A DNA stretch of 63,445 bases, the filler included, from Octopus bimaculoides (lineage: Eukaryota): NCBI RefSeq assembly GCF_001194135.2. It is 7 parts of 6 records of this genome, joined end to end, with 100 filler letters (N's around TTAATTAATTAA, not from the genome) between each part and the next. Parts side by side here need not be neighbours in the genome. Positions count along the whole stretch, not along the records: positions 34,653 to 50,586 come from NC_068997.1; 6 more parts are not named here. The stretch is one strand, 5' to 3'. Below, piece after piece: positions 1 to 63,445 of this stretch. Position 1 is the stretch's first letter, and the number at the start of each line of letters is the position of its first letter. Made by a program: the position numbers and the translations under genes. The notes under the pieces were generated by a model. The model searched no databases, was not told where the DNA came from, and was given only the letters and a program-made list of their open reading frames with translations.

Positions 1-139
1 GTGTGTGCGCATGTGTGTGTATGTGTATATGTGTTTGTTCGTGTGTGTGCGTGAGTGCGTTTGATAATCTTTTTCTAAAAAAGTGAAACCGGTTAAGTAA
101 ATAAATATTTTTTTAAAATAAGTGCATTTTCAAACCTTC

Positions 140-177
<38 letters not shown>

Positions 178-510
178 CTATCTGGCAAGCTATATTTCTG
201 TCTGCCTGTATGTGTGCACACGCGCGCGCGTGTGTGTGTATTCATATACCAGGCGAACGCATGCATCCAAAATTCAGAATAGCAACAGAGTGAATCATCA
301 AAATGGAACAAAGCAACACACACTAATACACTACTTCGTGTATTGAATACGATTTCTTTTCTGTGTTCATTGAGGAGCCATTCCACATCGGAACAGATGC
401 ATCTGATGAGTGCATGTGCGTAATACTCTGCATGAAACTGGCAGTTGTGTAAGCTGTTTTGCTTCTGCCATCGTTATATGAAACTATGTGTGCATGTCTA
501 CATGTAAATA

Positions 511-894
511 GTGGGAACGCAATGGCCCAGTGCTTAGGGCAGCGGACTCGGGCTCGTAGGATCGCGGTTTCGATTCCAAGACCGGGCGTTGTGAGTGTTT
601 ATTGAGCGAAGGCACTTAAAGCTCCACGAGGCTCCGGCAGGGGATGGTGGCGAGCCCTGCTGTACTCTTTCATCACAACTTTCTCTCACTCATTTCTTCC
701 TGTTTCTGTTGTATCTGTATTTCTAAGGGCCGGCTTTGTCACACTCTGTATCACGCTGAATCTCCCTGAGAACTACCTTATGGGTACACGTGTCTGTGGA
801 GTGCTCAGCCACTTGCACGTTAATTTTACGAGCAGGCTGTTCTGTTGATCAAATCAACTGGAACCCTCGTCGTCGTAACCGACGGAGTGCCACG
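511..894 (+). mobile_element. tRNA-derived SINE, family A, full length with 11-bp TSD
   Basis: A box TGGCCCAGTG, B box GTTTCGATTCC, ~380 bp body shared with copies at 10940, 39198 and 40736. ACATGTAAATA is duplicated at 500-510 and 895-905. Confidence 0.85.
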
Positions 895-937
895 ACATGT
901 AAATATGTGAGTATGTAAGTGTGTGTGCGCGTGTGTG

Positions 938-968
<31 letters not shown>

Positions 969-1734
969 ACGCGCGCGCGTGTGGCGAGAACGGTTGCGGG
1001 CATGGTTGTGCATCGAAGAAATTTGCTTCACAGGTAATTAGTTTCAGGTTCATTTCCACTCCTAGGAAACCAATGATTTACAAGCGAAAACTGTGCAGAA
1101 GCCTGTCGTTTATATATATGTATGTTTTCACATTTTATGTAGAGATCACATAATTTATACACATCCAGAACATACTTAAAGTATCGTTTGGGTCCTTTCT
1201 CAGCAGAGCTACCGCTTCTCGATTCACAGAATTGGAGATTCTCTCGTTCTGCTGCCAATTGCAATAAATGCTTGCTAAAAGGTCTTTGGACTAGTCTGTC
1301 ATTAAAAGTGAAGCTCGTAGAATAGACCATCCAAACAAAGGAATCTGCCCGCTTTGCAACCGACCATCTCTGTCTCTGATTCCTTACTAAACCTTAATGA
1401 TTGTACAGTAATTGCCCTTTTCAGAGGGTACCATCATCTGTTGTTGACGATTGCTCTCGTCAACGCTCGCTTATGCGGTCTCTGTAGGTCTATCTAGGCC
1501 GACTTGTACACATCACACATTTTTGTTCTGTGTAACCGATGATTTTGAATTGTGGGTAGTCTACGATGTCCCTATCTTCTGGTCTACAGAATAGTCTATC
1601 TCACACAGGATACTTTATAACATATTAATGATAATCCTATATGTAAAGATTATTGTATATCCGTATGCTGTGACATTTGCAATATGTAAGCGAAAAGTGG
1701 CCTTTCATATGTTTGTATGAATGTATACACGCAC

Positions 1735-1735
1735 A

Positions 1736-1829
<94 letters not shown>

Positions 1830-1832
1830 CAC
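1735..1832. repeat. (CA)n microsatellite
   Basis: Direct reading. Confidence 0.95.
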
Positions 1833-2491
1833 ATATTTGCTGATGACACTAAGCTCCAACAAACCATCAATGAGGAAGACCGAACTCAACTGCAGTCTGA
1901 TGTATATGCGGTGAGTCAATGGGCAGACAAAAACAAAATGCAACGAAACGAGGGAAAATTTGAGCTGATACATTTTGGAAGAAAGACTATTCTAAAACAG
2001 TCATACTCTCTTCCTTCAGGGAAACCGCTCACAGCATCTAATAATTTCAGAGACCTAGGAGTAATAGTTGATAACAATCTCAGTTGGAGTGCCCACATCA
2101 ACAATAAGGTCGATATAGCTCGTAGGATGAGCTCCTGGATCTTAAGAACCTTCCAGTCCAGAGAACAAAGTGTCATCATTCCACTTTTCTCTTCCTTTGT
2201 ACGGCCATACCTCGAATACTGCTGCCCCCTGTGGTCTCCCCATACAAAACAAAACATCTCAAAAATTGAATCATCCCAGAGGGCATTCACTAAACGAACT
2301 AAGGGCATGACTGATCTCGATTACTGGGACCGCCTTAAAGCCTTGAAACTCTACTCTGTCCAGCGCCGCCGCGAGCGGTACATCATTTGTACGATGTGGA
2401 AAATATACCGCCAGCATTGCCCAAATGACCTGAGTATTAGCTTCAAGGTTCATCCAAGGCTGGGACTACGGGCCATACGTCCCCTGCCCAT
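1833..2491 (+). mobile_element. CR1/L2-clade LINE reverse transcriptase C-terminal fragment
   Basis: FADDTKL, DLGVIVDNNLSWSAHI, FVRPYLEYCCPLWSPH and LDYWDRLKALKLYSVQRRRERY are typical CR1 ORF2 motifs. Confidence 0.9.
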
Positions 2492-3276
2492 TTGAGAATT
2501 ACAACATATAGGTACACTGCGACACTATTTCTTTTCCTCTCTTGTTCTTCATCCTTTCTGTTTTTCTCTCCCACCCTTTCCCTATTCTTCTCTCCCTTTC
2601 ACCGTTCCCCCCCCTCTCTCTCTCACTCTTCCTCCTTGACCTTCTCGTCGCTGACACGTGACGAAAGGGGGTCTTTCTTTCTGCTCACTGCCTTCTTATA
2701 GAAAAGACGTATTTTTTCTGTCTCTTCTCTCATGCACGTCTATCTTAAGCGTTCATAATAATTATTTCTATCGTCTTGGCTTAACATCCCTCACTGTTTG
2801 TTTTACTGTCTTGTTCTCACTCTCCCGTTCTTACTGTTTTTTACTGTCTTGTTCTCACTGTCCTGTTCTTGTTAACACTTTCACCCTCCGCAAAAAAATC
2901 CAAATTTTATTTAGTTTGCTTTGCCGTAAGGACTGTTCCAACGAAGTCGCGTATTGTCCTTGCCTTCGAAACGCGGAGTAGATGGAACAGGGACAACTGA
3001 CGAAGGGGTATACACTTTATGTTGCATGTCTCGTTTCTCTGTTTGTTTCTTTTTCGTTGTTCGGAAAAAGTTCGTTTTCTGTTTTCGTCTTTATGTTTTC
3101 GTTTCTCATTGTGTTTAACGTATTTTTGTGATGTCTTGTACCCATATATGCATGTATGTATACATATAGATGTAGGTATGTACATGCATGTATGGATATA
3201 TGCATATGTTTATATATATACAGATAAACACATTGCTTGGAGCTGTAACAACTCTGCCTGCTCACCGCCGTCAATA

Positions 3277-3690
<414 letters not shown>

Positions 3691-3704
3691 ATAATCCTTT
3701 CTAA

Positions 3705-3893
3705 ACTGGGATGAGGGAGGGGATAAGTCGATTACATCGACCCCAGTGCGTAACTGGTACTTAATTTATCGACTCCGAAAGGATGAAAGGCAAAGACGAC
3801 CTCGGCGGAATTTGAACTCAGAACGTAGCGACGAGCGAAATACCGCTAAACATTTCGTCCAGCACGCTAACGATTCTGTCAGTTCGTTGCCTT
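3705..3893 (-). mobile_element. SINE family B
   Basis: Reverse complement of the repeated unit ggcgagctggcagaatcgttagc...gttcaaattccgccgaggtcgactttgcctttcatcc...gtcgatgtaatcgact. Confidence 0.8.
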
Positions 3894-3894
3894 T

Positions 3895-3972
<78 letters not shown>

Positions 3973-3974
3973 TA

Positions 3975-4204
3975 GCAAAATGTGGAACCTGAAGACTAAA
4001 ACAATACTTATTGTCATAGGTGCCCTGGGAATGACAGCGAAACGGGCTGATTACTACCTGGCTCAGATACCAGGAAACCCCAAAATGGCTGAAGTTCAAA
4101 AGATAGTGCTCATGGGAACTGCCCATATCCTACGTAAAATACTGTCTATGTGATCTCAAATTTTAAAACAAACACAATTTTCTTATGGTTTCTTAAACAT
4201 TCAC
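3975..4204 (+). mobile_element. 3' end of R4/Dong-like (RLE-type) non-LTR retrotransposon
   Basis: Reads ISKMWNLKTKTILIVIGALGMTAKRADYYLAQIPGNPKMAEVQKIVLMGTAHILRKILSM*; same family as 34653-35880. Confidence 0.8.
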
Positions 4205-4393
4205 NNNNNNNNNNNNNNNNNNNNNNNNNNNNNNNNNNNNNNNNNNNNNNNNNNNNNNNNNNNNNNNNNNNNNNNNNNNNNNNNNNNNNNNNNNNNNNNN
4301 NNNNNNNNNNNNNNNNNNNNNNNNNNNNNNNNNNNNNNNNNNNNNNNNNNNNNNNNNNNNNNNNNNNNNNNNNNNAAGAAGAAGAAGAAGAAG

Positions 4394-4589
4394 AATCCTT
4401 TCTCCTATAGGCACAAGGCCTGAAATTTGTGGGGAAGTGACTAGTCAATAACATCAACCTCCGTGCGTAGCAGGTACTTAATGTATCGACCACGAAAGGA
4501 TGAAAGGCAAAGTCGACCTCGGTGGAATTTGAACTCAGAACGTAAGCATTTCGTCCAGCGTGCTAACGATTCTGCCAGCTCGCCGCCTT
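4394..4589 (-). mobile_element. SINE family B
   Basis: Matches the family B unit. Confidence 0.8.
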
Positions 4590-5169
4590 GATGATGTTGA
4601 TAATAATGGTGATGGTGATGATGGTGTTGGTGACCACGACGATGATGAAGATGACGACGACGACGACGATGACGACGACGGCTACGATGATATATTTATT
4701 CATTTATTTATCATTATTTTTTCCCCTCCTTCTTATTTCCACCGATGGCTGAACGGTTGTGAAAGAGAAAGCTCTTAAGAGTATAGGGTTGCTCTGAAAG
4801 TCACGCTGCTTCTCCCGTGACCCACTTACGCAGCACTCTTCTGCCTGTGAGACGTAAATAGCTATCCATATGACCGGAACCACAGCATGTCAATTCCTGG
4901 GAACAATTTCATCCATATCTTCCTTTCGGCAACCTCATTTTAAATTTCCGTTTTCCATTTCAGCCAGAACCAGCTGCCGCGATACCCAGAAATCACCACA
5001 GCTGGTCGTATCATTGTCATCACCGCTATAATTATAGGTTACTTGCTGTCTTTCGCCTCTTCTTCAATTGCCTCATATAATTCTCTCTCGCATTTTCACT
5101 GGGTTTTCGTCTTTCCCCCCCCCCTCTCTCTTTTTTTGTTTTTCATTTAATTCTCTTGGTTTCCTCGTT

Positions 5170-5904
5170 TACACCCATACACGCACACACACACACACAC
5201 ACGTGCGCACGCGGGAAGGGAGGGATACAAAGAGAGAGAGAGAAAGAAAGAGAGAAAGAGAGAGCGAGAACACAATATAAACACACACAAATGCATAGAT
5301 ATAAATACGTATATATGTATGTATATGTATATATGTATGTGTGTATGTATGTATGTATGTATGTATGTATGTATGCATGTATATGTATGTATGTATGTAT
5401 CTATTTATGTATGTGTGTATGTATATATCTATTTATGTATATATATATGTATGTTTGTATTTATGTATATGTATATATATGTGTGTGTATGTACTATATA
5501 CACATATATTGATATATATATATATATATGCATACACATACATATATTGGTATATTCACACATATATATATATATATATATACATATATGTATGCATATG
5601 TATATATGTGTATAAGTATGGTGTATATATACACGCACACATACACATATACACAAGCCACACACAGACACAGATTCACGCACACATCCATATGTGTGTG
5701 TATGTGTGTGTGTGTATGTGTGTGTGTGTATAAACATACGCATACGTATGCAGCGTAAAGATGTAACTGTCTATGTCAATTTATACATGTACATATGCAT
5801 GTGCGTAAACTCAATCATGTATCGTGTACGTCTGTATGTCACCTTGTCTCTGTGTGCTCGCCTCTATACACACACGCACATATATATATATATATATATA
5901 TATA
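5170..5904. repeat. Compound CA/GA/TA/TATG microsatellite
   Basis: Direct reading. Confidence 0.9.
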
Positions 5905-6849
5905 NNNNNNNNNNNNNNNNNNNNNNNNNNNNNNNNNNNNNNNNNNNNNNNNNNNNNNNNNNNNNNNNNNNNNNNNNNNNNNNNNNNNNNNNNNNNNNNN
6001 NNNNNNNNNNNNNNNNNNNNNNNNNNNNNNNNNNNNNNNNNNNNNNNNNNNNNNNNNNNNNNNNNNNNNNNNNNNNNNNNNNNNNNNNNNNNNNNNNNNN
6101 NNNNNNNNNNNNNNNNNNNNNNNNNNNNNNNNNNNNNNNNNNNNNNNNNNNNNNNNNNNNNNNNNNNNNNNNNNNNNNNNNNNNNNNNNNNNNNNNNNNN
6201 NNNNNNNNNNNNNNNNNNNNNNNNNNNNNNNNNNNNNNNNNNNNNNNNNNNNNNNNNNNNNNNNNNNNNNNNNNNNNNNNNNNNNNNNNNNNNNNNNNNN
6301 NNNNNNNNNNNNNNNNNNNNNNNNNNNNNNNNNNNNNNNNNNNNNNNNNNNNNNNNNNNNNNNNNNNNNNNNNNNNNNNNNNNNNNNNNNNNNNNNNNNN
6401 NNNNNNNNNNNNNNNNNNNNNNNNNNNNNNNNNNNNNNNNNNNNNNNNNNNNNNNNNNNNNNNNNNNNNNNNNNNNNNNNNNNNNNNNNNNNNNNNNNNN
6501 NNNNNNNNNNNNNNNNNNNNNNNNNNNNNNNNNNNNNNNNNNNNNNNNNNNNNNNNNNNNNNNNNNNNNNNNNNNNNNNNNNNNNNNNNNNNNNNNNNNN
6601 NNNNNNNNNNNNNNNNNNNNNNNNNNNNNNNNNNNNNNNNNNNNNNNNNNNNNNNNNNNNNNNNNNNNNNNNNNNNNNNNNNNNNNNNNNNNNNNNNNNN
6701 NNNNNNNNNNNNNNNNNNNNNNNNNNNNNNNNNNNNNNNNNNNNNNNNNNNNNNNNNNNNNNNNNNNNNNNNNNNNNNNNNNNNNNNNNNNNNNNNNNNN
6801 NNNNNNNNNNNNNNNNNNNNNNNNNNNNNNNNNNNNNNNNNNNNNNNNN

Positions 6850-6884
<35 letters not shown>

Positions 6885-6891
6885 GCCATCG

Positions 6892-6964
<73 letters not shown>

Positions 6965-6987
6965 GTCTGTCTGTCTGTCTGCCATCG

Positions 6988-7044
<57 letters not shown>

Positions 7045-7850
7045 CCAGGGCATCCAAAATGTAATATAATGCATATCAAATTATTATTTTTGTCTTTCTC
7101 TCTCTCTCTATTTCTTTCCCACTCTTTCTACCTCCCTCTCTCACTCTCATCCGCTCGCTCTTTCTGTCTATTTATCTGCTTATCTATTTTTCTATTTGTC
7201 AGTTTGCCTGTCTGCCTGTATGTATGCATGTGTTTCTGTACGTATGCATGCATGTATATATGTATGTACCATGCATGCAAGTATGTATCTCATTTATTCA
7301 GTTTATTTCAAGTTTTCTTGCTAATAGAGAAAAAACCGTTTTCTAACCTAGATCCAAAACTTCTTCATTGGAATTACAACATCAACAACAGGGTATATTT
7401 TGTTAGTATGTATGTATGCATGTATGTATGTATGTATGTATGTATGTATGTATGTATGTACGTATGTATGCACAGATTTTTATGTTTTATGTATGTATTC
7501 TCATGCATATAGTTGCATATCTAGACATGCTCATATATATTTAAATGATAAACTTCTGAAAAGTTTTACAGATTTTTACAGTTCCAGTGATGGATTGGAT
7601 CTGTAGTCTTCAAATTAGCTTTCTCCTTTCTGGTTTTGAGAAGCCTAATTTCTCAAGATGTATGTATGTATGTATGTATGTATCAAATCCCGCACAGTGT
7701 CACGAGGTTTGTCTATTTTCCTCGCTTACAACCTTTTGTAGTGGAGTGATAATTTAAGTGGTTCATAGACCATTTGGGGTCTATTTCTAGCAGGCTGGTG
7801 TTGTAATCATTCAACACCCTTATTATTATTTTAATATAAATTAACCATTA

Positions 7851-8058
7851 AGGCGGCGAGCTGGCAGAATCGTTAGCACGCCGGGCGAAATGCTAAGCAG
7901 CATTTCGTATATATTTACGTTCTGATTCAAATTCCACCGATGTCGACTGCCTTTCATCCTTTCGGAGTTGATAAATTAAGTACCAGTTGCGTACTGCAAT
8001 CGATCTAATCGACTGGCACCTTTCCCCAAAATTTCAGGCGTTGTGCCTAGAGTAGAAA
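7851..8058 (+). mobile_element. SINE family B
   Basis: ggcggcgagctggcagaatcgttagcacgccgggcgaaatgc...; matches the other copies. Confidence 0.8.
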
Positions 8059-8479
8059 AGTAGAAAAGAATATAAATTAACCACTGTGGTATTTTAAATA
8101 TGCTGGCCACAGATAAATCATTAAATAATGACTTTNNNNNNNNNNNNNNNNNNNNNNNNNNNNNNNNNNNNNNNNNNNNNNNNNNNNNNNNNNNNNNNNN
8201 NNNNNNNNNNNNNNNNNNNNNNNNNNNNNNNNNNNNNNNNNNNNNNNNNNNNNNNNNNNNNNNNNNNNNNNNNNNNNNNNNNNNNNNNNNNNNNNNNNNN
8301 NNNNNNNNNNNNNNNNNNNNNNNNNNNNNNNNNNNNNNNNNNNNNNNNNNNNNNNNNNNNNNNNNNNNNNNNNNNNNNNNNNNNNNNNNNNNNNNNNNNN
8401 NNNNNNNNNNNNNNNNNNNNNNNNNNNNNNNNNNNNNNNNNNNNNNNNNNNNNNNNNNNNNNNNNNNNNNNNNNNNNNN

Positions 8480-8960
8480 ATGTCTTTGAGGACAATACTT
8501 TAGATTATAGCAATGTATGCAGGTGGGTCCGTCGTCTGAAAGATGAAAAGGTGGGAACTGTGAGTGTAGCCGATAAACCCCGTTCTGTCCGTCCGTCCGT
8601 CCGTCCGTCCGTCCGTCCGCTTCAGTGAATCCTGCGAATAAAGCAAAAGCAGATGCTCTGATCAGAGCAGACAGGCGCATAACTCTTGATGAGTTGGCAG
8701 AAAACCTTGAAGTGACCCATGGAAGTACTTACAACATTGTCAAATCACTTGACTTTTCAAAAGTGTGTGCCCGTTGGGTACCGAGAGAGCTGACTACCGA
8801 ACGCAAAGCTGACAGGGTCAATGCCTCTACACTCACCAGATTTAGCGCCTTCAGACTATCATCTCTTTGGCCTCCATGAAAGAGGGTTTGAGAGGCAAGC
8901 ATTATTTCAGTGACGAGGAAGTGAAAACTGTAGTGAAGAAGTGGCTCAAAGAGAATTTTA
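8480..8960 (+). mobile_element. Mariner-type transposase remnant with internal deletion
   Basis: VCRWVRRLK, LIRADRRITLDELAENLEVTHGS, KVCARWVPRELT, then ...HYFSDEEVKTVVKKWLKE. Interrupted by a (CCGT)n array. Confidence 0.85.
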
Positions 8961-9039
8961 CGGGGTAATAACTCCAAGGTGAAGTGAGATGTGTTTTTGG
9001 AGAACGTAAGAGGAATGGAAAATGGAGAGAAACACACAA

Positions 9040-9104
9040 GAAATTCTGCCGAGGTCGACTTTGACTTTAATCCTTTTGGAGTCGATAAACTAAGTACCAG
9101 TAGA
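9040..9104 (+). mobile_element. SINE family B fragment, followed by a 9-bp tandem repeat (ctgaa(a/g)ttt, ~9108-9165)
   Basis: aaattctgccgaggtcgactttgactttaatccttttggagtcgataaactaagtaccagt. Confidence 0.7.
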
Positions 9105-9654
9105 ACACTGAAATTGCTGAAGTTTCTGAAATTTCTGAAGTTTCTGAAATTTCTGAAATTTCTGACCTCGTGCCAAAATTTGGAACTAATATACATCGAG
9201 GTGATAACGAGGAGATCGATGTTCAATTTCCACCTAGTTCATCCAATATTATTCACTCGGTGCGTATACATACATACATACATACATACATACATACATA
9301 CATACATGCATACATGCATGCATACATACATACATAATACATACATACATAGATGGTCCAGGAATGCCTGTTTGGTAGGAAGTTTTCTTTCCAACCATAC
9401 GGTTCAGGGTTCAGGGTTCAGTCTTACTGCGTGGCACCTTGGGAAGTATCTTCCAATATAGCCTCGAACGTACATGCATACATACATTCATACATACATA
9501 CGTACATACATTCGTGCATGCCTACATACACGCATGCATGCATACATGCATACATGCATACATACAAACATACATACGTACATGTGTAGGTATGTGCTTG
9601 TGTGCGTGTGTGTTTATGTAGAGGGTAAAAGGCGCCCTACACCTGCGAAACAAG

Positions 9655-9930
9655 CGTAAGACCACCATACCTGGCAAAGCTGCTCCAATAGCGTTGTCAC
9701 CTCCTACGAGCCAAAAACTATTGCAGGGGCGGATAGAAAACGCAAAGTGCTCAAGTCCAGAGCCAACTTCTCGCCTTCACTCCCAGAAGTCCACCAGTGC
9801 CCGCCCTGCAGCCAAACCCTCCGAGGACGCGTCGAACCGATTGGCCACGGCCGGACACATTGTGCTCTATTTTCTTCTCCCATGTGACGCCCTTGGTCAT
9901 CGTCGACAACGACAGACGAACTGCTGACGG
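9655..9930 (+). mobile_element. RTE-clade LINE 3' end
   Basis: Frame reading DHHTWQSCSNSVVTSYEPKTIAGADRKRK...HQCPPCSQTLRGRVEPIGHGRTHC is a degenerate RTE C-terminal C2H2-like finger, followed by a gtcatcgtcgacaacgac tail. Confidence 0.65.
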
Positions 9931-10260
9931 TAAAAAGAATGTTTTAACACACTTAGGGATGAACCCGAAACCTATTTTGCGAATCAAAATTTCTTTAACA
10001 CTACGTCCATGACAACAAAATGAAAACTACAACAACTGGCACAGTTGAACATTCTCAACGCCAAAACATCACCACAACCACCACTACCACCATCATCATT
10101 GCCAGTACTACAATCACCACCACCACCATCATCACCATCATTGCCAGTACTACAATCACCACCAACACCATCACCAGCGGTCCACTGTCTCTACAACCAT
10201 CACTACTGGCATAACCAATGAGCTGCGGTATATATAGAATCGTTGTCTGTGGAAGCCTAG

Positions 10261-10311
<51 letters not shown>

Positions 10312-10939
10312 NNNNNNNNNNNNNNNNNNNNNNNNNNNNNNNNNNNNNNNNNNNNNNNNNNNNNNNNNNNNNNNNNNNNNNNNNNNNNNNNNNNNNNNNN
10401 NNNNNNNNNNNNNNNNNNNNNNNNNNNNNNNNNNNNNNNNNNNNNNNNNNNNNNNNNNNNNNNNNNNNNNNNNNNNNNNNNNNNNNNNNNNNNNNNNNNN
10501 NNNNNNNNNNNNNNNNNNNNNNNNNNNNNNNNNNNNNNNNNNNNNNNNNNNNNNNNNNNNNNNNNNNNNNNNNNNNNNNNNNNNNNNNNNNNNNNNNNNN
10601 NNNNNNNNNNNNNNNNNNNNNNNNNNNNNNNNNNNNNNNNNNNNNNNNNNNNNNNNNNNNNNNNNNNNNNNNNNNNNNNNNNNNNNNNNNNNNNNNNNNN
10701 NNNNNNNNNNNNNNNNNNNNNNNNNNNNNNNNNNNNNNNNNNNNNNNNNNNNNNNNNNNNNNNNNNNNNNNNNNNNNNNNNNNNNNNNNNNNNNNNNNNN
10801 NNNNNNNNNNNNNNNNNNNNNNNNNNNNNNNNNNNNNNNNNNNNNNNNNNNNNNNNNNNNNNNNNNNNNNNNNNNNNNNNNNNNNNNNNNNNNNNNNNNN
10901 NNNNNNNNNNNNNNNNNNNNNNNNNNNNNNNNNNNNNNC

Positions 10940-11310
10940 AATGGCCCAGTGGTTAGGGCAGCAGACTCGCGGTTATAAGATCGCGGTTTCGATTCCCAGA
11001 CCGGGCGTTGTGAATGTTTATTGAGCGAAAACACCTAAAGCTCCATGAGGCTCCGGCAGGGGATGGTGGCGACCCTTGCTGTACTCTTCCACCACAACTT
11101 TCTCTCACTCTTACTTCCTGTTTCTGTTGTGCCTGTAATTCAAAGGGTCAGCCTTGTCACACTCTGTCACGCTGAATATCCCCGAGGACTACGTTAAGGG
11201 TACATGTATCTGTGGAGTGCTCATTTGCACGTTAATTTCACGAGAAGGCTGTTCCGTTGATCGGATCAACTGGAACCCTCGACGTCGTAAGCGACGGAGT
11301 GCCAACAACA
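10940..11310 (+). mobile_element. SINE family A
   Basis: Close match to 39198-39583. Confidence 0.85.
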
Positions 11311-11421
11311 AAATGTTGGTGCCGATGGTGTTGTGGCGATTTGGTATCGATGGCTTTGATAGTGTAGTGCTAGTCTTACCGATAATCCGGGGATGGTGGT
11401 GGTGGTGGCATTGGCAGTAAT

Positions 11422-12252
11422 TAGGGTTTCAAATTTTGGCACAAGGCCAGCAATTTCGGTGGTGAGAGACAAGTCGATTACGTCGACCCCAATGTTACAC
11501 CGATGCTTACGTCATCGACCCCACAAGAATAAAAGGCAAAATCGACCTCGGCCGAATCTGTGTAGGTGTTAATATTGATTTTAAATTTTAGTACAAGGCC
11601 AGCAGTTTCGGGGGATGGGGTACATCAAGTAAACCGCCCCCAGTACTCAACTGATATTTATTTTATCAACAATGAAAGGATGAAAGGCAAAATCTACCTC
11701 AGAACGTAAAAACGGACGAAATACCGCTAAGTATTTTGTCCGGCATGCTAACGATTCTTATTTCTTTATTGCTCACAAGGAGCTAAACATAGAGAGGACA
11801 GACAAGGATAGACAAAGGGATTAAATCGATTACATCAACTTCAGTGCGTAACTGGTACTTATTTAATCGACCCCGAAAGGATGAAAGGCAAAGTCGACCT
11901 CGGCGGAATTCGAACTCAGAACGTCACGGAAGACGAAATACCACTAAGCATTTCGCGCGGCGTGCTAACGATTCTGCCAGATCGCCACCTTGATGTGTAG
12001 TAATTAATATATCATTTTAAATTTTGTCCACACGGGCAGCCTGGGGGAGGTGGGGATGAGTCAATTACATCGACCGCAGTGCGTAACTGGTACTTATTTA
12101 ATCGACCTCGAAAGGATGAAAAGCAAAGTCGACCTCGGCGGAATTCGAACTCAGAACGTAGCGACGGATGAAATGCCGTTAATTATTTCGTCCAGGGTGC
12201 TATGGTGCAAAGTATTTCGCCCGGCGTGCTAACGATTCTGCCAGCTCACAGT
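11422..12252 (-). mobile_element. Cluster of about four SINE family B copies, same orientation
   Basis: Units at about 11425-11555, 11580-11760, 11815-11990 and 12015-12250. Confidence 0.8.
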
Positions 12253-12639
12253 CTTAATGTGTAGTAATTAATATAGTCCTTATTATACATCGAGGAGATT
12301 TAGGTTCGATTTCTACTCATTCTCATGTGAGTAAATATAATCAGACGGACATACATACATACGTACACATATACATGTATGTATGTGTATGTGTATGTAT
12401 ATGTATATATCTATGTGTATGTATGTGTATGTATGTATGTGTGTGTATGTATGTGTGTGTATGTATGTGTGTGCGTGCGTGTGAGTTTGTATATATATAT
12501 GTTGGACTCTTCTTGTTATGAAGACGATGTATGTGCGTTCAGCATTTTTTTCCGAATGACCTGCACAAATGATTTTGTTTACAAGGATCAAAGGTATGTG
12601 TCACACATTAGCTCACATCTTCCAACAAATCGACCTTAC

Positions 12640-12810
12640 CTGAACAGGTGCACGGTGTGTACCACACGTCAGGTGTCGAATTGATCGCAGAGCAACGTGA
12701 GATGAAGTGTTTTGCTCAAGAACACAACGCATCACCCGGTCTGGGAATTGAACCCATGATCTCACAATCGTGAATTCAACACGATAAGCACTAAGCCATG
12801 CTCCCTCACT
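12640..12810 (-). mobile_element. CORE-like tRNA-derived SINE (family E)
   Basis: Reverse complement has catggcttagtg (A-box-like), gggttcaattccc (B box) and gtgttcttgagcaaaacactt (CORE-like segment). Confidence 0.65.
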
Positions 12811-12816
12811 TATGTA

Positions 12817-12863
<47 letters not shown>

Positions 12864-12907
12864 NNNNNNNNNNNNNNNNNNNNNNNNNNNNNNNNNNNNN
12901 NNNNNNN

Positions 12908-12919
12908 TTAATTAATTAA
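12908..12919. other. Artificial scaffold-joining linker TTAATTAATTAA
   Basis: Flanked by 44 N on each side; has stops in all six frames. Confidence 0.95.
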
Positions 12920-13046
12920 NNNNNNNNNNNNNNNNNNNNNNNNNNNNNNNNNNNNNNNNNNNNACACACACACACACACACACACACACATTCTCATTTT
13001 TATATATATAGATAGTAAAAATTATTCTCAGTAAAATTGTTTTTGA

Positions 13047-13270
13047 CTATTTCTGGTTTAGTTTTGGACTTAGAAATCTTATGAAATATTTTTCTTTTGC
13101 CTTCCGGAGAAGGTTGTTCTCTTCATTTATTTTATGAAGAGGGAAAATTGTAAATTTTCCTTGTGCATAGGTGTCCAAATGATCACTACATGGTATGCAT
13201 CTAAGTGCGGGATGTTTTATTTGATGTCTATGCACATTTACACAGTTGGTTAATTTCGTTTTCAAGAAGT
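13047..13270 (-). mobile_element. Penelope-like element GIY-YIG endonuclease C-terminal fragment
   Basis: HRHQIKHPALRCIPCSDHLDTYAQGKFTIFPL...RKAKEKYFIRFLSPKLN. Confidence 0.7.
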
Positions 13271-13599
13271 GGGTGGAGGTGCTTATGTCTCTTGTTTGAA
13301 AACATAAAGATAGAACGCTTGTGTCACATAGCCAACTGGAAATAGTATTTCCTGGGGCTAAATAGTAATAGCATTCTTCCCTTTCTTGGGACTGCTACAT
13401 AAAGTTGGCAACAAACCATCACTTTATCATGCTGCTATTGTATAAGTCTCTCTGAGAGATTTAGAAATGCAATATTTCTAATTTTGTAGATCAGTGAATT
13501 TATTTCACTTGAAATTCTATATGTTTTCAAAAGTGAATAAGCATCGACACCTAGCAAAGCCACTATTTTTGCCTCTTGTGGATACCCTCTTTGATTTTT

Positions 13600-16310
13600 G
13601 TTTTGACGTTTTTTGTTGCTGCCGGAGTGAGTTCATTTTCGCCCTTCAGGGCGGAAAATTTCTGTATAACAGAAAATTGTTTTCTTGTCTGACGACAAGT
13701 ATGGAGCTAAATTTAGCGTCGGAGGAGGAATTCCCCAGAGCGGGAGAGGTCAACCCAGTTGAAAATGAAAAAAGGAAACCAAGTTTCTCCAAGGCAGTGA
13801 GCGGAAGCTCAACAGAATTAGAAGTAACAATGGACAAGCTGTTTCAGTATAGAAAACTGATACAGAAAGTGGGCGAAGAAACAAAATTAATACTGCCCCC
13901 AGAAATGCTAAACGCAATTAAAGAAAAAATAGTTGTATATAAAGTATACAACATAAAGGAAAAAAGGATAGCAGAAGTAAAAACGGATATTGTGGAGAGA
14001 TGTTAGTTTCCGATTTGGCAGAAAGTTCACTACGTTAGTTGAGGCACAAGAAGTGCAACTGTTGAAGTACATTTCGACTCAGCTAACGTAGCAAAGGAGG
14101 TTTCAACTCAAACCTTAAAAAATGAAAGTATTATGCTGCTGCCCACTTACATGGGATGCAGAACGGCTCGAATCACAGTGGAATCACAGTGGAAGACATA
14201 CCGGCCAGATATGATGTAATGTGGGTGGCAGCAGCGGTATTTTTTGATGCCGAACAAAAATTAAATATACTGAGTATGAGGAAGAAGGAGGCGATCAACT
14301 GGAGAGGGCAGATGTTAGAAATAGTTGTGCAAGGAGAAAATAGTGTTCTCGAAAGTTTGCCTGACAGAGTGTTTGTGGGGGAGGGGCACTCCATTCGCAT
14401 GTCGGTGGAAAAACATCAACCCAGATGTTTTAAATGTGGACAAAAGGGTCACGTCCATTCCGACTGTTCAAAAAAGAAGTTAAACAACAACACGAGTGAT
14501 GCCCCTCCTTTGAAAGCAAATGAAGAAACGAAAAGGGCAAATGCAGAGAAGGAAAAAAAATGAACAGGAAAAAAAAACAACCAGAAACAGCAAGAAGAGG
14601 TACAAATGGAATAACAGAAGAAAAAATAAACCAAGAGACAAAGTACAACAGAGAAAAGCAAACCTTCAGAAATGGAGTATATAACAGTTTCACATAAGCG
14701 GAAAAAACAAAATACACCTGATTCCCCTCCCCAAACAAAAAAGAAGACACAAGAACAAAAAATCTCCCAATCCCACTCTCCCCATACAACGTTTATTGGA
14801 AAGGATTGTATCAAACTAATAAACCCACCTCAAAGGAAAGCTGTCAACTCTAATAATGAGAAGATAGTGACATTGTTCCAAAAAAATGAAAACATAAAAA
14901 CGTTCAAGTGCGACAAAGACCAGTGCCGCTACACGAAAATAGGCAAAGAGCACTGGGATAATAAACTGGTGCAAGAGAACATTAGAAACAATGTAATAAC
15001 AGATGTGACAATAAACTATTGGACAAACAAATTGCCAATCAGCCCAGCAGCCATCCCAGCCCAGAGCCCGATGACAACTCCCAGAAAGAGCCCAGCAGAA
15101 ACGGAAAGCACGAGGGAAGCAGGCAAACATAAACCGCCAAGCTCCCTCTCGCAACCATAAGTAAACTTAATTTATTTCTCCGATGATTAAGTTAGGGTGC
15201 TTGAATGTGCGTGGAATGGGGTTGAAATGGAAAGTCTTGTTTTCTGGATGACCTCATTTCACAAAGAACAGATGTGGCTGTTGTGACCGAGTCCAAGATG
15301 AAGGGACCTGAAGCGTTCTTGCCCCTCCTCAATGATTACAAGAAATTCATTTCTCCGAGCCGAAGAGGAGGTGCAGGCATGGCAGTTCTGATCAGGAAGA
15401 GCTTAGACTTACAGATAAGTACTGTCTCTTTGGACCCAGAAGGTAGGCTGGTCGTCCTCGATGTAACACACGAGAGTAAGCAGTCCTTCAGGTTGGTAGC
15501 TATCTATGCTCCTAATGAGCATGGGCAGTCTATTTTCTTCCAGAACCTGGAGTACTTTCTACTGACGTCTAAAATGGTAGTTTTGTTAGGGGACTTCAAC
15601 ACTATCTGTGATGCGTGCATCGATAGTGTGAGCTCCACCAATAGAAAAGGGAATCCATGCCTCAAGGGTCTACTAGACAGCTTTAATCTAGTAGACCATT
15701 ATCGACTGGATGAGCCGAACGTTCCACAGTGGACGTGGAGTAACAACAACGGCTCACGCAGATCGTATATAGACAGAATATTCGTTAAGGAAAGAGACAA
15801 GCATAGTCTTAGTTGTCCACAATTTTGTATTGTGACATGTGAGGTACAGGTAGATAAGTGTCATAGACAGGGACCCGGGTATTGGAAAATGAACAAGTCT
15901 ATTTTGGCTTGTGAAGCTATCCGTACCCGGATTACGGAGTTAGTTCAGAGGGTGTTATGTGACACCATCATTAATAATAGATGGTGGCTAGCCCTCAAGA
16001 GAGCCATCTGTCTTGAGTCCATTAGATTTAGCAAGCAGCTAAGTTTAGATAGGACTAAAATAGAGGGTGACTTAGTTAAGAGCCTAGATGAGGCAATGGA
16101 ATCTGGCTCCGCACCTGGAGTGTTGGTGATGAGAACGGTCTTGTACTGTCACCTCAATGCCAAACATTAAGGGTGCCGAGTTAGAGCTAAGGTACGCGCC
16201 GGGAAATGAGAAGGCATTAACGTAGCCAGATGGGCTCATCATGTGGAGAGTCAGAAGGGCAAAAAGTCCTATATTAAGTCTTTAGCTGATGGGCAAGGTT
16301 GCCATGCCAC
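13600..16310 (+). mobile_element. Tx1/L1-clade LINE, 5' portion: disrupted ORF1 and APE endonuclease
   Basis: ORF1 zinc knuckle CFKCGQKGHVHSDC (~14430-14470). ORF2 has LGCLNVRG, RLVAIYAPN, LLGDFN, SYIDRIFV and GPGYWKMN. Stops and frameshifts are present. Confidence 0.85.
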
Positions 16311-16589
16311 TACAGAAGGGATTAATCATATCAAAGGCTTGGCATGAAGTACAGATAAGTTTATGACATCCCACTTTGAAGGCTACCACTATGTAATTCA
16401 AGAACAAGAGGCAGAAAATGTTGATAGACAACAAATGTAAGCTGGGTAAGACCAAGACTGAAGACAACCATATTATTGACAACTGTGAGAGAATGTCTTC
16501 CACATATCTTTCCATGAGGTATGACGCAATGGTCAGAACAGTCTGGAACAGAATAACAAAAAATGAAAACACCTACAGACTGAGTTGAC

Positions 16590-17146
16590 TATATTGAGAC
16601 TGCTGGGTCAAGAAACTGTTCTCATCAACTGACCAAGATTCCTAACATTTGCAAAACAAAATTAGACAATACAACGCTGTACTACAGATGACATCATTTG
16701 GAACCACAAGAGATTTAACTGAGGCAGCATTCATCCAAACTTTCAAGATCCAACCTCAGATTTATCATCGCATTGTCTCTCTACTACCTCTGTCAAATGA
16801 ATCACCAAAATTGGCCTTTCATTATTTATNNNNNNNNNNNNNNNNNNNNNNNNNNNNNNNNNNNNNNNNNNNNNNNNNTAATCTGTACCTGTTTGTTTGG
16901 TTATGAAATAAAATACACAAAACGTGTTTCTGAATTACGTGTATTTACTTTATATACATATGAGTTGAAAACTTTCTTCTAGCATTCCACTTAATATCTA
17001 TGTTCCATGCTGGCATGGATTGGAGAGTTATTAATGTAGAAATATGGTATCGTAGCTACTAACAGTTGAGGGTTGCGTAGTCTAGACGGCGTTTTTAGAT
17101 TTCATTATTCTCTTTAACCCGGGCAACGCCGGGTATTTCTGCTAGT
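16590..17146 (+). mobile_element. Helitron remnant: Rep-helicase N-terminal fragment plus 3' terminus
   Basis: KIRQYNAVLQMTSFG...TFKIQPQIYHRIVSLLP..NESPKL, then hairpin ACCCGG-gcaacg-CCGGGT (17117-17134) and CTAG (17142-17145). Confidence 0.75.
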
Positions 17147-17154
17147 AGTATATA

Positions 17155-17560
17155 AAACATGCAAGGTTAAGGATTTAGGCCTGTATCTGTATGTACCTTT
17201 TCTTTAGTAGTAATTGTATAGAGAGAGAGACGGTAGGGTTATAGAGAAAAGGAATTGCTAGCTCGTATGCCTGCTTGTGTCCATGGCTTCAGATGTCCAG
17301 TTGCCACCGACCAGCGACCAGGCTGTCGAGGCGTCACTGCTGGTGACTAAAGAGAGAAAGAGAGAAAGTTTTCTTGGAGGTCTCCTGTTTTTATAGCCAT
17401 GAAGCCGGGCAGTGAGTGCAAAGGATTTAGCTTGTTTATCTCTATTCTAGATGGATTAGAAGAGGTCAGCAAAGGGTCAAGTGGTGGAGACACCGATTCG
17501 AAAACCGTTGTTCCACCGCGGGAAAAGTTCTGACGCAGTGTTGATTCAAACCTGTATATA
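17155..17560 (-). mobile_element. Possible solo LTR
   Basis: Minus strand has TATAAAAA (17388-17395) followed by a CT-rich tract, and GTATATA occurs at both flanks. No clear TG...CA ends. Confidence 0.3.
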
Positions 17561-17778
17561 GTGGATCAAATCCACTTCACGCCTGCCAGACTCTTACATA
17601 TTGATACATTAAATGTAAGAATATGGTACCAAAAGATTGCAAAATGTACCAATGAAAAATATTCTGTAGATAACAGCTCCAACTATGAGCTTATTGGATC
17701 AACTATTCCATACACATTCCTGCAAAGTACAACTACATTGATGTTTATAATTTTGTTGGTTTGCTTTATCATTTCCAG

Positions 17779-17941
17779 ATAACATTCAACCCTCAGGGCA
17801 CAGCCATTTTGACAGCATCTTCAGACAAGACTGCACGAATATGGGACCCTGAAACAGGGGCATGCAAGCAAGTTCTTGAAGGACACACAGATGAAATTTT
17901 CAGCTGTGCTTTCAATTATGAAGGCAACACCATTATAACAG
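17779..17941 (+). CDS. DAW1: Dynein assembly factor with WD repeats 1 (WDR69/ODA16), near-terminal coding exon
   Basis: ttccag acceptor, 163 nt reading [55 protein letters not shown], gtaact donor. From recall, this matches the DAW1 C-terminal WD repeats ([15 protein letters not shown]). Confidence 0.92.
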
Positions 17942-18131
17942 GTAACTCATGGTTTTTATATTTTCATTAAATTTAGATTTTAGTTTTACTCTCCCCTATC
18001 TCTCTCTTTGTTCATCACTCTGTGCCTCATTCTAACCATCTCTCCTTCCCTATCTTTTATTTTCTTTCTCTTTTTATCTTTTGCACAATCTCTTTCTCTT
18101 TCACTCTCTTTTCCCATTCTCTTATAAAGAA

Positions 18132-19440
18132 CTAGCAGAGGCATCCGGCATTGCCCGGGAATGAAATTGTTCCTTATATATTGGAAGAAAAAAGCAAAAT
18201 ATGTTGTATAGAAATTTGTTATTCTAAATTCAATTTATTCTTCAATTGGGAAATCAATTCTGAATTCATAATATGAAAAGAAAAAAAAAATAATAAAAAA
18301 CGAAAATACAAAATTTAACCACTTTTATGACAGGAAATAAATTCTATCACATGTTGAAAGAAATTACGTAAGAGCTTCTGGGTAAACAACATTCTTTGTT
18401 TTCTGGTTTGGAGCAAAGACAAATAAATCTTGCAAAACTACCAATCCTGGAGCAAATAACATAAAGTTGATCATGAGAAAAGCAAGGCTCAATTAAGTGC
18501 AAGCCAGTAGATTGTGAAGCAAAGTCACACTGGGAATTGTGTTCATTTGAACTCAAATGGCATGTCTGTTGGTTTGATTGGAATTCTTGGAATGAAAACC
18601 TCTTCCCCAAAGGCACATCCAGTGATGATGGTAGCTTGTATCACATCAACCTTGTCCCATTGCATAATTTAGGAGGATCTAAATTTCTTAGAAGCATTAT
18701 TGGGACTCCTACCTTCAGAAAAAGTTTATGTGGAGGAGTTCCAGGTGGCTCAAGAGAATTAAGAAATTCTGTTGTGTAATGGACAGCTTGATTTTTGTCA
18801 ATTACTGAATCAATTGATTTGTACTCTTTAATGACTGTTGGAATCTTATTCATTAATCCATGGTTAATCCTTGCTGTTGTCACATTTTTTGGAGCAAGAA
18901 TTGCCTTTTCACACAACTATTTATGTGAATTATAATTATTATTTAAGTCTAGAAACACCCTGTTCTTCAATTCAGCTGATGAATTTACCATAATAGTAAT
19001 ATGAGCCAAATTGATATCACTGTTCCTATCAAATGGTACTTTTCCATTTTTTAATTGGAGGAGCCAGTTGAAAACTGTTCTGCACATTAGTCCCCATGTA
19101 ATAAAGCTCACATAGGTATTGAAGAATTTCTGTACTTTATTTGCATATGTGTGAAGACTTAATGCATGCTTTTATATAATCAGATCTTGTTCATCTTGCA
19201 ATGACTGGTAATGTCTGTCTGAAGTCTTATGGTAAAACTAATGTAGCTCCTCCATAGATTTATTGTTGCCTCTTATGTCTTGTAAGGTCTTATCAAAAGC
19301 ATCTGATACTGATGCTTCAGTCAATGCAAGGTCCCAATGCTCATCATTTTTTTAAAACCTTGAAATGGAGATTAAATGAAAAAATGCATAGGCTACATGT
19401 TGCCTACAATGCCACAAAAATAACTGTTCCTACGTAAATG
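18132..19440 (-). mobile_element. Helitron remnant: PIF1-like helicase fragment plus 3' terminus
   Basis: EFLNSLEPPGTPPHKLFLKVGVPIMLLRNLDPPKLCNGTRL is a Helitron helicase signature. The minus-strand end is cccgggcaatgccgga...CTAG at 18132-18160. Confidence 0.85.
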
Positions 19441-20063
19441 ATAGAAAGGGTCTTACCTCTAGCTCTGAAATTCACTTTCTCTTCCTTCACCTCATTACCA
19501 TAGAGCTGTTATTTGCTTTAACTGAAAAGAAAGATATGTGACACTCTACCAACAGAGGATGTTTGAACTTTCTTTCTGGAATGCAAGTAGTAGTTTTAGG
19601 GGGTGGATCAACTCTCCTTGTGGCTCAACTCACCTGGATCTCCCCTAAAATGTTAGAGAAAGAAACTTAGCTGTTTCTTGCAATACATACCAATACATAC
19701 CAATACATACATCTAAAGTAAAAAATTTTCAGGGGCCTTTAAAATACTACTATGGATCTCCAGTTTACTATTTTGTTACATGGACCCCAAAAAGTTTTAT
19801 ATAGACTCCAGTTGAGAACCACTGCTCTAAGTGATTGCATGACTTGCTAAAAAAAATATCCAAATATCTCTCAAATCGTACCCTACAGTTTTAGTCCTAA
19901 AAAAAGATAGGATGGTCACAGATGGAGTAAATGTAATTATAGAACTGCACAATCAGAATTGATCTAGGGTTAAATAATGAGTAGGTGGCCCAATACTTAT
20001 ATTCTTCAAGTTTCTCAACTCTATAACCAGATCATAGACATATAATGAAATAATTTGCTACTT

Positions 20064-22000
20064 TCATCATCATCATCATCATCGTTTAACGTCTGCCTTC
20101 CATGCTAGCATGGGTTGGACGATTTGACTGAAGACTGGTGAACCAGATGGCTACACCAGGCTCCAATTTGATTTGGCAGAGTTTCTACAACTGAATGCCC
20201 TTCCTAACGCCAACCACTCCGAGAGTGTAGTGGGTGCTTTTATGTGCCACCAGCATGAATGCCAGTCAGGCTGTACTAGCAACGGCCACGCTCAAAATGG
20301 TGTATTTTACGTTCCACCTGCACAGGAGCCAGTCCAGCGGCACTGGCAATGATCTCGCTTGAATGTTATTTCACGTGCTACTGGCACAAGTGCCAGTAAG
20401 GCGACGCTGGTAACGATCACACTCAAATGGTGCTATTTACGTGCCACTGGCACAGAAGCCAGACAGCTGCTCTGGCAATGATCACACTCAGACGGTGCTC
20501 TTAGCACTTCACTAGTACAGGTGCCAACACGATTTCAAATTCACTTGCCCCAACAGGTTTTTGCAAGCTGAGTTTAGTGTTCAACGAAGGAGAGGTTGGC
20601 CTGGGTACCAGTCGTCGAATTTGGTTCGATTTCGATTTCACTTGCCTCAACAGGTCTTCGCGAGCAGAGTTTAGTGTCCAATGAAGGAAAAGTATGCATA
20701 AGTGGGCTGGCTACACCCTTGGCAGAGGCCTTGGATTATTGTCTCACTTGTCTTACCGGGTCTTTTCACACACAGCATATTTCCAAAGGTCTTGGTCACA
20801 AGTCATTGCCTAATGTTTGAAGGTCGTGCTTCACCACCTCATCCCAGGTCTTCCTGGGTCTACCTCTTCCACAGGTTCCCTCAACTGCTAGGGTGTGGCA
20901 CTTTTTCACACAGCTATCCTCATCCATTCTCGCCACATGACCATACCAGTGCAATCGTTTCTCTTGCACACCACAACTGATGCTTCTTAAGTTCAACTTT
21001 TCATGCACTTAATCGAGTATGCACACTGACATTACACAACCATCGGAGCATACTGGCTTCATTCCTTGCAAGCTTACGCATGTCTTCAGCAGTCAAGGTC
21101 AATGTTTCACTGTCATGTAGCATGGCTGTTCATACACATACATCATACAGTCTGCCTTTTAATCTGAGTGAGAGGCCCCTTGTCACCAGCAGAGGTAAGA
21201 GCTCTCTGAACTTTGTCCAGGCTATTCTTATTCTAGCAGCTACACTTTCAGCGCACCCTCCCCCACTACTAACTTGGTCCCCTAGATAGTGGAAGCTATC
21301 AACTACATCTAGTTTTTCTCCCTGTTTATTGCTCCTGAAAATCTGCCACATACAAAAACTAACTTCCTAGTTAGCCTTCATTTGATATTGCTACACCTCT
21401 TATGTGTCCATAGCTTACACTGGATACTTCTTATAGAGTTTCTACCTACACCTTTTCTACATATCGAGCAGGGCCATCTACCTGAAGGGGTTTGTGTTTT
21501 GTCTACCTTCCTACTTATTAAGACTTTGGTATTAGCTAGGTTGACCCTAAGGCCCTTCGATTCTAGTCCTTGCTTCTACACCTGAAACGTCTCCTCTAGT
21601 TCTGATAGTGACTCAGCAATTAGCACAAGGTCATCAGCATAGAGGAGCTCCCAGGGGCATCCTGTCTTGAATTCCTCTGTTATTGCCTGGAGGACTATGT
21701 TAAATAGGAGGGGGCTGAGGAATGAACTTTGGTGGACCCCTACCTCTACCCGGAATTCTTCACTGTACTTGTTGTCAACCCTCACCTTAGCTCTCACTAA
21801 CCATTCTTCTATCCCTAGTTTTCTCATTCACCACCAGATAAGGGATGGAGGGACCCTGTCAAAGGCTTTCTCCATGTCAACGAAAGCCAGGTACAGAGGT
21901 TTATCTTTGGCTAGGTATTTCTCCTGCAGCTGTTTTACCAGAAATATAGCATCAGTGGTGCTTTTCCCTGGCACGAACCCAAACTGCATCTCATCTAAAC
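20064..22000 (-). mobile_element. RTE-clade LINE, 5'-truncated, RT plus 3' UTR and (GAT)n tail
   Basis: DEMQFGFVPGKSTTDAIF, YLAFVDMEKAFDRVP, GVHQSSFLSPLLF, ELLYADDLVL, FHYLGDQVSSGGG, RLHWYGHVARM and RGRPRKTW. Frameshifted. Confidence 0.9.
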
Positions 22001-22233
22001 TGGTACAAACCGACAGCCATTAAAATTGTGGAGAAACACAGTTGATTAAATCAAACCTAGTACAAGACTGGTACTTATTTACTCTGAAAACATGAAAAGC
22101 AAAATCAAACTCAAGTGTAAAGGTGCATAACTGATTACAAGTCATTTAATCTGCTGCTCTTCCATTTAGCTTAGTAAAATAATTGAATATAACTATGTGC
22201 ATTTTTAATGGCTATAATTATTTTATTATCATT

Positions 22234-22430
22234 AAGGCAGCAAGCTAACAGAATTGTTAGTGACATTTCTTCCAGCTTCACATTCTAAGTTCATATTCCA
22301 CCAAGGTCAACTTTGACTTTCATCCTTTTGGGGTTGATGAAATATGCACCAGTTGAGCACTGGGGTTGATGTAATCAACTATCCCCTTCCCCAAAAATTT
22401 CAGGCTTTGTGTCTATAACAAAAAGGACGA
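22234..22430 (+). mobile_element. SINE family B, diverged
   Basis: ggcagcaagctaacagaattgttag...aaggtcaactttgactttcatccttttggggttgat. Confidence 0.7.
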
Positions 22431-23187
22431 AAGAGTCTGACTGAAATAACATTTTTCATGGCATGTGTACCATTTGACTTATATAAGTTGCATTCATGTA
22501 AAAATCTCAAAAATGATGATGGTGGTGGTGGCGGCGGTGGCAGTGGCGGTGGTGGTAGTGGTGATGATGATTTCTTTTATTTGCCATCAGGGTGGAGGAT
22601 GAAGGAGACAATACAAAGACAGACATAAAGTGTTGGGGTTTACATATAATGAAATGATAAAAAAAAAAAAAGGAAGAAAACGCATGCTAAAATAATATTT
22701 GGGATGCCTTATTTCTACCAAGTCTAGAAGCGGGATCTGATTTGAGGATCTGATCAAAAACTTTTTTAAAAAGTAGGAAAAAACTTTTCAAGTATAAAGT
22801 GGAAGTATACAAAAATAAACATTATTATCCATCTTACTGTTAGTTTTGTTTCATTTTGAAAAATATAAATTGATTTTATGGTTTATTATTATTTATATTT
22901 TGAATTACACCAAAATCATAAGTGCTTAGATCTTTTATGGGTCTTATACAACTCTGGTCATAACTAAAGATTATTGCTAAGATGTATCATAGCTTAGGTT
23001 GTGTTCAGTAACTTGACCTCTTTCACCTTTGCCATTTTTTTGTGCATGGAACTGATCACCATATGGAGACAGATTTCTTTTTTAGGAGATGTGTAAAAGT
23101 GAAAATCTTATATAAAGGACAAACGGATTTCTGTGTCTGTCTGTTACAATGTCCATTAGAAAGAGGATAAATGGGGAGTTGTTGTTA

Positions 23188-23218
<31 letters not shown>

Positions 23219-23412
23219 TAGAGAGAGATAGAGATAGAGAGAGATAGAGATAGAGAGAGACTGTGTGTGTGAAAGACAGCTAGATAGGTAGTGTCATCAC
23301 CATTGTAAACGAGAAGTTTTGAAATATATATAGTTTTTTTTCTGTTTGGTTGTTTGTGTGCGTGTGTGNNNNNNNNNNNNNNNNNNNNNNNNNNNNNNNN
23401 NNNNNNNNNNNN

Positions 23413-23424
23413 TTAATTAATTAA
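23413..23424. other. Artificial linker TTAATTAATTAA
   Basis: N44 on both flanks. Confidence 0.95.
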
Positions 23425-23505
23425 NNNNNNNNNNNNNNNNNNNNNNNNNNNNNNNNNNNNNNNNNNNNCAGCCAGCCAGCCAGACAGACAGACAGACAGA
23501 CAGAC

Positions 23506-23580
<75 letters not shown>

Positions 23581-24546
23581 ACCGCGCGCACACACGTCGA
23601 GCTGGCAGCATGAGGAAAGTGTTTTGCGATATTTCTTCCAGCTCTTTAGATTCTGTGTTCGTATCTGTGTTCGCATGAAACCGATTGAGACCGTTGTTCT
23701 TAGAGTTGTTCAAAAATGCTTTGGAATCGGACACGAAAAGAACTATTCTCTCCTGGTACTTCAGCGCACGTCTATTTCCTATTTCTTCATGCACAATTTC
23801 CAAGACGTTGGTAAACTAGAAGCAAGCCAATGTTTGGGTCACCTAAAAGAGCTGATGCCATTTCTTTGAATGTAATTTTTTGAGGTGGGGACGATCTTTC
23901 AAGTAAGATTTACAGAACTGTAATCAAGAACATGTAAGCATTTACTGTGAAGAATGAAAGATATGATGCTAATTAGATAACAAATTTCTGGGTGGATTGA
24001 AATTGTCGAAGTTGAAAAGATATAGCCAAGGTGTGCCGAGAATGCAAGAAGACATTTTGAATCCGAAACTAAGAGAAACAGCTTTAACTATTTATCGATA
24101 TAACTGTAATTTGTGTTGGTGTGTTAGTTAATAGATTAGTTATTAGAAAGATACTTTGAAAAACTGAAAACATATTTAAAACCGTTCTGCGTGTATATAT
24201 ACGTATGTCAGAGTGTGTGTGTGTGAATATATACATATATTTACATATATATATATATATACATATAGATTCACTGACATTGTATGTTGATCTATACATT
24301 AATTCACAGCACAAATTTAGGTGTGTGTGGGGGGTGGGGGTGTACGTCAAGAAATCGATAATCGGAATTGAACCCAAACACCAGCTGATGGCATGCTTAG
24401 CGAGCGAATCCAGCAGCACGGGTCATCGATTAGAATGTGCCGAACATAGTGATTCGTTGCAACATACAAAAACATTATTTGAATTTACACATACCAGACA
24501 AAGGTCACTTATATTGATACATTGACTGGCGAAAAGGTGTTACATA

Positions 24547-24640
<94 letters not shown>

Positions 24641-24664
24641 TCTCTGTGTGCACGCGCGTGTGTG

Positions 24665-24732
<68 letters not shown>

Positions 24733-25137
24733 ACTGATTATGGGATCGATGCAGTACCAGACAAGGATTCTGGATTATTTTTCCGGTTTTTTAAACTTAA
24801 TATTTGAGAGTGGTCGGGTTCATTTTTAGTATTCTCGTTTAAGATATTCTCATTTTAAAAATCGTCTCCGGCGTTGAGAGGACGTTGATGTTGCCTTGGC
24901 GGAAGTTTGCGCTCTCTGAGTGTTCTTGTTGTTGTTGTTGTTATTATTATTATTATTATTATTATTTCTCTGTATCACAGGTTTTGACGGAGCTCCAGGA
25001 GTCTTACATGCGTAGCGGGATTGCTACCAGTAGACCGCAGTACCATGCTATTCGTTCTTTTCGGCCATCTAATATTTTCCTGATTATTCTGGCCGTGCCA
25101 AGGAGGCAAACATATATATAAATAGATCACAGCCTTC

Positions 25138-25175
<38 letters not shown>

Positions 25176-26136
25176 NNNNNNNNNNNNNNNNNNNNNNNNN
25201 NNNNNNNNNNNNNNNNNNNNNNNNNNNNNNNNNNNNNNNNNNNNNNNNNNNNNNNNNNNNNNNNNNNNNNNNNNNNNNNNNNNNNNNNNNNNNNNNNNNN
25301 NNNNNNNNNNNNNNNNNNNNNNNNNNNNNNNNNNNNNNNNNNNNNNNNNNNNNNNNNNNNNNNNNNNNNNNNNNNNNNNNNNNNNNNNNNNNNNNNNNNN
25401 NNNNNNNNNNNNNNNNNNNNNNNNNNNNNNNNNNNNNNNNNNNNNNNNNNNNNNNNNNNNNNNNNNNNNNNNNNNNNNNNNNNNNNNNNNNNNNNNNNNN
25501 NNNNNNNNNNNNNNNNNNNNNNNNNNNNNNNNNNNNNNNNNNNNNNNNNNNNNNNNNNNNNNNNNNNNNNNNNNNNNNNNNNNNNNNNNNNNNNNNNNNN
25601 NNNNNNNNNNNNNNNNNNNNNNNNNNNNNNNNNNNNNNNNNNNNNNNNNNNNNNNNNNNNNNNNNNNNNNNNNNNNNNNNNNNNNNNNNNNNNNNNNNNN
25701 NNNNNNNNNNNNNNNNNNNNNNNNNNNNNNNNNNNNNNNNNNNNNNNNNNNNNNNNNNNNNNNNNNNNNNNNNNNNNNNNNNNNNNNNNNNNNNNNNNNN
25801 NNNNNNNNNNNNNNNNNNNNNNNNNNNNNNNNNNNNNNNNNNNNNNNNNNNNNNNNNNNNNNNNNNNNNNNNNNNNNNNNNNNNNNNNNNNNNNNNNNNN
25901 NNNNNNNNNNNNNNNNNNNNNNNNNNNNNNNNNNNNNNNNNNNNNNNNNNNNNNNNNNNNNNNNNNNNNNNNNNNNNNNNNNNNNNNNNNNNNNNNNNNN
26001 NNNNNNNNNNNNNNNNNNATATATATATATATAAAAATTTAGATTCAAGATGAATATGGTACTTAAGTTTAGGCACCAGAATTAAGTATGGTATTATCCA
26101 GACAATTCCAAAATAAGGTGATTAAAATCAAAATAT

Positions 26137-26275
26137 GCAACAAGGATATCCAAAGTTAATGCAGTGCGATCGTTTCATGCGACTCCATTTATTTAAGCAA
26201 TTGCTTAAGCATTGCTTAAATAAATGGAGTCGCATGAAACGATCGTACAGCATTAACTTTGGATATCCTTGTTGC
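26137..26275. repeat. 139-bp near-perfect palindrome (MITE-like)
   Basis: Arms 26137-26201 and 26211-26275 are reverse complements with 2 mismatches. The centre GCTTAAGC is itself palindromic. Confidence 0.9.
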
Positions 26276-26811
26276 TTATATATATATTCTCTTTTTTCTC
26301 TTCTCAAACGCTTGTTCGCCGTTTTCTGTCGTCCTCTCTTCTGCTCATTCTGCTAGTCACATTACCCTGGACTAGCACAGGCAATATAAAGTAGGGAGGA
26401 GTTTGTCTTGCGGAATGCGAGACAACTTTACGAATGCTGTTCTAACAATAAAACGCACCCAGAAAACATTTGAGTTTCTCAAACATTTTTTTATATATAT
26501 ATTTACCTCTCCTCTCCTTTTACTAACACTTTTTTAAGGTGCACGCCCTTACTACAACACAACTTTACCCATTGTTAACGTAAAAGCAACTAATATCAGG
26601 CCCGAGCAATATGAGCTCCCGGCACAAATTTGACGCGAAGTGGTAAGTTATCACAGCACCACCCACTATGAGTGGATACAATAAACATAGACAATATATA
26701 TTACGTGTTGTTTATGTCTTCATATTTAGAAGTCTATTACTTTTGTTAGTGTTAAGACGGTGACCACGGTGGAATTTGTACTCAAAGACAGAAGAATTGA
26801 TGCTAATCTAT

Positions 26812-27167
26812 TCATCCCGAAAGGATGAAAGGTAAAGTCGACGTCGGCGGAAGTTAAATTCATAACGTAGCGGCGGACGAAATGCCGCTAAGCATTTCGT
26901 CCAGCGCGCTAACGATTCTGTCAGCTTGCCGCCATAATAATAATAATAAAAATAATAATAATTATAATAATAGTTTCAAATTTTGTCACACTTGCAGCAA
27001 TTTCGGGGGAGGGGATGTGTCGATTACATCAACCCCAGTGTTCAACAAGTACTTAATTTATCGATGAAAGGCAAAGTCGACCTCGGCGGAATTTTTCAAC
27101 TTGGAACGTAGCAGTAGATAAAATACCGCTAAGCATTTCGTCCAGCGCGCTAACGATTCTGTCAGCT
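26812..27167 (-). mobile_element. Two tandem SINE family B copies
   Basis: Two units separated by an (AAT)n tract. Confidence 0.8.
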
Positions 27168-28594
27168 NNNNNNNNNNNNNNNNNNNNNNNNNNNNNNNNN
27201 NNNNNNNNNNNNNNNNNNNNNNNNNNNNNNNNNNNNNNNNNNNNNNNNNNNNNNNNNNNNNNNNNNNNNNNNNNNNNNNNNNNNNNNNNNNNNNNNNNNN
27301 NNNNNNNNNNNNNNNNNNNNNNNNNNNNNNNNNNNNNNNNNNNNNNNNNNNNNNNNNNNNNNNNNNNNNNNNNNNNNNNNNNNNNNNNNNNNNNNNNNNN
27401 NNNNNNNNNNNNNNNNNNNNNNNNNNNNNNNNNNNNNNNNNNNNNNNNNNNNNNNNNNNNNNNNNNNNNNNNNNNNNNNNNNNNNNNNNNNNNNNNNNNN
27501 NNNNNNNNNNNNNNNNNNNNNNNNNNNNNNNNNNNNNNNNNNNNNNNNNNNNNNNNNNNNNNNNNNNNNNNNNNNNNNNNNNNNNNNNNNNNNNNNNNNN
27601 NNNNNNNNNNNNNNNNNNNNNNNNNNNNNNNNNNNNNNNNNNNNNNNNNNNNNNNNNNNNNNNNNNNNNNNNNNNNNNNNNNNNNNNNNNNNNNNNNNNN
27701 NNNNNNNNNNNNNNNNNNNNNNNNNNNNNNNNNNNNNNNNNNNNNNNNNNNNNNNNNNNNNNNNNNNNNNNNNTAATAGCAGTGTGCTGAGAATTTATTT
27801 TTTCGAATGACCGCACTAATAGCCTCTTTATCGTTTATTTAATAGTTTACTAGTTTTGGTTTGTTTTGTTTTTGTTGTTGTTTTTGTTTTTCGAACAAGG
27901 AAATTAATAATTTGAAAAGGACAAAGAAATATTCCTGCAGAATGGTAACAGAAAGAAACAAGGAAGAAAAAACATACATGTTTTCAGTCTGGTGCTAGTT
28001 GTGGTGCTAGATGGTGTGGAGGTGAGGAGGTTCTGGTGGTGGGAGGAGGTTCTGGTGGTCTGTTGTTGATGCTTGTGGCCAGTGATGCTGATGGACAATG
28101 GCGAAGCCGTCTCGCGCGCAGCGTCAGCTGGCGAATGTACGAAATGTTTGGGCGTGTCTACGTGCGCGCACATTGCGTACACACGCACGCACACACACAC
28201 ACACACACATACATACGTGCACATACATATAGATAGATATGCATATAGATAGGGAGAGAGAGAGAGAGATACATGAACATTAAAGGTGATGCTCCAGCAT
28301 AGCCGCAGTCAAATGAGTGAAACAAGTAAAAGAATAAAAGAATACAGATAACTAAATATGCGTATAATATGCGTATGTGTGTATGTATGTGCGTGTATGT
28401 ATGTCTATGAATGTGTGTGTACGTATGCATTTATGTATGTATGTAAATATGCATGTTCCTGTATGTATGTATATGTGTATGTATGTATATATGTATGTAT
28501 GTATGTATGTGTGTGTGTATGTGTGTATGTAAATAAGTGTGTGAGTATGTAAGTACGTATGTATTTATCTATGTATGTATGCATTTTTTTTCTC

Positions 28595-28785
28595 TTACTT
28601 GTTTCAGTCATTTGATTGTGGCCATGCTGGTGCACCGCCTTTTTAGTCGAGCAAATCGACCCCAGGACTTATTCTTTGTAAGCCTAGTACTTATTTTATC
28701 GGTGTGTACGGGGACGTAAACACACCAGCATCGGTTGTCAAGCGATGGTGGTGGGACAAACAAACACACACACACACATACATAN
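28595..28785 (+). mobile_element. SINE-like family D
   Basis: gtttcagtcatttgattgtggccatgctggtgcacc...ggggacgtaaacacacc...gtcaagcgatggtgg; related sequence at ~38805-38840 and 62075-62285. Confidence 0.7.
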
Positions 28786-29322
28786 NNNNNNNNNNNNNNN
28801 NNNNNNNNNNNNNNNNNNNNNNNNNNNNNNNNNNNNNNNNNNNNNNNNNNNNNNNNNNNNNNNNNNNNNNNNNNNNNNNNNNNNNNNNNNNNNNNNNNNN
28901 NNNNNNNNNNNNNNNNNNNNNNNNNNNNNNNNNNNNNNNNNNNNNNNNNNNNNNNNNNNNNNNNNNNNNNNNNNNNNNNNNNNNNNNNNNNNNNNNNNNN
29001 NNNNNNNNNNNNNNNNNNNNNNNNNNNNNNNNNNNNNNNNNNNNNNNNNNNNNNNNNNNNNNNNNNNNNNNNNNNNNNNNNNNNNNNNNNNNNNNNNNNN
29101 NNNNNNNNNNNNNNNNNNNNNNNNNNNNNNNNNNNNNNNNNNNNNNNNNNNNNNNNNNNNNNNNNNNNNNNNNNNNNNNNNNNNNNNNNNNNNNNNNNNN
29201 NNNNNNNNNNNNNNNNNNNNNNNNNNNNNNNNNNNNNNNNNNNNNNNNNNNNNNNNNNNNNNNNNNNNNNNNNNNNNNNNNNNNNNNNNNNNNNNNNNNN
29301 NNNNNNNNNNNNNNNNNNNNNN

Positions 29323-29395
<73 letters not shown>

Positions 29396-29895
29396 CGTGT
29401 CAGTTATTAATGAAGGATTGTCACTCCCGGGGAAAATACTTCATAAGTTCTGTGTTGATACAAATAAACCAAGATAACAAAAGGTTTTCCGATTATTAAA
29501 AAGCCCCATGTCATCCCAGGGCAAAGCCTGAGATTGTGGGCCATCACCAGTCGATTTAGTAAACTCATGGTCACATTCCCCAGTTAACCTGGTCTTTTTT
29601 CGAGAGTAACATACAAGAAAAGGTATAGAATAATAGGCTTTACATGTTGATTTATTCATTCATTTTTTACTTACAGCTGTTTCTGATATGTATTATAGGT
29701 GCGTTCATAGTTCTATGTATTCAATAGCTCTATTTATCGAATAAAAAAATAGTTCAAACGACCTGAAAATAAATCTTGTCATCGTTGATCAGTTGAGCGA
29801 TTCAGTAAAGAGAACTATGAAGACGTGTATAATGTATACCAGAAACAGCCGTAAGTCAAAATGCACGAATAATAAACCACTATTTATGTCTTTTC

Positions 29896-29972
<77 letters not shown>

Positions 29973-30683
29973 CACATAGATGTAAAACAAGATGGAAAAA
30001 ATAATGATCGAATACCAAAGAGAGAGTAAAATACTATTTTATTAAAGCCTAAAAAACTTCACAAACTCTTACCCGGAGTTTCGCGTGACCGATCATCAGA
30101 CATTTGCAATAATAGAGACTGTCAAAACAATTTTATAAATTGATTACAAAGTGTGAGTTTGTATGTATGTATGTATGTGTGTATATATATGTATGTATGT
30201 GTGTATACATACACGCATACAACGATCTATGAAAGTTAAATAACTTTCAGCCTTATAGTGCTTTCGAATCGATAATAAAGCTATGCATAAAGAAATAATA
30301 TTAATTCGTAAATATAAGATCAATGAGGAAGTCACCTCTGATCCTGATGTTACTTCAACAACTGCACCGGTCTATAACAAGTGTCACTAGTCCCAGCAAA
30401 GGCAACCTATATTTTTACTTGCTCACACCTACTTTTACATGAAATTACAACATATTTTCTTGTAATGACAGCAGCTTGCATTGATTTCTGTATGAATTTC
30501 TTACTTATTGTTATCTTTTTAACTGTATCGAATAGTGTAGATGTATAAATACTGAGTAATCGATATGTAGAGAGACAGAGGGTGACTGACACAAAAGAAA
30601 AAGAAAAAGATCTAGACAAATTTACAGCTAAATAAGATGTGTTGTTGAGAGCAGTGCACTTCGTTATTGTTAAACACCATCAA

Positions 30684-30890
30684 GGTCCTGAACTGGCAGA
30701 ATCGTTAGCATGCCGGGGTGAGTTCAAATTCCACCGAGGTTAACTTTGCCTTTCATTCTTTTATTTTCTCTTTTTTGGTGGGGGGAGGGGAACGTCGATA
30801 AAATAAGCACCAGTCAAGCACTGAGGTCGATGTAAGCGACTTACTCCCGCTCCCAGACATGCTGGCTTTGTGCCAGAATTTGAAACCATT
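30684..30890 (+). mobile_element. SINE family B
   Basis: Matches the family unit. Confidence 0.75.
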
Positions 30891-31687
30891 ATTATTTACC
30901 ACCTTCTCCATTTCCTTTATTTTGACCCCACTACCACCACCACCACCACCACCACCACNNNNNNNNNNNNNNNNNNNNNNNNNNNNNNNNNNNNNNNNNN
31001 NNNNNNNNNNNNNNNNNNNNNNNNNNNNNNNNNNNNNNNNNNNNNNNNNNNNNNNNNNNNNNNNNNNNNNNNNNNNNNNNNNNNNNNNNNNNNNNNNNNN
31101 NNNNNNNNNNNNNNNNNNNNNNNNNNNNNNNNNNNNNNNNNNNNNNNNNNNNATAGGGTGATGTCTTCTTCAATAGATGTAATGTTTGTGGTTTAGTATC
31201 CAGGCTCTCCAGCTGACGAGACCCGTTTTAATGTTACATCAATGCCGCCTTCACCACCGCTATCCCCGCCATCGCTATTCCTCTCACCTCCACAATTATT
31301 AGGTCGCTTGTATTTATTCTAATCATTCCGGTATTCTCTTATTCATTTTTTTATTTATTTTTTTAATTTTTCGATTCTTCTCTCAATCGAATCTTGCTTT
31401 CGTTCTTTCTTTTCCCTCTCTTTCAAACCATCTGCCTTTCTTTTCTTTTCTTTTTTTTTCCTCTTTCTCTTTTGCGCTTAATCTTTTATTTATTTATTTA
31501 TCTATTTATTTATTTATTTATTCATTTATTTATTTTCTTTCATGTAGTCTGTCGAATATCGAAATGTTCTTCACGCTCTCTCTCTCACTCTCACTTTCTA
31601 TACACACACATACACATATACATATACACATAAATATATGAATATATAAATATATATACATATATATATACACACACATATACATTC

Positions 31688-31718
<31 letters not shown>

Positions 31719-31814
31719 TTCATATATATATATATATACACACATTCACACGCACGCACGCACACATATACACACATATATATATATACACATATACATG
31801 TATATATATATATT

Positions 31815-31848
<34 letters not shown>

Positions 31849-32642
31849 TTGTGAGTGTGTGAGTATATGTGTGTTTTATTATTAGAAACAATATACTCCT
31901 ATTAAAAGGTATCAATCTTTCTTATGCCTTTCTCTTCTCTCTCACTTTCTCTTCTCTCTCTCTCTCACCCACTCTCTCTCTCTTATTCCCTGAGATTTGA
32001 TTGGAACTATCTCACTCTCTCTTTTCTCTCTCTCTCTCTCCCTCTCTCACCTTCAGTCCCTATTTCTTTCTTTTCTCACACTCATCCCTCACTCACCCTC
32101 GACTCATTCAACACCACCCTAAAACTTATCCCCCCAAAACCAAACATCCTCACCCCCTCACATCCATACCCACACACTCTCTCTTTCTCACCCCTCTCTC
32201 TTTCTCACTCCCTCTTTCTTTCTCTCCTCCCTCTCTCTATCTCTCTCTTTTTCTATTTCTACCATTATTCTGCCTTTGCTTTCGCTCTTATCTCACCACC
32301 CCCTACAATCCTAAAACCTCTTCCTCAACCCAACCCCCTCTCTCCCCTCTCCCACCATCCCTCCCTCTACATCCCATGTTCTATAACATACTCATTCATA
32401 CACAAGACGGGGAGGAAGTGCATGGGAAATCTATTGAAATATTGTACAAGCGGGGTGTGAGCGGTTATACCCGAAGTGTTTGCTAGGGTAGCAGTAAAGG
32501 GTCATCATATAACGTCAAGACCTTAACAGCTTACAGTGATTGGTGCACTTCGAGGAAGGCGAAAGTTTTCACAAGAGACAATGCAGTTTCATTGCACGTG
32601 CATGCATGTACGTGAATATTTGTGTACGTGTGTATGCATGTA

Positions 32643-32686
<44 letters not shown>

Positions 32687-33284
32687 CGTGTGTGTGCATT
32701 TGTGCGTGTGTATGTCGTGTGTGGATGGACGTAAGAAGCATTGACTTATGTTTGTTGTCNNNNNNNNNNNNNNNNNNNNNNNNNNNNNNNNNNNNNNNNN
32801 NNNNNNNNNNNNNNNNNNNNNNNNNNNNNNNNNNNNNNNNNNNNNNNNNNNNNNNNNNNNNNNNNNNNNNNNNNNNNNNNNNNNNNNNNNNNNNNNNNNN
32901 NNNNNNNNNNNNNNNNNNNNNNNNNNNNNNNNNNNNNNNNNNNNNNNNNNNNNNNNNNNNNNNNNNNNNNNNNNNNNNNNNNNNNNNNNNNNNNNNNNNN
33001 NNNNNNNNNNNNNNNNNNNNNNNNNNNNNNNNNNNNNNNNNNNNNNNNNNNNNNNNNNNNNNNNNNNNNNNNNNNNNNNNNNNNNNNNNNNNNNNNNNNN
33101 NNNNNNNNNNNNNNNNNNNNNNNNNNNNNNNNNNNNNNNNNNNNNNNNNNNNNNNNNNNNNNNNNNNNNNNNNNNNNNNNNNNNNNNNNNNNNNNNNNNN
33201 NNNNNNNNNNNNNNNNNNNNNNNNNNNNNNNNNNNNNNNNNNNNNNNNNNNNNNNTATATATATATATATATATATATATCATG

Positions 33285-33490
33285 ATAGATCGTTGACCAA
33301 AAACCATTCAATTTTTTTTCTCCGTGTTTTTCTCCTTGTTTTCTCCGTATTCTTTCTGTTGAAGAAGAGCGTAGCCCGAAACGTTAAAGACTTTCTGTAT
33401 TCCCGAGCGTCAAACTAATACATCCTTTTGTTGTTTACACCACCTGTCCTCGTCTGTTGTTGTTTTTTTTTTTCGTACATTCTCCCATAT
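33285..33490 (+). mobile_element. Penelope-tail-like repeat (family F) with degenerate hammerhead motif
   Basis: Homologous to 59280-59460; TCTTT-CTGTTGAA...GAGCGTAGCCC-GAAAC-GTT-AAAGA at 33351-33390. Confidence 0.6.
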
Positions 33491-33705
33491 ATATATATAT
33501 TTATGTATACATATAAAACTGTATATCTATGAACACACATTTATATACGTATAAATGTGCGTGTGTTTGTATATATGTGTATATATAATACATAGATAAA
33601 TTCATGCCTATATATATGCATATACTTACACACTCATATACGCACACACCCATACACACACACACATATATATATACATATATATACATACATATATATA
33701 TGCAT

Positions 33706-33765
<60 letters not shown>

Positions 33766-34029
33766 TCGTGCATACTTATATACATAAATACATACATAGA
33801 TAAATACATATAGACATATATATGCATGTGTATCTGTGCGGTGTAGAAAGCACCCATTCGACCATTATTGAAGAAAAGCAAAAAGAAAAATAAATATGTC
33901 AGCAGCCATTCTTTGCTCAGCCAATCAACACCAGCGTCTAAACCACCACCAACAACAACAACGACATCAACATCAACACCTACAACAACAACAGTACCTA
34001 CAACAATAAGCACCCACGCCAACAACACA

Positions 34030-34182
34030 ATGACCACTCGCCAATTTTTCTCATGTCCAGCTAAATACAATAGCCGTCAGCTCGATACGAACTCTCAAGT
34101 CCAGCTAATACAATGTACGGGCGGCCATTACTTTGCCAAAATGACCTCTGAAGGTCAAATCTACGCAACTTTGAAAGCAAGC
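34030..34182 (+). CDS. Candidate coding exon with beta-trefoil (FGF/fascin-like) strand pattern
   Basis: MTTRQFFSCPAKYNSRQLDTNSQVQLIQCTGGHYFAKMTSEGQIYATLKAS, then a weak gtcagt donor. Unique, non-microsatellite sequence. Confidence 0.3.
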
Positions 34183-34596
34183 GTCAGTATTTCTGTATGT
34201 TATTTTTATTTTATTGTATTTTATTTTATGTATAGGAATTTTGGCGATCTGTGACCCTTTGGGGTCAGGCATTCAATGTCAGTAGTACCTTAAACCCAAT
34301 TCACATCGGTTTGATGTAACAGACATAATAATGTGTGTGTGTGTGTGTGTATGAAGAATGAAGTGTGTCTGTGTGTGTGTGGAGAGGATTCTGGTCGATA
34401 ATCTGCGGGGTTAAGGGTGATGTGGTGGCGATATTTTTGGGCAAATATTTTAGGTTTCAACATTGGTATTTCAAAGTCGGCACCATTCCAGCGCCAAACA
34501 ATAAAGAAAGAAAGAAAGAAAGAAAGAAAGAAACAAACAAACAAACAAACAANNNNNNNNNNNNNNNNNNNNNNNNNNNNNNNNNNNNNNNNNNNN

Positions 34597-34608
34597 TTAA
34601 TTAATTAA
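34597..34608. other. Artificial linker TTAATTAATTAA
   Basis: N44 on both flanks. Confidence 0.95.
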
Positions 34609-34652
34609 NNNNNNNNNNNNNNNNNNNNNNNNNNNNNNNNNNNNNNNNNNNN

Positions 34653-35880
34653 TAGAAGTTCATGTTGGTATTATGCCTAGGGTGCCATATATTTGGTTTT
34701 GTACATAGTGTTGTTCTAGAGAATGTTTAAGAAACCATAAGAAAATTATGAGTTTGTTTTAAAATTTGAGATTACATAGACAGTATTTTACGTAGGATAT
34801 GGGCAGTTCCCATGAGCATTATCTTTTGAATTTCCGCCATTTTGGGGTTTCATGGTATCTGAGCTAGGTAGCAATCAGCCCTTTTTGCTATCATTCCTAG
34901 GGCACCTATGACAACAGGTATTGTTTTAGTTTTCAGATTCCACATTTTGCTAATTTCTATTTCAAGATCTTTATACTTGCTCAGTTTTTGGTAGGTCTTG
35001 ACAGATACGTTAATTTCGATTGGTACAGTCATATCAATGAGGAGGCATGATATTTGTCTGAAGACTTTCAACATGATGTCTGGCCTATTTGCATCTATCT
35101 TTCTGTCAGTTTGAAGAGTGAAATTTCAGAGGAGTGAGATGTGATCATTTTCAAGCACTGGAGTTGGTTTGTGTTCCACCAGTTTTTATCATGGGGCAAG
35201 TCCAGGTTTTTGCAAATTACCCAGTGAATATATATATTGTGCAGCTCTATCATACCTGTTGAGATACTCTGTAGGCGCAAGAAGACTGCACTTGGAGACA
35301 ACATGGTCAATGGTTTCATTTTGTTGTTGACATAAACGGTATGTTGGGAAGCTACCGTTCTTTATTATGTTCCTTGTAGGTAGGCAATGGCCTTGGGCTG
35401 CTATGATAAACCCTTCTGTTTCAGATTTTAAGCCAGAGGCCATTAGCTATTGATGGGTAAGGGCTTTGTCAACATCGGCATTATTCGCTCTCTTCGGGTA
35501 TTTGCCATTGAGAAGCTTTTCTTGCCATTTATCAGTCAGAATATCTAAGGCAGAAGTTTTAGCACGGGTTTTCATGTGCTTAGCTTTTTCTGCGCTTGTT
35601 TCTCGTATGTCGAATTCCGGAATTTGTTGTATTTGGAATTCACTTAGATATTCCTTAGCCTGTTTTCGCGATAATCTATTCAACGTTTCTGCCTCTTCTT
35701 TGATCCGATTCAAAATAGGCGCACTATGTATGATAATCGGAAATCGCCAGATATTCGTAGTAGGAAATATGTTCTTTTCATTCAAATCCATTTTCTGTAG
35801 CAGCTCTAACCTATTTAGACAGACTTCCTTCGCATTTCCTTTCATCTTCTCACTGGCTATGTCACAAGAAAGCAATATAC
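34653..35880 (-). mobile_element. R4/Dong-like non-LTR retrotransposon 3' fragment (CCHC finger plus restriction-like endonuclease)
   Basis: GLKSETEGFIIAAQ, RLCQQQNETIDHVVSKC, ANRPDI, CLLIDMTVP and KLSKYKDLEIEISKMWNLKTKTIPVVIGALG. Frameshifted. Confidence 0.85.
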
Positions 35881-36003
35881 TCGTACATACATATACTCAT
35901 ATATGAATATAGCGAATAAATGTCAACTACTTGAAAAACAATCTTTCTCACTCACTCACGAATAATTACCGTCTTAGAAAATAATGTGAGAATATTTTGG
36001 TAT

Positions 36004-36079
36004 TTTAACATACTAGACCACTATAGACTTTAACATATTGGACTACTACGGAACTTTAACATACTAGACAACTACATAG
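36004..36079. repeat. Three diverged 25-26 bp tandem units
   Basis: tttaacatactagaccactatagac / tttaacatattggactactacggaac / tttaacatactagacaactacatag. Confidence 0.85.
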
Positions 36080-36469
36080 TTTGTAAATAACCCTGATATA
36101 ATTTTCCAAGAGAAATAACGAAATATTTTTGGAAATAAAAAGACCTAATGTTTAGTAGAAGCAAACTGAAAAGAATGACACCGGCACAGCAAGTGAAGTA
36201 CACCCACAAATAATCTATCAAGGTGGACATAGGCATGTATCATACAACAGTAGTAATAAGGTGTGTATAAAGCCTAACAAAACATTTGTTAACCATAAAC
36301 TTTTTTGATAATGCGAAACATACTCGTCCGTTATGAACAATTATGTTAACCATGAAATTATAATTTTTGTTACGGTTTCATTATCAATTTTGTAATTGCT
36401 CTTAATCATTTTCCAATATGGATTTATTATTGTTCTTTTTTTTTACTTTTCTTCAACTTGATGACACAG

Positions 36470-36703
36470 AGAAATGTCCAATCAATGTATTTTACGGCGG
36501 TATGTTTAGGGATAATGAGGTGATGTCCAAATACAAGATGACAACATACGTTGAGTGTCTGAAAAATTGTGGGAAAAGTACTAAATGCTACTCTACTAAC
36601 TACGACGTGAGCACAGCGGCATGTTACTTAATTGCCAGAAATTCTACTGGCATCGCTATCAGACGTCATTACACGAACTGGATAGGCACTGAAGTCGATA
36701 GAG
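36470..36703 (+). CDS. PAN/apple-domain exon A1 (phase 1-1, 234 nt)
   Basis: Acceptor acacag, donor gtaaga. Reads EKCPINVFYGG...YVECLKNCGKSTKCYSTNYDVSTAACYL...NWIGTEVDR, with C-x3-C-x5-C-x11-C-Y-L PAN spacing and an NST sequon. Paralog at 49432. Confidence 0.85.
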
Positions 36704-36720
36704 GTAAGAAAATTTTTTAG

Positions 36721-36769
<49 letters not shown>

Positions 36770-36770
36770 T

Positions 36771-37020
36771 TTTAAAAAATAACGTTGACCACTAACGTGG
36801 ACAATTAATGTGCTAGAAATAGATCACATCTTGTGTCTATTAAGACCTAAATTGTTCTCAACATGAAATATAGCAGCATACCAAAACGTGAGCGGGCAAG
36901 ACATTTTGGTATGCTGCTATATTTCATGTTGAGAACAATTTAGGTCTTAATAGACACAAGATGTGATCTATTTCTAGTACATTAATTGTCCACGTTAGTG
37001 GTCAACGTTATCTTTTTAAA
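36771..37020. mobile_element. MITE/foldback element with ~116-bp inverted arms and a 17-bp spacer
   Basis: 36771-36886 is the reverse complement of 36904-37020 apart from one mismatch and one indel; TTTAAA at both ends. Confidence 0.85.
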
Positions 37021-37078
37021 ATGTACCTTAATCCCCTGAGATTGCAGATACTATTTCTGAATCTCTTTGATTCTTTAG

Positions 37079-37095
37079 ATGTGCTGGCCTCCTGA
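37079..37095 (+). CDS. Possible short terminal exon after A1 (DVLAS*)
   Basis: Strong pyrimidine tract tttctgaatctctttgattctttag; phase 1 compatible; TGA at 37093-37095. Confidence 0.3.
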
Positions 37096-37584
37096 TAATT
37101 AATCGATATTAATTAATATATGATTAATTACCAGATTTTATAATAATATATATATATATATATATGCCTGTCTGTTTGTCTGTTTATCTGCCTTCCTGTA
37201 TGTCCTTGTATACATACATACATACATACATACATATCTTTTTTTGTAACGTTCGTTCTCGAAGCACATTGTATAAAGCTATGAATAATACTATGTAATT
37301 ATTGGTTTCCAAACCCCATTGGACAGAACGAGTCCAAGGTTAACCGTGTGACTCAAAGCTCATCTCTTATAGATAAATTCGCCTCGAGAGTCAATGTTTC
37401 AAGTAAGAAATCTTTCACGTATTCTCGATTGTTTATGAAATTTTTATGACGAAAATAACGAAGCAGAAAAAGCAAAAACACTTTCTTGGTGTTTGCAGTT
37501 GCAAATGTACGATGAGTAGGGGAACAAACGTTTAAAATACATGAAGTTTTAAAGTTCTTTTTTAAAACACCTCCTTCTGTTATA

Positions 37585-38570
37585 TTGAAATATCTGTTTA
37601 AGACGACCTTCGGACCGGGACCTATGGACAACTTCCAGAGATCCCTGGCCTGGCAGTGTTATCGAGAAGCACTACCCGTTCGGGATAAGCTCTACAGGCA
37701 TGGCTCGAGAAACATGGGGCCGACCTGTCCGAGATGCCGACAGAGCGACGAAACCGTTCTGCACGCACTCGTACAGTGTCCCACCATTTCCGAGCTGTGG
37801 GCTTACGTCGAACAACTGCTATCGCGTGTGGGACGAGTCGGTCTATCAGCCGAGTCTATCGTGAATATTGTCGCGCCTCCTTCCTTTAAACGGGAAGGAA
37901 GAGCTATTTTCATCGTACTTGTGGCTNNNNNNNNNNNNNNNNNNNNNNNNNNNNNNNNNNNNNNNNNNNNNNNNNNNNNNNNNNNNNNNNNNNNNNNNNN
38001 NNNNNNNNNNNNNNNNNNNNNNNNNNNNNNNNNNNNNNNNNNNNNNNNNNNNNNNNNNNNNNNNNNNNNNNNNNNNNNNNNNNNNNNNNNNNNNNNNNNN
38101 NNNNNNNNNNNNNNNNNNNNNNNNNNNNNNNNNNNNNNNNNNNNNNNNNNNNNNNNNNNNNNNNNNNNNNNNNNNNNNNNNNNNNNNNNNNNNNNNNNNN
38201 NNNNNNNNNNNNNNNNNNNNNNNNNNNNNNNNNNNNNNNNNNNNNNNNNNNNNNNNNNNNNNNNNNNNNNNNNNNNNNNNNNNNNNNNNNNNNNNNNNNN
38301 NNNNNNNNNNNNNNNNNNNNNNNNNNNNNNNNNNNNNNNNNNNNNNNNNNNNNNNNNNNNNNNNNNNNNNNNNNNNNNNNNNNNNNNNNNNNNNNNNNNN
38401 NNNNNNNNNNNNNNNNNNNNNNNCCTTTTGATCGAACTACCCCCTTTTCCTTCCTACGATCCCTTTTGATCGACCCCCCCCTTTTTTTTTCTTTCCCCCT
38501 CCCAAAAAGAAAAGCTCTACATTGTATTTGTCCCATCTTCGTTGAGCCCTGTGTGGCTAATAAAAGAAAT
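37585..38570 (+). mobile_element. Tx1/L1-clade LINE 3' end (zinc-binding domain, N gap, 3' UTR)
   Basis: WQCYREALPVRDKL...CPRCRQSDETVLHALVQC; after the gap a pyrimidine-rich UTR ends in aataaaagaaa. Confidence 0.8.
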
Positions 38571-39197
38571 GTAACTGATACAAAACTATTTGGAAAAATC
38601 CCGACCGAAACGGAGAATTTCCAACTTATACGGAATAGCTATTCCGAAGGTCCGCTCTTTTCAGTAAAGTAATTTTAAAGTGTTCATCAAATTGGAATAG
38701 TACAAAATGGCGAAGTATATAGAAAGAACAAGAAAGAAAATAAGTTTCGATTTACTGTTTTTCAGTGTTCTGATATCTTTTTATCGTTTATATTTTACTT
38801 ATTTTAGTCATTTGACTGCGGCCATGTTGGGGCACCATCAAAAATGTCGGCTCTGTTATACCCACATCATCAGCGGCTGTCCCAAAATGTCTCCAGGATA
38901 CTACCTACTGATATGCTGGGGCAACTGCCCCCTTTTGCCATCCCACTACTATAAATCTACTTATGTATATAGTGGATGAGAAGATAAGCAGCGGATTAGT
39001 GCTCGGACTAATCGGATTCTGAAGCTCATTATTCCTTATCAGAGTAAGGCTGTCCAGAAGTATAAGAGTTGTCTATAAGTTAAAGCGGACAGTTATAGAG
39101 GAAGGATAAAATGCTGCTAATAGTAAGGAGGCTTGCCACTCGGTTTGCGCAATTGTGCAAACTGGTTTGGGGAAACACACACATATATCTAAGAATA

Positions 39198-39583
39198 GTT
39201 GCAATGGCCCAGTGGTTAGGGCAGCGGACTCGCGGTCATAGAATCGCGGTTTCGATTCTCAGACCGGGCGTTGTGAGTGTTTATTCAGCGAAAACACCTA
39301 AAAGCTCCACGAGGCTCCGGCAGGGGATGGTGGCGAACACTGCTGTACTCTTTCACCACAACTTTCTCTCACTCTTACTTCCTGCTTCTGTTGTGCCTGT
39401 AGTTCAAAGGGTCAGCCTTGTCACACTGTGTCACGCTGATTATCCCCGAGAACTACGTTGAGGGTAAACGTGTCTGTGGAGTGCTCAGCCACTTGCACGT
39501 TAATTTCACGAGCAGGCTGTTCCGTTGGTCGGATCAACTGGAACCCTCGACGTCGTAAGCGACGGAGTGCCAACAACAACAAC
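39198..39583 (+). mobile_element. SINE family A, full length with 11-bp TSD
   Basis: ATCTAAGAATA at 39187-39197 and 39584-39594; (CAA)n tail. Confidence 0.9.
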
Positions 39584-39870
39584 ATCTAAGAATACTTAAA
39601 GATAGCAATTGTTTTTTGAGTTTCTTATTGTTAATGGCAATACATACCAGGCAGACCCGCACACTCACACACACACACACACACACACACTAACACACAC
39701 ACATATACACGCATACACACGCATACATGCATGCACGTACATACTCATAAACGCAGGTATTCATATCGAGAAACGGTGAGAGGAAGGGAGAGCTAGAACG
39801 AGAGAAAGGGATATTTCAATGCTTGTTTCACCTTCTCTGTCCTCGTGATATTTCTGCATGTGTCCACTAG

Positions 39871-39968
39871 CAACCTTTGAAAAACTGACCGCTAACGGCT
39901 CAATCTTAACACACCCAGAGGGCGGCCAGCAGGTCTACAGATACCGCTTCTTATTCCACGTTCAGCAA
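39871..39968 (+). CDS. Candidate exon of unknown domain in the PAN cluster
   Basis: cactag acceptor; open phase-1 frame TFEKLTANGSILTHPEGGQQVYRYRFLFHVQQ; gtaatg donor in phase 0, which does not match the next candidate exon's main acceptor. Confidence 0.3.
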
Positions 39969-40023
39969 GTAATGTGTGTGCATATATATCCTTATGTGTG
40001 TGTGTGAGTTTCTTTCTTTCTTA

Positions 40024-40116
<93 letters not shown>

Positions 40117-40177
40117 GGTGTATGTATATTATGTGTTAATACACAAATAATAGTAAAATAATGTCGTTGTTTTTCAG

Positions 40178-40267
40178 ACAAGTTTGACAACGACCCAAAT
40201 GTTTTGAGGGATTTAAATGAAAAAGGGTGTGATCTGAAATTTCTCTATGTTCTCAACGTCATAGATG
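40178..40267 (+). CDS. Candidate phase 1-1 exon (90 nt) in the PAN cluster
   Basis: gttgtttttcag acceptor; KFDNDPNVLRDLNEKGCDLKFLYVLNVID; gtaaag donor; the other two frames hit stops. Confidence 0.4.
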
Positions 40268-40735
40268 GTAAAGTATAACTTTCAGTAACTTATTCATGTA
40301 GCATATTTGTTTTAGTAGTGCTTAACTAAAGATATCAATGAGAGCAATTTAAGTCTCTAAATCCTAAGAATGTGAACGCGATCAAATCCTTTTTCTCTCA
40401 AACAGGTCAACTAATATTTGCTCTGTTGTAATCAGATTGCTATGGTTTGCTCCTTCTACTATTCTTTTATTTGTAGTATCGCCCTTCGTCTCCGATTGAT
40501 CGCTGGCATTTTATTTTAATATAATTTTTGTCAATTTAAAAAATTTCATTTTTTCTGATTCAGTCCTTAATCTCTTCAATCTCGGATAAAAATAGTAAAA
40601 CAAGTTTTTAATTTTTATTTCTTATTTATACCAAAATACAGGTAAATAACACGTATTGAGTAAATGTTTAAAGAATTCAATAATCAATATGCTTAATCTT
40701 TAGCAAGGATAAATGAAAATTTTGTTAACATTAAG

Positions 40736-41110
40736 TTGTTGTTGTTGGCACTCCGTCGCTTACGACGTCGAGGGTTCCAGTTGATCCGACCAACGGAACA
40801 GCCTGCTCGTGAAATTAACGTGCAAGTGGCTGAGCACTCCACAGACACGTGTACCCTTAACGTAGTTCTCGGGGATATTCAGCGTGACACAGTGTGACAA
40901 GGCTGACCCTTTGAATTACAAGCACAACAGAAACAGGAAGTAAGAGTGAGAGAAAGAGTACAGCAGGGTTCGCAACCATCCCCTACTGGAGCCTCGTGGA
41001 GTTTTAGGTGTTTTCGCTGAATAAACACTCACAACGCCCGATCTGGGAATCGAAACCTCGATTCTATGACCGCGAGTCTGCTGCCCTAAACACTAGGCCA
41101 TTGCGCCTCC
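40736..41110 (-). mobile_element. SINE family A
   Basis: Reverse complement of the 39198 copy. Confidence 0.85.
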
Positions 41111-41252
41111 ACTTGTATATATGTATATATAAACACGTATATAAACATATATATATGGATGCATACGTACATGCACTGCACGTGTACCTACATATATAAA
41201 AAGATATTCGTGGATGCATGTATGGGCTCTCGCACACGCCTCCGTATGTATG

Positions 41253-41286
<34 letters not shown>

Positions 41287-41406
41287 TGTATGTGCACGTT
41301 TAAATCAGCCGTAGAATTGGTATAGTAACATTCACAAATGTAAAAAAAACACAATTTCATAGCGCTTTCCATTCCTCATATTGTTTTACCTTTTATATTT
41401 CCACAG

Positions 41407-41603
41407 AGAGAACGTATCCTAGCGATGATACTATGCGGAGGGGAGTTCTTTTCTCCAAGCGGCAGAACACATCAGGTAACATTAAGATGACACCAGCCAT
41501 CGATGTTGATGGCATTTTCGATTGTGCAATCAGATGTATGACATCTTCGGAATGTCTTGGTTTCAAATACGAGTCACAATGTCAAATGGCAGTCAAATAT
41601 TGA
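41407..41603 (+). CDS. Terminal PAN/apple-domain exon C (absent from the ORF track)
   Basis: ttttccacag acceptor, phase 1. Reads RTYPSDDTMRRGVLFSKRQNTSGNIKMTPAIDVDGIFDCAIRCMTSSECLGFKYESQCQMAVKY*, with C-x3-C-x5-C-x-G-F-x-Y spacing. Confidence 0.72.
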
Positions 41604-41930
41604 AGTTCAAGAGAATTCTGTAAAACCTGTTCTTCACAAAAACATACAAGGAGAATATATTTTTGTCTTTCTTTTTTTGTGTTGCAGACATCTTGCGGAT
41701 ATCTGTGACGTTTTCGCTTTTCGAATGATATCCTACGCTGTCCATAACTAGTTTTGGAAATGTATGTTTCCTGATAAATCTAGTATTAGTTATGCTTTTT
41801 GAAATAACATCATCGTTACAGTGGTGTTTGTATATTGCAGCCATAAAAAAAAATATAGAAGAACCATGCCATAATGATTAACATTTATTGTGAAATCTAG
41901 TAGTGTTCAATTGCACAAATTTGTTTATAG

Positions 41931-41984
<54 letters not shown>

Positions 41985-42434
41985 TAGTGAAGATTTCTCA
42001 CAATTGTCTTATGACAATGTAAATGAGACTCTGGGCAACAGTTTTGTGTATATTTTTCATCATCAATAAAATAATAATGCTCTCTGTTATTGGTATTCGA
42101 GTGCTATTTTTCTCCACGTTGTNNNNNNNNNNNNNNNNNNNNNNNNNNNNNNNNNNNNNNNNNNNNNNNNNNNNNNNNNNNNNNNNNNNNNNNNNNNNNN
42201 NNNNNNNNNNNNNNNNNNNNNNNNNNNNNNNNNNNNNNNNNNNNNNNNNNNNNNNNNNNNNNNNNNNNNNNNNNNNNNNNNNNNNNNNNNNNNNNNNNNN
42301 NNNNNNNNNNNNNNNNNNNNNNNNNNNNNNNNNNNNNNNNNNNNNNNNNNNNNNNNATATATATATATATATACATCTAAGTCTGTATGAAAACATGTTC
42401 TTCTTTCCTACGGATATATCATCCAAGCGTACAC

Positions 42435-42510
<76 letters not shown>

Positions 42511-43409
42511 CAGGGGTCTTCCACACACTTTTCATGTATTAAATTCACTCACAAGCTCATTGTTCGGCACATGGATAGTGGGGTAGAAAAACTTGCTAAA
42601 GATCTCTCGCACTATACACAAAACCCCAAACGACATGATTGCAACTACGGCTGAATTACAATTTCCTTGATATTAGATTTAGCGTGTAAAGATAGGGGAC
42701 GACCGAACTGGTCAGTGAAAAGCATACATAAGACAATGACACAAAACAATATGAATTGGAAATTAAGTCCTGACTTGGAATCTGAATTGCGTGATAAAGT
42801 GTCATAAAATGGCTGACATTGATACTGACGTGTTTGTAGAACGACATTTTGCTTATTTATTGTTATATAATACAAAGTAAAGCTGCGTGAAACTACATGA
42901 TTTTATGTTATGTACTTTTGACACGTAAATTTTCAATAGCATAACTTTCTCTTCAAGGATTCCTTTCAAGCAAGTACGATGTTGAGAAGTATATGAAGGG
43001 GGTGGGGCTGAAATGTGGTTTGCTTCTTAATTTCTTTTGTTTTTAATTGATTAAAATAGCCAATGGTGATAATGGCAAATCAATCCAGTAAACCTTAAGA
43101 AATGAATCTGGCTTCATATGTAAACACACAGACACAGACACAAGCACACACAGACACACACAAACATAGAAACATACATACATACACACATACATACACA
43201 CATATATGCATACACACATGCATGCATACATACATAGATACATATATACATACAAACATACATGCATACATTAATAACTACCTACCTACCTACCTGCCTG
43301 CCTACATGCATACATGCATACATACGTACATATATATTTATTATTTCTATGCATGTATGTATCTATGCATGCACGTATATATATATATATATATATATAT
43401 ATACGTTCG

Positions 43410-43455
<46 letters not shown>

Positions 43456-43652
43456 TGTTTCCATGCATTATCTACCGCCATTTCTTGTTATATCACCAGT
43501 TCCCTAGTTACGCTGCGTTCTGCCGCTCCACCCTCACTCATTCTATCTCGCACACTCGCTCTCCCTTTCTCTCCCCACTCTCTCTAAATATAATATACAA
43601 TTTAATCTCCACTTCGAAGTAGATCTTAGTAATTTATTGGAACCAACAAGTC

Positions 43653-43680
43653 ATGTGGAAACATCTTCTATTCTGCTTTG
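43653..43680 (+). CDS. First coding exon, signal peptide part 1 (MWKHLLFCF)
   Basis: ATG, 28 nt, then a perfect G|GTAAGT donor in phase 1. Confidence 0.6.
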
Positions 43681-44384
43681 GTAAGTTCACTTTGTCTTTG
43701 TCATTTCTGTTGGTATTGATGCTATTCTTGTACAATATTTCATCAGCTTGGGCCCCGCAGACCTGACTATCGCGTGATTTATTTTATTTGCGTGACATAG
43801 TCTATCTAGGAGCACATTATTCCATGTAACCTTCATGTTTTTAAAGACGACAATAGGCCCCATAATAATGGCAGATTTAGTTGCTCTTTCCGGCAGGTTA
43901 AAACACTTTGTAAATAAATCCTTAGATGAATCGATTAACATTAGGCTGAAATTGGCCCAACTATACTCAGGTCGGGTTTAATATAGCAGGCCTAAAATAA
44001 AAGACCTTGCATCTATGACCATTGCATCTGTCCTTGGTCAGTTATAAGGTGTCAAGAATTTCGTCATCGAATCGACTCTTTTCAGTTAAGATTGCAGAAT
44101 AGAATTTCGGGTACGTTTGACTTCTGTTTCCTCTCACCTCAACTGTATGGCTTAAACGTAATGTCGACCTTGGTGACGTTTGAACTGAAGACACTGAAAA
44201 CGGAAACAGAAATCCTAAGGTATTCTCTCTTGCAGTAAATCACCAGTATTGTGTAGCCCCAAACCCAACCCTCATTGGATACTCACTTATGCTCAAATGC
44301 ATTCCAACCGTGATCATTCTGTATATTTTCTAAGAATACTAAACCCGCAACTACATTATTCAATAAATTTATTTTTCTAAAACA

Positions 44385-44690
44385 GGCATATGGCGTAGTG
44401 GTTGAAAGCGCGGGCTACTAACTCCAAGATTCCGAGTTCGATTCCGGACAGTGATCTGAATAATAATAATAATAATAATAACAACAACGATGATGATGAT
44501 GATGATAAAGATGATGATGATGATGATGACATCGAAAACTACCTTAGGAATGAGGACCCAGGTTCGAAATTTCCCCAAGACACCTGATGAAGGCTGGAGG
44601 GTATATCAGCCGAAAAATTGTGTTAACAACAAACAAATGTAAATAATGTAAATAATGTACATGATTCCTCATCTCTTAAATATAGAACTG
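44385..44690 (+). mobile_element. tRNA-headed SINE family C with AAT/GAT spacer and hammerhead-bearing tail
   Basis: A box TGGCGTAGTGG (44391-44401), B box GTTCGATTCC (44436-44445), and CTGATGA-A-GGCTG...CAGCC-GAAA at 44584-44615. Confidence 0.7.
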
Positions 44691-45447
44691 TATTGTTGTT
44701 GTTGTTGTTTAGCCCCAGGCTCGTCCTGACTTAGAAAACGCATCATCAAAGTTGTTTCAGTCATGGAACTCTCATCTTGTGGTCATCTAAAAAAACGTTT
44801 TCTTGTGTATCCCTCCGTTTTTAAGAAGGTAGAGATTGAATTAATACAATTTGGCTGCTGTTTGTAACACAGCGACTGATCATGTAGAATCTCCCGCGTT
44901 GATGTCGACTAGTTGCCATAGAAATATTTTATTCCATTTCTTCTTCTTCTTCTTCTTCTTCTTCTTCTTCTTCTTCTTCTTCTTCTTCTTCTTCTTCTTC
45001 TTCTTCTTCTCCGTCTTCTTCTCCATTTATTTCTTTTTAATTATTTTTATTTCATCTTGTTGAAAATACTTCTTGATAAGAACGATGAAAGAAAAAGCGA
45101 TGCTTACTTTCAGTGTGTTTAACGAAAAATGGATGAGAACTGCGAGACTGGCGAAACTGCAGAGATCTTCCCCTGAACTTGCTCTTCTCAGTTGAAGGAA
45201 TTGGGAGAGCGAACAGTGGCAGAGTAATCTGAGGCTAGCCTTCTCCCATATTAGGAAATATTTTTCGTTTATTTGTTGAACAGCTTTCTGAGAATTTCTT
45301 TTGATCCTTTATTTTTCTTAGCCTCATTTCACACGATGCAAACCCGGCAGTTGTTTTGTGTTGTATGTTCGTATTTTGTACTTGTATTGTCCTAAATGAA
45401 ACCCCCCTCCTTTTCATCATCATCATTATTATTATTATTATTATTAC

Positions 45448-45507
<60 letters not shown>

Positions 45508-46379
45508 GTATGCTGCGGAGTACGTCAGGCGTGTTTTTGAACGCACGAAATAATTCCTCGTTAATTTCATTGCGTACACCCGTTTGAAATTGTCTTTTGG
45601 TTGGAATTTTCACCCCAAGTGGTAACTGAAAATTTTAGGAACCCGTTACTGGGTCAGTTGTGGCTGTTTTGCCCCTTAAGGGGAAAATTTCGGCCCTCCT
45701 GAAAATTGCTCGAGAGGCATTAAGAACAATAATTTTATTAAGACGGCGGTATCTTCCTTAAAACTTTTCAAAGGCAAATCAATTCCTCCCCCAGCCTTCT
45801 TATAGCTGAAGACTTCCCTCCGCTTCCTTCTCTTACCAAAAATTGTGCAGGAGAAGGGGAGGAGACAAAAGAGATGGAAACGGACAGAAGGAAGAGGTCA
45901 TTAGTGAAAAAATGTCTATGACAACAATAACGGCAGCATCAGAAGTGGTGGTAGTGGAAGTGACGAAAGCGGTGGGGATAGTGGCAGGATAGATAGCAAA
46001 TATGGAAGCAGTAACGACAGTAGCAGTAACAGTAGCAGAGAAGCAATTCAGGCAGTGGCGGCAGGAGCGACGATAGCGGTGGTAACGGAGTGCTTCGAGG
46101 CAGCGGTGGTAGTGGCGATGGTAGCAACAATGAAAGTGGCTTTCCCATCCCCACCAAGAGTAGTAAGACGTTTTTTGCCGGCGTCTCAAAAGAGCATTTT
46201 ACACTCTCCCTAGGAAATCAAACCTCTAACAAAAGCTATCACCACCAGCACAACCAACACCACCACAACCCCACATCACCTCCAAAAGAATGCTTTTGGA
46301 AGAACTGCTAAACTCTCAGACCCCGAATTCTGTGTTAGTGAGGAGAGCAAATAAAGATGTCATGGCCCTCATAACTCGA

Positions 46380-46650
46380 AATAAAGAGATTGAGAGAGAG
46401 GGAGCAATAAAGACACCAAAACGCTTAAATTGCCGGAAGAGCTTTTGTTAGTGCGTGTGCCACCAACAACGTACAAAAACATTGGGGACGGAGCAGCCAG
46501 GTTTCTTCCGATGTTTGGAGATTTTTCCTGAGACATCTCGCTCTTTAGTTCTAGCAGGCGATCGGAACACCATCCTGGATGCACGCCTGGATAGTGTGGG
46601 GTTAGCTGATAGGAGAGGGGGAGTGCAAAGGCGTCACAAACCAGGTGCCT
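46380..46650 (+). mobile_element. Tx1/L1 endonuclease fragment
   Basis: LEIFPETSRSLVLAGDRNTILDARLDSVG is a degenerate GDxN motif. Confidence 0.6.
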
Positions 46651-46843
46651 AGCTGCAGGCCCACGAACTTCACCTAATTAATCTTTGATCCTGTCACCGC
46701 TTCGTACTCCCTTGAAGTAGAGCCGAGAGTAAAACCAACTCGAAAACTAGAAGTCACAGCTCTACTGTTGTAGTGAAGGAGCTTGTAGATTAATACTAAT
46801 TTTATTTCTTTATCATAGTACATATATCATCTTCTCATTTCAG

Positions 46844-46876
46844 TATTGAATATATTGCTGAAGGCCCAGGGAACAG
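46844..46876 (+). CDS. Second coding exon, signal peptide part 2 (VLNILLKAQGT)
   Basis: cttctcatttcag acceptor, 33 nt, phase 1-1, CAG|GTATGT donor; completes the hydrophobic core and an A-x-G cleavage motif. Confidence 0.65.
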
Positions 46877-47074
46877 GTATGTAAGTTGAGANNNNNNNNN
46901 NNNNNNNNNNNNNNNNNNNNNNNNNNNNNNNNNNNNNNNNNNNNNNNNNNNNNNNNNNNNNNNNNNNNNNNNNNNNNNNNNNNNNNNNNNNNNNNNNNNN
47001 NNNNNNNNNNNNNNNNNNNNNNNNNNNNNNNNNNNNNNNNNNNNNNNNNNNNNNNNNNNNNNNNNNNNNNNNNN

Positions 47075-47111
<37 letters not shown>

Positions 47112-47577
47112 AATATATGCACACAGACATCTCAAAAGTAAATATACTCGCCTTTCTTTGTGCAGACACGACTCATTACTACGATGCATCAAAACGGTAA
47201 CATCATTAAATACTGCACAAGGCGTTTGTAAAAATAGTGAATAAAATATTTCAACCTATCAAATGACATTATTTTGTTTGTTGGAAAATAAATCTTATGG
47301 AAATGATGTCGAATATTTACTTTCAAGATGTCTGTGTATTTACGAGTGTTATACCGAAACTCATGCAAATGTAGACATAACGTTTTTATTACCAGTTATA
47401 GGTCGTCCAAATTACATATATTGGTAGAGTAACTATTTTATTTTAGCGATGCTTAAAATACTTGGATATTAGTAACGGAAGTGATATTAATCTTGACCTA
47501 CATTCCGAAATTGGTGCACTCTGGAAACAAACTAAACACATACCGTTGTATAGCGGTTATTATTTCCTAAAATATAT

Positions 47578-47885
47578 TTCGGGGTCGATAAATTAAGTAC
47601 CAATTGTGTACTGGGGTGGGTCTAATCGACTGCTCCCCCCCCCCAAAAAAAAATTTCAAGCCTTGTGCCTGTAATAGAAAAGAAAAGAAACGTTAGCATG
47701 CCGGGCTAAATGCTTAGAGCTATATTTCGTCTGTTCTGGGTTCCCATTCTTCCGAGGTCGACTTTGCCTTACATCCTTTCGGGGGTCGATAAATTAAGTA
47801 TCGGTGAAACACTGGGGTTGATGTAATCGACTTATCGCCTCCCTATAAAAATTGTAAGCCTTGTACCTTTAGTAGAAAGGGTTAT
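47578..47885 (+). mobile_element. One partial and one near-complete SINE family B copy
   Basis: Matches the family unit; ends about 15 nt before the acceptor of exon D. Confidence 0.75.
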
Positions 47886-47902
47886 TTATATTTTTTATGC
47901 AG

Positions 47903-48132
47903 TTGCCGAAGCTAATTTTCCAAGCACAAGTAAGTTCATGAAAGTCAGCAAAACCAGACCTCCTAAATATATCAAGTGGACAGAGAAGAAAATACCTCTC
48001 GAAAATTGTGCAGATACATGTCTTAAAATGCAGACATGTAAATCTTTTACTTACTACAAACAACGATCCCACTGCAGACTGTACGAGACATGGAGCGGCG
48101 AAATCCGAATGGCTCATGCCAGAAAACAGTAA
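47903..48132 (+). CDS. PAN/apple-domain exon D ending in a stop codon
   Basis: ttttttatgcag acceptor, phase 1. Reads AEANFPSTSKFMKVSK...ENCADTCLKMQTCKSFTYYKQRSHCRLYETW...ARKQ*, with C-x3-C-x5-C-x-S-F-x-Y...C-x-L-Y. Confidence 0.8.
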
Positions 48133-48559
48133 ACGGTAAACATTCTTCTTCTTGTTCTTCTTGTTGTTGTTCTTTTCTTCTTCTTCCTCCTCCACCTCCT
48201 CCTCCACCCCTCCTTTACCCCTTCCCCCTCATTTTCCTCCACTTTCTCATCCTCCTACTCCACTCTTTCTCCTCCACTTGCTCTTNNNNNNNNNNNNNNN
48301 NNNNNNNNNNNNNNNNNNNNNNNNNNNNNNNNNNNNNNNNNNNNNNNNNNNNNNNNNNNNNNNNNNNNNNNNNNNNNNNNNNNNNNNNNNNNNNNNNNNN
48401 NNNNNNNNNNNNNNNNNNNNNNNNNNNNNNNNNNNNNNNNNNNNNNNNNNNNNNNNNNNNNNNNNNNNNNNNNNNNACCCTCTGTCTCCTCCTCCTCACC
48501 CTCTGTCTCCTCCTCCTCACCCTCTGTCTCCTCCTCCTCACCCTCTGTCTCCTCCTCCT

Positions 48560-48790
48560 CCTCTGCCGCCTCCCTTCCTCTTTGCATTTCTATTTTCGAC
48601 AATGCCTTCAGGTTTGTGGTCGTACCAATGTTTTGCTCTGTCAAGTCCATACTTGTTGCAAAGTGTCCAATGGACAAGCCTGGCTATATCGCTGTGGCGT
48701 CTCTTATATTCTTTTTGGGCTAGTGGCGTACATTGGCTGGTAATATACTGTACGGTTTCACCGTTTTGTCCACAGTTTCTGCACACCGCT
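48560..48790 (-). mobile_element. R4/Dong-like LINE fragment
   Basis: CRNCGQNGETVQYITSQCTPLAQKEYKRRHSDIARLVHWTLCNKYGL...WYDHKPEGIVEN. Confidence 0.8.
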
Positions 48791-49431
48791 TTCTGCTGTG
48801 TTGTCTATATTATTATTATTGTTATTATTGTTGTTGTTGTTTTTGTTTTTGCTGTTGTTTTTTACCGATGAGTGTGTTAAATAACAAGGCACTAAAAGAG
48901 GATAACTCTCCCCAGACACCACAAAATAAAAGAGTACTAGACAACTAAATAGTTCGTAATAATCCTGACATAATTTTCCAAGACAAATAGGGAAATATTG
49001 CTGGAATTACGAACATAGCAAAACCAAATGTTAAGAACATGCAAACTGTAAAACTAAAGAATTACACAGAACTAATGCAAAATATTTGATATTTAAGAAA
49101 ATAAAAGCATTACTCCAAGTTTTTCAGTTTTCATTATATAACTGGTATGATAAACAACCGCTTATGGTACGTACTCCCACAAATAATCTATCATGGTAAA
49201 CACAGGAATGTACCATAATACAGTAGTAATGTGTGTAAAATAGCCTGTCGAAAATATTTGTTAACCATAAACATTTTTGATAATACGTAACAAACTCGTC
49301 ATATATGAACAAATATATTAACCATGACTTTTTTGATAATGAAACCGTAATTTTGTTACTGTTTCATTATCAATTTATTTTCTTGTATGAATTTATTATT
49401 GTTCTTTTTATTTATTTTTTTGTTGACACAG

Positions 49432-49665
49432 AGACATGTCCCATCAATGTTTTTTACGGTGGTAAGTTTACAAATTCGAAATTTATATCCACACTAAAAC
49501 CGAAATCATACATTGATTGTCTGAAAGCTTGTAGAGACACTACTTCATGCTACTCTACTAACTTCAACGTGAACACAACCACATGTTACTTGAATCCCGA
49601 TAACTCTACTGGCTTCAATATCAGAAGACGATCCAAAAACTGGATATCTACTGAAGTCGACAGAG
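49432..49665 (+). CDS. PAN/apple-domain exon A2 (phase 1-1, 234 nt), paralog of A1
   Basis: acacag acceptor, gtaact donor. Reads ETCPINVFYGG...YIDCLKACRDTTSCYSTNFNVNTTTCYL...NWISTEVDR; 44/78 aa identical to A1; NTT and NST sequons. Confidence 0.85.
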
Positions 49666-49719
49666 GTAACTGAAACATTTTAATCTATCTCAGATAACTT
49701 AGATAATTCAGATTGGTTT

Positions 49720-49764
49720 CGGCCATTATCGGTCATTATCGGCCATTTCGGCCATTATCGGTCC
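49720..49764. repeat. 10-bp minisatellite (cggccattat) x about 4.5
   Basis: Direct reading. Confidence 0.85.
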
Positions 49765-49799
49765 AGACTATGACTAACTCAATAGCACCACCTGGAAAA

Positions 49800-50040
49800 G
49801 TCTTTTAATTAATTATTTCGGGACACCATGGACCACTGAATCAGAGAGTTGCTGTTGGCTGAGACGTAGGTGGTTTGTCCGATATTTGTCCAGGTACCGT
49901 TTGAAAGTTGTGGTGTTTTTTTCTACTTCAATTTCTTTCGGGATTACATTGAAAAGAGCAGGACCATTTGCAGTGAGGAAATTGTGCCGCAATATTCTTA
50001 TGTGATGTGATCTCGACCTTTGTAGGGAACGCATTGCACG
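49800..50040 (-). mobile_element. CR1-type LINE 3' end fragment
   Basis: RHNFLTANGPALFNVIPKEI...FKRYLDKY. Confidence 0.7.
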
Positions 50041-50200
50041 GGGGTGGGGAGGGGGCTAGTATTGGGTGAATTGTAAACATAAGACCGATATCATTTGAAT
50101 AATATTCGTGGAATATTTTCCACTTGGTGCAAATAATATATTGCTCACGGCGGCGTTGCAGTTCTCTGCTTCAGCTATTTAAGTCGAGCCCAATAACCAC

Positions 50201-50269
<69 letters not shown>

Positions 50270-50529
50270 CCTTGAAAATGGTAATTTCAAGGTCATTTGT
50301 TGGTCATACGCAGAAAGAAGACCCAAAGAAATTTCAACAAGTGACATCTTTCTGCTAATGTATATGTTTGTTTCTGTGTATATGCAGACATATACACATA
50401 GGTTCACATATACATACAAGCATACATACATACATACATACGTACATACGCACATACATACATACATACATACATATATTCATACATACGCACATACATA
50501 CATAAGTATGTGTGTGTGTGCGTATGTGT

Positions 50530-50586
<57 letters not shown>

Positions 50587-50630
50587 NNNNNNNNNNNNNN
50601 NNNNNNNNNNNNNNNNNNNNNNNNNNNNNN

Positions 50631-50642
50631 TTAATTAATTAA
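50631..50642. other. Artificial linker TTAATTAATTAA
   Basis: N44 on both flanks. Confidence 0.95.
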
Positions 50643-51589
50643 NNNNNNNNNNNNNNNNNNNNNNNNNNNNNNNNNNNNNNNNNNNNCCAACCATAGTCAA
50701 CACGACTTACTATGCACACCAAACTAAACCACCGCGGCAAATCTCTCTTCGATTCTGTTAGGTGACTTAGCTTCACCACGATAATAAACAGACAAGAATT
50801 ACAGCCTGCGATACTTCCAATTGTGTACTCAAGAACTTGGTATAAAACTCTCACGTGTACTGACTTTCTATCTGCTGTAATATCTCACATACACATACAT
50901 GTATCACTCACATACATTTTTTTCTTTGTACGACGGCCTGTCTTTTATTATGTTCTTGTATGTCGCATTCACACTCTCACATACACATACATCTTTATGC
51001 CACACTAAATATCTCTTGTTATTCATTTTATACGGTTGTGTTTATCATCTTCTATCGTCACATTGCAAACAATTTCATCTTGGGTTAAAAAAAAAATTTT
51101 CTTCAAGGTTTTCGCTAATGGTCGTACAGAGATTTGTCTGTCGACCGTCTGTAAAAGCGCACATCTTCAAACACCATCATCTCCAAGCAGCCTTTTCGCC
51201 ACCAGCTTCGTTCAACCAAGATTACCACCGCGACGACAACAACTACTACTACTACCAACTACAAGCATTCCCCCGACGTCGCCAAGTTTNNNNNNNNNNC
51301 AACAACTACTACTACTACCAACTACAAGCATTCCCCCGACGTCGCCAAGTTTCAACTGGACATCATTACCACCGTCAATACCATTACCACCACACATACA
51401 GAACAGAGCTATATTACAGTTCCTGCGCCGACGTCTTCTCCATCAATGTACAATCTACCACAATGTCGTGCGCCAACAACCCCACCACCAGGGACACACC
51501 AGATCAACACACTCGGTTTTATCTTCACTGTGGAGTGGAATTTATCCACTCACGCACAACAGTCAGAGCTAGCCGACTTGGATATTTAA

Positions 51590-51818
51590 TACCAGGTAAC
51601 AGGTCTCAACTAGCATCCGACGCTCAACTATAGCTCTGCTCACTAACCACGACTTCCTGCGTATTAACATTCCAAATTTCCTTGTGTAACTTTTATAGAA
51701 TATTCCGTACCAGGTAACAGGTCACAACTAGCATCCGACGCTCAACTACAGCTCTGCTCACGGACCACAACTTCCTGCGTATGGACATACTATAATCTTG
51801 TGTAACTCTTATACGAAC
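51590..51818. repeat. Two diverged 118-bp tandem units
   Basis: taccaggtaacaggt(c/a)...tagcatccgacgctcaacta...cttcctgcgtat...cttgtgtaact starts at 51590 and again at 51708. Confidence 0.85.
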
Positions 51819-52034
51819 TGGATTTTTCTCTACAGACACTTTTAATATGTTCTGTGTTTTTTCTCACACACACTTGTGCACTCACACGTTTTCTTTCATG
51901 TGTACATTGCATGCATGTTCTCACGAGTGCACATTCATTTCTTTCATTTTTCTTTGTGTGTGTTTGTGCTACATCTTGTGGGTGGTTTTCAGTGGCCATC
52001 CTGCCCCAGGCGTTCCAACAAAAAAAATATTTTA

Positions 52035-52439
52035 TCGTGCGTTCCACACTGGCGAGGGGAGCCCTGTAGTAACGCCGTGCGCATGCGTAGTCTCACGCAT
52101 GCGTGGAATTCAACAACCAAGCTTTCCCGCTTTGATCGATCTCTTTTCTTGCTGGCCAGCGATTGAGCAAGGACGTGTTTAGCTGTCTCTCTCTCCATCT
52201 TTCGAACTTACGCTAGACAGCTCGCTCACATCTACATACCAACGTCCCAACAACCATGGTCTCACACACCGAAGACGTCTCAACAAACAAGAGTAAAGAT
52301 GTATATTCTCCACCTTGAATAAATGTTATGTTGATAGTTTGGAGTTCAGCGTTGCCGTTAATTCCTAATTTAATATAGGAAAGTCAGGTGTACATCTAAT
52401 GATGTATAACCCACTTCTCTATATGTTCTATATTATACA
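52035..52439 (+). mobile_element. Gypsy-type 3' LTR with polypurine tract
   Basis: GGCGAGGGGAG (52051-52061), then TGTAGT (52065), AATAAA, and a probable end at ...TATACA (52439). Homologous to the LTR at 56497. Confidence 0.65.
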
Positions 52440-52714
52440 TTGCCTTGGGTTTTTTTTTTATCTCATTACGAAATTCTTATATATATGTAGTGGTTAGATG
52501 TGTATCACGGTGAACAGATGCAAAAGGAATGTGTATGCTTTTGAAGTAAGCAAATGAATGAATCGATTCATAGTTAAAATAATCTATTCACTGGACTTAA
52601 TTCTTCACTACATGCAAAATGTTGACAACTGCTACGAGTTGCTAGAAATAGAAACAGGGTACATCTGTGGAAATAGTATGTCAAAAATGAATATGCTTGT
52701 GTGTGTGTGTGTAC

Positions 52715-52894
52715 GTTGTTCATCTGAGACAGTAGTCTACCGTGGAACTTCGAACATTGCTCTGGTCTCTGAGAAAAGCTGTCGTGTCGTAGACCTTGCT
52801 CGTTCGCTTGCTAGGCCTTTCTCCTTCCTCGTCTGTCTGTTGACCAGAGTTTGTACCTAAATAGGTCAGCTCCTGTCCATTTGAACTTCGCCTG
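52715..52894 (-). mobile_element. Highly decayed RTE RT fragment
   Basis: LTYLGTNSGQQTDEEGERPSKRTSKVY resembles the RTE F.YLGS...DEEV..RI.KAS segment. Confidence 0.4.
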
Positions 52895-52994
52895 NNNNNN
52901 NNNNNNNNNNNNNNNNNNNNNNNNNNNNNNNNNNNNNNNNNNNNNNNNNNNNNNNNNNNNNNNNNNNNNNNNNNNNNNNNNNNNNNNNNNNNNN

Positions 52995-53032
<38 letters not shown>

Positions 53033-53689
53033 CGTACGTATGTAAATTTGCAAAGAACAATATGTTCTCTTTTATCTAGTTTATGCTTCTCTCAGCTTGC
53101 CCTTCCTTACTGCACTTAGAAACCACTCCTCTCTTCTGTGAAAAATTAATTTTGGTAACACGCACACACACACACACACACACATGCACACACACACACA
53201 CTGTATGAAGAAAAAGTGATTAACACGTTTGAGAGACCAGCTACTGCAACAAAATAATGGTTCTTCATAATCCAGTATGAAACAGGATTAGACATTAAGA
53301 TTTGAAATTGAGGAATCAACTGGAAAATGCATGGAATTTCAGTTTTTCTGTTTACTTATTACAAAGTTCTTATAATTTCTAGTGGGTGATAATCTTGTAT
53401 AGCACTGTTTCATTCTTTTTAGAAATTGTCAGCATAATATAGCCTGTAACTTATTAATTAAACAGTATTTTACAAAAAGAGAAATTTCATTGAAGATAAA
53501 ATAATTACAATCTGGATGAAATTTGCAGAATGTTTCTTTTTATTCTTTTCATCTTGGAAGATTAGTAGTTTAGGAATTGAGAGAAAAGAGAGAACGTTCT
53601 GAGTGTCTATATACAGAATAACAGCTCTTTATATATACATATGTGCGTGAGTGTGTATGTATGTATGTATCTTTTATATTTTACTGGTT

Positions 53690-53970
53690 TCAGCCCAGGG
53701 CTGAAGTCATGCTGGTGTACCACTTGTAGTTACTCGGTGTTGTTTCTGGTATTGTTTTTGGTGAAGTGGCGATTTGGACGGAGCTGCTTTGCTCTGTGTC
53801 TCCTGTTGCGATGTGGGTTCATTTAGTATCTCAGATAAAAACCTGTCCAGACGTTCCTTGCAAACTTCCACATCAACACTATGTAGATCTCTAAGGTTGC
53901 CTGGCAGGATGTTTGTTGTAGCGAGAGTCATTGACACCCCTGGTGGATTGGAGAATGGACTAGCTGAACT
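53690..53970 (-). mobile_element. CR1-type LINE 3' end fragment
   Basis: NILPGNLRDLHSVDVEVCKERLDRFLSEILNEP. Confidence 0.7.
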
Positions 53971-54369
53971 CTTATAATGAGTAGAAGTCGGTAGTAGTCG
54001 AGGTGAGGCTTAGGGTTGTTGTGGAAGGCAGGAAACTAAGGTGCTACAACTGTGGACACCAACCCTCTCCTTACCCCACCAGACACGAACACAAATAATG
54101 CAAACACACAAGAGCCACAAATTCTCAGTACCCCACCCAGGGGTACCTTATCGTTTTATACAACAGTGCAAAGGCTTCAGTGAGAATAGAAAAGCTGAGA
54201 TGGTGAACTCTGATATAGAGGTGGACACGAAAGATTGTGAGAGATTACACCCGAGTGTAAGATGTTCCCTTGTATTGAAAGAGAATTATCACAAATTAAG
54301 ACAAGTACAGGAGAGATGTCTACTACACGGGAAGAGACGTCAACCTGAACTCGTTACACCCTAAGGTAA

Positions 54370-55450
54370 GATTGAGTAAAATGTTTAAGCTCAGCGAAGA
54401 AAAGTGTGACTTTTTTATGACAAGAATAAAATATCAAGGACAGATTATTGATGAAAATGGACGCAAAGCAGACCCGTCTAGGGCGAGTACAATAATAAAA
54501 AATTTGCTTCCCTCGACGAATATTACAACGTTACAAGCATTTCTGGGGCTTGCAAATTACTACCAGGTAGACATACGGAATATGCATGATTTAAGAGTAT
54601 CCCTGAATAACTTGTTAAAAAAAGACGTTAAGTGGAACTGGTCGGGCAAATGCTAAAAAGCTTTTGAAGAAATTCAAAACTTCTCAACGTCGGAATTGTC
54701 GTCATCGCATTTTGACCAGAATTTGGAAATAGTAGTGGCAGCTGATGCTAGTGAAAGTGGTATTGGAGCTGTGATTTTACATAAGTATGAAGATGGTAGC
54801 CTGAAAGCAGAGCTCATGCTTCGCATTCATTATTGCCGGCTGAGAAAAGCTACAGTCAAATAGAAAAAGAAGTAATAGCCATCATATATGCGGTAAAAAA
54901 AAAATTCCATGAATTTATACAGCACATGGAAGAAGGTTCCGTCTACATACAGACCACCGCTCATTGTTGTTGATCTATAGATAAAAAAAAAAGGGTATTC
55001 ATAAAGGGTATTCATACTCATACAGCCAACAGATTGCAGCGCTGGGGAACAATCCTGCTGAATTACGACTTCAAGATGGAATATTTGCTATCGAAAAAAT
55101 TGGGACATGCAGATGGTTTGTCAAGATTAATACCAAAATACAGCGAACCACTAGAAGACACAGTGATAGCGGCATTAAAAGCTGAAAATGAAATAAAAAA
55201 TATATTGTGCAATGTTGTGCGTGAATTGCCTGTGACATTGGAGGAAATAAAAATTAAGGCAGAGACGGACGACTTTATCATAAAAATGAAAAAAAAAACA
55301 AAAAAACAAATAGTGAGATCAGAAGAAACAAATAAAAAAAATACGTGTGGCTGGACGTAACCCAGTTTCGAATTTGTATTCGATATGTGATAATGTGCTT
55401 ATGTATGCACAGAGGGTCGTAATGCCTACCTCACTACAAAATTTCTGCTT
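54370..55450 (+). mobile_element. Gypsy pol fragment (RT end and RNase H), frameshifted
   Basis: LQAFLGLANYY, AADASESGIGAVI, EKSYSQIEKE and QRWGTILLNYDFKMEY...HADGLSRL. Confidence 0.9.
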
Positions 55451-56450
55451 TCGCAGTTCATATCTGCATTTGCGAAAATCTGTCCATTTTTTGTTCTAAT
55501 GGATCTATCCGTATGCATGTGTTGACACGTTCCACATCTGTTATCATTACACTTGGATGTTCATACTGAATCTTGCCATTGTTAATAGTTTCTTTAAGTT
55601 ATGTTATGTGGTAGCCTTTTACTTAAGATAAGTGTTTGATTAGTCATTCTGTCTTTTGTAATTTTTCACTTGGTTTTATGATTGGCAAATTTGTTTTGGT
55701 GATGCGGATTGTGTGATACTACAAATAGTATTGCGTTCCTTTCATGGGTTCGCCTTTTTCGTGTTGCTCTATAGGTATCTATTTTGCTCATTGTATGCTA
55801 TTTTCTATAAGTAGAAGAGGGTTATTTTGCTTGTGTTTCTGGTATTTGGATCATTGACTATAGTACAAATTTTCCTGGTTAGACAGTACAAGATGTTGCG
55901 TTTTGTGTGTGTTGTATGGCATGATTTGACATTTAGGTACTGGTGCGTATCTGCTTTTGTAATAAATATCAGTTCTGATTGTGGTTTTGTTTTTAATTTC
56001 CATTGTGTCAAGAAATGGTAATTGTATGTTGCTCATTTCTCTTGTGAATTTGAGACTAGGGTGTAGATTATTGAGGAGGGTGCTGAGTTCTTTCAGATTT
56101 TCTAGGGATTTGGTCCAAATTAGGAAACAACCATCGATGTATCTTTTCCATGTGTCCTCTATATGTCTTTTAAAGGTCATGCCGTAGTTCCCTTCAAATT
56201 TTTTATATAGGTTTTGTTCCAAGTATTCCAATACTTAGTTCGTGAAAACTGGAGCAAAACGTGTCCCAATAGCTGTGCCTCGAATTTGGAGGTAGTTTTT
56301 CTCCGTTGAAAAGGAATGCATTGTTTTCGAGGATAAGGCTGACCGCGTCTAGTATGAAGGTTACAGTAAATCTACTGGGGATCGCTTCTCTATGTTTCTC
56401 GACCGTGATGTTAGTTGCATGCGGATTGGTCAAAAAGGTATTCTAAAAAT
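55450..56450 (-). mobile_element. Penelope-like element RT fragment
   Basis: ILENNAFLFNG, YLQIRGTAIGTRFAP, WKRYIDGCFLIW, LNNLHPSLKFT, LPFLD and THQYLNVKSCH. Confidence 0.85.
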
Positions 56451-56496
56451 TCAGCTTGTTGGAACCTTCTAAGGGATACTAAAGTTGTCAAGAACT

Positions 56497-58121
56497 TGTA
56501 GTGACGTCATATTGGCGCCCAAAAGGCATAGTCGCCATTGCTGCATCCTTATCCACGCATGCGTGGATTTCAACATCCAAGCGTTACGGCTTCTATTTTG
56601 TCTCTTTACCACGCCAGACAGCGACCAAGCAAGACGTCTGAACAAGCTCTCATTGAGTGTGGTTGTACCAAATTGTCTCTCCAGCATTCCAACTTCTGGG
56701 GAAAGCTCATTCCAACATTCCGCCGTCTCCATAAATAAATACTTGTTGTTGTTGATCAGATTGGAGTTTCTGCGTTCAGTTCACTTCTAATTTAATATAG
56801 GAAAGTTAGGTGTACATCTAATGATGTATAATCCACTTTTGTTCGTTCAAGGCGTCGGGAAACGAGTAGAGGAGAANNNNNNNNNNNNNNNNNNNNNNNN
56901 NNNNNNNNNNNNNNNNNNNNNNNNNNNNNNNNNNNNNNNNNNNNNNNNNNNNNNNNNNNNNNNNNNNNNNNNNNNNNNNNNNNNNNNNNNNNNNNNNNNN
57001 NNNNNNNNNNNNNNNNNNNNNNNNNNNNNNNNNNNNNNNNNNNNNNNNNNNNNNNNNNNNNNNNNNNNNNNNNNNNNNNNNNNNNNNNNNNNNNNNNNNN
57101 NNNNNNNNNNNNNNNNNNNNNNNNNNNNNNNNNNNNNNNNNNNNNNNNNNNNNNNNNNNNNNNNNNNNNNNNNNNNNNNNNNNNNNNNNNNNNNNNNNNN
57201 NNNNNNNNNNNNNNNNNNNNNNNNNNNNNNNNNNNNNNNNNNNNNNNNNNNNNNNNNNNNNNNNNNNNNNNNNNNNNNNNNNNNNNNNNNNNNNNNNNNN
57301 NNNNNNNNNNNNNNNNNNNNNNNNNNNNNNNNNNNNNNNNNNNNNNNNNNNNNNNNNNNNNNNNNNNNNNNNNNNNNNNNNNNNNNNNNNNNNNNNNNNN
57401 NNNNNNNNNNNNNNNNNNNNNNNNNNNNNNNNNNNNNNNNNNNNNNNNCAAGCCGGTTAAACCTGCACATTCCACCCTCCATTATATCACGACGACTGGT
57501 CCTCCGGTTTTTTCTCGACCACGTCGCCTAGCGCCTGATCGTCTTAAGACGGCCAAGGCCGAGTTTGAGCACATGCTTCAACTCGGCCTCATTCTCCCCT
57601 CCACCAGCCCATGGGCATCTCCTCTACATTTGGACCGTAAAGGAGATTCGGATTTTCGCCCGGTGGGGGACTATCGGAGACTAAATACTGTGACGATAGC
57701 TGATCGCTATCCCATCAGGAATTTGCAGGATTTCTCGGCGAACCTGCATGGATGCACCATTTTCTCTAAGATACCAGTAAATCCAAAGGATATCCCTAAA
57801 ACAGCCATCACTACACCTTTCGGTTGTTTTGAATTTCTATTTATGAGTTTTGGTTTGCGTAATGCTACTAGCACTTTTCAGAGGTTTATGGATGAGGTCG
57901 TTCGTGGACTTGATTTTGTATTCGCTTATGTCGATGATATACTCATCGCTAGTGATACGGAAGAGAATCATCTCCACCATTTGTCACAACTTTTTCAGCG
58001 TCTTCGCGCTTATAATGTGAAGATTAATCCCGACAAGTGTCTTTTCGGGCAGTCATCCCTGAATTTTCTGGGGCATTTGGTTGATTCTAATGGGATCAAA
58101 CCTCTTCCTGCTAAAGTCGAT
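56497..58121 (+). mobile_element. Gypsy element: LTR, N gap, reverse transcriptase
   Basis: TGTAGT LTR start; RT SPWASPLH, GDYRRLN, KTAITTPFG, FGLRNA..TFQRFMD and YVDDILIAS. The IDL..AYHQ segment is deleted. Confidence 0.88.
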
Positions 58122-58165
58122 NNNNNNNNNNNNNNNNNNNNNNNNNNNNNNNNNNNNNNNNNNNN

Positions 58166-58177
58166 TTAATTAATTAA
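58166..58177. other. Artificial linker TTAATTAATTAA
   Basis: N44 on both flanks. Confidence 0.95.
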
Positions 58178-58221
58178 NNNNNNNNNNNNNNNNNNNNNNN
58201 NNNNNNNNNNNNNNNNNNNNN

Positions 58222-58261
<40 letters not shown>

Positions 58262-59337
58262 CCTTAATTTTAGACTCGAGTCAAATATAACAAACTAATC
58301 CAAATAGTTGTTAGAGTATATGCATAAATGGAATCTGGACTGGTTAGTTTGTACTGGCGTCTGGTTCCATAAGTTGTAATAATGATGTCAAACGAATCAA
58401 TGATATTTTGAAATCAATTAATACGCATGTTTCAGAGTTGCGTAATATATAATAGGAAATGCATCCATTACGTAATACCTTCCTCAGTCAAAACATTTCA
58501 AAATATGACACAGCTGATGGAAATATTTCAATATATATGGTCAGAGCAGTAAGTCGGCTACTAAATTAGGAGACTGACTGTGTATGTATATATATATATA
58601 TACATGTGTATAAAATTTTAAATGAACAGAAAATAGAGAAACATTGATCAACAACAATTGACTTACATCAATTAATTTTTAATTCAATACAAATAGACTG
58701 CTTCCCATCTAACAACTGTGTTTCTGCTTCCAATGTTATATGGTATTGCCACTGAAAATTCTAAAATTAATATCATGTTTGGTAATACATACGATTTAGA
58801 ACATGGAACTTCATCTGAGTGAAGAAAAAGACATACGTAAAAGAAAAGAAAAGAAAAGCCTCGAGAGAAAGATGAAAGGCTTAATATATTTAAATCATAC
58901 TATTTTTGCTTATGTGTCTCTTATTTAAAAAGTAGTGTTAGTAGTTGTGAGCATTATTGCGTACACCATAAATGTACGAGCAATATGCAAGAGAATTCAG
59001 TACCTGTGACTATGAAAACTCAGTACCTGACTATCTATATGTATGCATGTTTGAACAAACACAACATGCATGTACACCAGTACTATCTCTAACTGAACTC
59101 CTGATGGGATGGAATGTCCTACACGCACACGAAACTTTAAGTCATGTGGAGCTGGGTCAAACTCTTATGAAAAATATATTTGATTCCCAGCAAATGTGTT
59201 GCATGCTACTTTCTTTCGTTTGTCCACGCACTCGTACATACATACATACATACATACATGCATGCATGCATTCCCCATGATAGATCGCTAGCCACTAAAC
59301 CTTTTTCTATTTTCTATCCCTGTTTATTTCTGTGTTC

Positions 59338-59373
59338 CTTTCTGTCGAAGAGCGTAGGCTCGAAACGTAAAAG
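59338..59373 (+). ncRNA. Minimal type I hammerhead-like motif in a family F repeat
   Basis: Stem I CTTT/AAAG; core CTGTCGA (A6 replaced by U); extra A; stem II GAGC-gtag-GCTC; GAAAC; GTA cleavage triplet. Confidence 0.5.
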
Positions 59374-60009
59374 ACTTTCTCACTTCCCAAGTGTTAAACT
59401 AATAAATCTGTTTGTTGTTTACACACCCGTCTTCGTCTTTTGTTTTCTTGTAAATTCTATATACATATATGCATGCATGTATACACGTANNNNNNNNNNN
59501 NNNNNNNNNNNNNNNNNNNNNNNNNNNNNNNNNNNNNNNNNNNNNNNNNNNNNNNNNNNNNNNNNNNNNNNNNNNNNNNNNNNNNNNNNNNNNNNNNNNN
59601 NNNNNNNNNNNNNNNNNNNNNNNNNNNNNNNNNNNNNNNNNNNNNNNNNNNNNNNNNNNNNNNNNNNNNNNNNNNNNNNNNNNNNNNNNNNNNNNNNNNN
59701 NNNNNNNNNNNNNNNNNNNNNNNNNNNNNNNNNNNNNNNNNNNNNNNNNNNNNNNNNNNNNNNNNNNNNNNNNNNNNNNNNNNNNNNNNNNNNNNNNNNN
59801 NNNNNNNNNNNNNNNNNNNNNNNNNNNNNNNNNNNNNNNNNNNNNNNNNNNNNNNNNNNNNNNNNNNNNNNNNNNNNTATATAGACATAAGAAATGTAAA
59901 TATTATTAAAAATAATATTACTATCCAGCAAGAATAAAGCACCATAAAAGGTAGAATTATAATATACAAAGCTGGTGTATACAAAGTACAATCATTGCTA
60001 GAAATAGCA

Positions 60010-60377
60010 GCCGGTATTCACCGGCAAACTCCAGTATCTTTTACGCACTACGTTTACGTCCACAAACCATTTTTCATCTCCAGTCACAAGTTGTTTCACA
60101 AAAAGGCATGCTTTCATTCCGTTTGATAAGCATATCACAAACGGAATACCGGTCCAAGCAATTCTTTTCTGAGAGTTTCTGAGGGGCCTATCCATTAGCT
60201 TCACTAGGTGTTCATGAGCCGGACTTTTAGAAACTTCCAACGACTCTGCAAGTTCTCTAATCGTGATATTTGAGTTTTCTTCGATTTTTGCCTTCAAAAT
60301 ATTTTCATTCAATTTTGAAGGTCTTTCACTGCAAATGTCATCTTCCAAGCTAAACTCTCCAGCTTTAAATTTTGCAA
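60010..60377 (-). mobile_element. Mariner transposase remnant
   Basis: RPSKLNENILKAKIEENSNITIRELAESLEVS and VTGDEKW (first catalytic Asp motif). Confidence 0.85.
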
Positions 60378-60421
60378 NNNNNNNNNNNNNNNNNNNNNNN
60401 NNNNNNNNNNNNNNNNNNNNN

Positions 60422-60433
60422 TTAATTAATTAA
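60422..60433. other. Artificial linker TTAATTAATTAA
   Basis: N44 on both flanks. Confidence 0.95.
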
Positions 60434-60477
60434 NNNNNNNNNNNNNNNNNNNNNNNNNNNNNNNNNNNNNNNNNNNN

Positions 60478-60546
60478 TGATGATGATGATGATGATGATG
60501 ACGATGATGATGATGATGATGATGATGGTGGTGATGATGATGATGG

Positions 60547-60607
<61 letters not shown>

Positions 60608-60640
60608 GATGGTGATGATGGTGATGATGATGATGATGAG
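60478..60640. repeat. (GAT)n array
   Basis: Direct reading. Confidence 0.95.
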
Positions 60641-60914
60641 GATATTCTCTTAGTTATGGTCAGAACCCAAAAGAAATACAAGCCCACACATATTCATGAA
60701 ACATAAAAAAAAGACAACATAGAAATAAGATGACGAAAGAAACGGTATCATGAACAAGAAGAAGAAGAAGAAGAATAGCGAGAAAATTATACAAGAAAAA
60801 TAAAAACGAAAAAGAAAAAATAAACAAAATAATTAAGAAGATAAGAATTTAAATCGGATATGGAAGAACGAAGCGAAATTAAATTAAACACAGTATATTA
60901 ATTAGTGCGTTAAT

Positions 60915-61105
60915 GCAGCGTGTTGGCAGAATGGTTAGCACGCCGGACAAAGTTCTGAGTTCAAATTCCGCCGAGGTCGACTTTGTCTTTTATCCTTTCG
61001 GAGTCGATGAAATAAGTACCAGTTACACACTGGAGTCGATGAAATCGACTCGTCCTCCTCGTCCTCCACAAATCTGTTAGCCTTGTACGAAAATTTGAAA
61101 CTAAT
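60915..61105 (+). mobile_element. SINE family B
   Basis: Matches the family unit. Confidence 0.75.
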
Positions 61106-61734
61106 ATATTAATATGTAACGGTGGATTGGTCCAGTCGATAGAGTGGAGTTTAGCAAATGTATTGACTTTCTACGTTCAAATGCCATTGAAGTCAAGTTT
61201 GGTTTTTTCTTGCAGGGACAATGAAGTATCAAGCATGAACTAGAGTCAATTTAATAGACTTAAAACCTTCTCGAAATACTCGAACCTCTGGCAATCTCAT
61301 AAATCTATTTTAATTCATTAATATAAATATTAAACATTATTATAGTGCATTGTTGTGTCATTCAAAACATTTTATTCTTTACAAACAATACACAATGCTT
61401 CAAGCGAACTACAATACTCTCTTATCTCTACGCCTGGGCCAGGCCAAGTTCGCAAACGCTTGGGAGTTGATCAAACTATCTGAGAAACGTGCTAAAATCG
61501 GATGCCAAATAAACTTTCCTCCTTTGGAAAACCGATTATAGCAGCGACTCCATCAATTTTGAGGGACATCTGATGAAGGAATTTTTATTCTGAAATATCG
61601 TATCAGATTATGGACGATTATAGTGCATTGTTGTGTCATTCAAAACATTTTATTCTTTAAATATTTTAATATTTTGAAAACAAGAAAATTATTCGTCATA
61701 TGGTAGGTGAATTTGGAAGTATATTTTTGTTACC

Positions 61735-61990
61735 ATGGATGTGTGCTGTGTTCCTGAGCACGACAGTATTTCACGTTGCTCCGGGTCCCTCAACCATAGA
61801 AATGAGGTTCGACGTCACTGGTTACAAATTGTATCGGCCTTTCCATTGGTCAACATAGGTGGAGAGAGGAGACGGGTATGCATGGGCGATTGCTGGTCTT
61901 TCACAAACAACCTTGCCCAGACTTGTGTCTCAGAAGGTAACATCCTAGGTGCAATCTCATGGCTATTTCTTGTCGAACAGGGCCTCAAAA
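61735..61990 (+). mobile_element. CORE-like SINE (family E), decayed
   Basis: gtgttcctgagcacgacagtatttcacgttgctcc resembles the 12640-12810 copy. Confidence 0.5.
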
Positions 61991-62074
61991 TATAGACATG
62001 ATGAAGATTTTCGAAAACTAAGGATAAATTTTTTTACAGGTGCTGTGTGAAGGTGAATTGTTCAGCGTTTGCTC

Positions 62075-62285
62075 TCCTGCTTCAATCATTAGACTGCGGC
62101 GGCTACACACGGGCACCATCTTGAAGAATTTTAGTCAAACGAATCCAGCCCAGTACTTACTGTTTTCTTAAGCACTTAATTTTGTTGAACCGTTAAGTTC
62201 CAGTTCTAGGGACGTAAACACACAAACACTGGCAGTCAAGCGGTGATGGGAGACAAACACAGACAGAAAGACTCACAAACGTATA
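62075..62285 (+). mobile_element. SINE-like family D
   Basis: Homologous to 28595-28785. Confidence 0.7.
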
Positions 62286-62908
62286 TATATATATATATGT
62301 ATATATATANNNNNNNNNNNNNNNNNNNNNNNNNNNNNNNNNNNNNNNNNNNNNNNNNNNNNNNNNNNNNNNNNNNNNNNNNNNNNNNNNNNNNNNNNNN
62401 NNNNNNNNNNNNNNNNNNNNNNNNNNNNNNNNNNNNNNNNNNNNNNNNNNNNNNNNNNNNNNNNNNNNNNNNNNNNNNNNNNNNNNNNNNNNNNNNNNNN
62501 NNNNNNNNNNNNNNNNNNNNNNNNNNNNNNNNNNNNNNNNNNNNNNNNNNNNNNNNNNNNNNNNNNNNNNNNNNNNNNNNNNNNNNNNNNNNNNNNNNNN
62601 NNNNNNNNNNNNNNNNNNNNNNNNNNNNNNNNNNNNNNNNNNNNNNNNNNNNNNNNNNNNNNNNNNNNNNNNNNNNNNNNNNNNNNNNNNNNNNNNNNNN
62701 NNNNNNNNNNNNNNNNNNNNNNNNNNNNNNNNNNNNNNNNNNNNNNNNNNNNNNNNNNNNNNNNNNNNNNNNNNNNNNNNNNNNNNNNNNNNNNNNNNNN
62801 NNNNNNNNNNNNNNNNNNNNNNNNNNNNNNNNNNNNNNNNNNNNNNNNNNNNNNNNNNNNNNNNNNNNNNNNNNNNNNNNNNNNNNNNNNNNNNNNNNNN
62901 NNNNNNNN

Positions 62909-62942
<34 letters not shown>

Positions 62943-63291
62943 AGCAAAGCAATGCTGGATTCTTTTCTTTTAAAGCCAATATCGTGGGCTGAAGAACAAT
63001 GCCGAAAGCATATTATGCTCTAAGAACAACAATAACAGCAACAACAATGACAGTAGTAGTAGCAGCAGTAGTAAAAGTAAGACTTGGCGTTTGAAGTGGA
63101 TGAAGAGCAACTGTAACAATGATAAGAGTTGAGGAAGGTGGATGTGAAACGAAGAGGATACATAGTAGTAGTAGTAGTAGTAGCAGCAGCAGGAGCAGTG
63201 CTAGTAGTAGGAACAATATCAGTTATTATACTGATGTTATAATAAATATTGTAGCATGTTTTTATATAATCATCTAAATATATAAATATAC

Positions 63292-63347
<56 letters not shown>

Positions 63348-63445
63348 AGAGTGTTAGGTGTGATGTACAGAAGTAAATATTGAAAAAAAGTCGTCAGAAT
63401 TTTGGAATAACTTCTTTCATTTATTGTATACATATATTAGCGCTT

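What the first reader, a model, noticed from the sequence alone, without database searches (positions are those of the whole stretch)
36470..49665. Cluster of four PAN/apple-domain exons joined in one phase: candidate family of small secreted PAN proteins
Seen: four plus-strand exons (36470-36703, 41407-41603, 47903-48132, 49432-49665) share C-x3-C-x5-C-x(8-11)-C spacing, have canonical splice sites and all start in phase 1. Three of the four carry N-glycosylation sequons, and all lie on one segment buried in repeats. One exon is missing from the ORF track. Established: this Cys pattern is the core of PAN/apple modules (plasminogen/HGF N-terminal domain, factor XI and prekallikrein apples), which bind proteins or glycans. 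Inference: a lineage-specific tandem family of small secreted recognition or gland proteins built by exon duplication.
Basis: partly seen in the sequence, partly recalled or inferred. Interest (0 to 1): 0.8.

Follow-up and report, generated by a model that had tools for sequence, protein, structure and literature searches.

The report
Two tandem octopus three-PAN protein genes
The four exons are real, transcribed PAN-domain exons, but they belong to two neighbouring duplicate genes of Octopus bimaculoides, each encoding one roughly 278-residue secreted protein with three PAN-like modules; databases already list both as uncharacterised "apple domain" proteins, so this is an ordinary gene family of unknown function.

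Summary
All four exons carry C-x3-C-x5-C-x(8-11)-C in phase 1. Three pass the Pfam PAN_1 cut-off and the fourth falls just below it. An AlphaFold model matches factor XI/prekallikrein apple domains, apicomplexan PAN lectins and the HGF/plasminogen N domain.

RNA contigs change the interpretation: there are two tandem paralogous genes, not four small ones.
- **Gene A:** 36470-36703, a missed 90-nt exon at 40178-40267, and a terminal exon from 41407 (stop at 41601-41603, then 3'UTR). Its first three exons lie upstream of the piece.
- **Gene B:** missed exons at 43653-43680 (ATG, leader) and 46844-46876, then 47903-48135 and 49432-49665. Its last two exons lie beyond the piece.

Other results:
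- Every coding intron is phase 1.
- An in-frame read-through transcript joins gene A to gene B.
- All four assembly gaps are intronic or intergenic, and spliced RNA bridges each one.
- The window is O. bimaculoides locus LOC106868212 (UniProt A0A0L8HWE2).
- Close relatives are found only in octopods.

Tissue and ligand remain unknown.

The parts
36470..36703 (+). Gene A exon 4 of 6: PAN2 module, 234 nt, phase 1-1, one NST sequon
   Evidence: RNA contigs of X14, X15 and X16 match 36469-36703 exactly and then leave the genome. PAN_1 scores 28.1 bits. The translated sequence is an exact substring of UniProt A0A0L8HWE2.
40178..40267 (+). It encodes DKFDNDPNVLRDLNEKGCDLKFLYVLNVID, the linker plus the first Cys of the third module.
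   Evidence: The 90 nt of the RNA contig between 36703 and 41407 end in TCTATGTTCTCAACGTCATAGAT, which is found only at 40244-40266. The exon has ag/gt boundaries and is 80% identical to O. sinensis P0001 residues 183-212.
41407..41603 (+). Gene A exon 6, coding part: C-terminal half of the third PAN-like module, stop TGA at 41601-41603, one NTS sequon
   Evidence: RNA contigs run from 41406 through the stop without a break. PAN_1 scores 19.2 bits, E=0.0011, below the 21.4 cut-off.
41604..41955 (+). Gene A 3'UTR (minimum extent; the contig stops at a (TG)n run)
   Evidence: X14 contig of 1408 nt is collinear from 41406 to record position 1353 at 41900, which projects to 41955. TG repeat at 41932-41983. 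An AATAAA lies at 42065.
41475..41476 (+). Alternative internal donor (CATCAG|gtaaca) used by the gene A to gene B read-through transcript; phase 1, so the fusion stays in frame
   Evidence: X16 RNA contig joins ...GCAGAACACA(TCAG) to 46844. RefSeq XP_014768861.2 contains the same junction, RQNTS|VLNILLKAQGTV.
43642..43680 (+).
   Evidence: The loose end of the X15 contig, GTCATGTGGAAACATCTTCTATTCTGCTTT, matches 43650-43679. tblastn with the O. sinensis leader also hits here.
46844..46876 (+).
   Evidence: X15 and X16 contigs cover 46843-46876 and continue into TTGCCGAAGC..., which is 47903. Boundaries are tttcag/gtatgt.
47903..48135 (+). Gene B exon 3: PAN1 module. It is 233 nt in this assembly and 252 nt (phase 1-1) in the intact allele.
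   Evidence: RNA contigs cover 47900-48135 with 19 extra nt after 48118 and are spliced directly to 49432. PAN_1 scores 35.4 bits and PAN_2 30.6 bits. With the 19 nt restored, the peptide reads ...HASIRGYYQKTVNE, matching O. sinensis ...HASVRGYYQKAVNE.
48118..48119 (+). Site of a segregating 19-bp deletion (CATCTATACGAGGATACTA absent from the window). It shifts the frame and creates the TAA at 48130-48132.
   Evidence: DNA contigs of X6, X7, X8 and X12 carry the 19 nt. DNA contigs of X4 and X9 lack it, like the window. RNA contigs of X14, X15 and X16 carry it.
49432..49665 (+). Gene B exon 4: PAN2 module, 234 nt, phase 1-1, NTT and NST sequons
   Evidence: RNA contigs cover 49431-49665 and then continue into ACAAGCTTGACAACGACCC..., a paralogue of the 90-nt exon that is not in the piece. 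PAN_1 scores 32.7 bits. The exon is 91% identical to O. sinensis P0001.
39181..39583 (.). Left copy of an interspersed repeat, inverted relative to 40735-41124; the pair brackets the 90-nt exon
   Evidence: the repeat finder I1 (222 nt, 97% complementary) and I2 (123 nt, 89%). Further copies occur elsewhere in L001.
40735..41124 (.). Right copy of the same repeat

Best explanation
The piece holds most of two head-to-tail paralogous genes of Octopus bimaculoides.

Gene structure. Each gene has six coding exons:
- an ATG exon contributing 9 residues;
- a 33-nt exon that completes a cleavable signal peptide;
- a 252-255-nt PAN1 exon;
- a 234-nt PAN2 exon;
- a 90-nt linker exon carrying the first Cys of module 3;
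- a terminal exon with the rest of a short third PAN-like module.

Every intron is phase 1.

Product. The product is a roughly 278-aa precursor. The mature gene A protein is about 30 kDa, has 14 Cys and several N-glycan sites, and has no membrane anchor. It is a soluble secreted protein built only of PAN modules.

Likely mechanism (inferred). By analogy with every characterised PAN/apple module, it most likely binds an extracellular ligand, either a carbohydrate/glycosaminoglycan or a protein. Three modules in one chain would give multivalent binding.

Local peculiarities (shown):
1. The reference allele of gene B carries a 19-bp frameshift deletion that truncates it after PAN1. The intact allele also segregates, and it is the one seen in RNA.
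2. Because all splice phases are identical, a read-through transcript from an internal donor in gene A's last exon to gene B's exon 2 stays in frame.
For: - **Exon-exon joints from RNA contigs:** 36703>40178>41407 for gene A and 43680>46844>47903>49432 for gene B.
- **Stop and 3'UTR of gene A:**
- **Separate ATG and leader for gene B:**. The leader has a basic n-region (MWKH), an 11-residue hydrophobic core and A-x-G before the cut; this is read from the sequence. The AF2 model gives pLDDT below 50 for residues 1-22.
- **Orthologue:** O. sinensis LOC118766662 (277 aa) has exactly this layout.
- **Identity with database entries:** the gene A peptide is an exact substring of UniProt A0A0L8HWE2. 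The locus is found in GCA_001194135.2, with gene A's upstream exons and gene B's terminal exon in the flanks.
- **PAN identity:** PAN_1 at 58-66 bits on the assembled proteins. AF2 gives pLDDT 81-93 over PAN1 and PAN2. Foldseek returns FXI/prekallikrein apple domains at E=5e-7, MIC4, SML-2, the HGF N domain (rmsd 2.9 A over 84 residues) and plasminogen PAN (1.8 A over 78). The best PDB sequence hits are SML-2, MIC4 and HGF.
- **Single-copy DNA depth:**
- **Restricted expression:** only 7 RNA runs hold the gene A 3' exon, and two other runs of the same 2015 study hold none of it.
Against: - No ligand, tissue or phenotype is known. The binding function rests only on family analogy.
- The third module is weak: it is below the Pfam cut-off when scored alone, its AF2 model has pLDDT 62, and its fold search finds nothing significant.
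- RefSeq models the locus as one conjoined gene with a different N-terminus that lacks a leader.
- The RNA evidence consists of assembled contigs, not reads, and the runs' kind is only guessed ('RNA?').
- Signal-peptide cleavage was judged by eye, not by a predictor.
Confidence: 0.85

Rival explanations
1. The locus is a single gene encoding one longer multi-PAN protein, as in RefSeq LOC106868212 (391 aa, and 471 aa in the older model). The 'gene A stop' and 'gene B start' would then be only alternative ends.
For: An X16 RNA contig joins 41475 to 46844 in frame. RefSeq models XP_014768861.2 and .1 use that junction. An O. vulgaris model likewise fuses an upstream paralogue to the gene B orthologue. 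Octopus also has giant proteins built of repeated PAN1-PAN2 units plus a further Cys-rich module that looks sushi/CCP-like by eye (not tested).
Against: - The dominant gene A contigs in four runs read through 41475 to the stop and at least 350 nt of 3'UTR, at depth 14-37. The conjoined contig has depth 4.5.
- Gene B has its own ATG exon with a signal peptide, spliced to the same acceptor.
- The O. sinensis orthologue is modelled as a stand-alone 277-aa protein starting at that Met.
- A fusion would bury a signal peptide in the middle of the protein.
Confidence: 0.1
2. Four independent small genes each encode a single-PAN secreted protein.
For: On the deletion allele, gene B would make a 95-aa leader-plus-PAN1 product, which is literally a small secreted PAN protein.
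Against: The exons are directly spliced to one another in RNA contigs. Only one ATG/leader exon per gene exists. Exons 36470 and 49432 have no start codon or leader of their own.
Confidence: 0.02
3. The exons are dead relics or cargo of the surrounding repeats and do not form a functional gene.
For: The piece is full of simple repeats and retroelement fragments (zf-RVT at 37585-37926). The reference allele of gene B is frameshifted.
Against: - The exons are at single-copy depth while the flanks are at 1e4-4e5.
- The exons are correctly spliced and expressed.
- Gene A has an open reading frame.
- The intact gene B allele is present in DNA and RNA.
- The architecture is conserved in O. sinensis, O. 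vulgaris and Argonauta.
Confidence: 0.02

Closest known systems
Octopus bimaculoides LOC106868212 / UniProt A0A0L8HWE2 and A0A0L8HWE5 ('Apple domain-containing protein', automatic annotation)
   Same: These entries are the same locus. The gene A peptide is an exact substring of A0A0L8HWE2, and the piece equals CM046617.1 of GCA_001194135.2 at L001 13575-29508.
   Different: - The database models disagree with the RNA.
- RefSeq fuses gene A to gene B and stops at the deletion-allele stop codon.
- A0A0L8HWE5 carries a repeat-derived false N-terminus.
- No model gives gene B as a stand-alone gene or includes its 90-nt exon, which sits in an assembly gap.
Octopus sinensis LOC118766662 isoform X2 (277 aa)
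   Same: It is the orthologue of gene B: leader, PAN1, PAN2, 30-aa linker and a short PAN3. Identity is 91% in PAN2 and 77% in PAN1.
   Different: It comes from another species and has one extra Cys in PAN1. It has no known function either.
Factor XI / plasma prekallikrein apple domains
   Same: They are the best structural match, with several PAN/apple modules in a row (Foldseek E=5e-7 over about 275 columns). They share the core C-x3-C-x5-C motif.
   Different: - Apple domains have a third disulfide joining their first and last Cys. Here PAN1 has 4 Cys, and PAN2 and PAN3 have 5 with no C-terminal partner.
- There are three modules, not four.
- There is no protease domain.
- Sequence identity is about 15%.
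HGF / plasminogen N-terminal (PAN_1) domain
   Same: The Pfam family matches. The single-module superposition is good: 1.7-3.0 A over 76-87 residues. The gene B modules are basic (pI 9.1-9.6), like the heparin-binding HGF N domain.
   Different: No kringles or protease domain follow. Heparin binding has not been tested.
Apicomplexan PAN/apple lectins (Sarcocystis muris SML-2, Toxoplasma MIC4)
   Same: They are the best sequence match in the PDB (SML-2, E=4e-4). They are also small secreted proteins made only of tandem PAN modules.
   Different: The organisms are unrelated and identity is only 11-14%. Conservation of the galactose-binding site was not assessed.
Octopus giant multi-PAN proteins (e.g. 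O. sinensis LOC118764742, 2643 aa)
   Same: They share the PAN1-'YYQ'-PAN2 two-module unit, at 25-26% identity with up to 13 matched stretches.
   Different: In the giant proteins the unit is repeated many times and alternates with further Cys-rich modules that look like sushi/CCP by eye (not tested). They have no PAN3 tail.

Membership tests
PAN/apple superfamily (Pfam PAN_1 PF00024 and clan) | Match to the family HMM above the curated cut-off | tested here: met
   Exon peptides score 28.1, 35.4 and 32.7 bits against the 21.4 cut-off. The assembled proteins score 38-66 bits with two stretches. Exon 41407 alone scores 19.2 bits, just below the cut-off.
PAN/apple superfamily (Pfam PAN_1 PF00024 and clan) | Four core cysteines spaced C-x3-C-x5-C-x(8-11)-C | tested here: met
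   The motif is present in all four exons. It is also present in every full-length family member aligned (all but one, P0015, for PAN2's first core Cys); the column the tool reports as strictly invariant across all nine rows is the C-x5-C pair of PAN2, and the four PAN3 core Cys are invariant in a separate seven-sequence alignment. Shuffles give 0.02 matches.
PAN/apple superfamily (Pfam PAN_1 PF00024 and clan) | Fold: a helix packed on an antiparallel sheet with a hairpin loop | tested here: met
   Met for PAN1 and PAN2. AF2 gives pLDDT 81-93, and Foldseek returns FXI, PK, MIC4, SML-2, HGF N and plasminogen PAN at E from 5e-7 to 1e-3.
PAN/apple superfamily (Pfam PAN_1 PF00024 and clan) | The same fold for the third module (exon 40178 plus exon 41407) | tested here: inconclusive
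   The stand-alone AF2 model has pLDDT 62, though the strand/helix/hairpin order fits. Foldseek finds nothing with E below 1; SML-2 and MIC4 appear only at E=4-9.
Apple domain in the strict sense (FXI/prekallikrein type) | A third disulfide linking the first and last Cys of a roughly 90-residue module (six Cys per module) | tested here: not met
   Cys counts per module are 4 (PAN1), 5 (PAN2) and 5 (PAN3, including the linker exon). No C-terminal partner Cys exists. Disulfide pairing itself could not be read from the model.
Plasminogen/HGF family | PAN N-domain followed by kringles and a serine-protease(-like) domain | tested here: not met
   Pfam finds only PAN families in the full proteins.
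Apicomplexan-type PAN lectins | Demonstrated carbohydrate (galactose) binding | not testable with these tools
   This needs recombinant protein and a glycan array. The only evidence here is weak sequence and structure similarity.
Classically secreted soluble proteins | Cleavable N-terminal signal peptide with no transmembrane or GPI signal | tested here: inconclusive
   The leader MWKHLLFCFVLNILLKAQG|TV fits the n/h/c rule and the -3/-1 rule by eye. The protein ends five residues after the last Cys. No signal-peptide predictor was available.

The most novel reading that the evidence does not exclude
The locus may show modular evolution in progress in an octopod-only, tissue-restricted family of secreted recognition proteins. 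Because every intron is phase 1, read-through between tandem paralogues yields in-frame chimeric multi-PAN proteins, which is a possible route to the giant PAN-repeat proteins of octopus. In addition, one paralogue segregates as a functional allele and a truncated allele, the kind of presence/absence variation seen in immune, reproductive or chemosensory recognition genes.
Probability: 0.15. Interest if true: 0.5.

Novelty: new member of a known kind. Interest (0 to 1): 0.3.

Why it matters
The practical value is a corrected annotation. Public models of this locus are wrong in several ways:
- two genes are fused into one;
- one model has a false N-terminus;
- one exon is lost in an assembly gap;
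- a reference-allele frameshift is read as the natural stop.

Biologically, this is a small octopod-restricted family of secreted three-PAN proteins. It has restricted expression, fast-diverging paralogues and a segregating loss-of-function allele. That makes it a reasonable candidate for lineage-specific extracellular recognition (mucus, sucker, gland, egg or immune). No evidence here says which, and the domain type and likely mode of action are conventional.

Tried and rejected
- **Upstream exons of gene A inside the piece:** tblastn found none. They lie upstream in L001, beyond a 1788-N gap.
- **Gene B's 90-nt and terminal exons inside the piece:** absent. The terminal exon is at L001 32130-32324, and the 90-nt exon must sit in the gap at L001 29509-31253.
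- **Newer assembly:** the chromosome-scale assembly did not help with the gaps. It is the same contigs with the same runs of N.
- **O. sinensis locus:** the exact look-up of the O. sinensis protein was not on record.
- **Literature:** five of the six searches (PAN or apple domain with octopus or cephalopod; all locus and accession identifiers; an attempt to find the genome paper) found no paper, and the sixth returned 16 papers, none relevant. The 2015 genome paper is not held.
- **Tissue of expression:** run, sample and study names are coded, so it could not be determined. I considered probing tissue markers such as reflectin through further database searches and dropped the idea as costly and ambiguous.
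- **Stand-alone fold search of the third module:** no significant match.
- **Transposon-cargo and pseudogene readings:** rejected on copy depth, splicing and conservation.

Full report
**Layout of the piece**

The usable piece is 34653-50586 (15,934 nt, 38% G+C) and contains four runs of N. It equals CM046617.1 of the O. bimaculoides assembly GCA_001194135.2 (locus L001 13575-29508; window = L001 + 21078). That assembly is 100% identical block by block and carries the same gaps.

**Checking the observation**

- All four stretches translate without stops in the frame that begins with two bases completing a codon.
- Each holds C-x3-C-x5-C-x11-C; the 41407 exon has x8.
- A regex scan of all six frames finds exactly these four plus five hits in (TG)n-type simple repeats. 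200 shuffles give a mean of 0.02 hits.
- Pfam PAN_1 scores are 28.1, 19.2, 35.4 and 32.7 bits against a curated cut-off of 21.4. Three exons therefore pass and the 41407 exon narrowly fails.

**What the RNA shows**

Seven runs guessed to be RNA hold the gene A 3' exon, and six of them also hold part of the first PAN exon region. Their contigs give the following picture.

*Gene A*
- One contig of about 1.4 kb (X14, X15, X16) matches 36469-36703 exactly.
- It then runs collinearly from 41406 through the TGA at 41601-41603 to at least 41955.
- Exon 41407 is therefore a terminal exon with a 3'UTR, not an internal exon.
- About 534 nt of the contig lie upstream of 36470 and are not in the piece.

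*Gene B*
- A 554-nt contig (X15) starts at about 43642 and contains ATG 43653 (MWKHLLFCF).
- It splices 43680>46844, covers the 33-nt exon 46844-46876, and splices to 47903.
- It covers 47903-48135 with 19 extra bases after 48118, then splices 48135>49432.
- After 49665, contigs continue into a sequence that is a 2-mismatch paralogue of the 90-nt exon and is absent from the piece.

**Gene models**

Both genes have the same six-exon plan.

| Exon | Content | Gene A | Gene B |
|---|---|---|---|
| 1 | ATG plus 9 residues | L001 7216 (outside piece) | 43653-43680 |
| 2 | 33 nt, rest of leader | L001 about 11005-11037 (outside piece) | 46844-46876 |
| 3 | PAN1 | L001 about 11422-11677 (outside piece) | 47903-48135 |
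| 4 | PAN2 | 36470-36703 | 49432-49665 |
| 5 | 90-nt linker | 40178-40267 | in the gap at L001 29509-31253 |
| 6 | terminal | from 41407 | L001 32130-32324 (outside piece) |

- Every intron is phase 1.
- The assembled gene A protein is 278 aa.
- The mature gene A protein is about 30 kDa, with 14 Cys and five sequons.
- The four reader exons are PAN2 of A, the C-terminal part of PAN3 of A, PAN1 of B and PAN2 of B.
- Only the two PAN2 exons are clearly alike, at 43 of 76 residues identical.

**Assembly gaps**

- 37927-38423, 46892-47074 and 48286-48476 lie inside introns. 42123-42356 lies between the genes.
- Each is bridged by a spliced RNA joint that keeps order and strand (36703>40178, 46876>47903, 48135>49432, 41475>46844).
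- No coding sequence is interrupted, and reading frames across the runs of N are meaningless.

**The 19-bp difference**

- With the extra CATCTATACGAGGATACTA, exon 3 of gene B is 252 nt and reads ...HASIRGYYQKTVNE. This matches O. sinensis ...HASVRGYYQKAVNE.
- DNA contigs from X6, X7, X8 and X12 carry the 19 nt. DNA contigs from X4 and X9 lack it, like the reference.
- The deletion is therefore a real segregating allele, not an assembly error. It truncates gene B after PAN1.
- RNA contigs show only the intact allele.
- Caveat: the four carriers belong to one study and may not be independent animals.

**Read-through transcript**

- An X16 contig joins gene A's last exon, at an internal donor (41475|gtaaca), to gene B's exon 2.
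- Both sides are phase 1, so the fusion is in frame.
- RefSeq XP_014768861.2 (391 aa) is built on this junction and ends at the deletion-allele stop.
- I read this as a minor conjoined transcript, for three reasons. Gene A contigs reading through to the stop and UTR have depth 14-37, against 4.5 for the conjoined contig. Gene B has its own leader exon. The O. sinensis orthologue stands alone.

**Identity and relatives**

- The word-index search found one relative, O. sinensis LOC118766662 (277 aa).
- It is the orthologue of gene B: 91% identical in PAN2 and 77% in PAN1.
- An exhaustive HMMER search of 1.84 billion representatives found only 31 proteins at E<=0.001.
- All the close hits that carry a name are octopod: O. 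bimaculoides, O. sinensis, O. vulgaris and Argonauta hians (one, P0008, is an unnamed assembly contig).
- Several of them are 223-279-aa proteins with the same three-module plan. They lie on the same 57-Mb O. bimaculoides and 59-Mb O. sinensis chromosomes.
- Also among the hits are giant octopus proteins made of repeated PAN1-PAN2 units alternating with further Cys-rich modules that look sushi/CCP-like by eye (not tested).
- The next hits are unrelated PAN proteins, for example from Neospora.
- The gene A peptide is an exact substring of UniProt A0A0L8HWE2, 'Apple domain-containing protein'.
- No paper mentions these loci.

**Fold**

- An AF2 model of the O. sinensis protein, built with a nine-sequence alignment, has mean pLDDT 73. 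PAN1 and PAN2 reach 81-93.
- Foldseek against the PDB returns FXI/prekallikrein apple domains (E=5e-7), MIC4, SML-2, the HGF N domain (2.9 A over 84 residues) and plasminogen PAN (1.8 A over 78).
- A profile search of PDB sequences gives SML-2 (E=4e-4), MIC4 and HGF.
- The third module, modelled alone, is of low confidence (pLDDT 62) and has no significant structural match. Its PAN nature rests on the Cys motif, the near-threshold HMM score and the order of its secondary-structure elements.
- None of the modules has the six-Cys pattern of true apple domains.

**How it most likely works**

*Shown*
- Two expressed, spliced genes.
- PAN fold for two modules.
- Octopod restriction.
- Single-copy status.
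- The segregating frameshift allele.
- The read-through transcript.

*Inferred*
- The N-terminal leader is cleaved and the protein is secreted and N-glycosylated.
- Like other PAN modules, the three modules bind an extracellular carbohydrate, glycosaminoglycan or protein. Known examples are heparin for the HGF N domain, galactose for SML-2 and MIC4, and protein partners for the FXI apples.
- Three modules in one chain would give multivalent binding.
- Gene B's modules are strongly basic (pI 9.1-9.6), whereas gene A's PAN1 is acidic (pI 5.2). This suggests the paralogues bind different ligands.
- Expression is restricted: the 3' exon of gene A appears in 7 RNA runs and is absent from two other runs of the same 2015 study that were listed. 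The tissue could not be named because the run labels are coded.

**Verdict**

The finding is real and the domain call is correct, but the gene model was wrong and the locus is already in the databases as an uncharacterised apple-domain protein. It is a new, uncharacterised member of a well-known domain family, of modest interest.

Noticed in passing
window 48118/48119 (gene B exon 3): There is a segregating 19-bp frameshift deletion. The reference and two DNA runs lack CATCTATACGAGGATACTA, while four DNA runs and three RNA runs have it. The reference allele truncates gene B after its first PAN module.
   Followed up: yes
window 41475 > 46844: An in-frame read-through (conjoined) transcript runs from an internal donor in gene A's last exon to gene B's second exon. 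The current RefSeq model of LOC106868212 is built on it.
   Followed up: partly
window 39181-39583 and 40735-41124: Two copies of an interspersed repeat lie in inverted orientation (222 nt at 97% and 123 nt at 89% complementary) and bracket the 90-nt exon 40178-40267. In other animals this arrangement favours exon skipping or back-splicing. More copies occur at L001 6146-6247 and 8511-8633, and one of them was mis-annotated as the N-terminus of UniProt A0A0L8HWE5.
   Followed up: partly
window 37585-37926 (+) and 35189-35443 (-): These are fragments of non-LTR retrotransposon ORFs. The first matches Pfam zf-RVT at 36.6 bits and runs into the assembly gap. The second matches at 19.1 bits, below the cut-off.
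   Followed up: partly
L001 10747-10779 and 11005-11037 (outside the piece): Gene A has two tandem copies of its 33-nt second exon with near-identical splice-site contexts (tttcag...gtatgtaagtt). Different database models use one or the other. Only the downstream copy continues a hydrophobic leader.
   Followed up: no
window 47577-47850 and 36704-37240: These intronic stretches show extremely high RNA and DNA contig depth (1e3-2e5), so they are high-copy repeats that are transcribed somewhere in the genome. The repeat at 47577-47850 sits immediately upstream of the acceptor at 47903.
   Followed up: no
run X26 (organism B): A run from a second species holds 26% of the 31-mers of gene A's last exon and 3'UTR. 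A very close relative of O. bimaculoides therefore carries this gene nearly unchanged.
   Followed up: no

Follow-up and report, generated by a model that had tools for sequence, protein, structure and literature searches.

The PAN/Apple superfamily and its octopod members

The PAN/Apple superfamily includes the N-domains of HGF and plasminogen, the apple domains of factor XI and prekallikrein, apicomplexan MIC4 and SML-2, and nematode PAN proteins. In general, PAN domains bind proteins or carbohydrates. The Octopus bimaculoides protein described here resembles the superfamily in its matches to PAN_1, PAN_2, PAN_3, and PAN_4 and in its cysteine core, C-x3-C-x5-C-x11-C. In contrast to apple domains, its PAN domain lacks the outer cysteine pair and has four cysteines, as in the N-domains of HGF and plasminogen. 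It is also without the kringle, protease, or lectin partner domains of the known proteins, and the PAN copy analysed here lacks the C-terminal segment. A sequence search of the PDB gave weak matches (E 0.6-0.7) to structures of the HGF N-domain, Toxoplasma gondii MIC4, and microneme antigen L2. A search of the literature turned up nothing on these loci or on PAN proteins of octopuses.

The closest relatives are database models from other octopuses. Octopus sinensis LOC118766662 isoform X2 (XP_036366106.1, 277 aa, "uncharacterized protein") has a six-exon counterpart in Octopus vulgaris OX597830.1, whose orthologous exons, all bordered by AG/GT, give an uninterrupted 834-nt ORF of 277 aa that is 98% identical to the O. 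sinensis protein at 100% coverage. In both, exon 1 (28 nt), exon 2 (33 nt), and a D-type exon are joined exactly as in the window, by which the whole 63,445-nt stretch of O. bimaculoides DNA is meant, and the product is likewise basic. The N-terminus of the orthologue reads MRKRLLFCFVLNILLNAQGTVAEANIPSTSKFMKVSK..., and that of the window protein MWKHLLFCFVLNILLKAQGTVAEANFPSTSKFMKVSK.... The orthologous D exon measures 252 nt, is internal, and is followed by two more PAN domains and a linker, whereas in the window this exon lacks 19 nt and ends in a stop. The exon-D matches that were looked up are "uncharacterized" Octopus proteins or nameless, and among the named matches the close family appears restricted to octopods.

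A profile-free protein search with the exon-D peptide identified the chromosomal locus as LOC106868212 (XP_014768861.2, P0002, 391 aa; UniProt A0A0L8HWE2 and A0A0L8HWE5, "Apple domain-containing protein"). XP_014768861.2 ends in exon 2 plus exon D, identical to the window, and its copy-1 part (D1-A-linker-B) is a paralogue of the window gene. The model fuses two tandem copies and omits exon 1, where the orthologues start.

A six-exon gene in a tandem array

An earlier note on this DNA had described a complete secreted protein of 96 aa with a single PAN domain, assembled from two micro-exons and exon D. The segments 43653-43680, 46844-46876, and 47903-48132 very probably make up exons 1-3, the 5' half, of a gene with six exons, the downstream of two tandem copies, and in all likelihood the 96-aa ORF is the product of a 19-nt lesion in exon 3 of a three-PAN gene. 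The exon order of the family is exon 1 (28 nt), exon 2 (33 nt), D, A, linker, and B, all in phase 1 and in tandem array, and the window gene has this order. The parts of the downstream copy (copy 2) are as follows.

43585-43652, plus strand: putative core promoter and 5' leader, conserved in alignment with the O. vulgaris orthologue and the upstream paralogue
43653-43680, plus strand: exon 1, 28 nt, ATG and MWKHLLFCF, first part of the putative signal peptide, donor TTG/GTAAGT
43681-46843, plus strand: intron 1, 3.2 kb, with many microsatellites and repeats
46844-46876, plus strand: exon 2, 33 nt, phase 1-1, coding for (V)LNILLKAQGT, which would complete the putative signal peptide and include the cleavage region, donor CAG/GTATGT
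46892-47074, no strand: assembly gap in intron 2, inside or beside an (AC)n microsatellite, flanks mapped to O. vulgaris
47903-48135, plus strand: exon 3 (exon D), D-type PAN, 233 nt to the donor ACG/GTAAAC, placed by the PAN_1 match and DNA alignment
49432-49665, plus strand: exon 4 (exon E), 234 nt, phase 1-1, intact A-type PAN ETCPINVFYGG...STEVDR, canonical AG/GT

Joining and translating the three segments gave 291 nt and exactly the 96-aa sequence quoted earlier; the order and phase given there are supported. In order, the splice signals are TTG/GTAAGT, ...TCATTTCAG/TATTG, CAG/GTATGT, and ...TTATGCAG/TTGCC. The micro-exons are real features of the gene: their 28-nt and 33-nt lengths, the ATG, and the GTAAGT and GTATGT donors are kept in the paralogue (exon 1 at about 7216-7243 of the chromosome-scale sequence L003) and in O. 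vulgaris (exon 1 at 22929-22956 of L002). The orthologous O. vulgaris exons encode MRKCLLFCF (28 nt) and VLNILLNAQGT (33 nt), and XP_036366106.1, which starts MRKRLLFCFVLNILLNAQGTVAEANIPSTSKFMK..., contains exon 1 at its N-terminus. The paralogue has a 28-nt exon 1 (ATG...TTTCG/GTAAGTTCAC, MLQYLVFYF) and a 33-nt exon 2 (AVNPVVNDLGT) with the same donor as the window, GTATGTAAGTTGAGA. Exon 2 is further contained in the RefSeq models P0002 (O. bimaculoides) and P0050 and P0055 (O. sinensis).

The sequence before exon 1 may hold a core promoter. A TATA-like TAAATATAATATA at 43585-43597 is followed by a conserved block of about 55 nt that reaches the ATG; this leader, CAATTTAATCTCCA.TTC.AAGTA.ATCTTAGTAATT.ATTGG.ACCAACA, is common to the O. 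vulgaris orthologue and the upstream paralogue. In intron 1, 45508-46730 has no O. vulgaris counterpart, and a tRNA scan of a SINE-like stretch near 44385-44460 found no tRNA.

The assembly gap is wholly intronic, starting 15 nt past the exon-2 donor and ending 828 nt before the exon-D acceptor, with (AC)17.5 at 47075-47109 as its right edge. Its flanks, 46731-46891 and 47099-47437, map to the adjacent segments 27634-27797 and 27801-28140 of the gapless O. vulgaris sequence L002. The two sides of the gap are therefore collinear, and as the frame is set by splicing and not by the length of the gap, the gap has no coding consequence.

Exons 1, 2, D, and E of copy 2 lie at positions collinear with O. 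vulgaris. Exon E shares 91% of its amino acids and 96.6% of its nucleotides with O. vulgaris exon 4, scores 31 bits against PAN_1, and, with the 19 nt in place, would carry on the frame of exon D. The terminal exon of copy 2 (B2, 32131-32327 of L003) is intact and has canonical splice sites. The copy-2 linker exon does not show up in L003 and presumably lies within a gap of about 1.8 kb at about 29510-31330. No third A-type exon was seen between B and D in the sequence or at the collinear place in gapless O. vulgaris.

The upstream paralogue (copy 1) has homologous exons 1 and 2, an internal D1 exon that ends ...YYYYQKILD G/GTAAACATTCTTC, and the following three exons.

36470-36703, plus strand: copy 1 exon 4, A-type PAN, contained in P0002, P0006, and P0048
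40178-40267, plus strand: copy 1 exon 5, linker DKFDNDPNVLRDLNEKGCDLKFLYVLNVID
41407-41603, plus strand: copy 1 exon 6, terminal B-type PAN, end CQMAVKY-TGA

All six copy-1 exons are read through in UniProt A0A0L8HWE5 (278 aa from MLQYLVFYF). A stand-alone single-PAN gene, as earlier proposed, is not borne out, since the D-type exon is internal in the paralogue, O. vulgaris, and O. sinensis, with A, linker, and B exons behind it (277-278 aa). The A/E-type exons were also considered as first exons with signal peptides of their own (MDLLLFFFF... and, in P0001, MTLFLLLSF...). This was rejected: the stretches in question are polypyrimidine tracts leading up to a conserved CAG/ acceptor, and every annotated relative has a D-type exon ahead of the A/E-type one.

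In the six-exon gene, exons 1 and 2 would jointly encode a cleavable signal peptide, exon 3 a D-type PAN/Apple domain, exon 4 an A-type PAN domain, exon 5 a 30-aa linker containing cysteine, and exon 6 a terminal B-type PAN domain ending CQMAVKY-stop. The normal product would be a basic and probably secreted three-PAN protein of about 277 aa.

The 19-nt deletion in exon D

DNA alignment with O. vulgaris exon D and both D1 paralogues shows exon D of this assembly to be 233 nt long, against 252 nt in O. vulgaris, with a single 19-nt gap. The deletion point lies between 48118 and 48119. The loss shifts the frame and thereby creates the TAA at 48130-48132, 3 nt before the conserved donor. Normally this exon has 252 nt and lies inside the gene in phase 1-1. 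Read in the +1 frame, window exon D still has QKTVN before the donor, as in ...YYQKTVN/ETCPINV of O. vulgaris. The "complete" 96-aa protein is not supported as such, because its stop is absent from the paralogue D1, O. vulgaris, and O. sinensis and was made by the deletion.

The PAN domain that the earlier note had placed in exon D is well supported. The 96-aa model scores 34.6 bits against PAN_1 (PF00024) and 29.6 bits against PAN_2 (Pfam gathering cut-offs, 21.4 and 21.1), and exon D alone scores 35.4 bits against PAN_1. The four core cysteines, reading ENCADTCLKMQTCKSFTYYKQRSHC, are kept in O. vulgaris, O. sinensis, and both D1 paralogues. However, the domain is incomplete at its C-terminal end: deletion and frameshift remove the "..GYYQK.." segment and leave the PAN domain of the 96-aa product clipped, with profile coverage 8-55 of 76 against 17-74 of 76 for D1 (...YYYYQKILD). 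An AlphaFold2 model of the O. sinensis orthologue, built from a 5-sequence alignment, has the expected strand-helix-strand-strand order, but its confidence (mean pLDDT 48, pTM 0.38) is too low for it to count.

Exon D is otherwise without signs of decay. Among 18 amino-acid differences from O. vulgaris, 10 are assigned to the O. vulgaris lineage and only 2 to that of O. bimaculoides. This near-unchanged state is what a very recent lesion, or an artefact of assembly or haplotype, would leave, but it also agrees with a truncated product still under constraint. Between O. bimaculoides and O. vulgaris, dN/dS is about 0.8-2, a range in which the few sites per exon leave neutral and adaptive change inseparable; the cysteines are kept.

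The truncation may be a recent lesion, a variant of one haplotype, or an assembly error. It is rather unlikely that the deletion is an error or confined to one haplotype, in which case the real gene would be an intact six-exon gene for a three-PAN protein of about 277 aa and the 96-aa form would be absent from most or all alleles. In favour of this reading, the rest of the gene is intact and conserved, from exons 1, 2, E, and B2 to every splice site and the donor of exon D, and exon D has almost no lineage-specific change apart from the deletion. The contig that carries exon D (47075-48285) is moreover 1.2 kb long, with a gap on either side, in a short-read draft. The chromosome-scale L003 has the same gaps and the same exon-D stop and is hence no independent check. 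On the other hand, the site, CATG^CCAG, is non-repetitive, and in our judgement a clean loss of 19 nt in unique sequence is an unusual short-read error; both RefSeq annotation versions (P0049 and P0002) have also worked around the same stop.

If copy 2 is transcribed with its downstream exons, the last junction would follow the premature stop by more than 300 nt, which would make the transcript a likely target of nonsense-mediated decay. A transcript escaping decay would encode a signal peptide and a C-terminally clipped PAN domain.

Putative signal peptide, charge, and the 96-aa product

The N-terminus resembles a signal peptide split over the two micro-exons, as the earlier note had stated; both reading and hydropathy support this. 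It reads MWKH (basic n-region), LLFCFVLNILL, and KAQG/T, in which AQG/T looks by reading like a cleavage motif. The 11-residue h-region LLFCFVLNILL has a mean Kyte-Doolittle value of 2.94. O. vulgaris and O. sinensis keep this signal-like N-terminus, and the copy-1 version is less hydrophobic. The richness in lysine and arginine was likewise confirmed: the counts are 11 K, 5 R, and 6 acidic residues (net +10, pI 9.77). The full-length orthologue is also highly cationic (net +16, pI 9.3), and the charge is therefore not special to the 96-aa form.

It is very unlikely that the 96-aa product is a functional, complete, secreted cationic single-PAN peptide (antimicrobial, toxin-like, or GAG-binding) whose truncation was retained as a new small product. 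In its favour are an ORF with good splice signals, a signal-peptide-like N-terminus, a PAN_1 match above the gathering cut-off with the four core cysteines, and a net charge of +10 (pI 9.8). O. bimaculoides exon D has also kept ancestral residues, and XP_014768861.2, the current RefSeq model, stops at the same TAA, D being accepted by the NCBI pipeline as a last coding exon. Against this stand the frameshifting origin of the non-conserved stop, the conserved donor and the intact exons E and B2 downstream, the loss of the last PAN segment ("GYYQK"), and a basic charge that belongs to the whole orthologous protein. The 153 nt read beyond the exon-D TAA contain neither AATAAA nor ATTAAA, whereas a poly(A) hexamer follows the true terminal exon B by about 460 nt and the two O. 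vulgaris terminal exons by about 320-620 nt.

No identical protein or ORF is on record either. The 96-aa model found no match in a word-indexed protein search; this negative is uninformative, given that the search missed P0002, which shares 86 identical residues. The contiguous 64-aa ORF MKVSK...RKQ of the window is not on record. An antimicrobial, toxin, or GAG-binding role for the 96-aa product is speculation drawn from its charge, and no homology to any named toxin or AMP was seen; the close relatives are all "uncharacterized".

A related possibility is that the deletion is real and fixed in O. bimaculoides and that a D-terminated transcript escapes decay, giving a lineage-specific, secreted, strongly cationic mini-protein of 77 residues with a C-terminally clipped PAN domain, derived by truncation from a three-PAN gene and with a function of its own. 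The 2 against 10 branch substitutions in exon D are compatible with continued constraint on such a mini-protein, which is nevertheless improbable.

The RefSeq model and possible read-through between copies

In the RefSeq reading, exon 2 and exon D end the 391-aa protein of LOC106868212, and exon 1 (MWKHLLFCF) is unused. The protein would begin far upstream, cross copy 1, and leave its terminal exon B through an internal donor, CAG/GTAACA after 41475, which XP_014768861.2 uses to reach copy 2 exon 2. The phases of this join (...SKRQNTS/VLNILLKAQGT/VAEANF... in P0002) fit, and in O. sinensis isoform X1 (P0055) exon 2 of copy 2 is likewise spliced onto copy 1, there onto its linker exon, so read-through (conjoined) transcripts between the tandem copies may exist beside the normal one. 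As the main structure of the gene, this reading is unlikely. It ignores the conserved ATG-bearing exon 1 with its conserved leader, its cryptic donor looks non-conserved and halves the B-type PAN domain, and its N-terminal exon (MASNAY...) has no counterpart in other models. Three models for the locus (391, 471, and 365/274 aa) are typical of uncertain automatic merging of tandem paralogues, and O. sinensis isoform X2 is a simple six-exon gene.

Significance

The preferred six-exon reading has direct value for annotation: RefSeq LOC106868212 fuses two tandem paralogues and misses the true first exon of the downstream copy, which the micro-exons of the earlier note recover. More broadly, the loci point to a small, fast-evolving octopod family of basic, probably secreted three-PAN proteins, in which one O. 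bimaculoides copy bears a fresh frameshift.

Architecture of the tandem gene pair

The DNA piece at 34653-50586 is eukaryotic, AT-rich and repeat-rich, with five assembly gaps, and is included in the O. bimaculoides record CM046617.1 (L003), where window coordinate = L003 coordinate + 21078. The PAN-type exons listed here lie on the plus strand and have canonical AG/GT borders in phase 1.

PAN-type and linker exons in the window
36470-36703, +, PAN exon A
40178-40267, +, linker exon of 30 aa
41407-41603, +, PAN exon B, ending CQMAVKY-TGA
from 47903, +, PAN exon D
49432-49665, +, PAN exon E, paralogue of A (74% nucleotide identity, flanks included)

A second 5' module is found upstream in L003, behind a conserved leader of ~55 nt of identical type. 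Its exon 1 (ATGTTGCAATATCTTGTATTTTATTTCG/GTAAGTTCAC, 28 nt) codes MLQYLVFYF, its exon 2 (33 nt, AVNPVVNDLGT) has the donor GTATGTAAGTTGAGA common to the downstream module, and its D-type exon, D1, has no stop and ends ...YYYYQKILD G/GTAAACATTCTTC, followed by exon A. The PAN exon order and this second module thus describe a tandem pair, each member ordered ex1-ex2-D-A-linker-B: copy 1 is D1-A-linker-B, and copy 2 comprises exon 1, exon 2, D, E, linker and the terminal exon B2. B2 is intact (L003 32131-32327), and the copy-2 linker is presumably hidden in a 1.8-kb assembly gap. Copy 1 also has an extra exon-2-like micro-exon (LEAVMQKKK, L003 ~10747-10776), duplicated ~230 nt 5' of the true exon 2, with the same acceptor as exon 2 and likewise the donor GTATGTAAGTTGA; it is present in RefSeq XP_014768861.2.

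The 96-aa reading frame and its orthologues

Exon 1 (43653-43680), exon 2 (46844-46876) and exon D splice into 291 nt and 96 aa, exactly as the earlier note had quoted. The junctions are TTG/GTAAGT to TCATTTCAG/TATTG and CAG/GTATGT to TTATGCAG/TTGCC, and both recur in the independent O. sinensis annotation XP_036366106.1, so that the proposed micro-exons hold. The spliced model starts MWKHLLFCFVLNILLKAQGTVAEAN, an N-terminus with an n/h/c layout that is kept in three species and represents a putative signal peptide, and its PAN domain matches the Pfam profile PAN_1 at 34.6 bits (cut-off 21.4). Judged from the sequences compared, the 96-aa ORF is exons 1-3 of a predicted six-exon gene for a secreted three-PAN protein, with exon 3 frameshifted in this assembly. 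Reading this ORF as a complete PAN peptide of 96 aa that stands by itself is accordingly not supported, as its stop is due to a frameshifting deletion of 19 nt.

Both gene copies are also present in O. vulgaris, at a locus (L002) that is collinear with the window. Its copy 2 has six exons of 28, 33, 252, 234, 90 and 197 nt, all canonical, which give an uninterrupted ORF of 834 nt (277 aa) starting MRKCLLFCFVLNILLNAQGTVAEANIPSTSKFMK. XP_036366106.1 (LOC118766662 isoform X2) is also 277 aa long and matches this model at 98% identity over its full length. A PAN exon of A/E type was also seen on the genomic Logan contig L001 (977 nt, from another run, SRR11869394) at 66% amino acid identity, with the acceptor CAG/ as in the A/E exons and the donor GAG/GTAAGT; the 'signal peptide' MTLFLLLSFTFG of L001 was rejected as a polypyrimidine tract misread by a prokaryote-style gene call.

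The gap at 46892-47074 begins 15 nt past the exon-2 donor and finishes 828 nt ahead of the exon-D acceptor. Its flanks map to neighbouring positions (27797 and 27801) in the gapless O. vulgaris locus and a run of ~(AC)17 adjoins it, and therefore the gap corresponds to an unresolved intron-2 microsatellite. The frame across it was tested and stands: both sides are collinear with O. vulgaris, and the frame is independent of gap length.

The frameshift in exon D

When the DNA of the four D-type exons is aligned, the window exon lacks 19 nt in a single gap at the 48118/48119 boundary (CATG^CCAG), with good alignment on either side that includes the donor and the following (TTC)n run. The exon measures 233 nt in the window versus 252 nt in O. 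vulgaris, where the counterpart of the missing ~19 bases reads CATCTGTACGAGGATACTA. Without the resulting frameshift the PAN frame would not meet TAA (48130-48132), and the donor is conserved 3 nt later; the +1 frame reads QKTVN before ACG/GTAAAC, as in ...GYYQKTVN/ETCPINV of O. vulgaris. The lost segment corresponds to the end of the PAN profile: D1 covers positions 17-74 of 76, and the window exon just 8-55. No poly(A) hexamer occurs in the 153 nt read 3' of the TAA, whereas one lies ~460 nt downstream of terminal exon B and ~320-620 nt downstream of the two O. vulgaris terminal exons. Within exon D, 27 nt from its start, a strong, phase-1-compatible donor-like site CAA/GTAAGT (47927-47935) is unchanged in O. 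vulgaris; its use (47929/49432) would place exon E directly after VAEANFPST with the frame kept, so leaving out the frameshifted PAN domain.

Exon D differs from O. vulgaris at 18 amino acids, ten changes falling on the O. vulgaris branch and two on the O. bimaculoides branch, and no decay apart from the deletion was found. Since the exon is otherwise undecayed, the deletion may be recent, confined to a single haplotype or introduced in assembly; another possibility is that the short product remains under constraint. Calculated over few sites, exons D, E, B and the linker have a dN/dS of ~0.8-2. Nucleotide identity between the two species is 96.6% in exon E, 91-94% in its flanks and 87.5% in exon D. 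Exon E has one synonymous change in ~51 synonymous sites, an unusually low divergence relative to the rest of the locus.

Repeats and insertions

A 403-nt inverted repeat (39181-39583/40735-41124, 91% identity) brackets the copy-1 linker exon. Retrotransposon remnants lie at 37585-37926 (+), with a match to zf-RVT ('zinc-binding in reverse transcriptase') of 36.6 bits that reaches the gap at 37927, and at 35189-35443 (-), with a weaker zf-RVT match of 19 bits. In intron 1, ~1.2 kb (45508-46730) is absent from the collinear O. vulgaris position, so that a lineage-specific indel separates the two species here; the short ORFs of this stretch have no Pfam match. SINE-like short repeats, of which many copies occur throughout the O. 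vulgaris locus, are seen in intron 1 (44385-44460) and in intron 2 (47577-47680 and 47777-47878, two ~105-nt copies of 75% identity directly 5' of exon D); ARAGORN finds no tRNA in the intron-1 stretch.

Protein properties and existing gene models

The predicted mature product of the 96-aa frame (77 residues) has a net charge of +10 and a pI of 9.77, similar to the O. sinensis D domain (+9); the entire mature orthologue is at +16 and pI 9.3. The copy-1 D domain is acidic (pI 5.4). The AlphaFold2 model of the orthologue has a mean pLDDT of 48, a confidence too low for use, and PDB sequence matches are marginal (HGF N-domain and apicomplexan PAN proteins).

In an exhaustive phmmer search, the exon-D peptide matched the 391-aa O. 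bimaculoides protein XP_014768861.2 ('uncharacterized protein LOC106868212'), which ends in 86 residues exactly as encoded by exons 2 and D. Further models of this locus are XP_014768861.1 (471 aa) and UniProt A0A0L8HWE2 (274 aa) and A0A0L8HWE5 (365 aa), the latter two both named 'Apple domain-containing protein'. All relatives whose names were looked up are 'uncharacterized' or 'Apple domain-containing', and a literature search returned no paper naming these loci. The spurious N-terminus of A0A0L8HWE5 (MLLALRRLRRRGFQLIR...) comes from another copy of the inverted-repeat element.

In XP_014768861.2, a cryptic donor within terminal exon B joins the 41407-41475 part of that exon to exon 2 of copy 2 (junction 41475/46844). 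The model of O. sinensis isoform X1 (LOC118766662) likewise reads through from one copy into the other, with the copy-1 linker exon spliced to copy-2 exon 2. Such joined models in two species suggest that transcripts read through both copies (conjoined transcripts) or that automatic annotation has merged the tandem paralogues. The micro-exons give back the true first exon absent from the O. bimaculoides RefSeq model, and copy 2 in this species is a damaged or mis-assembled member of an already known gene type.
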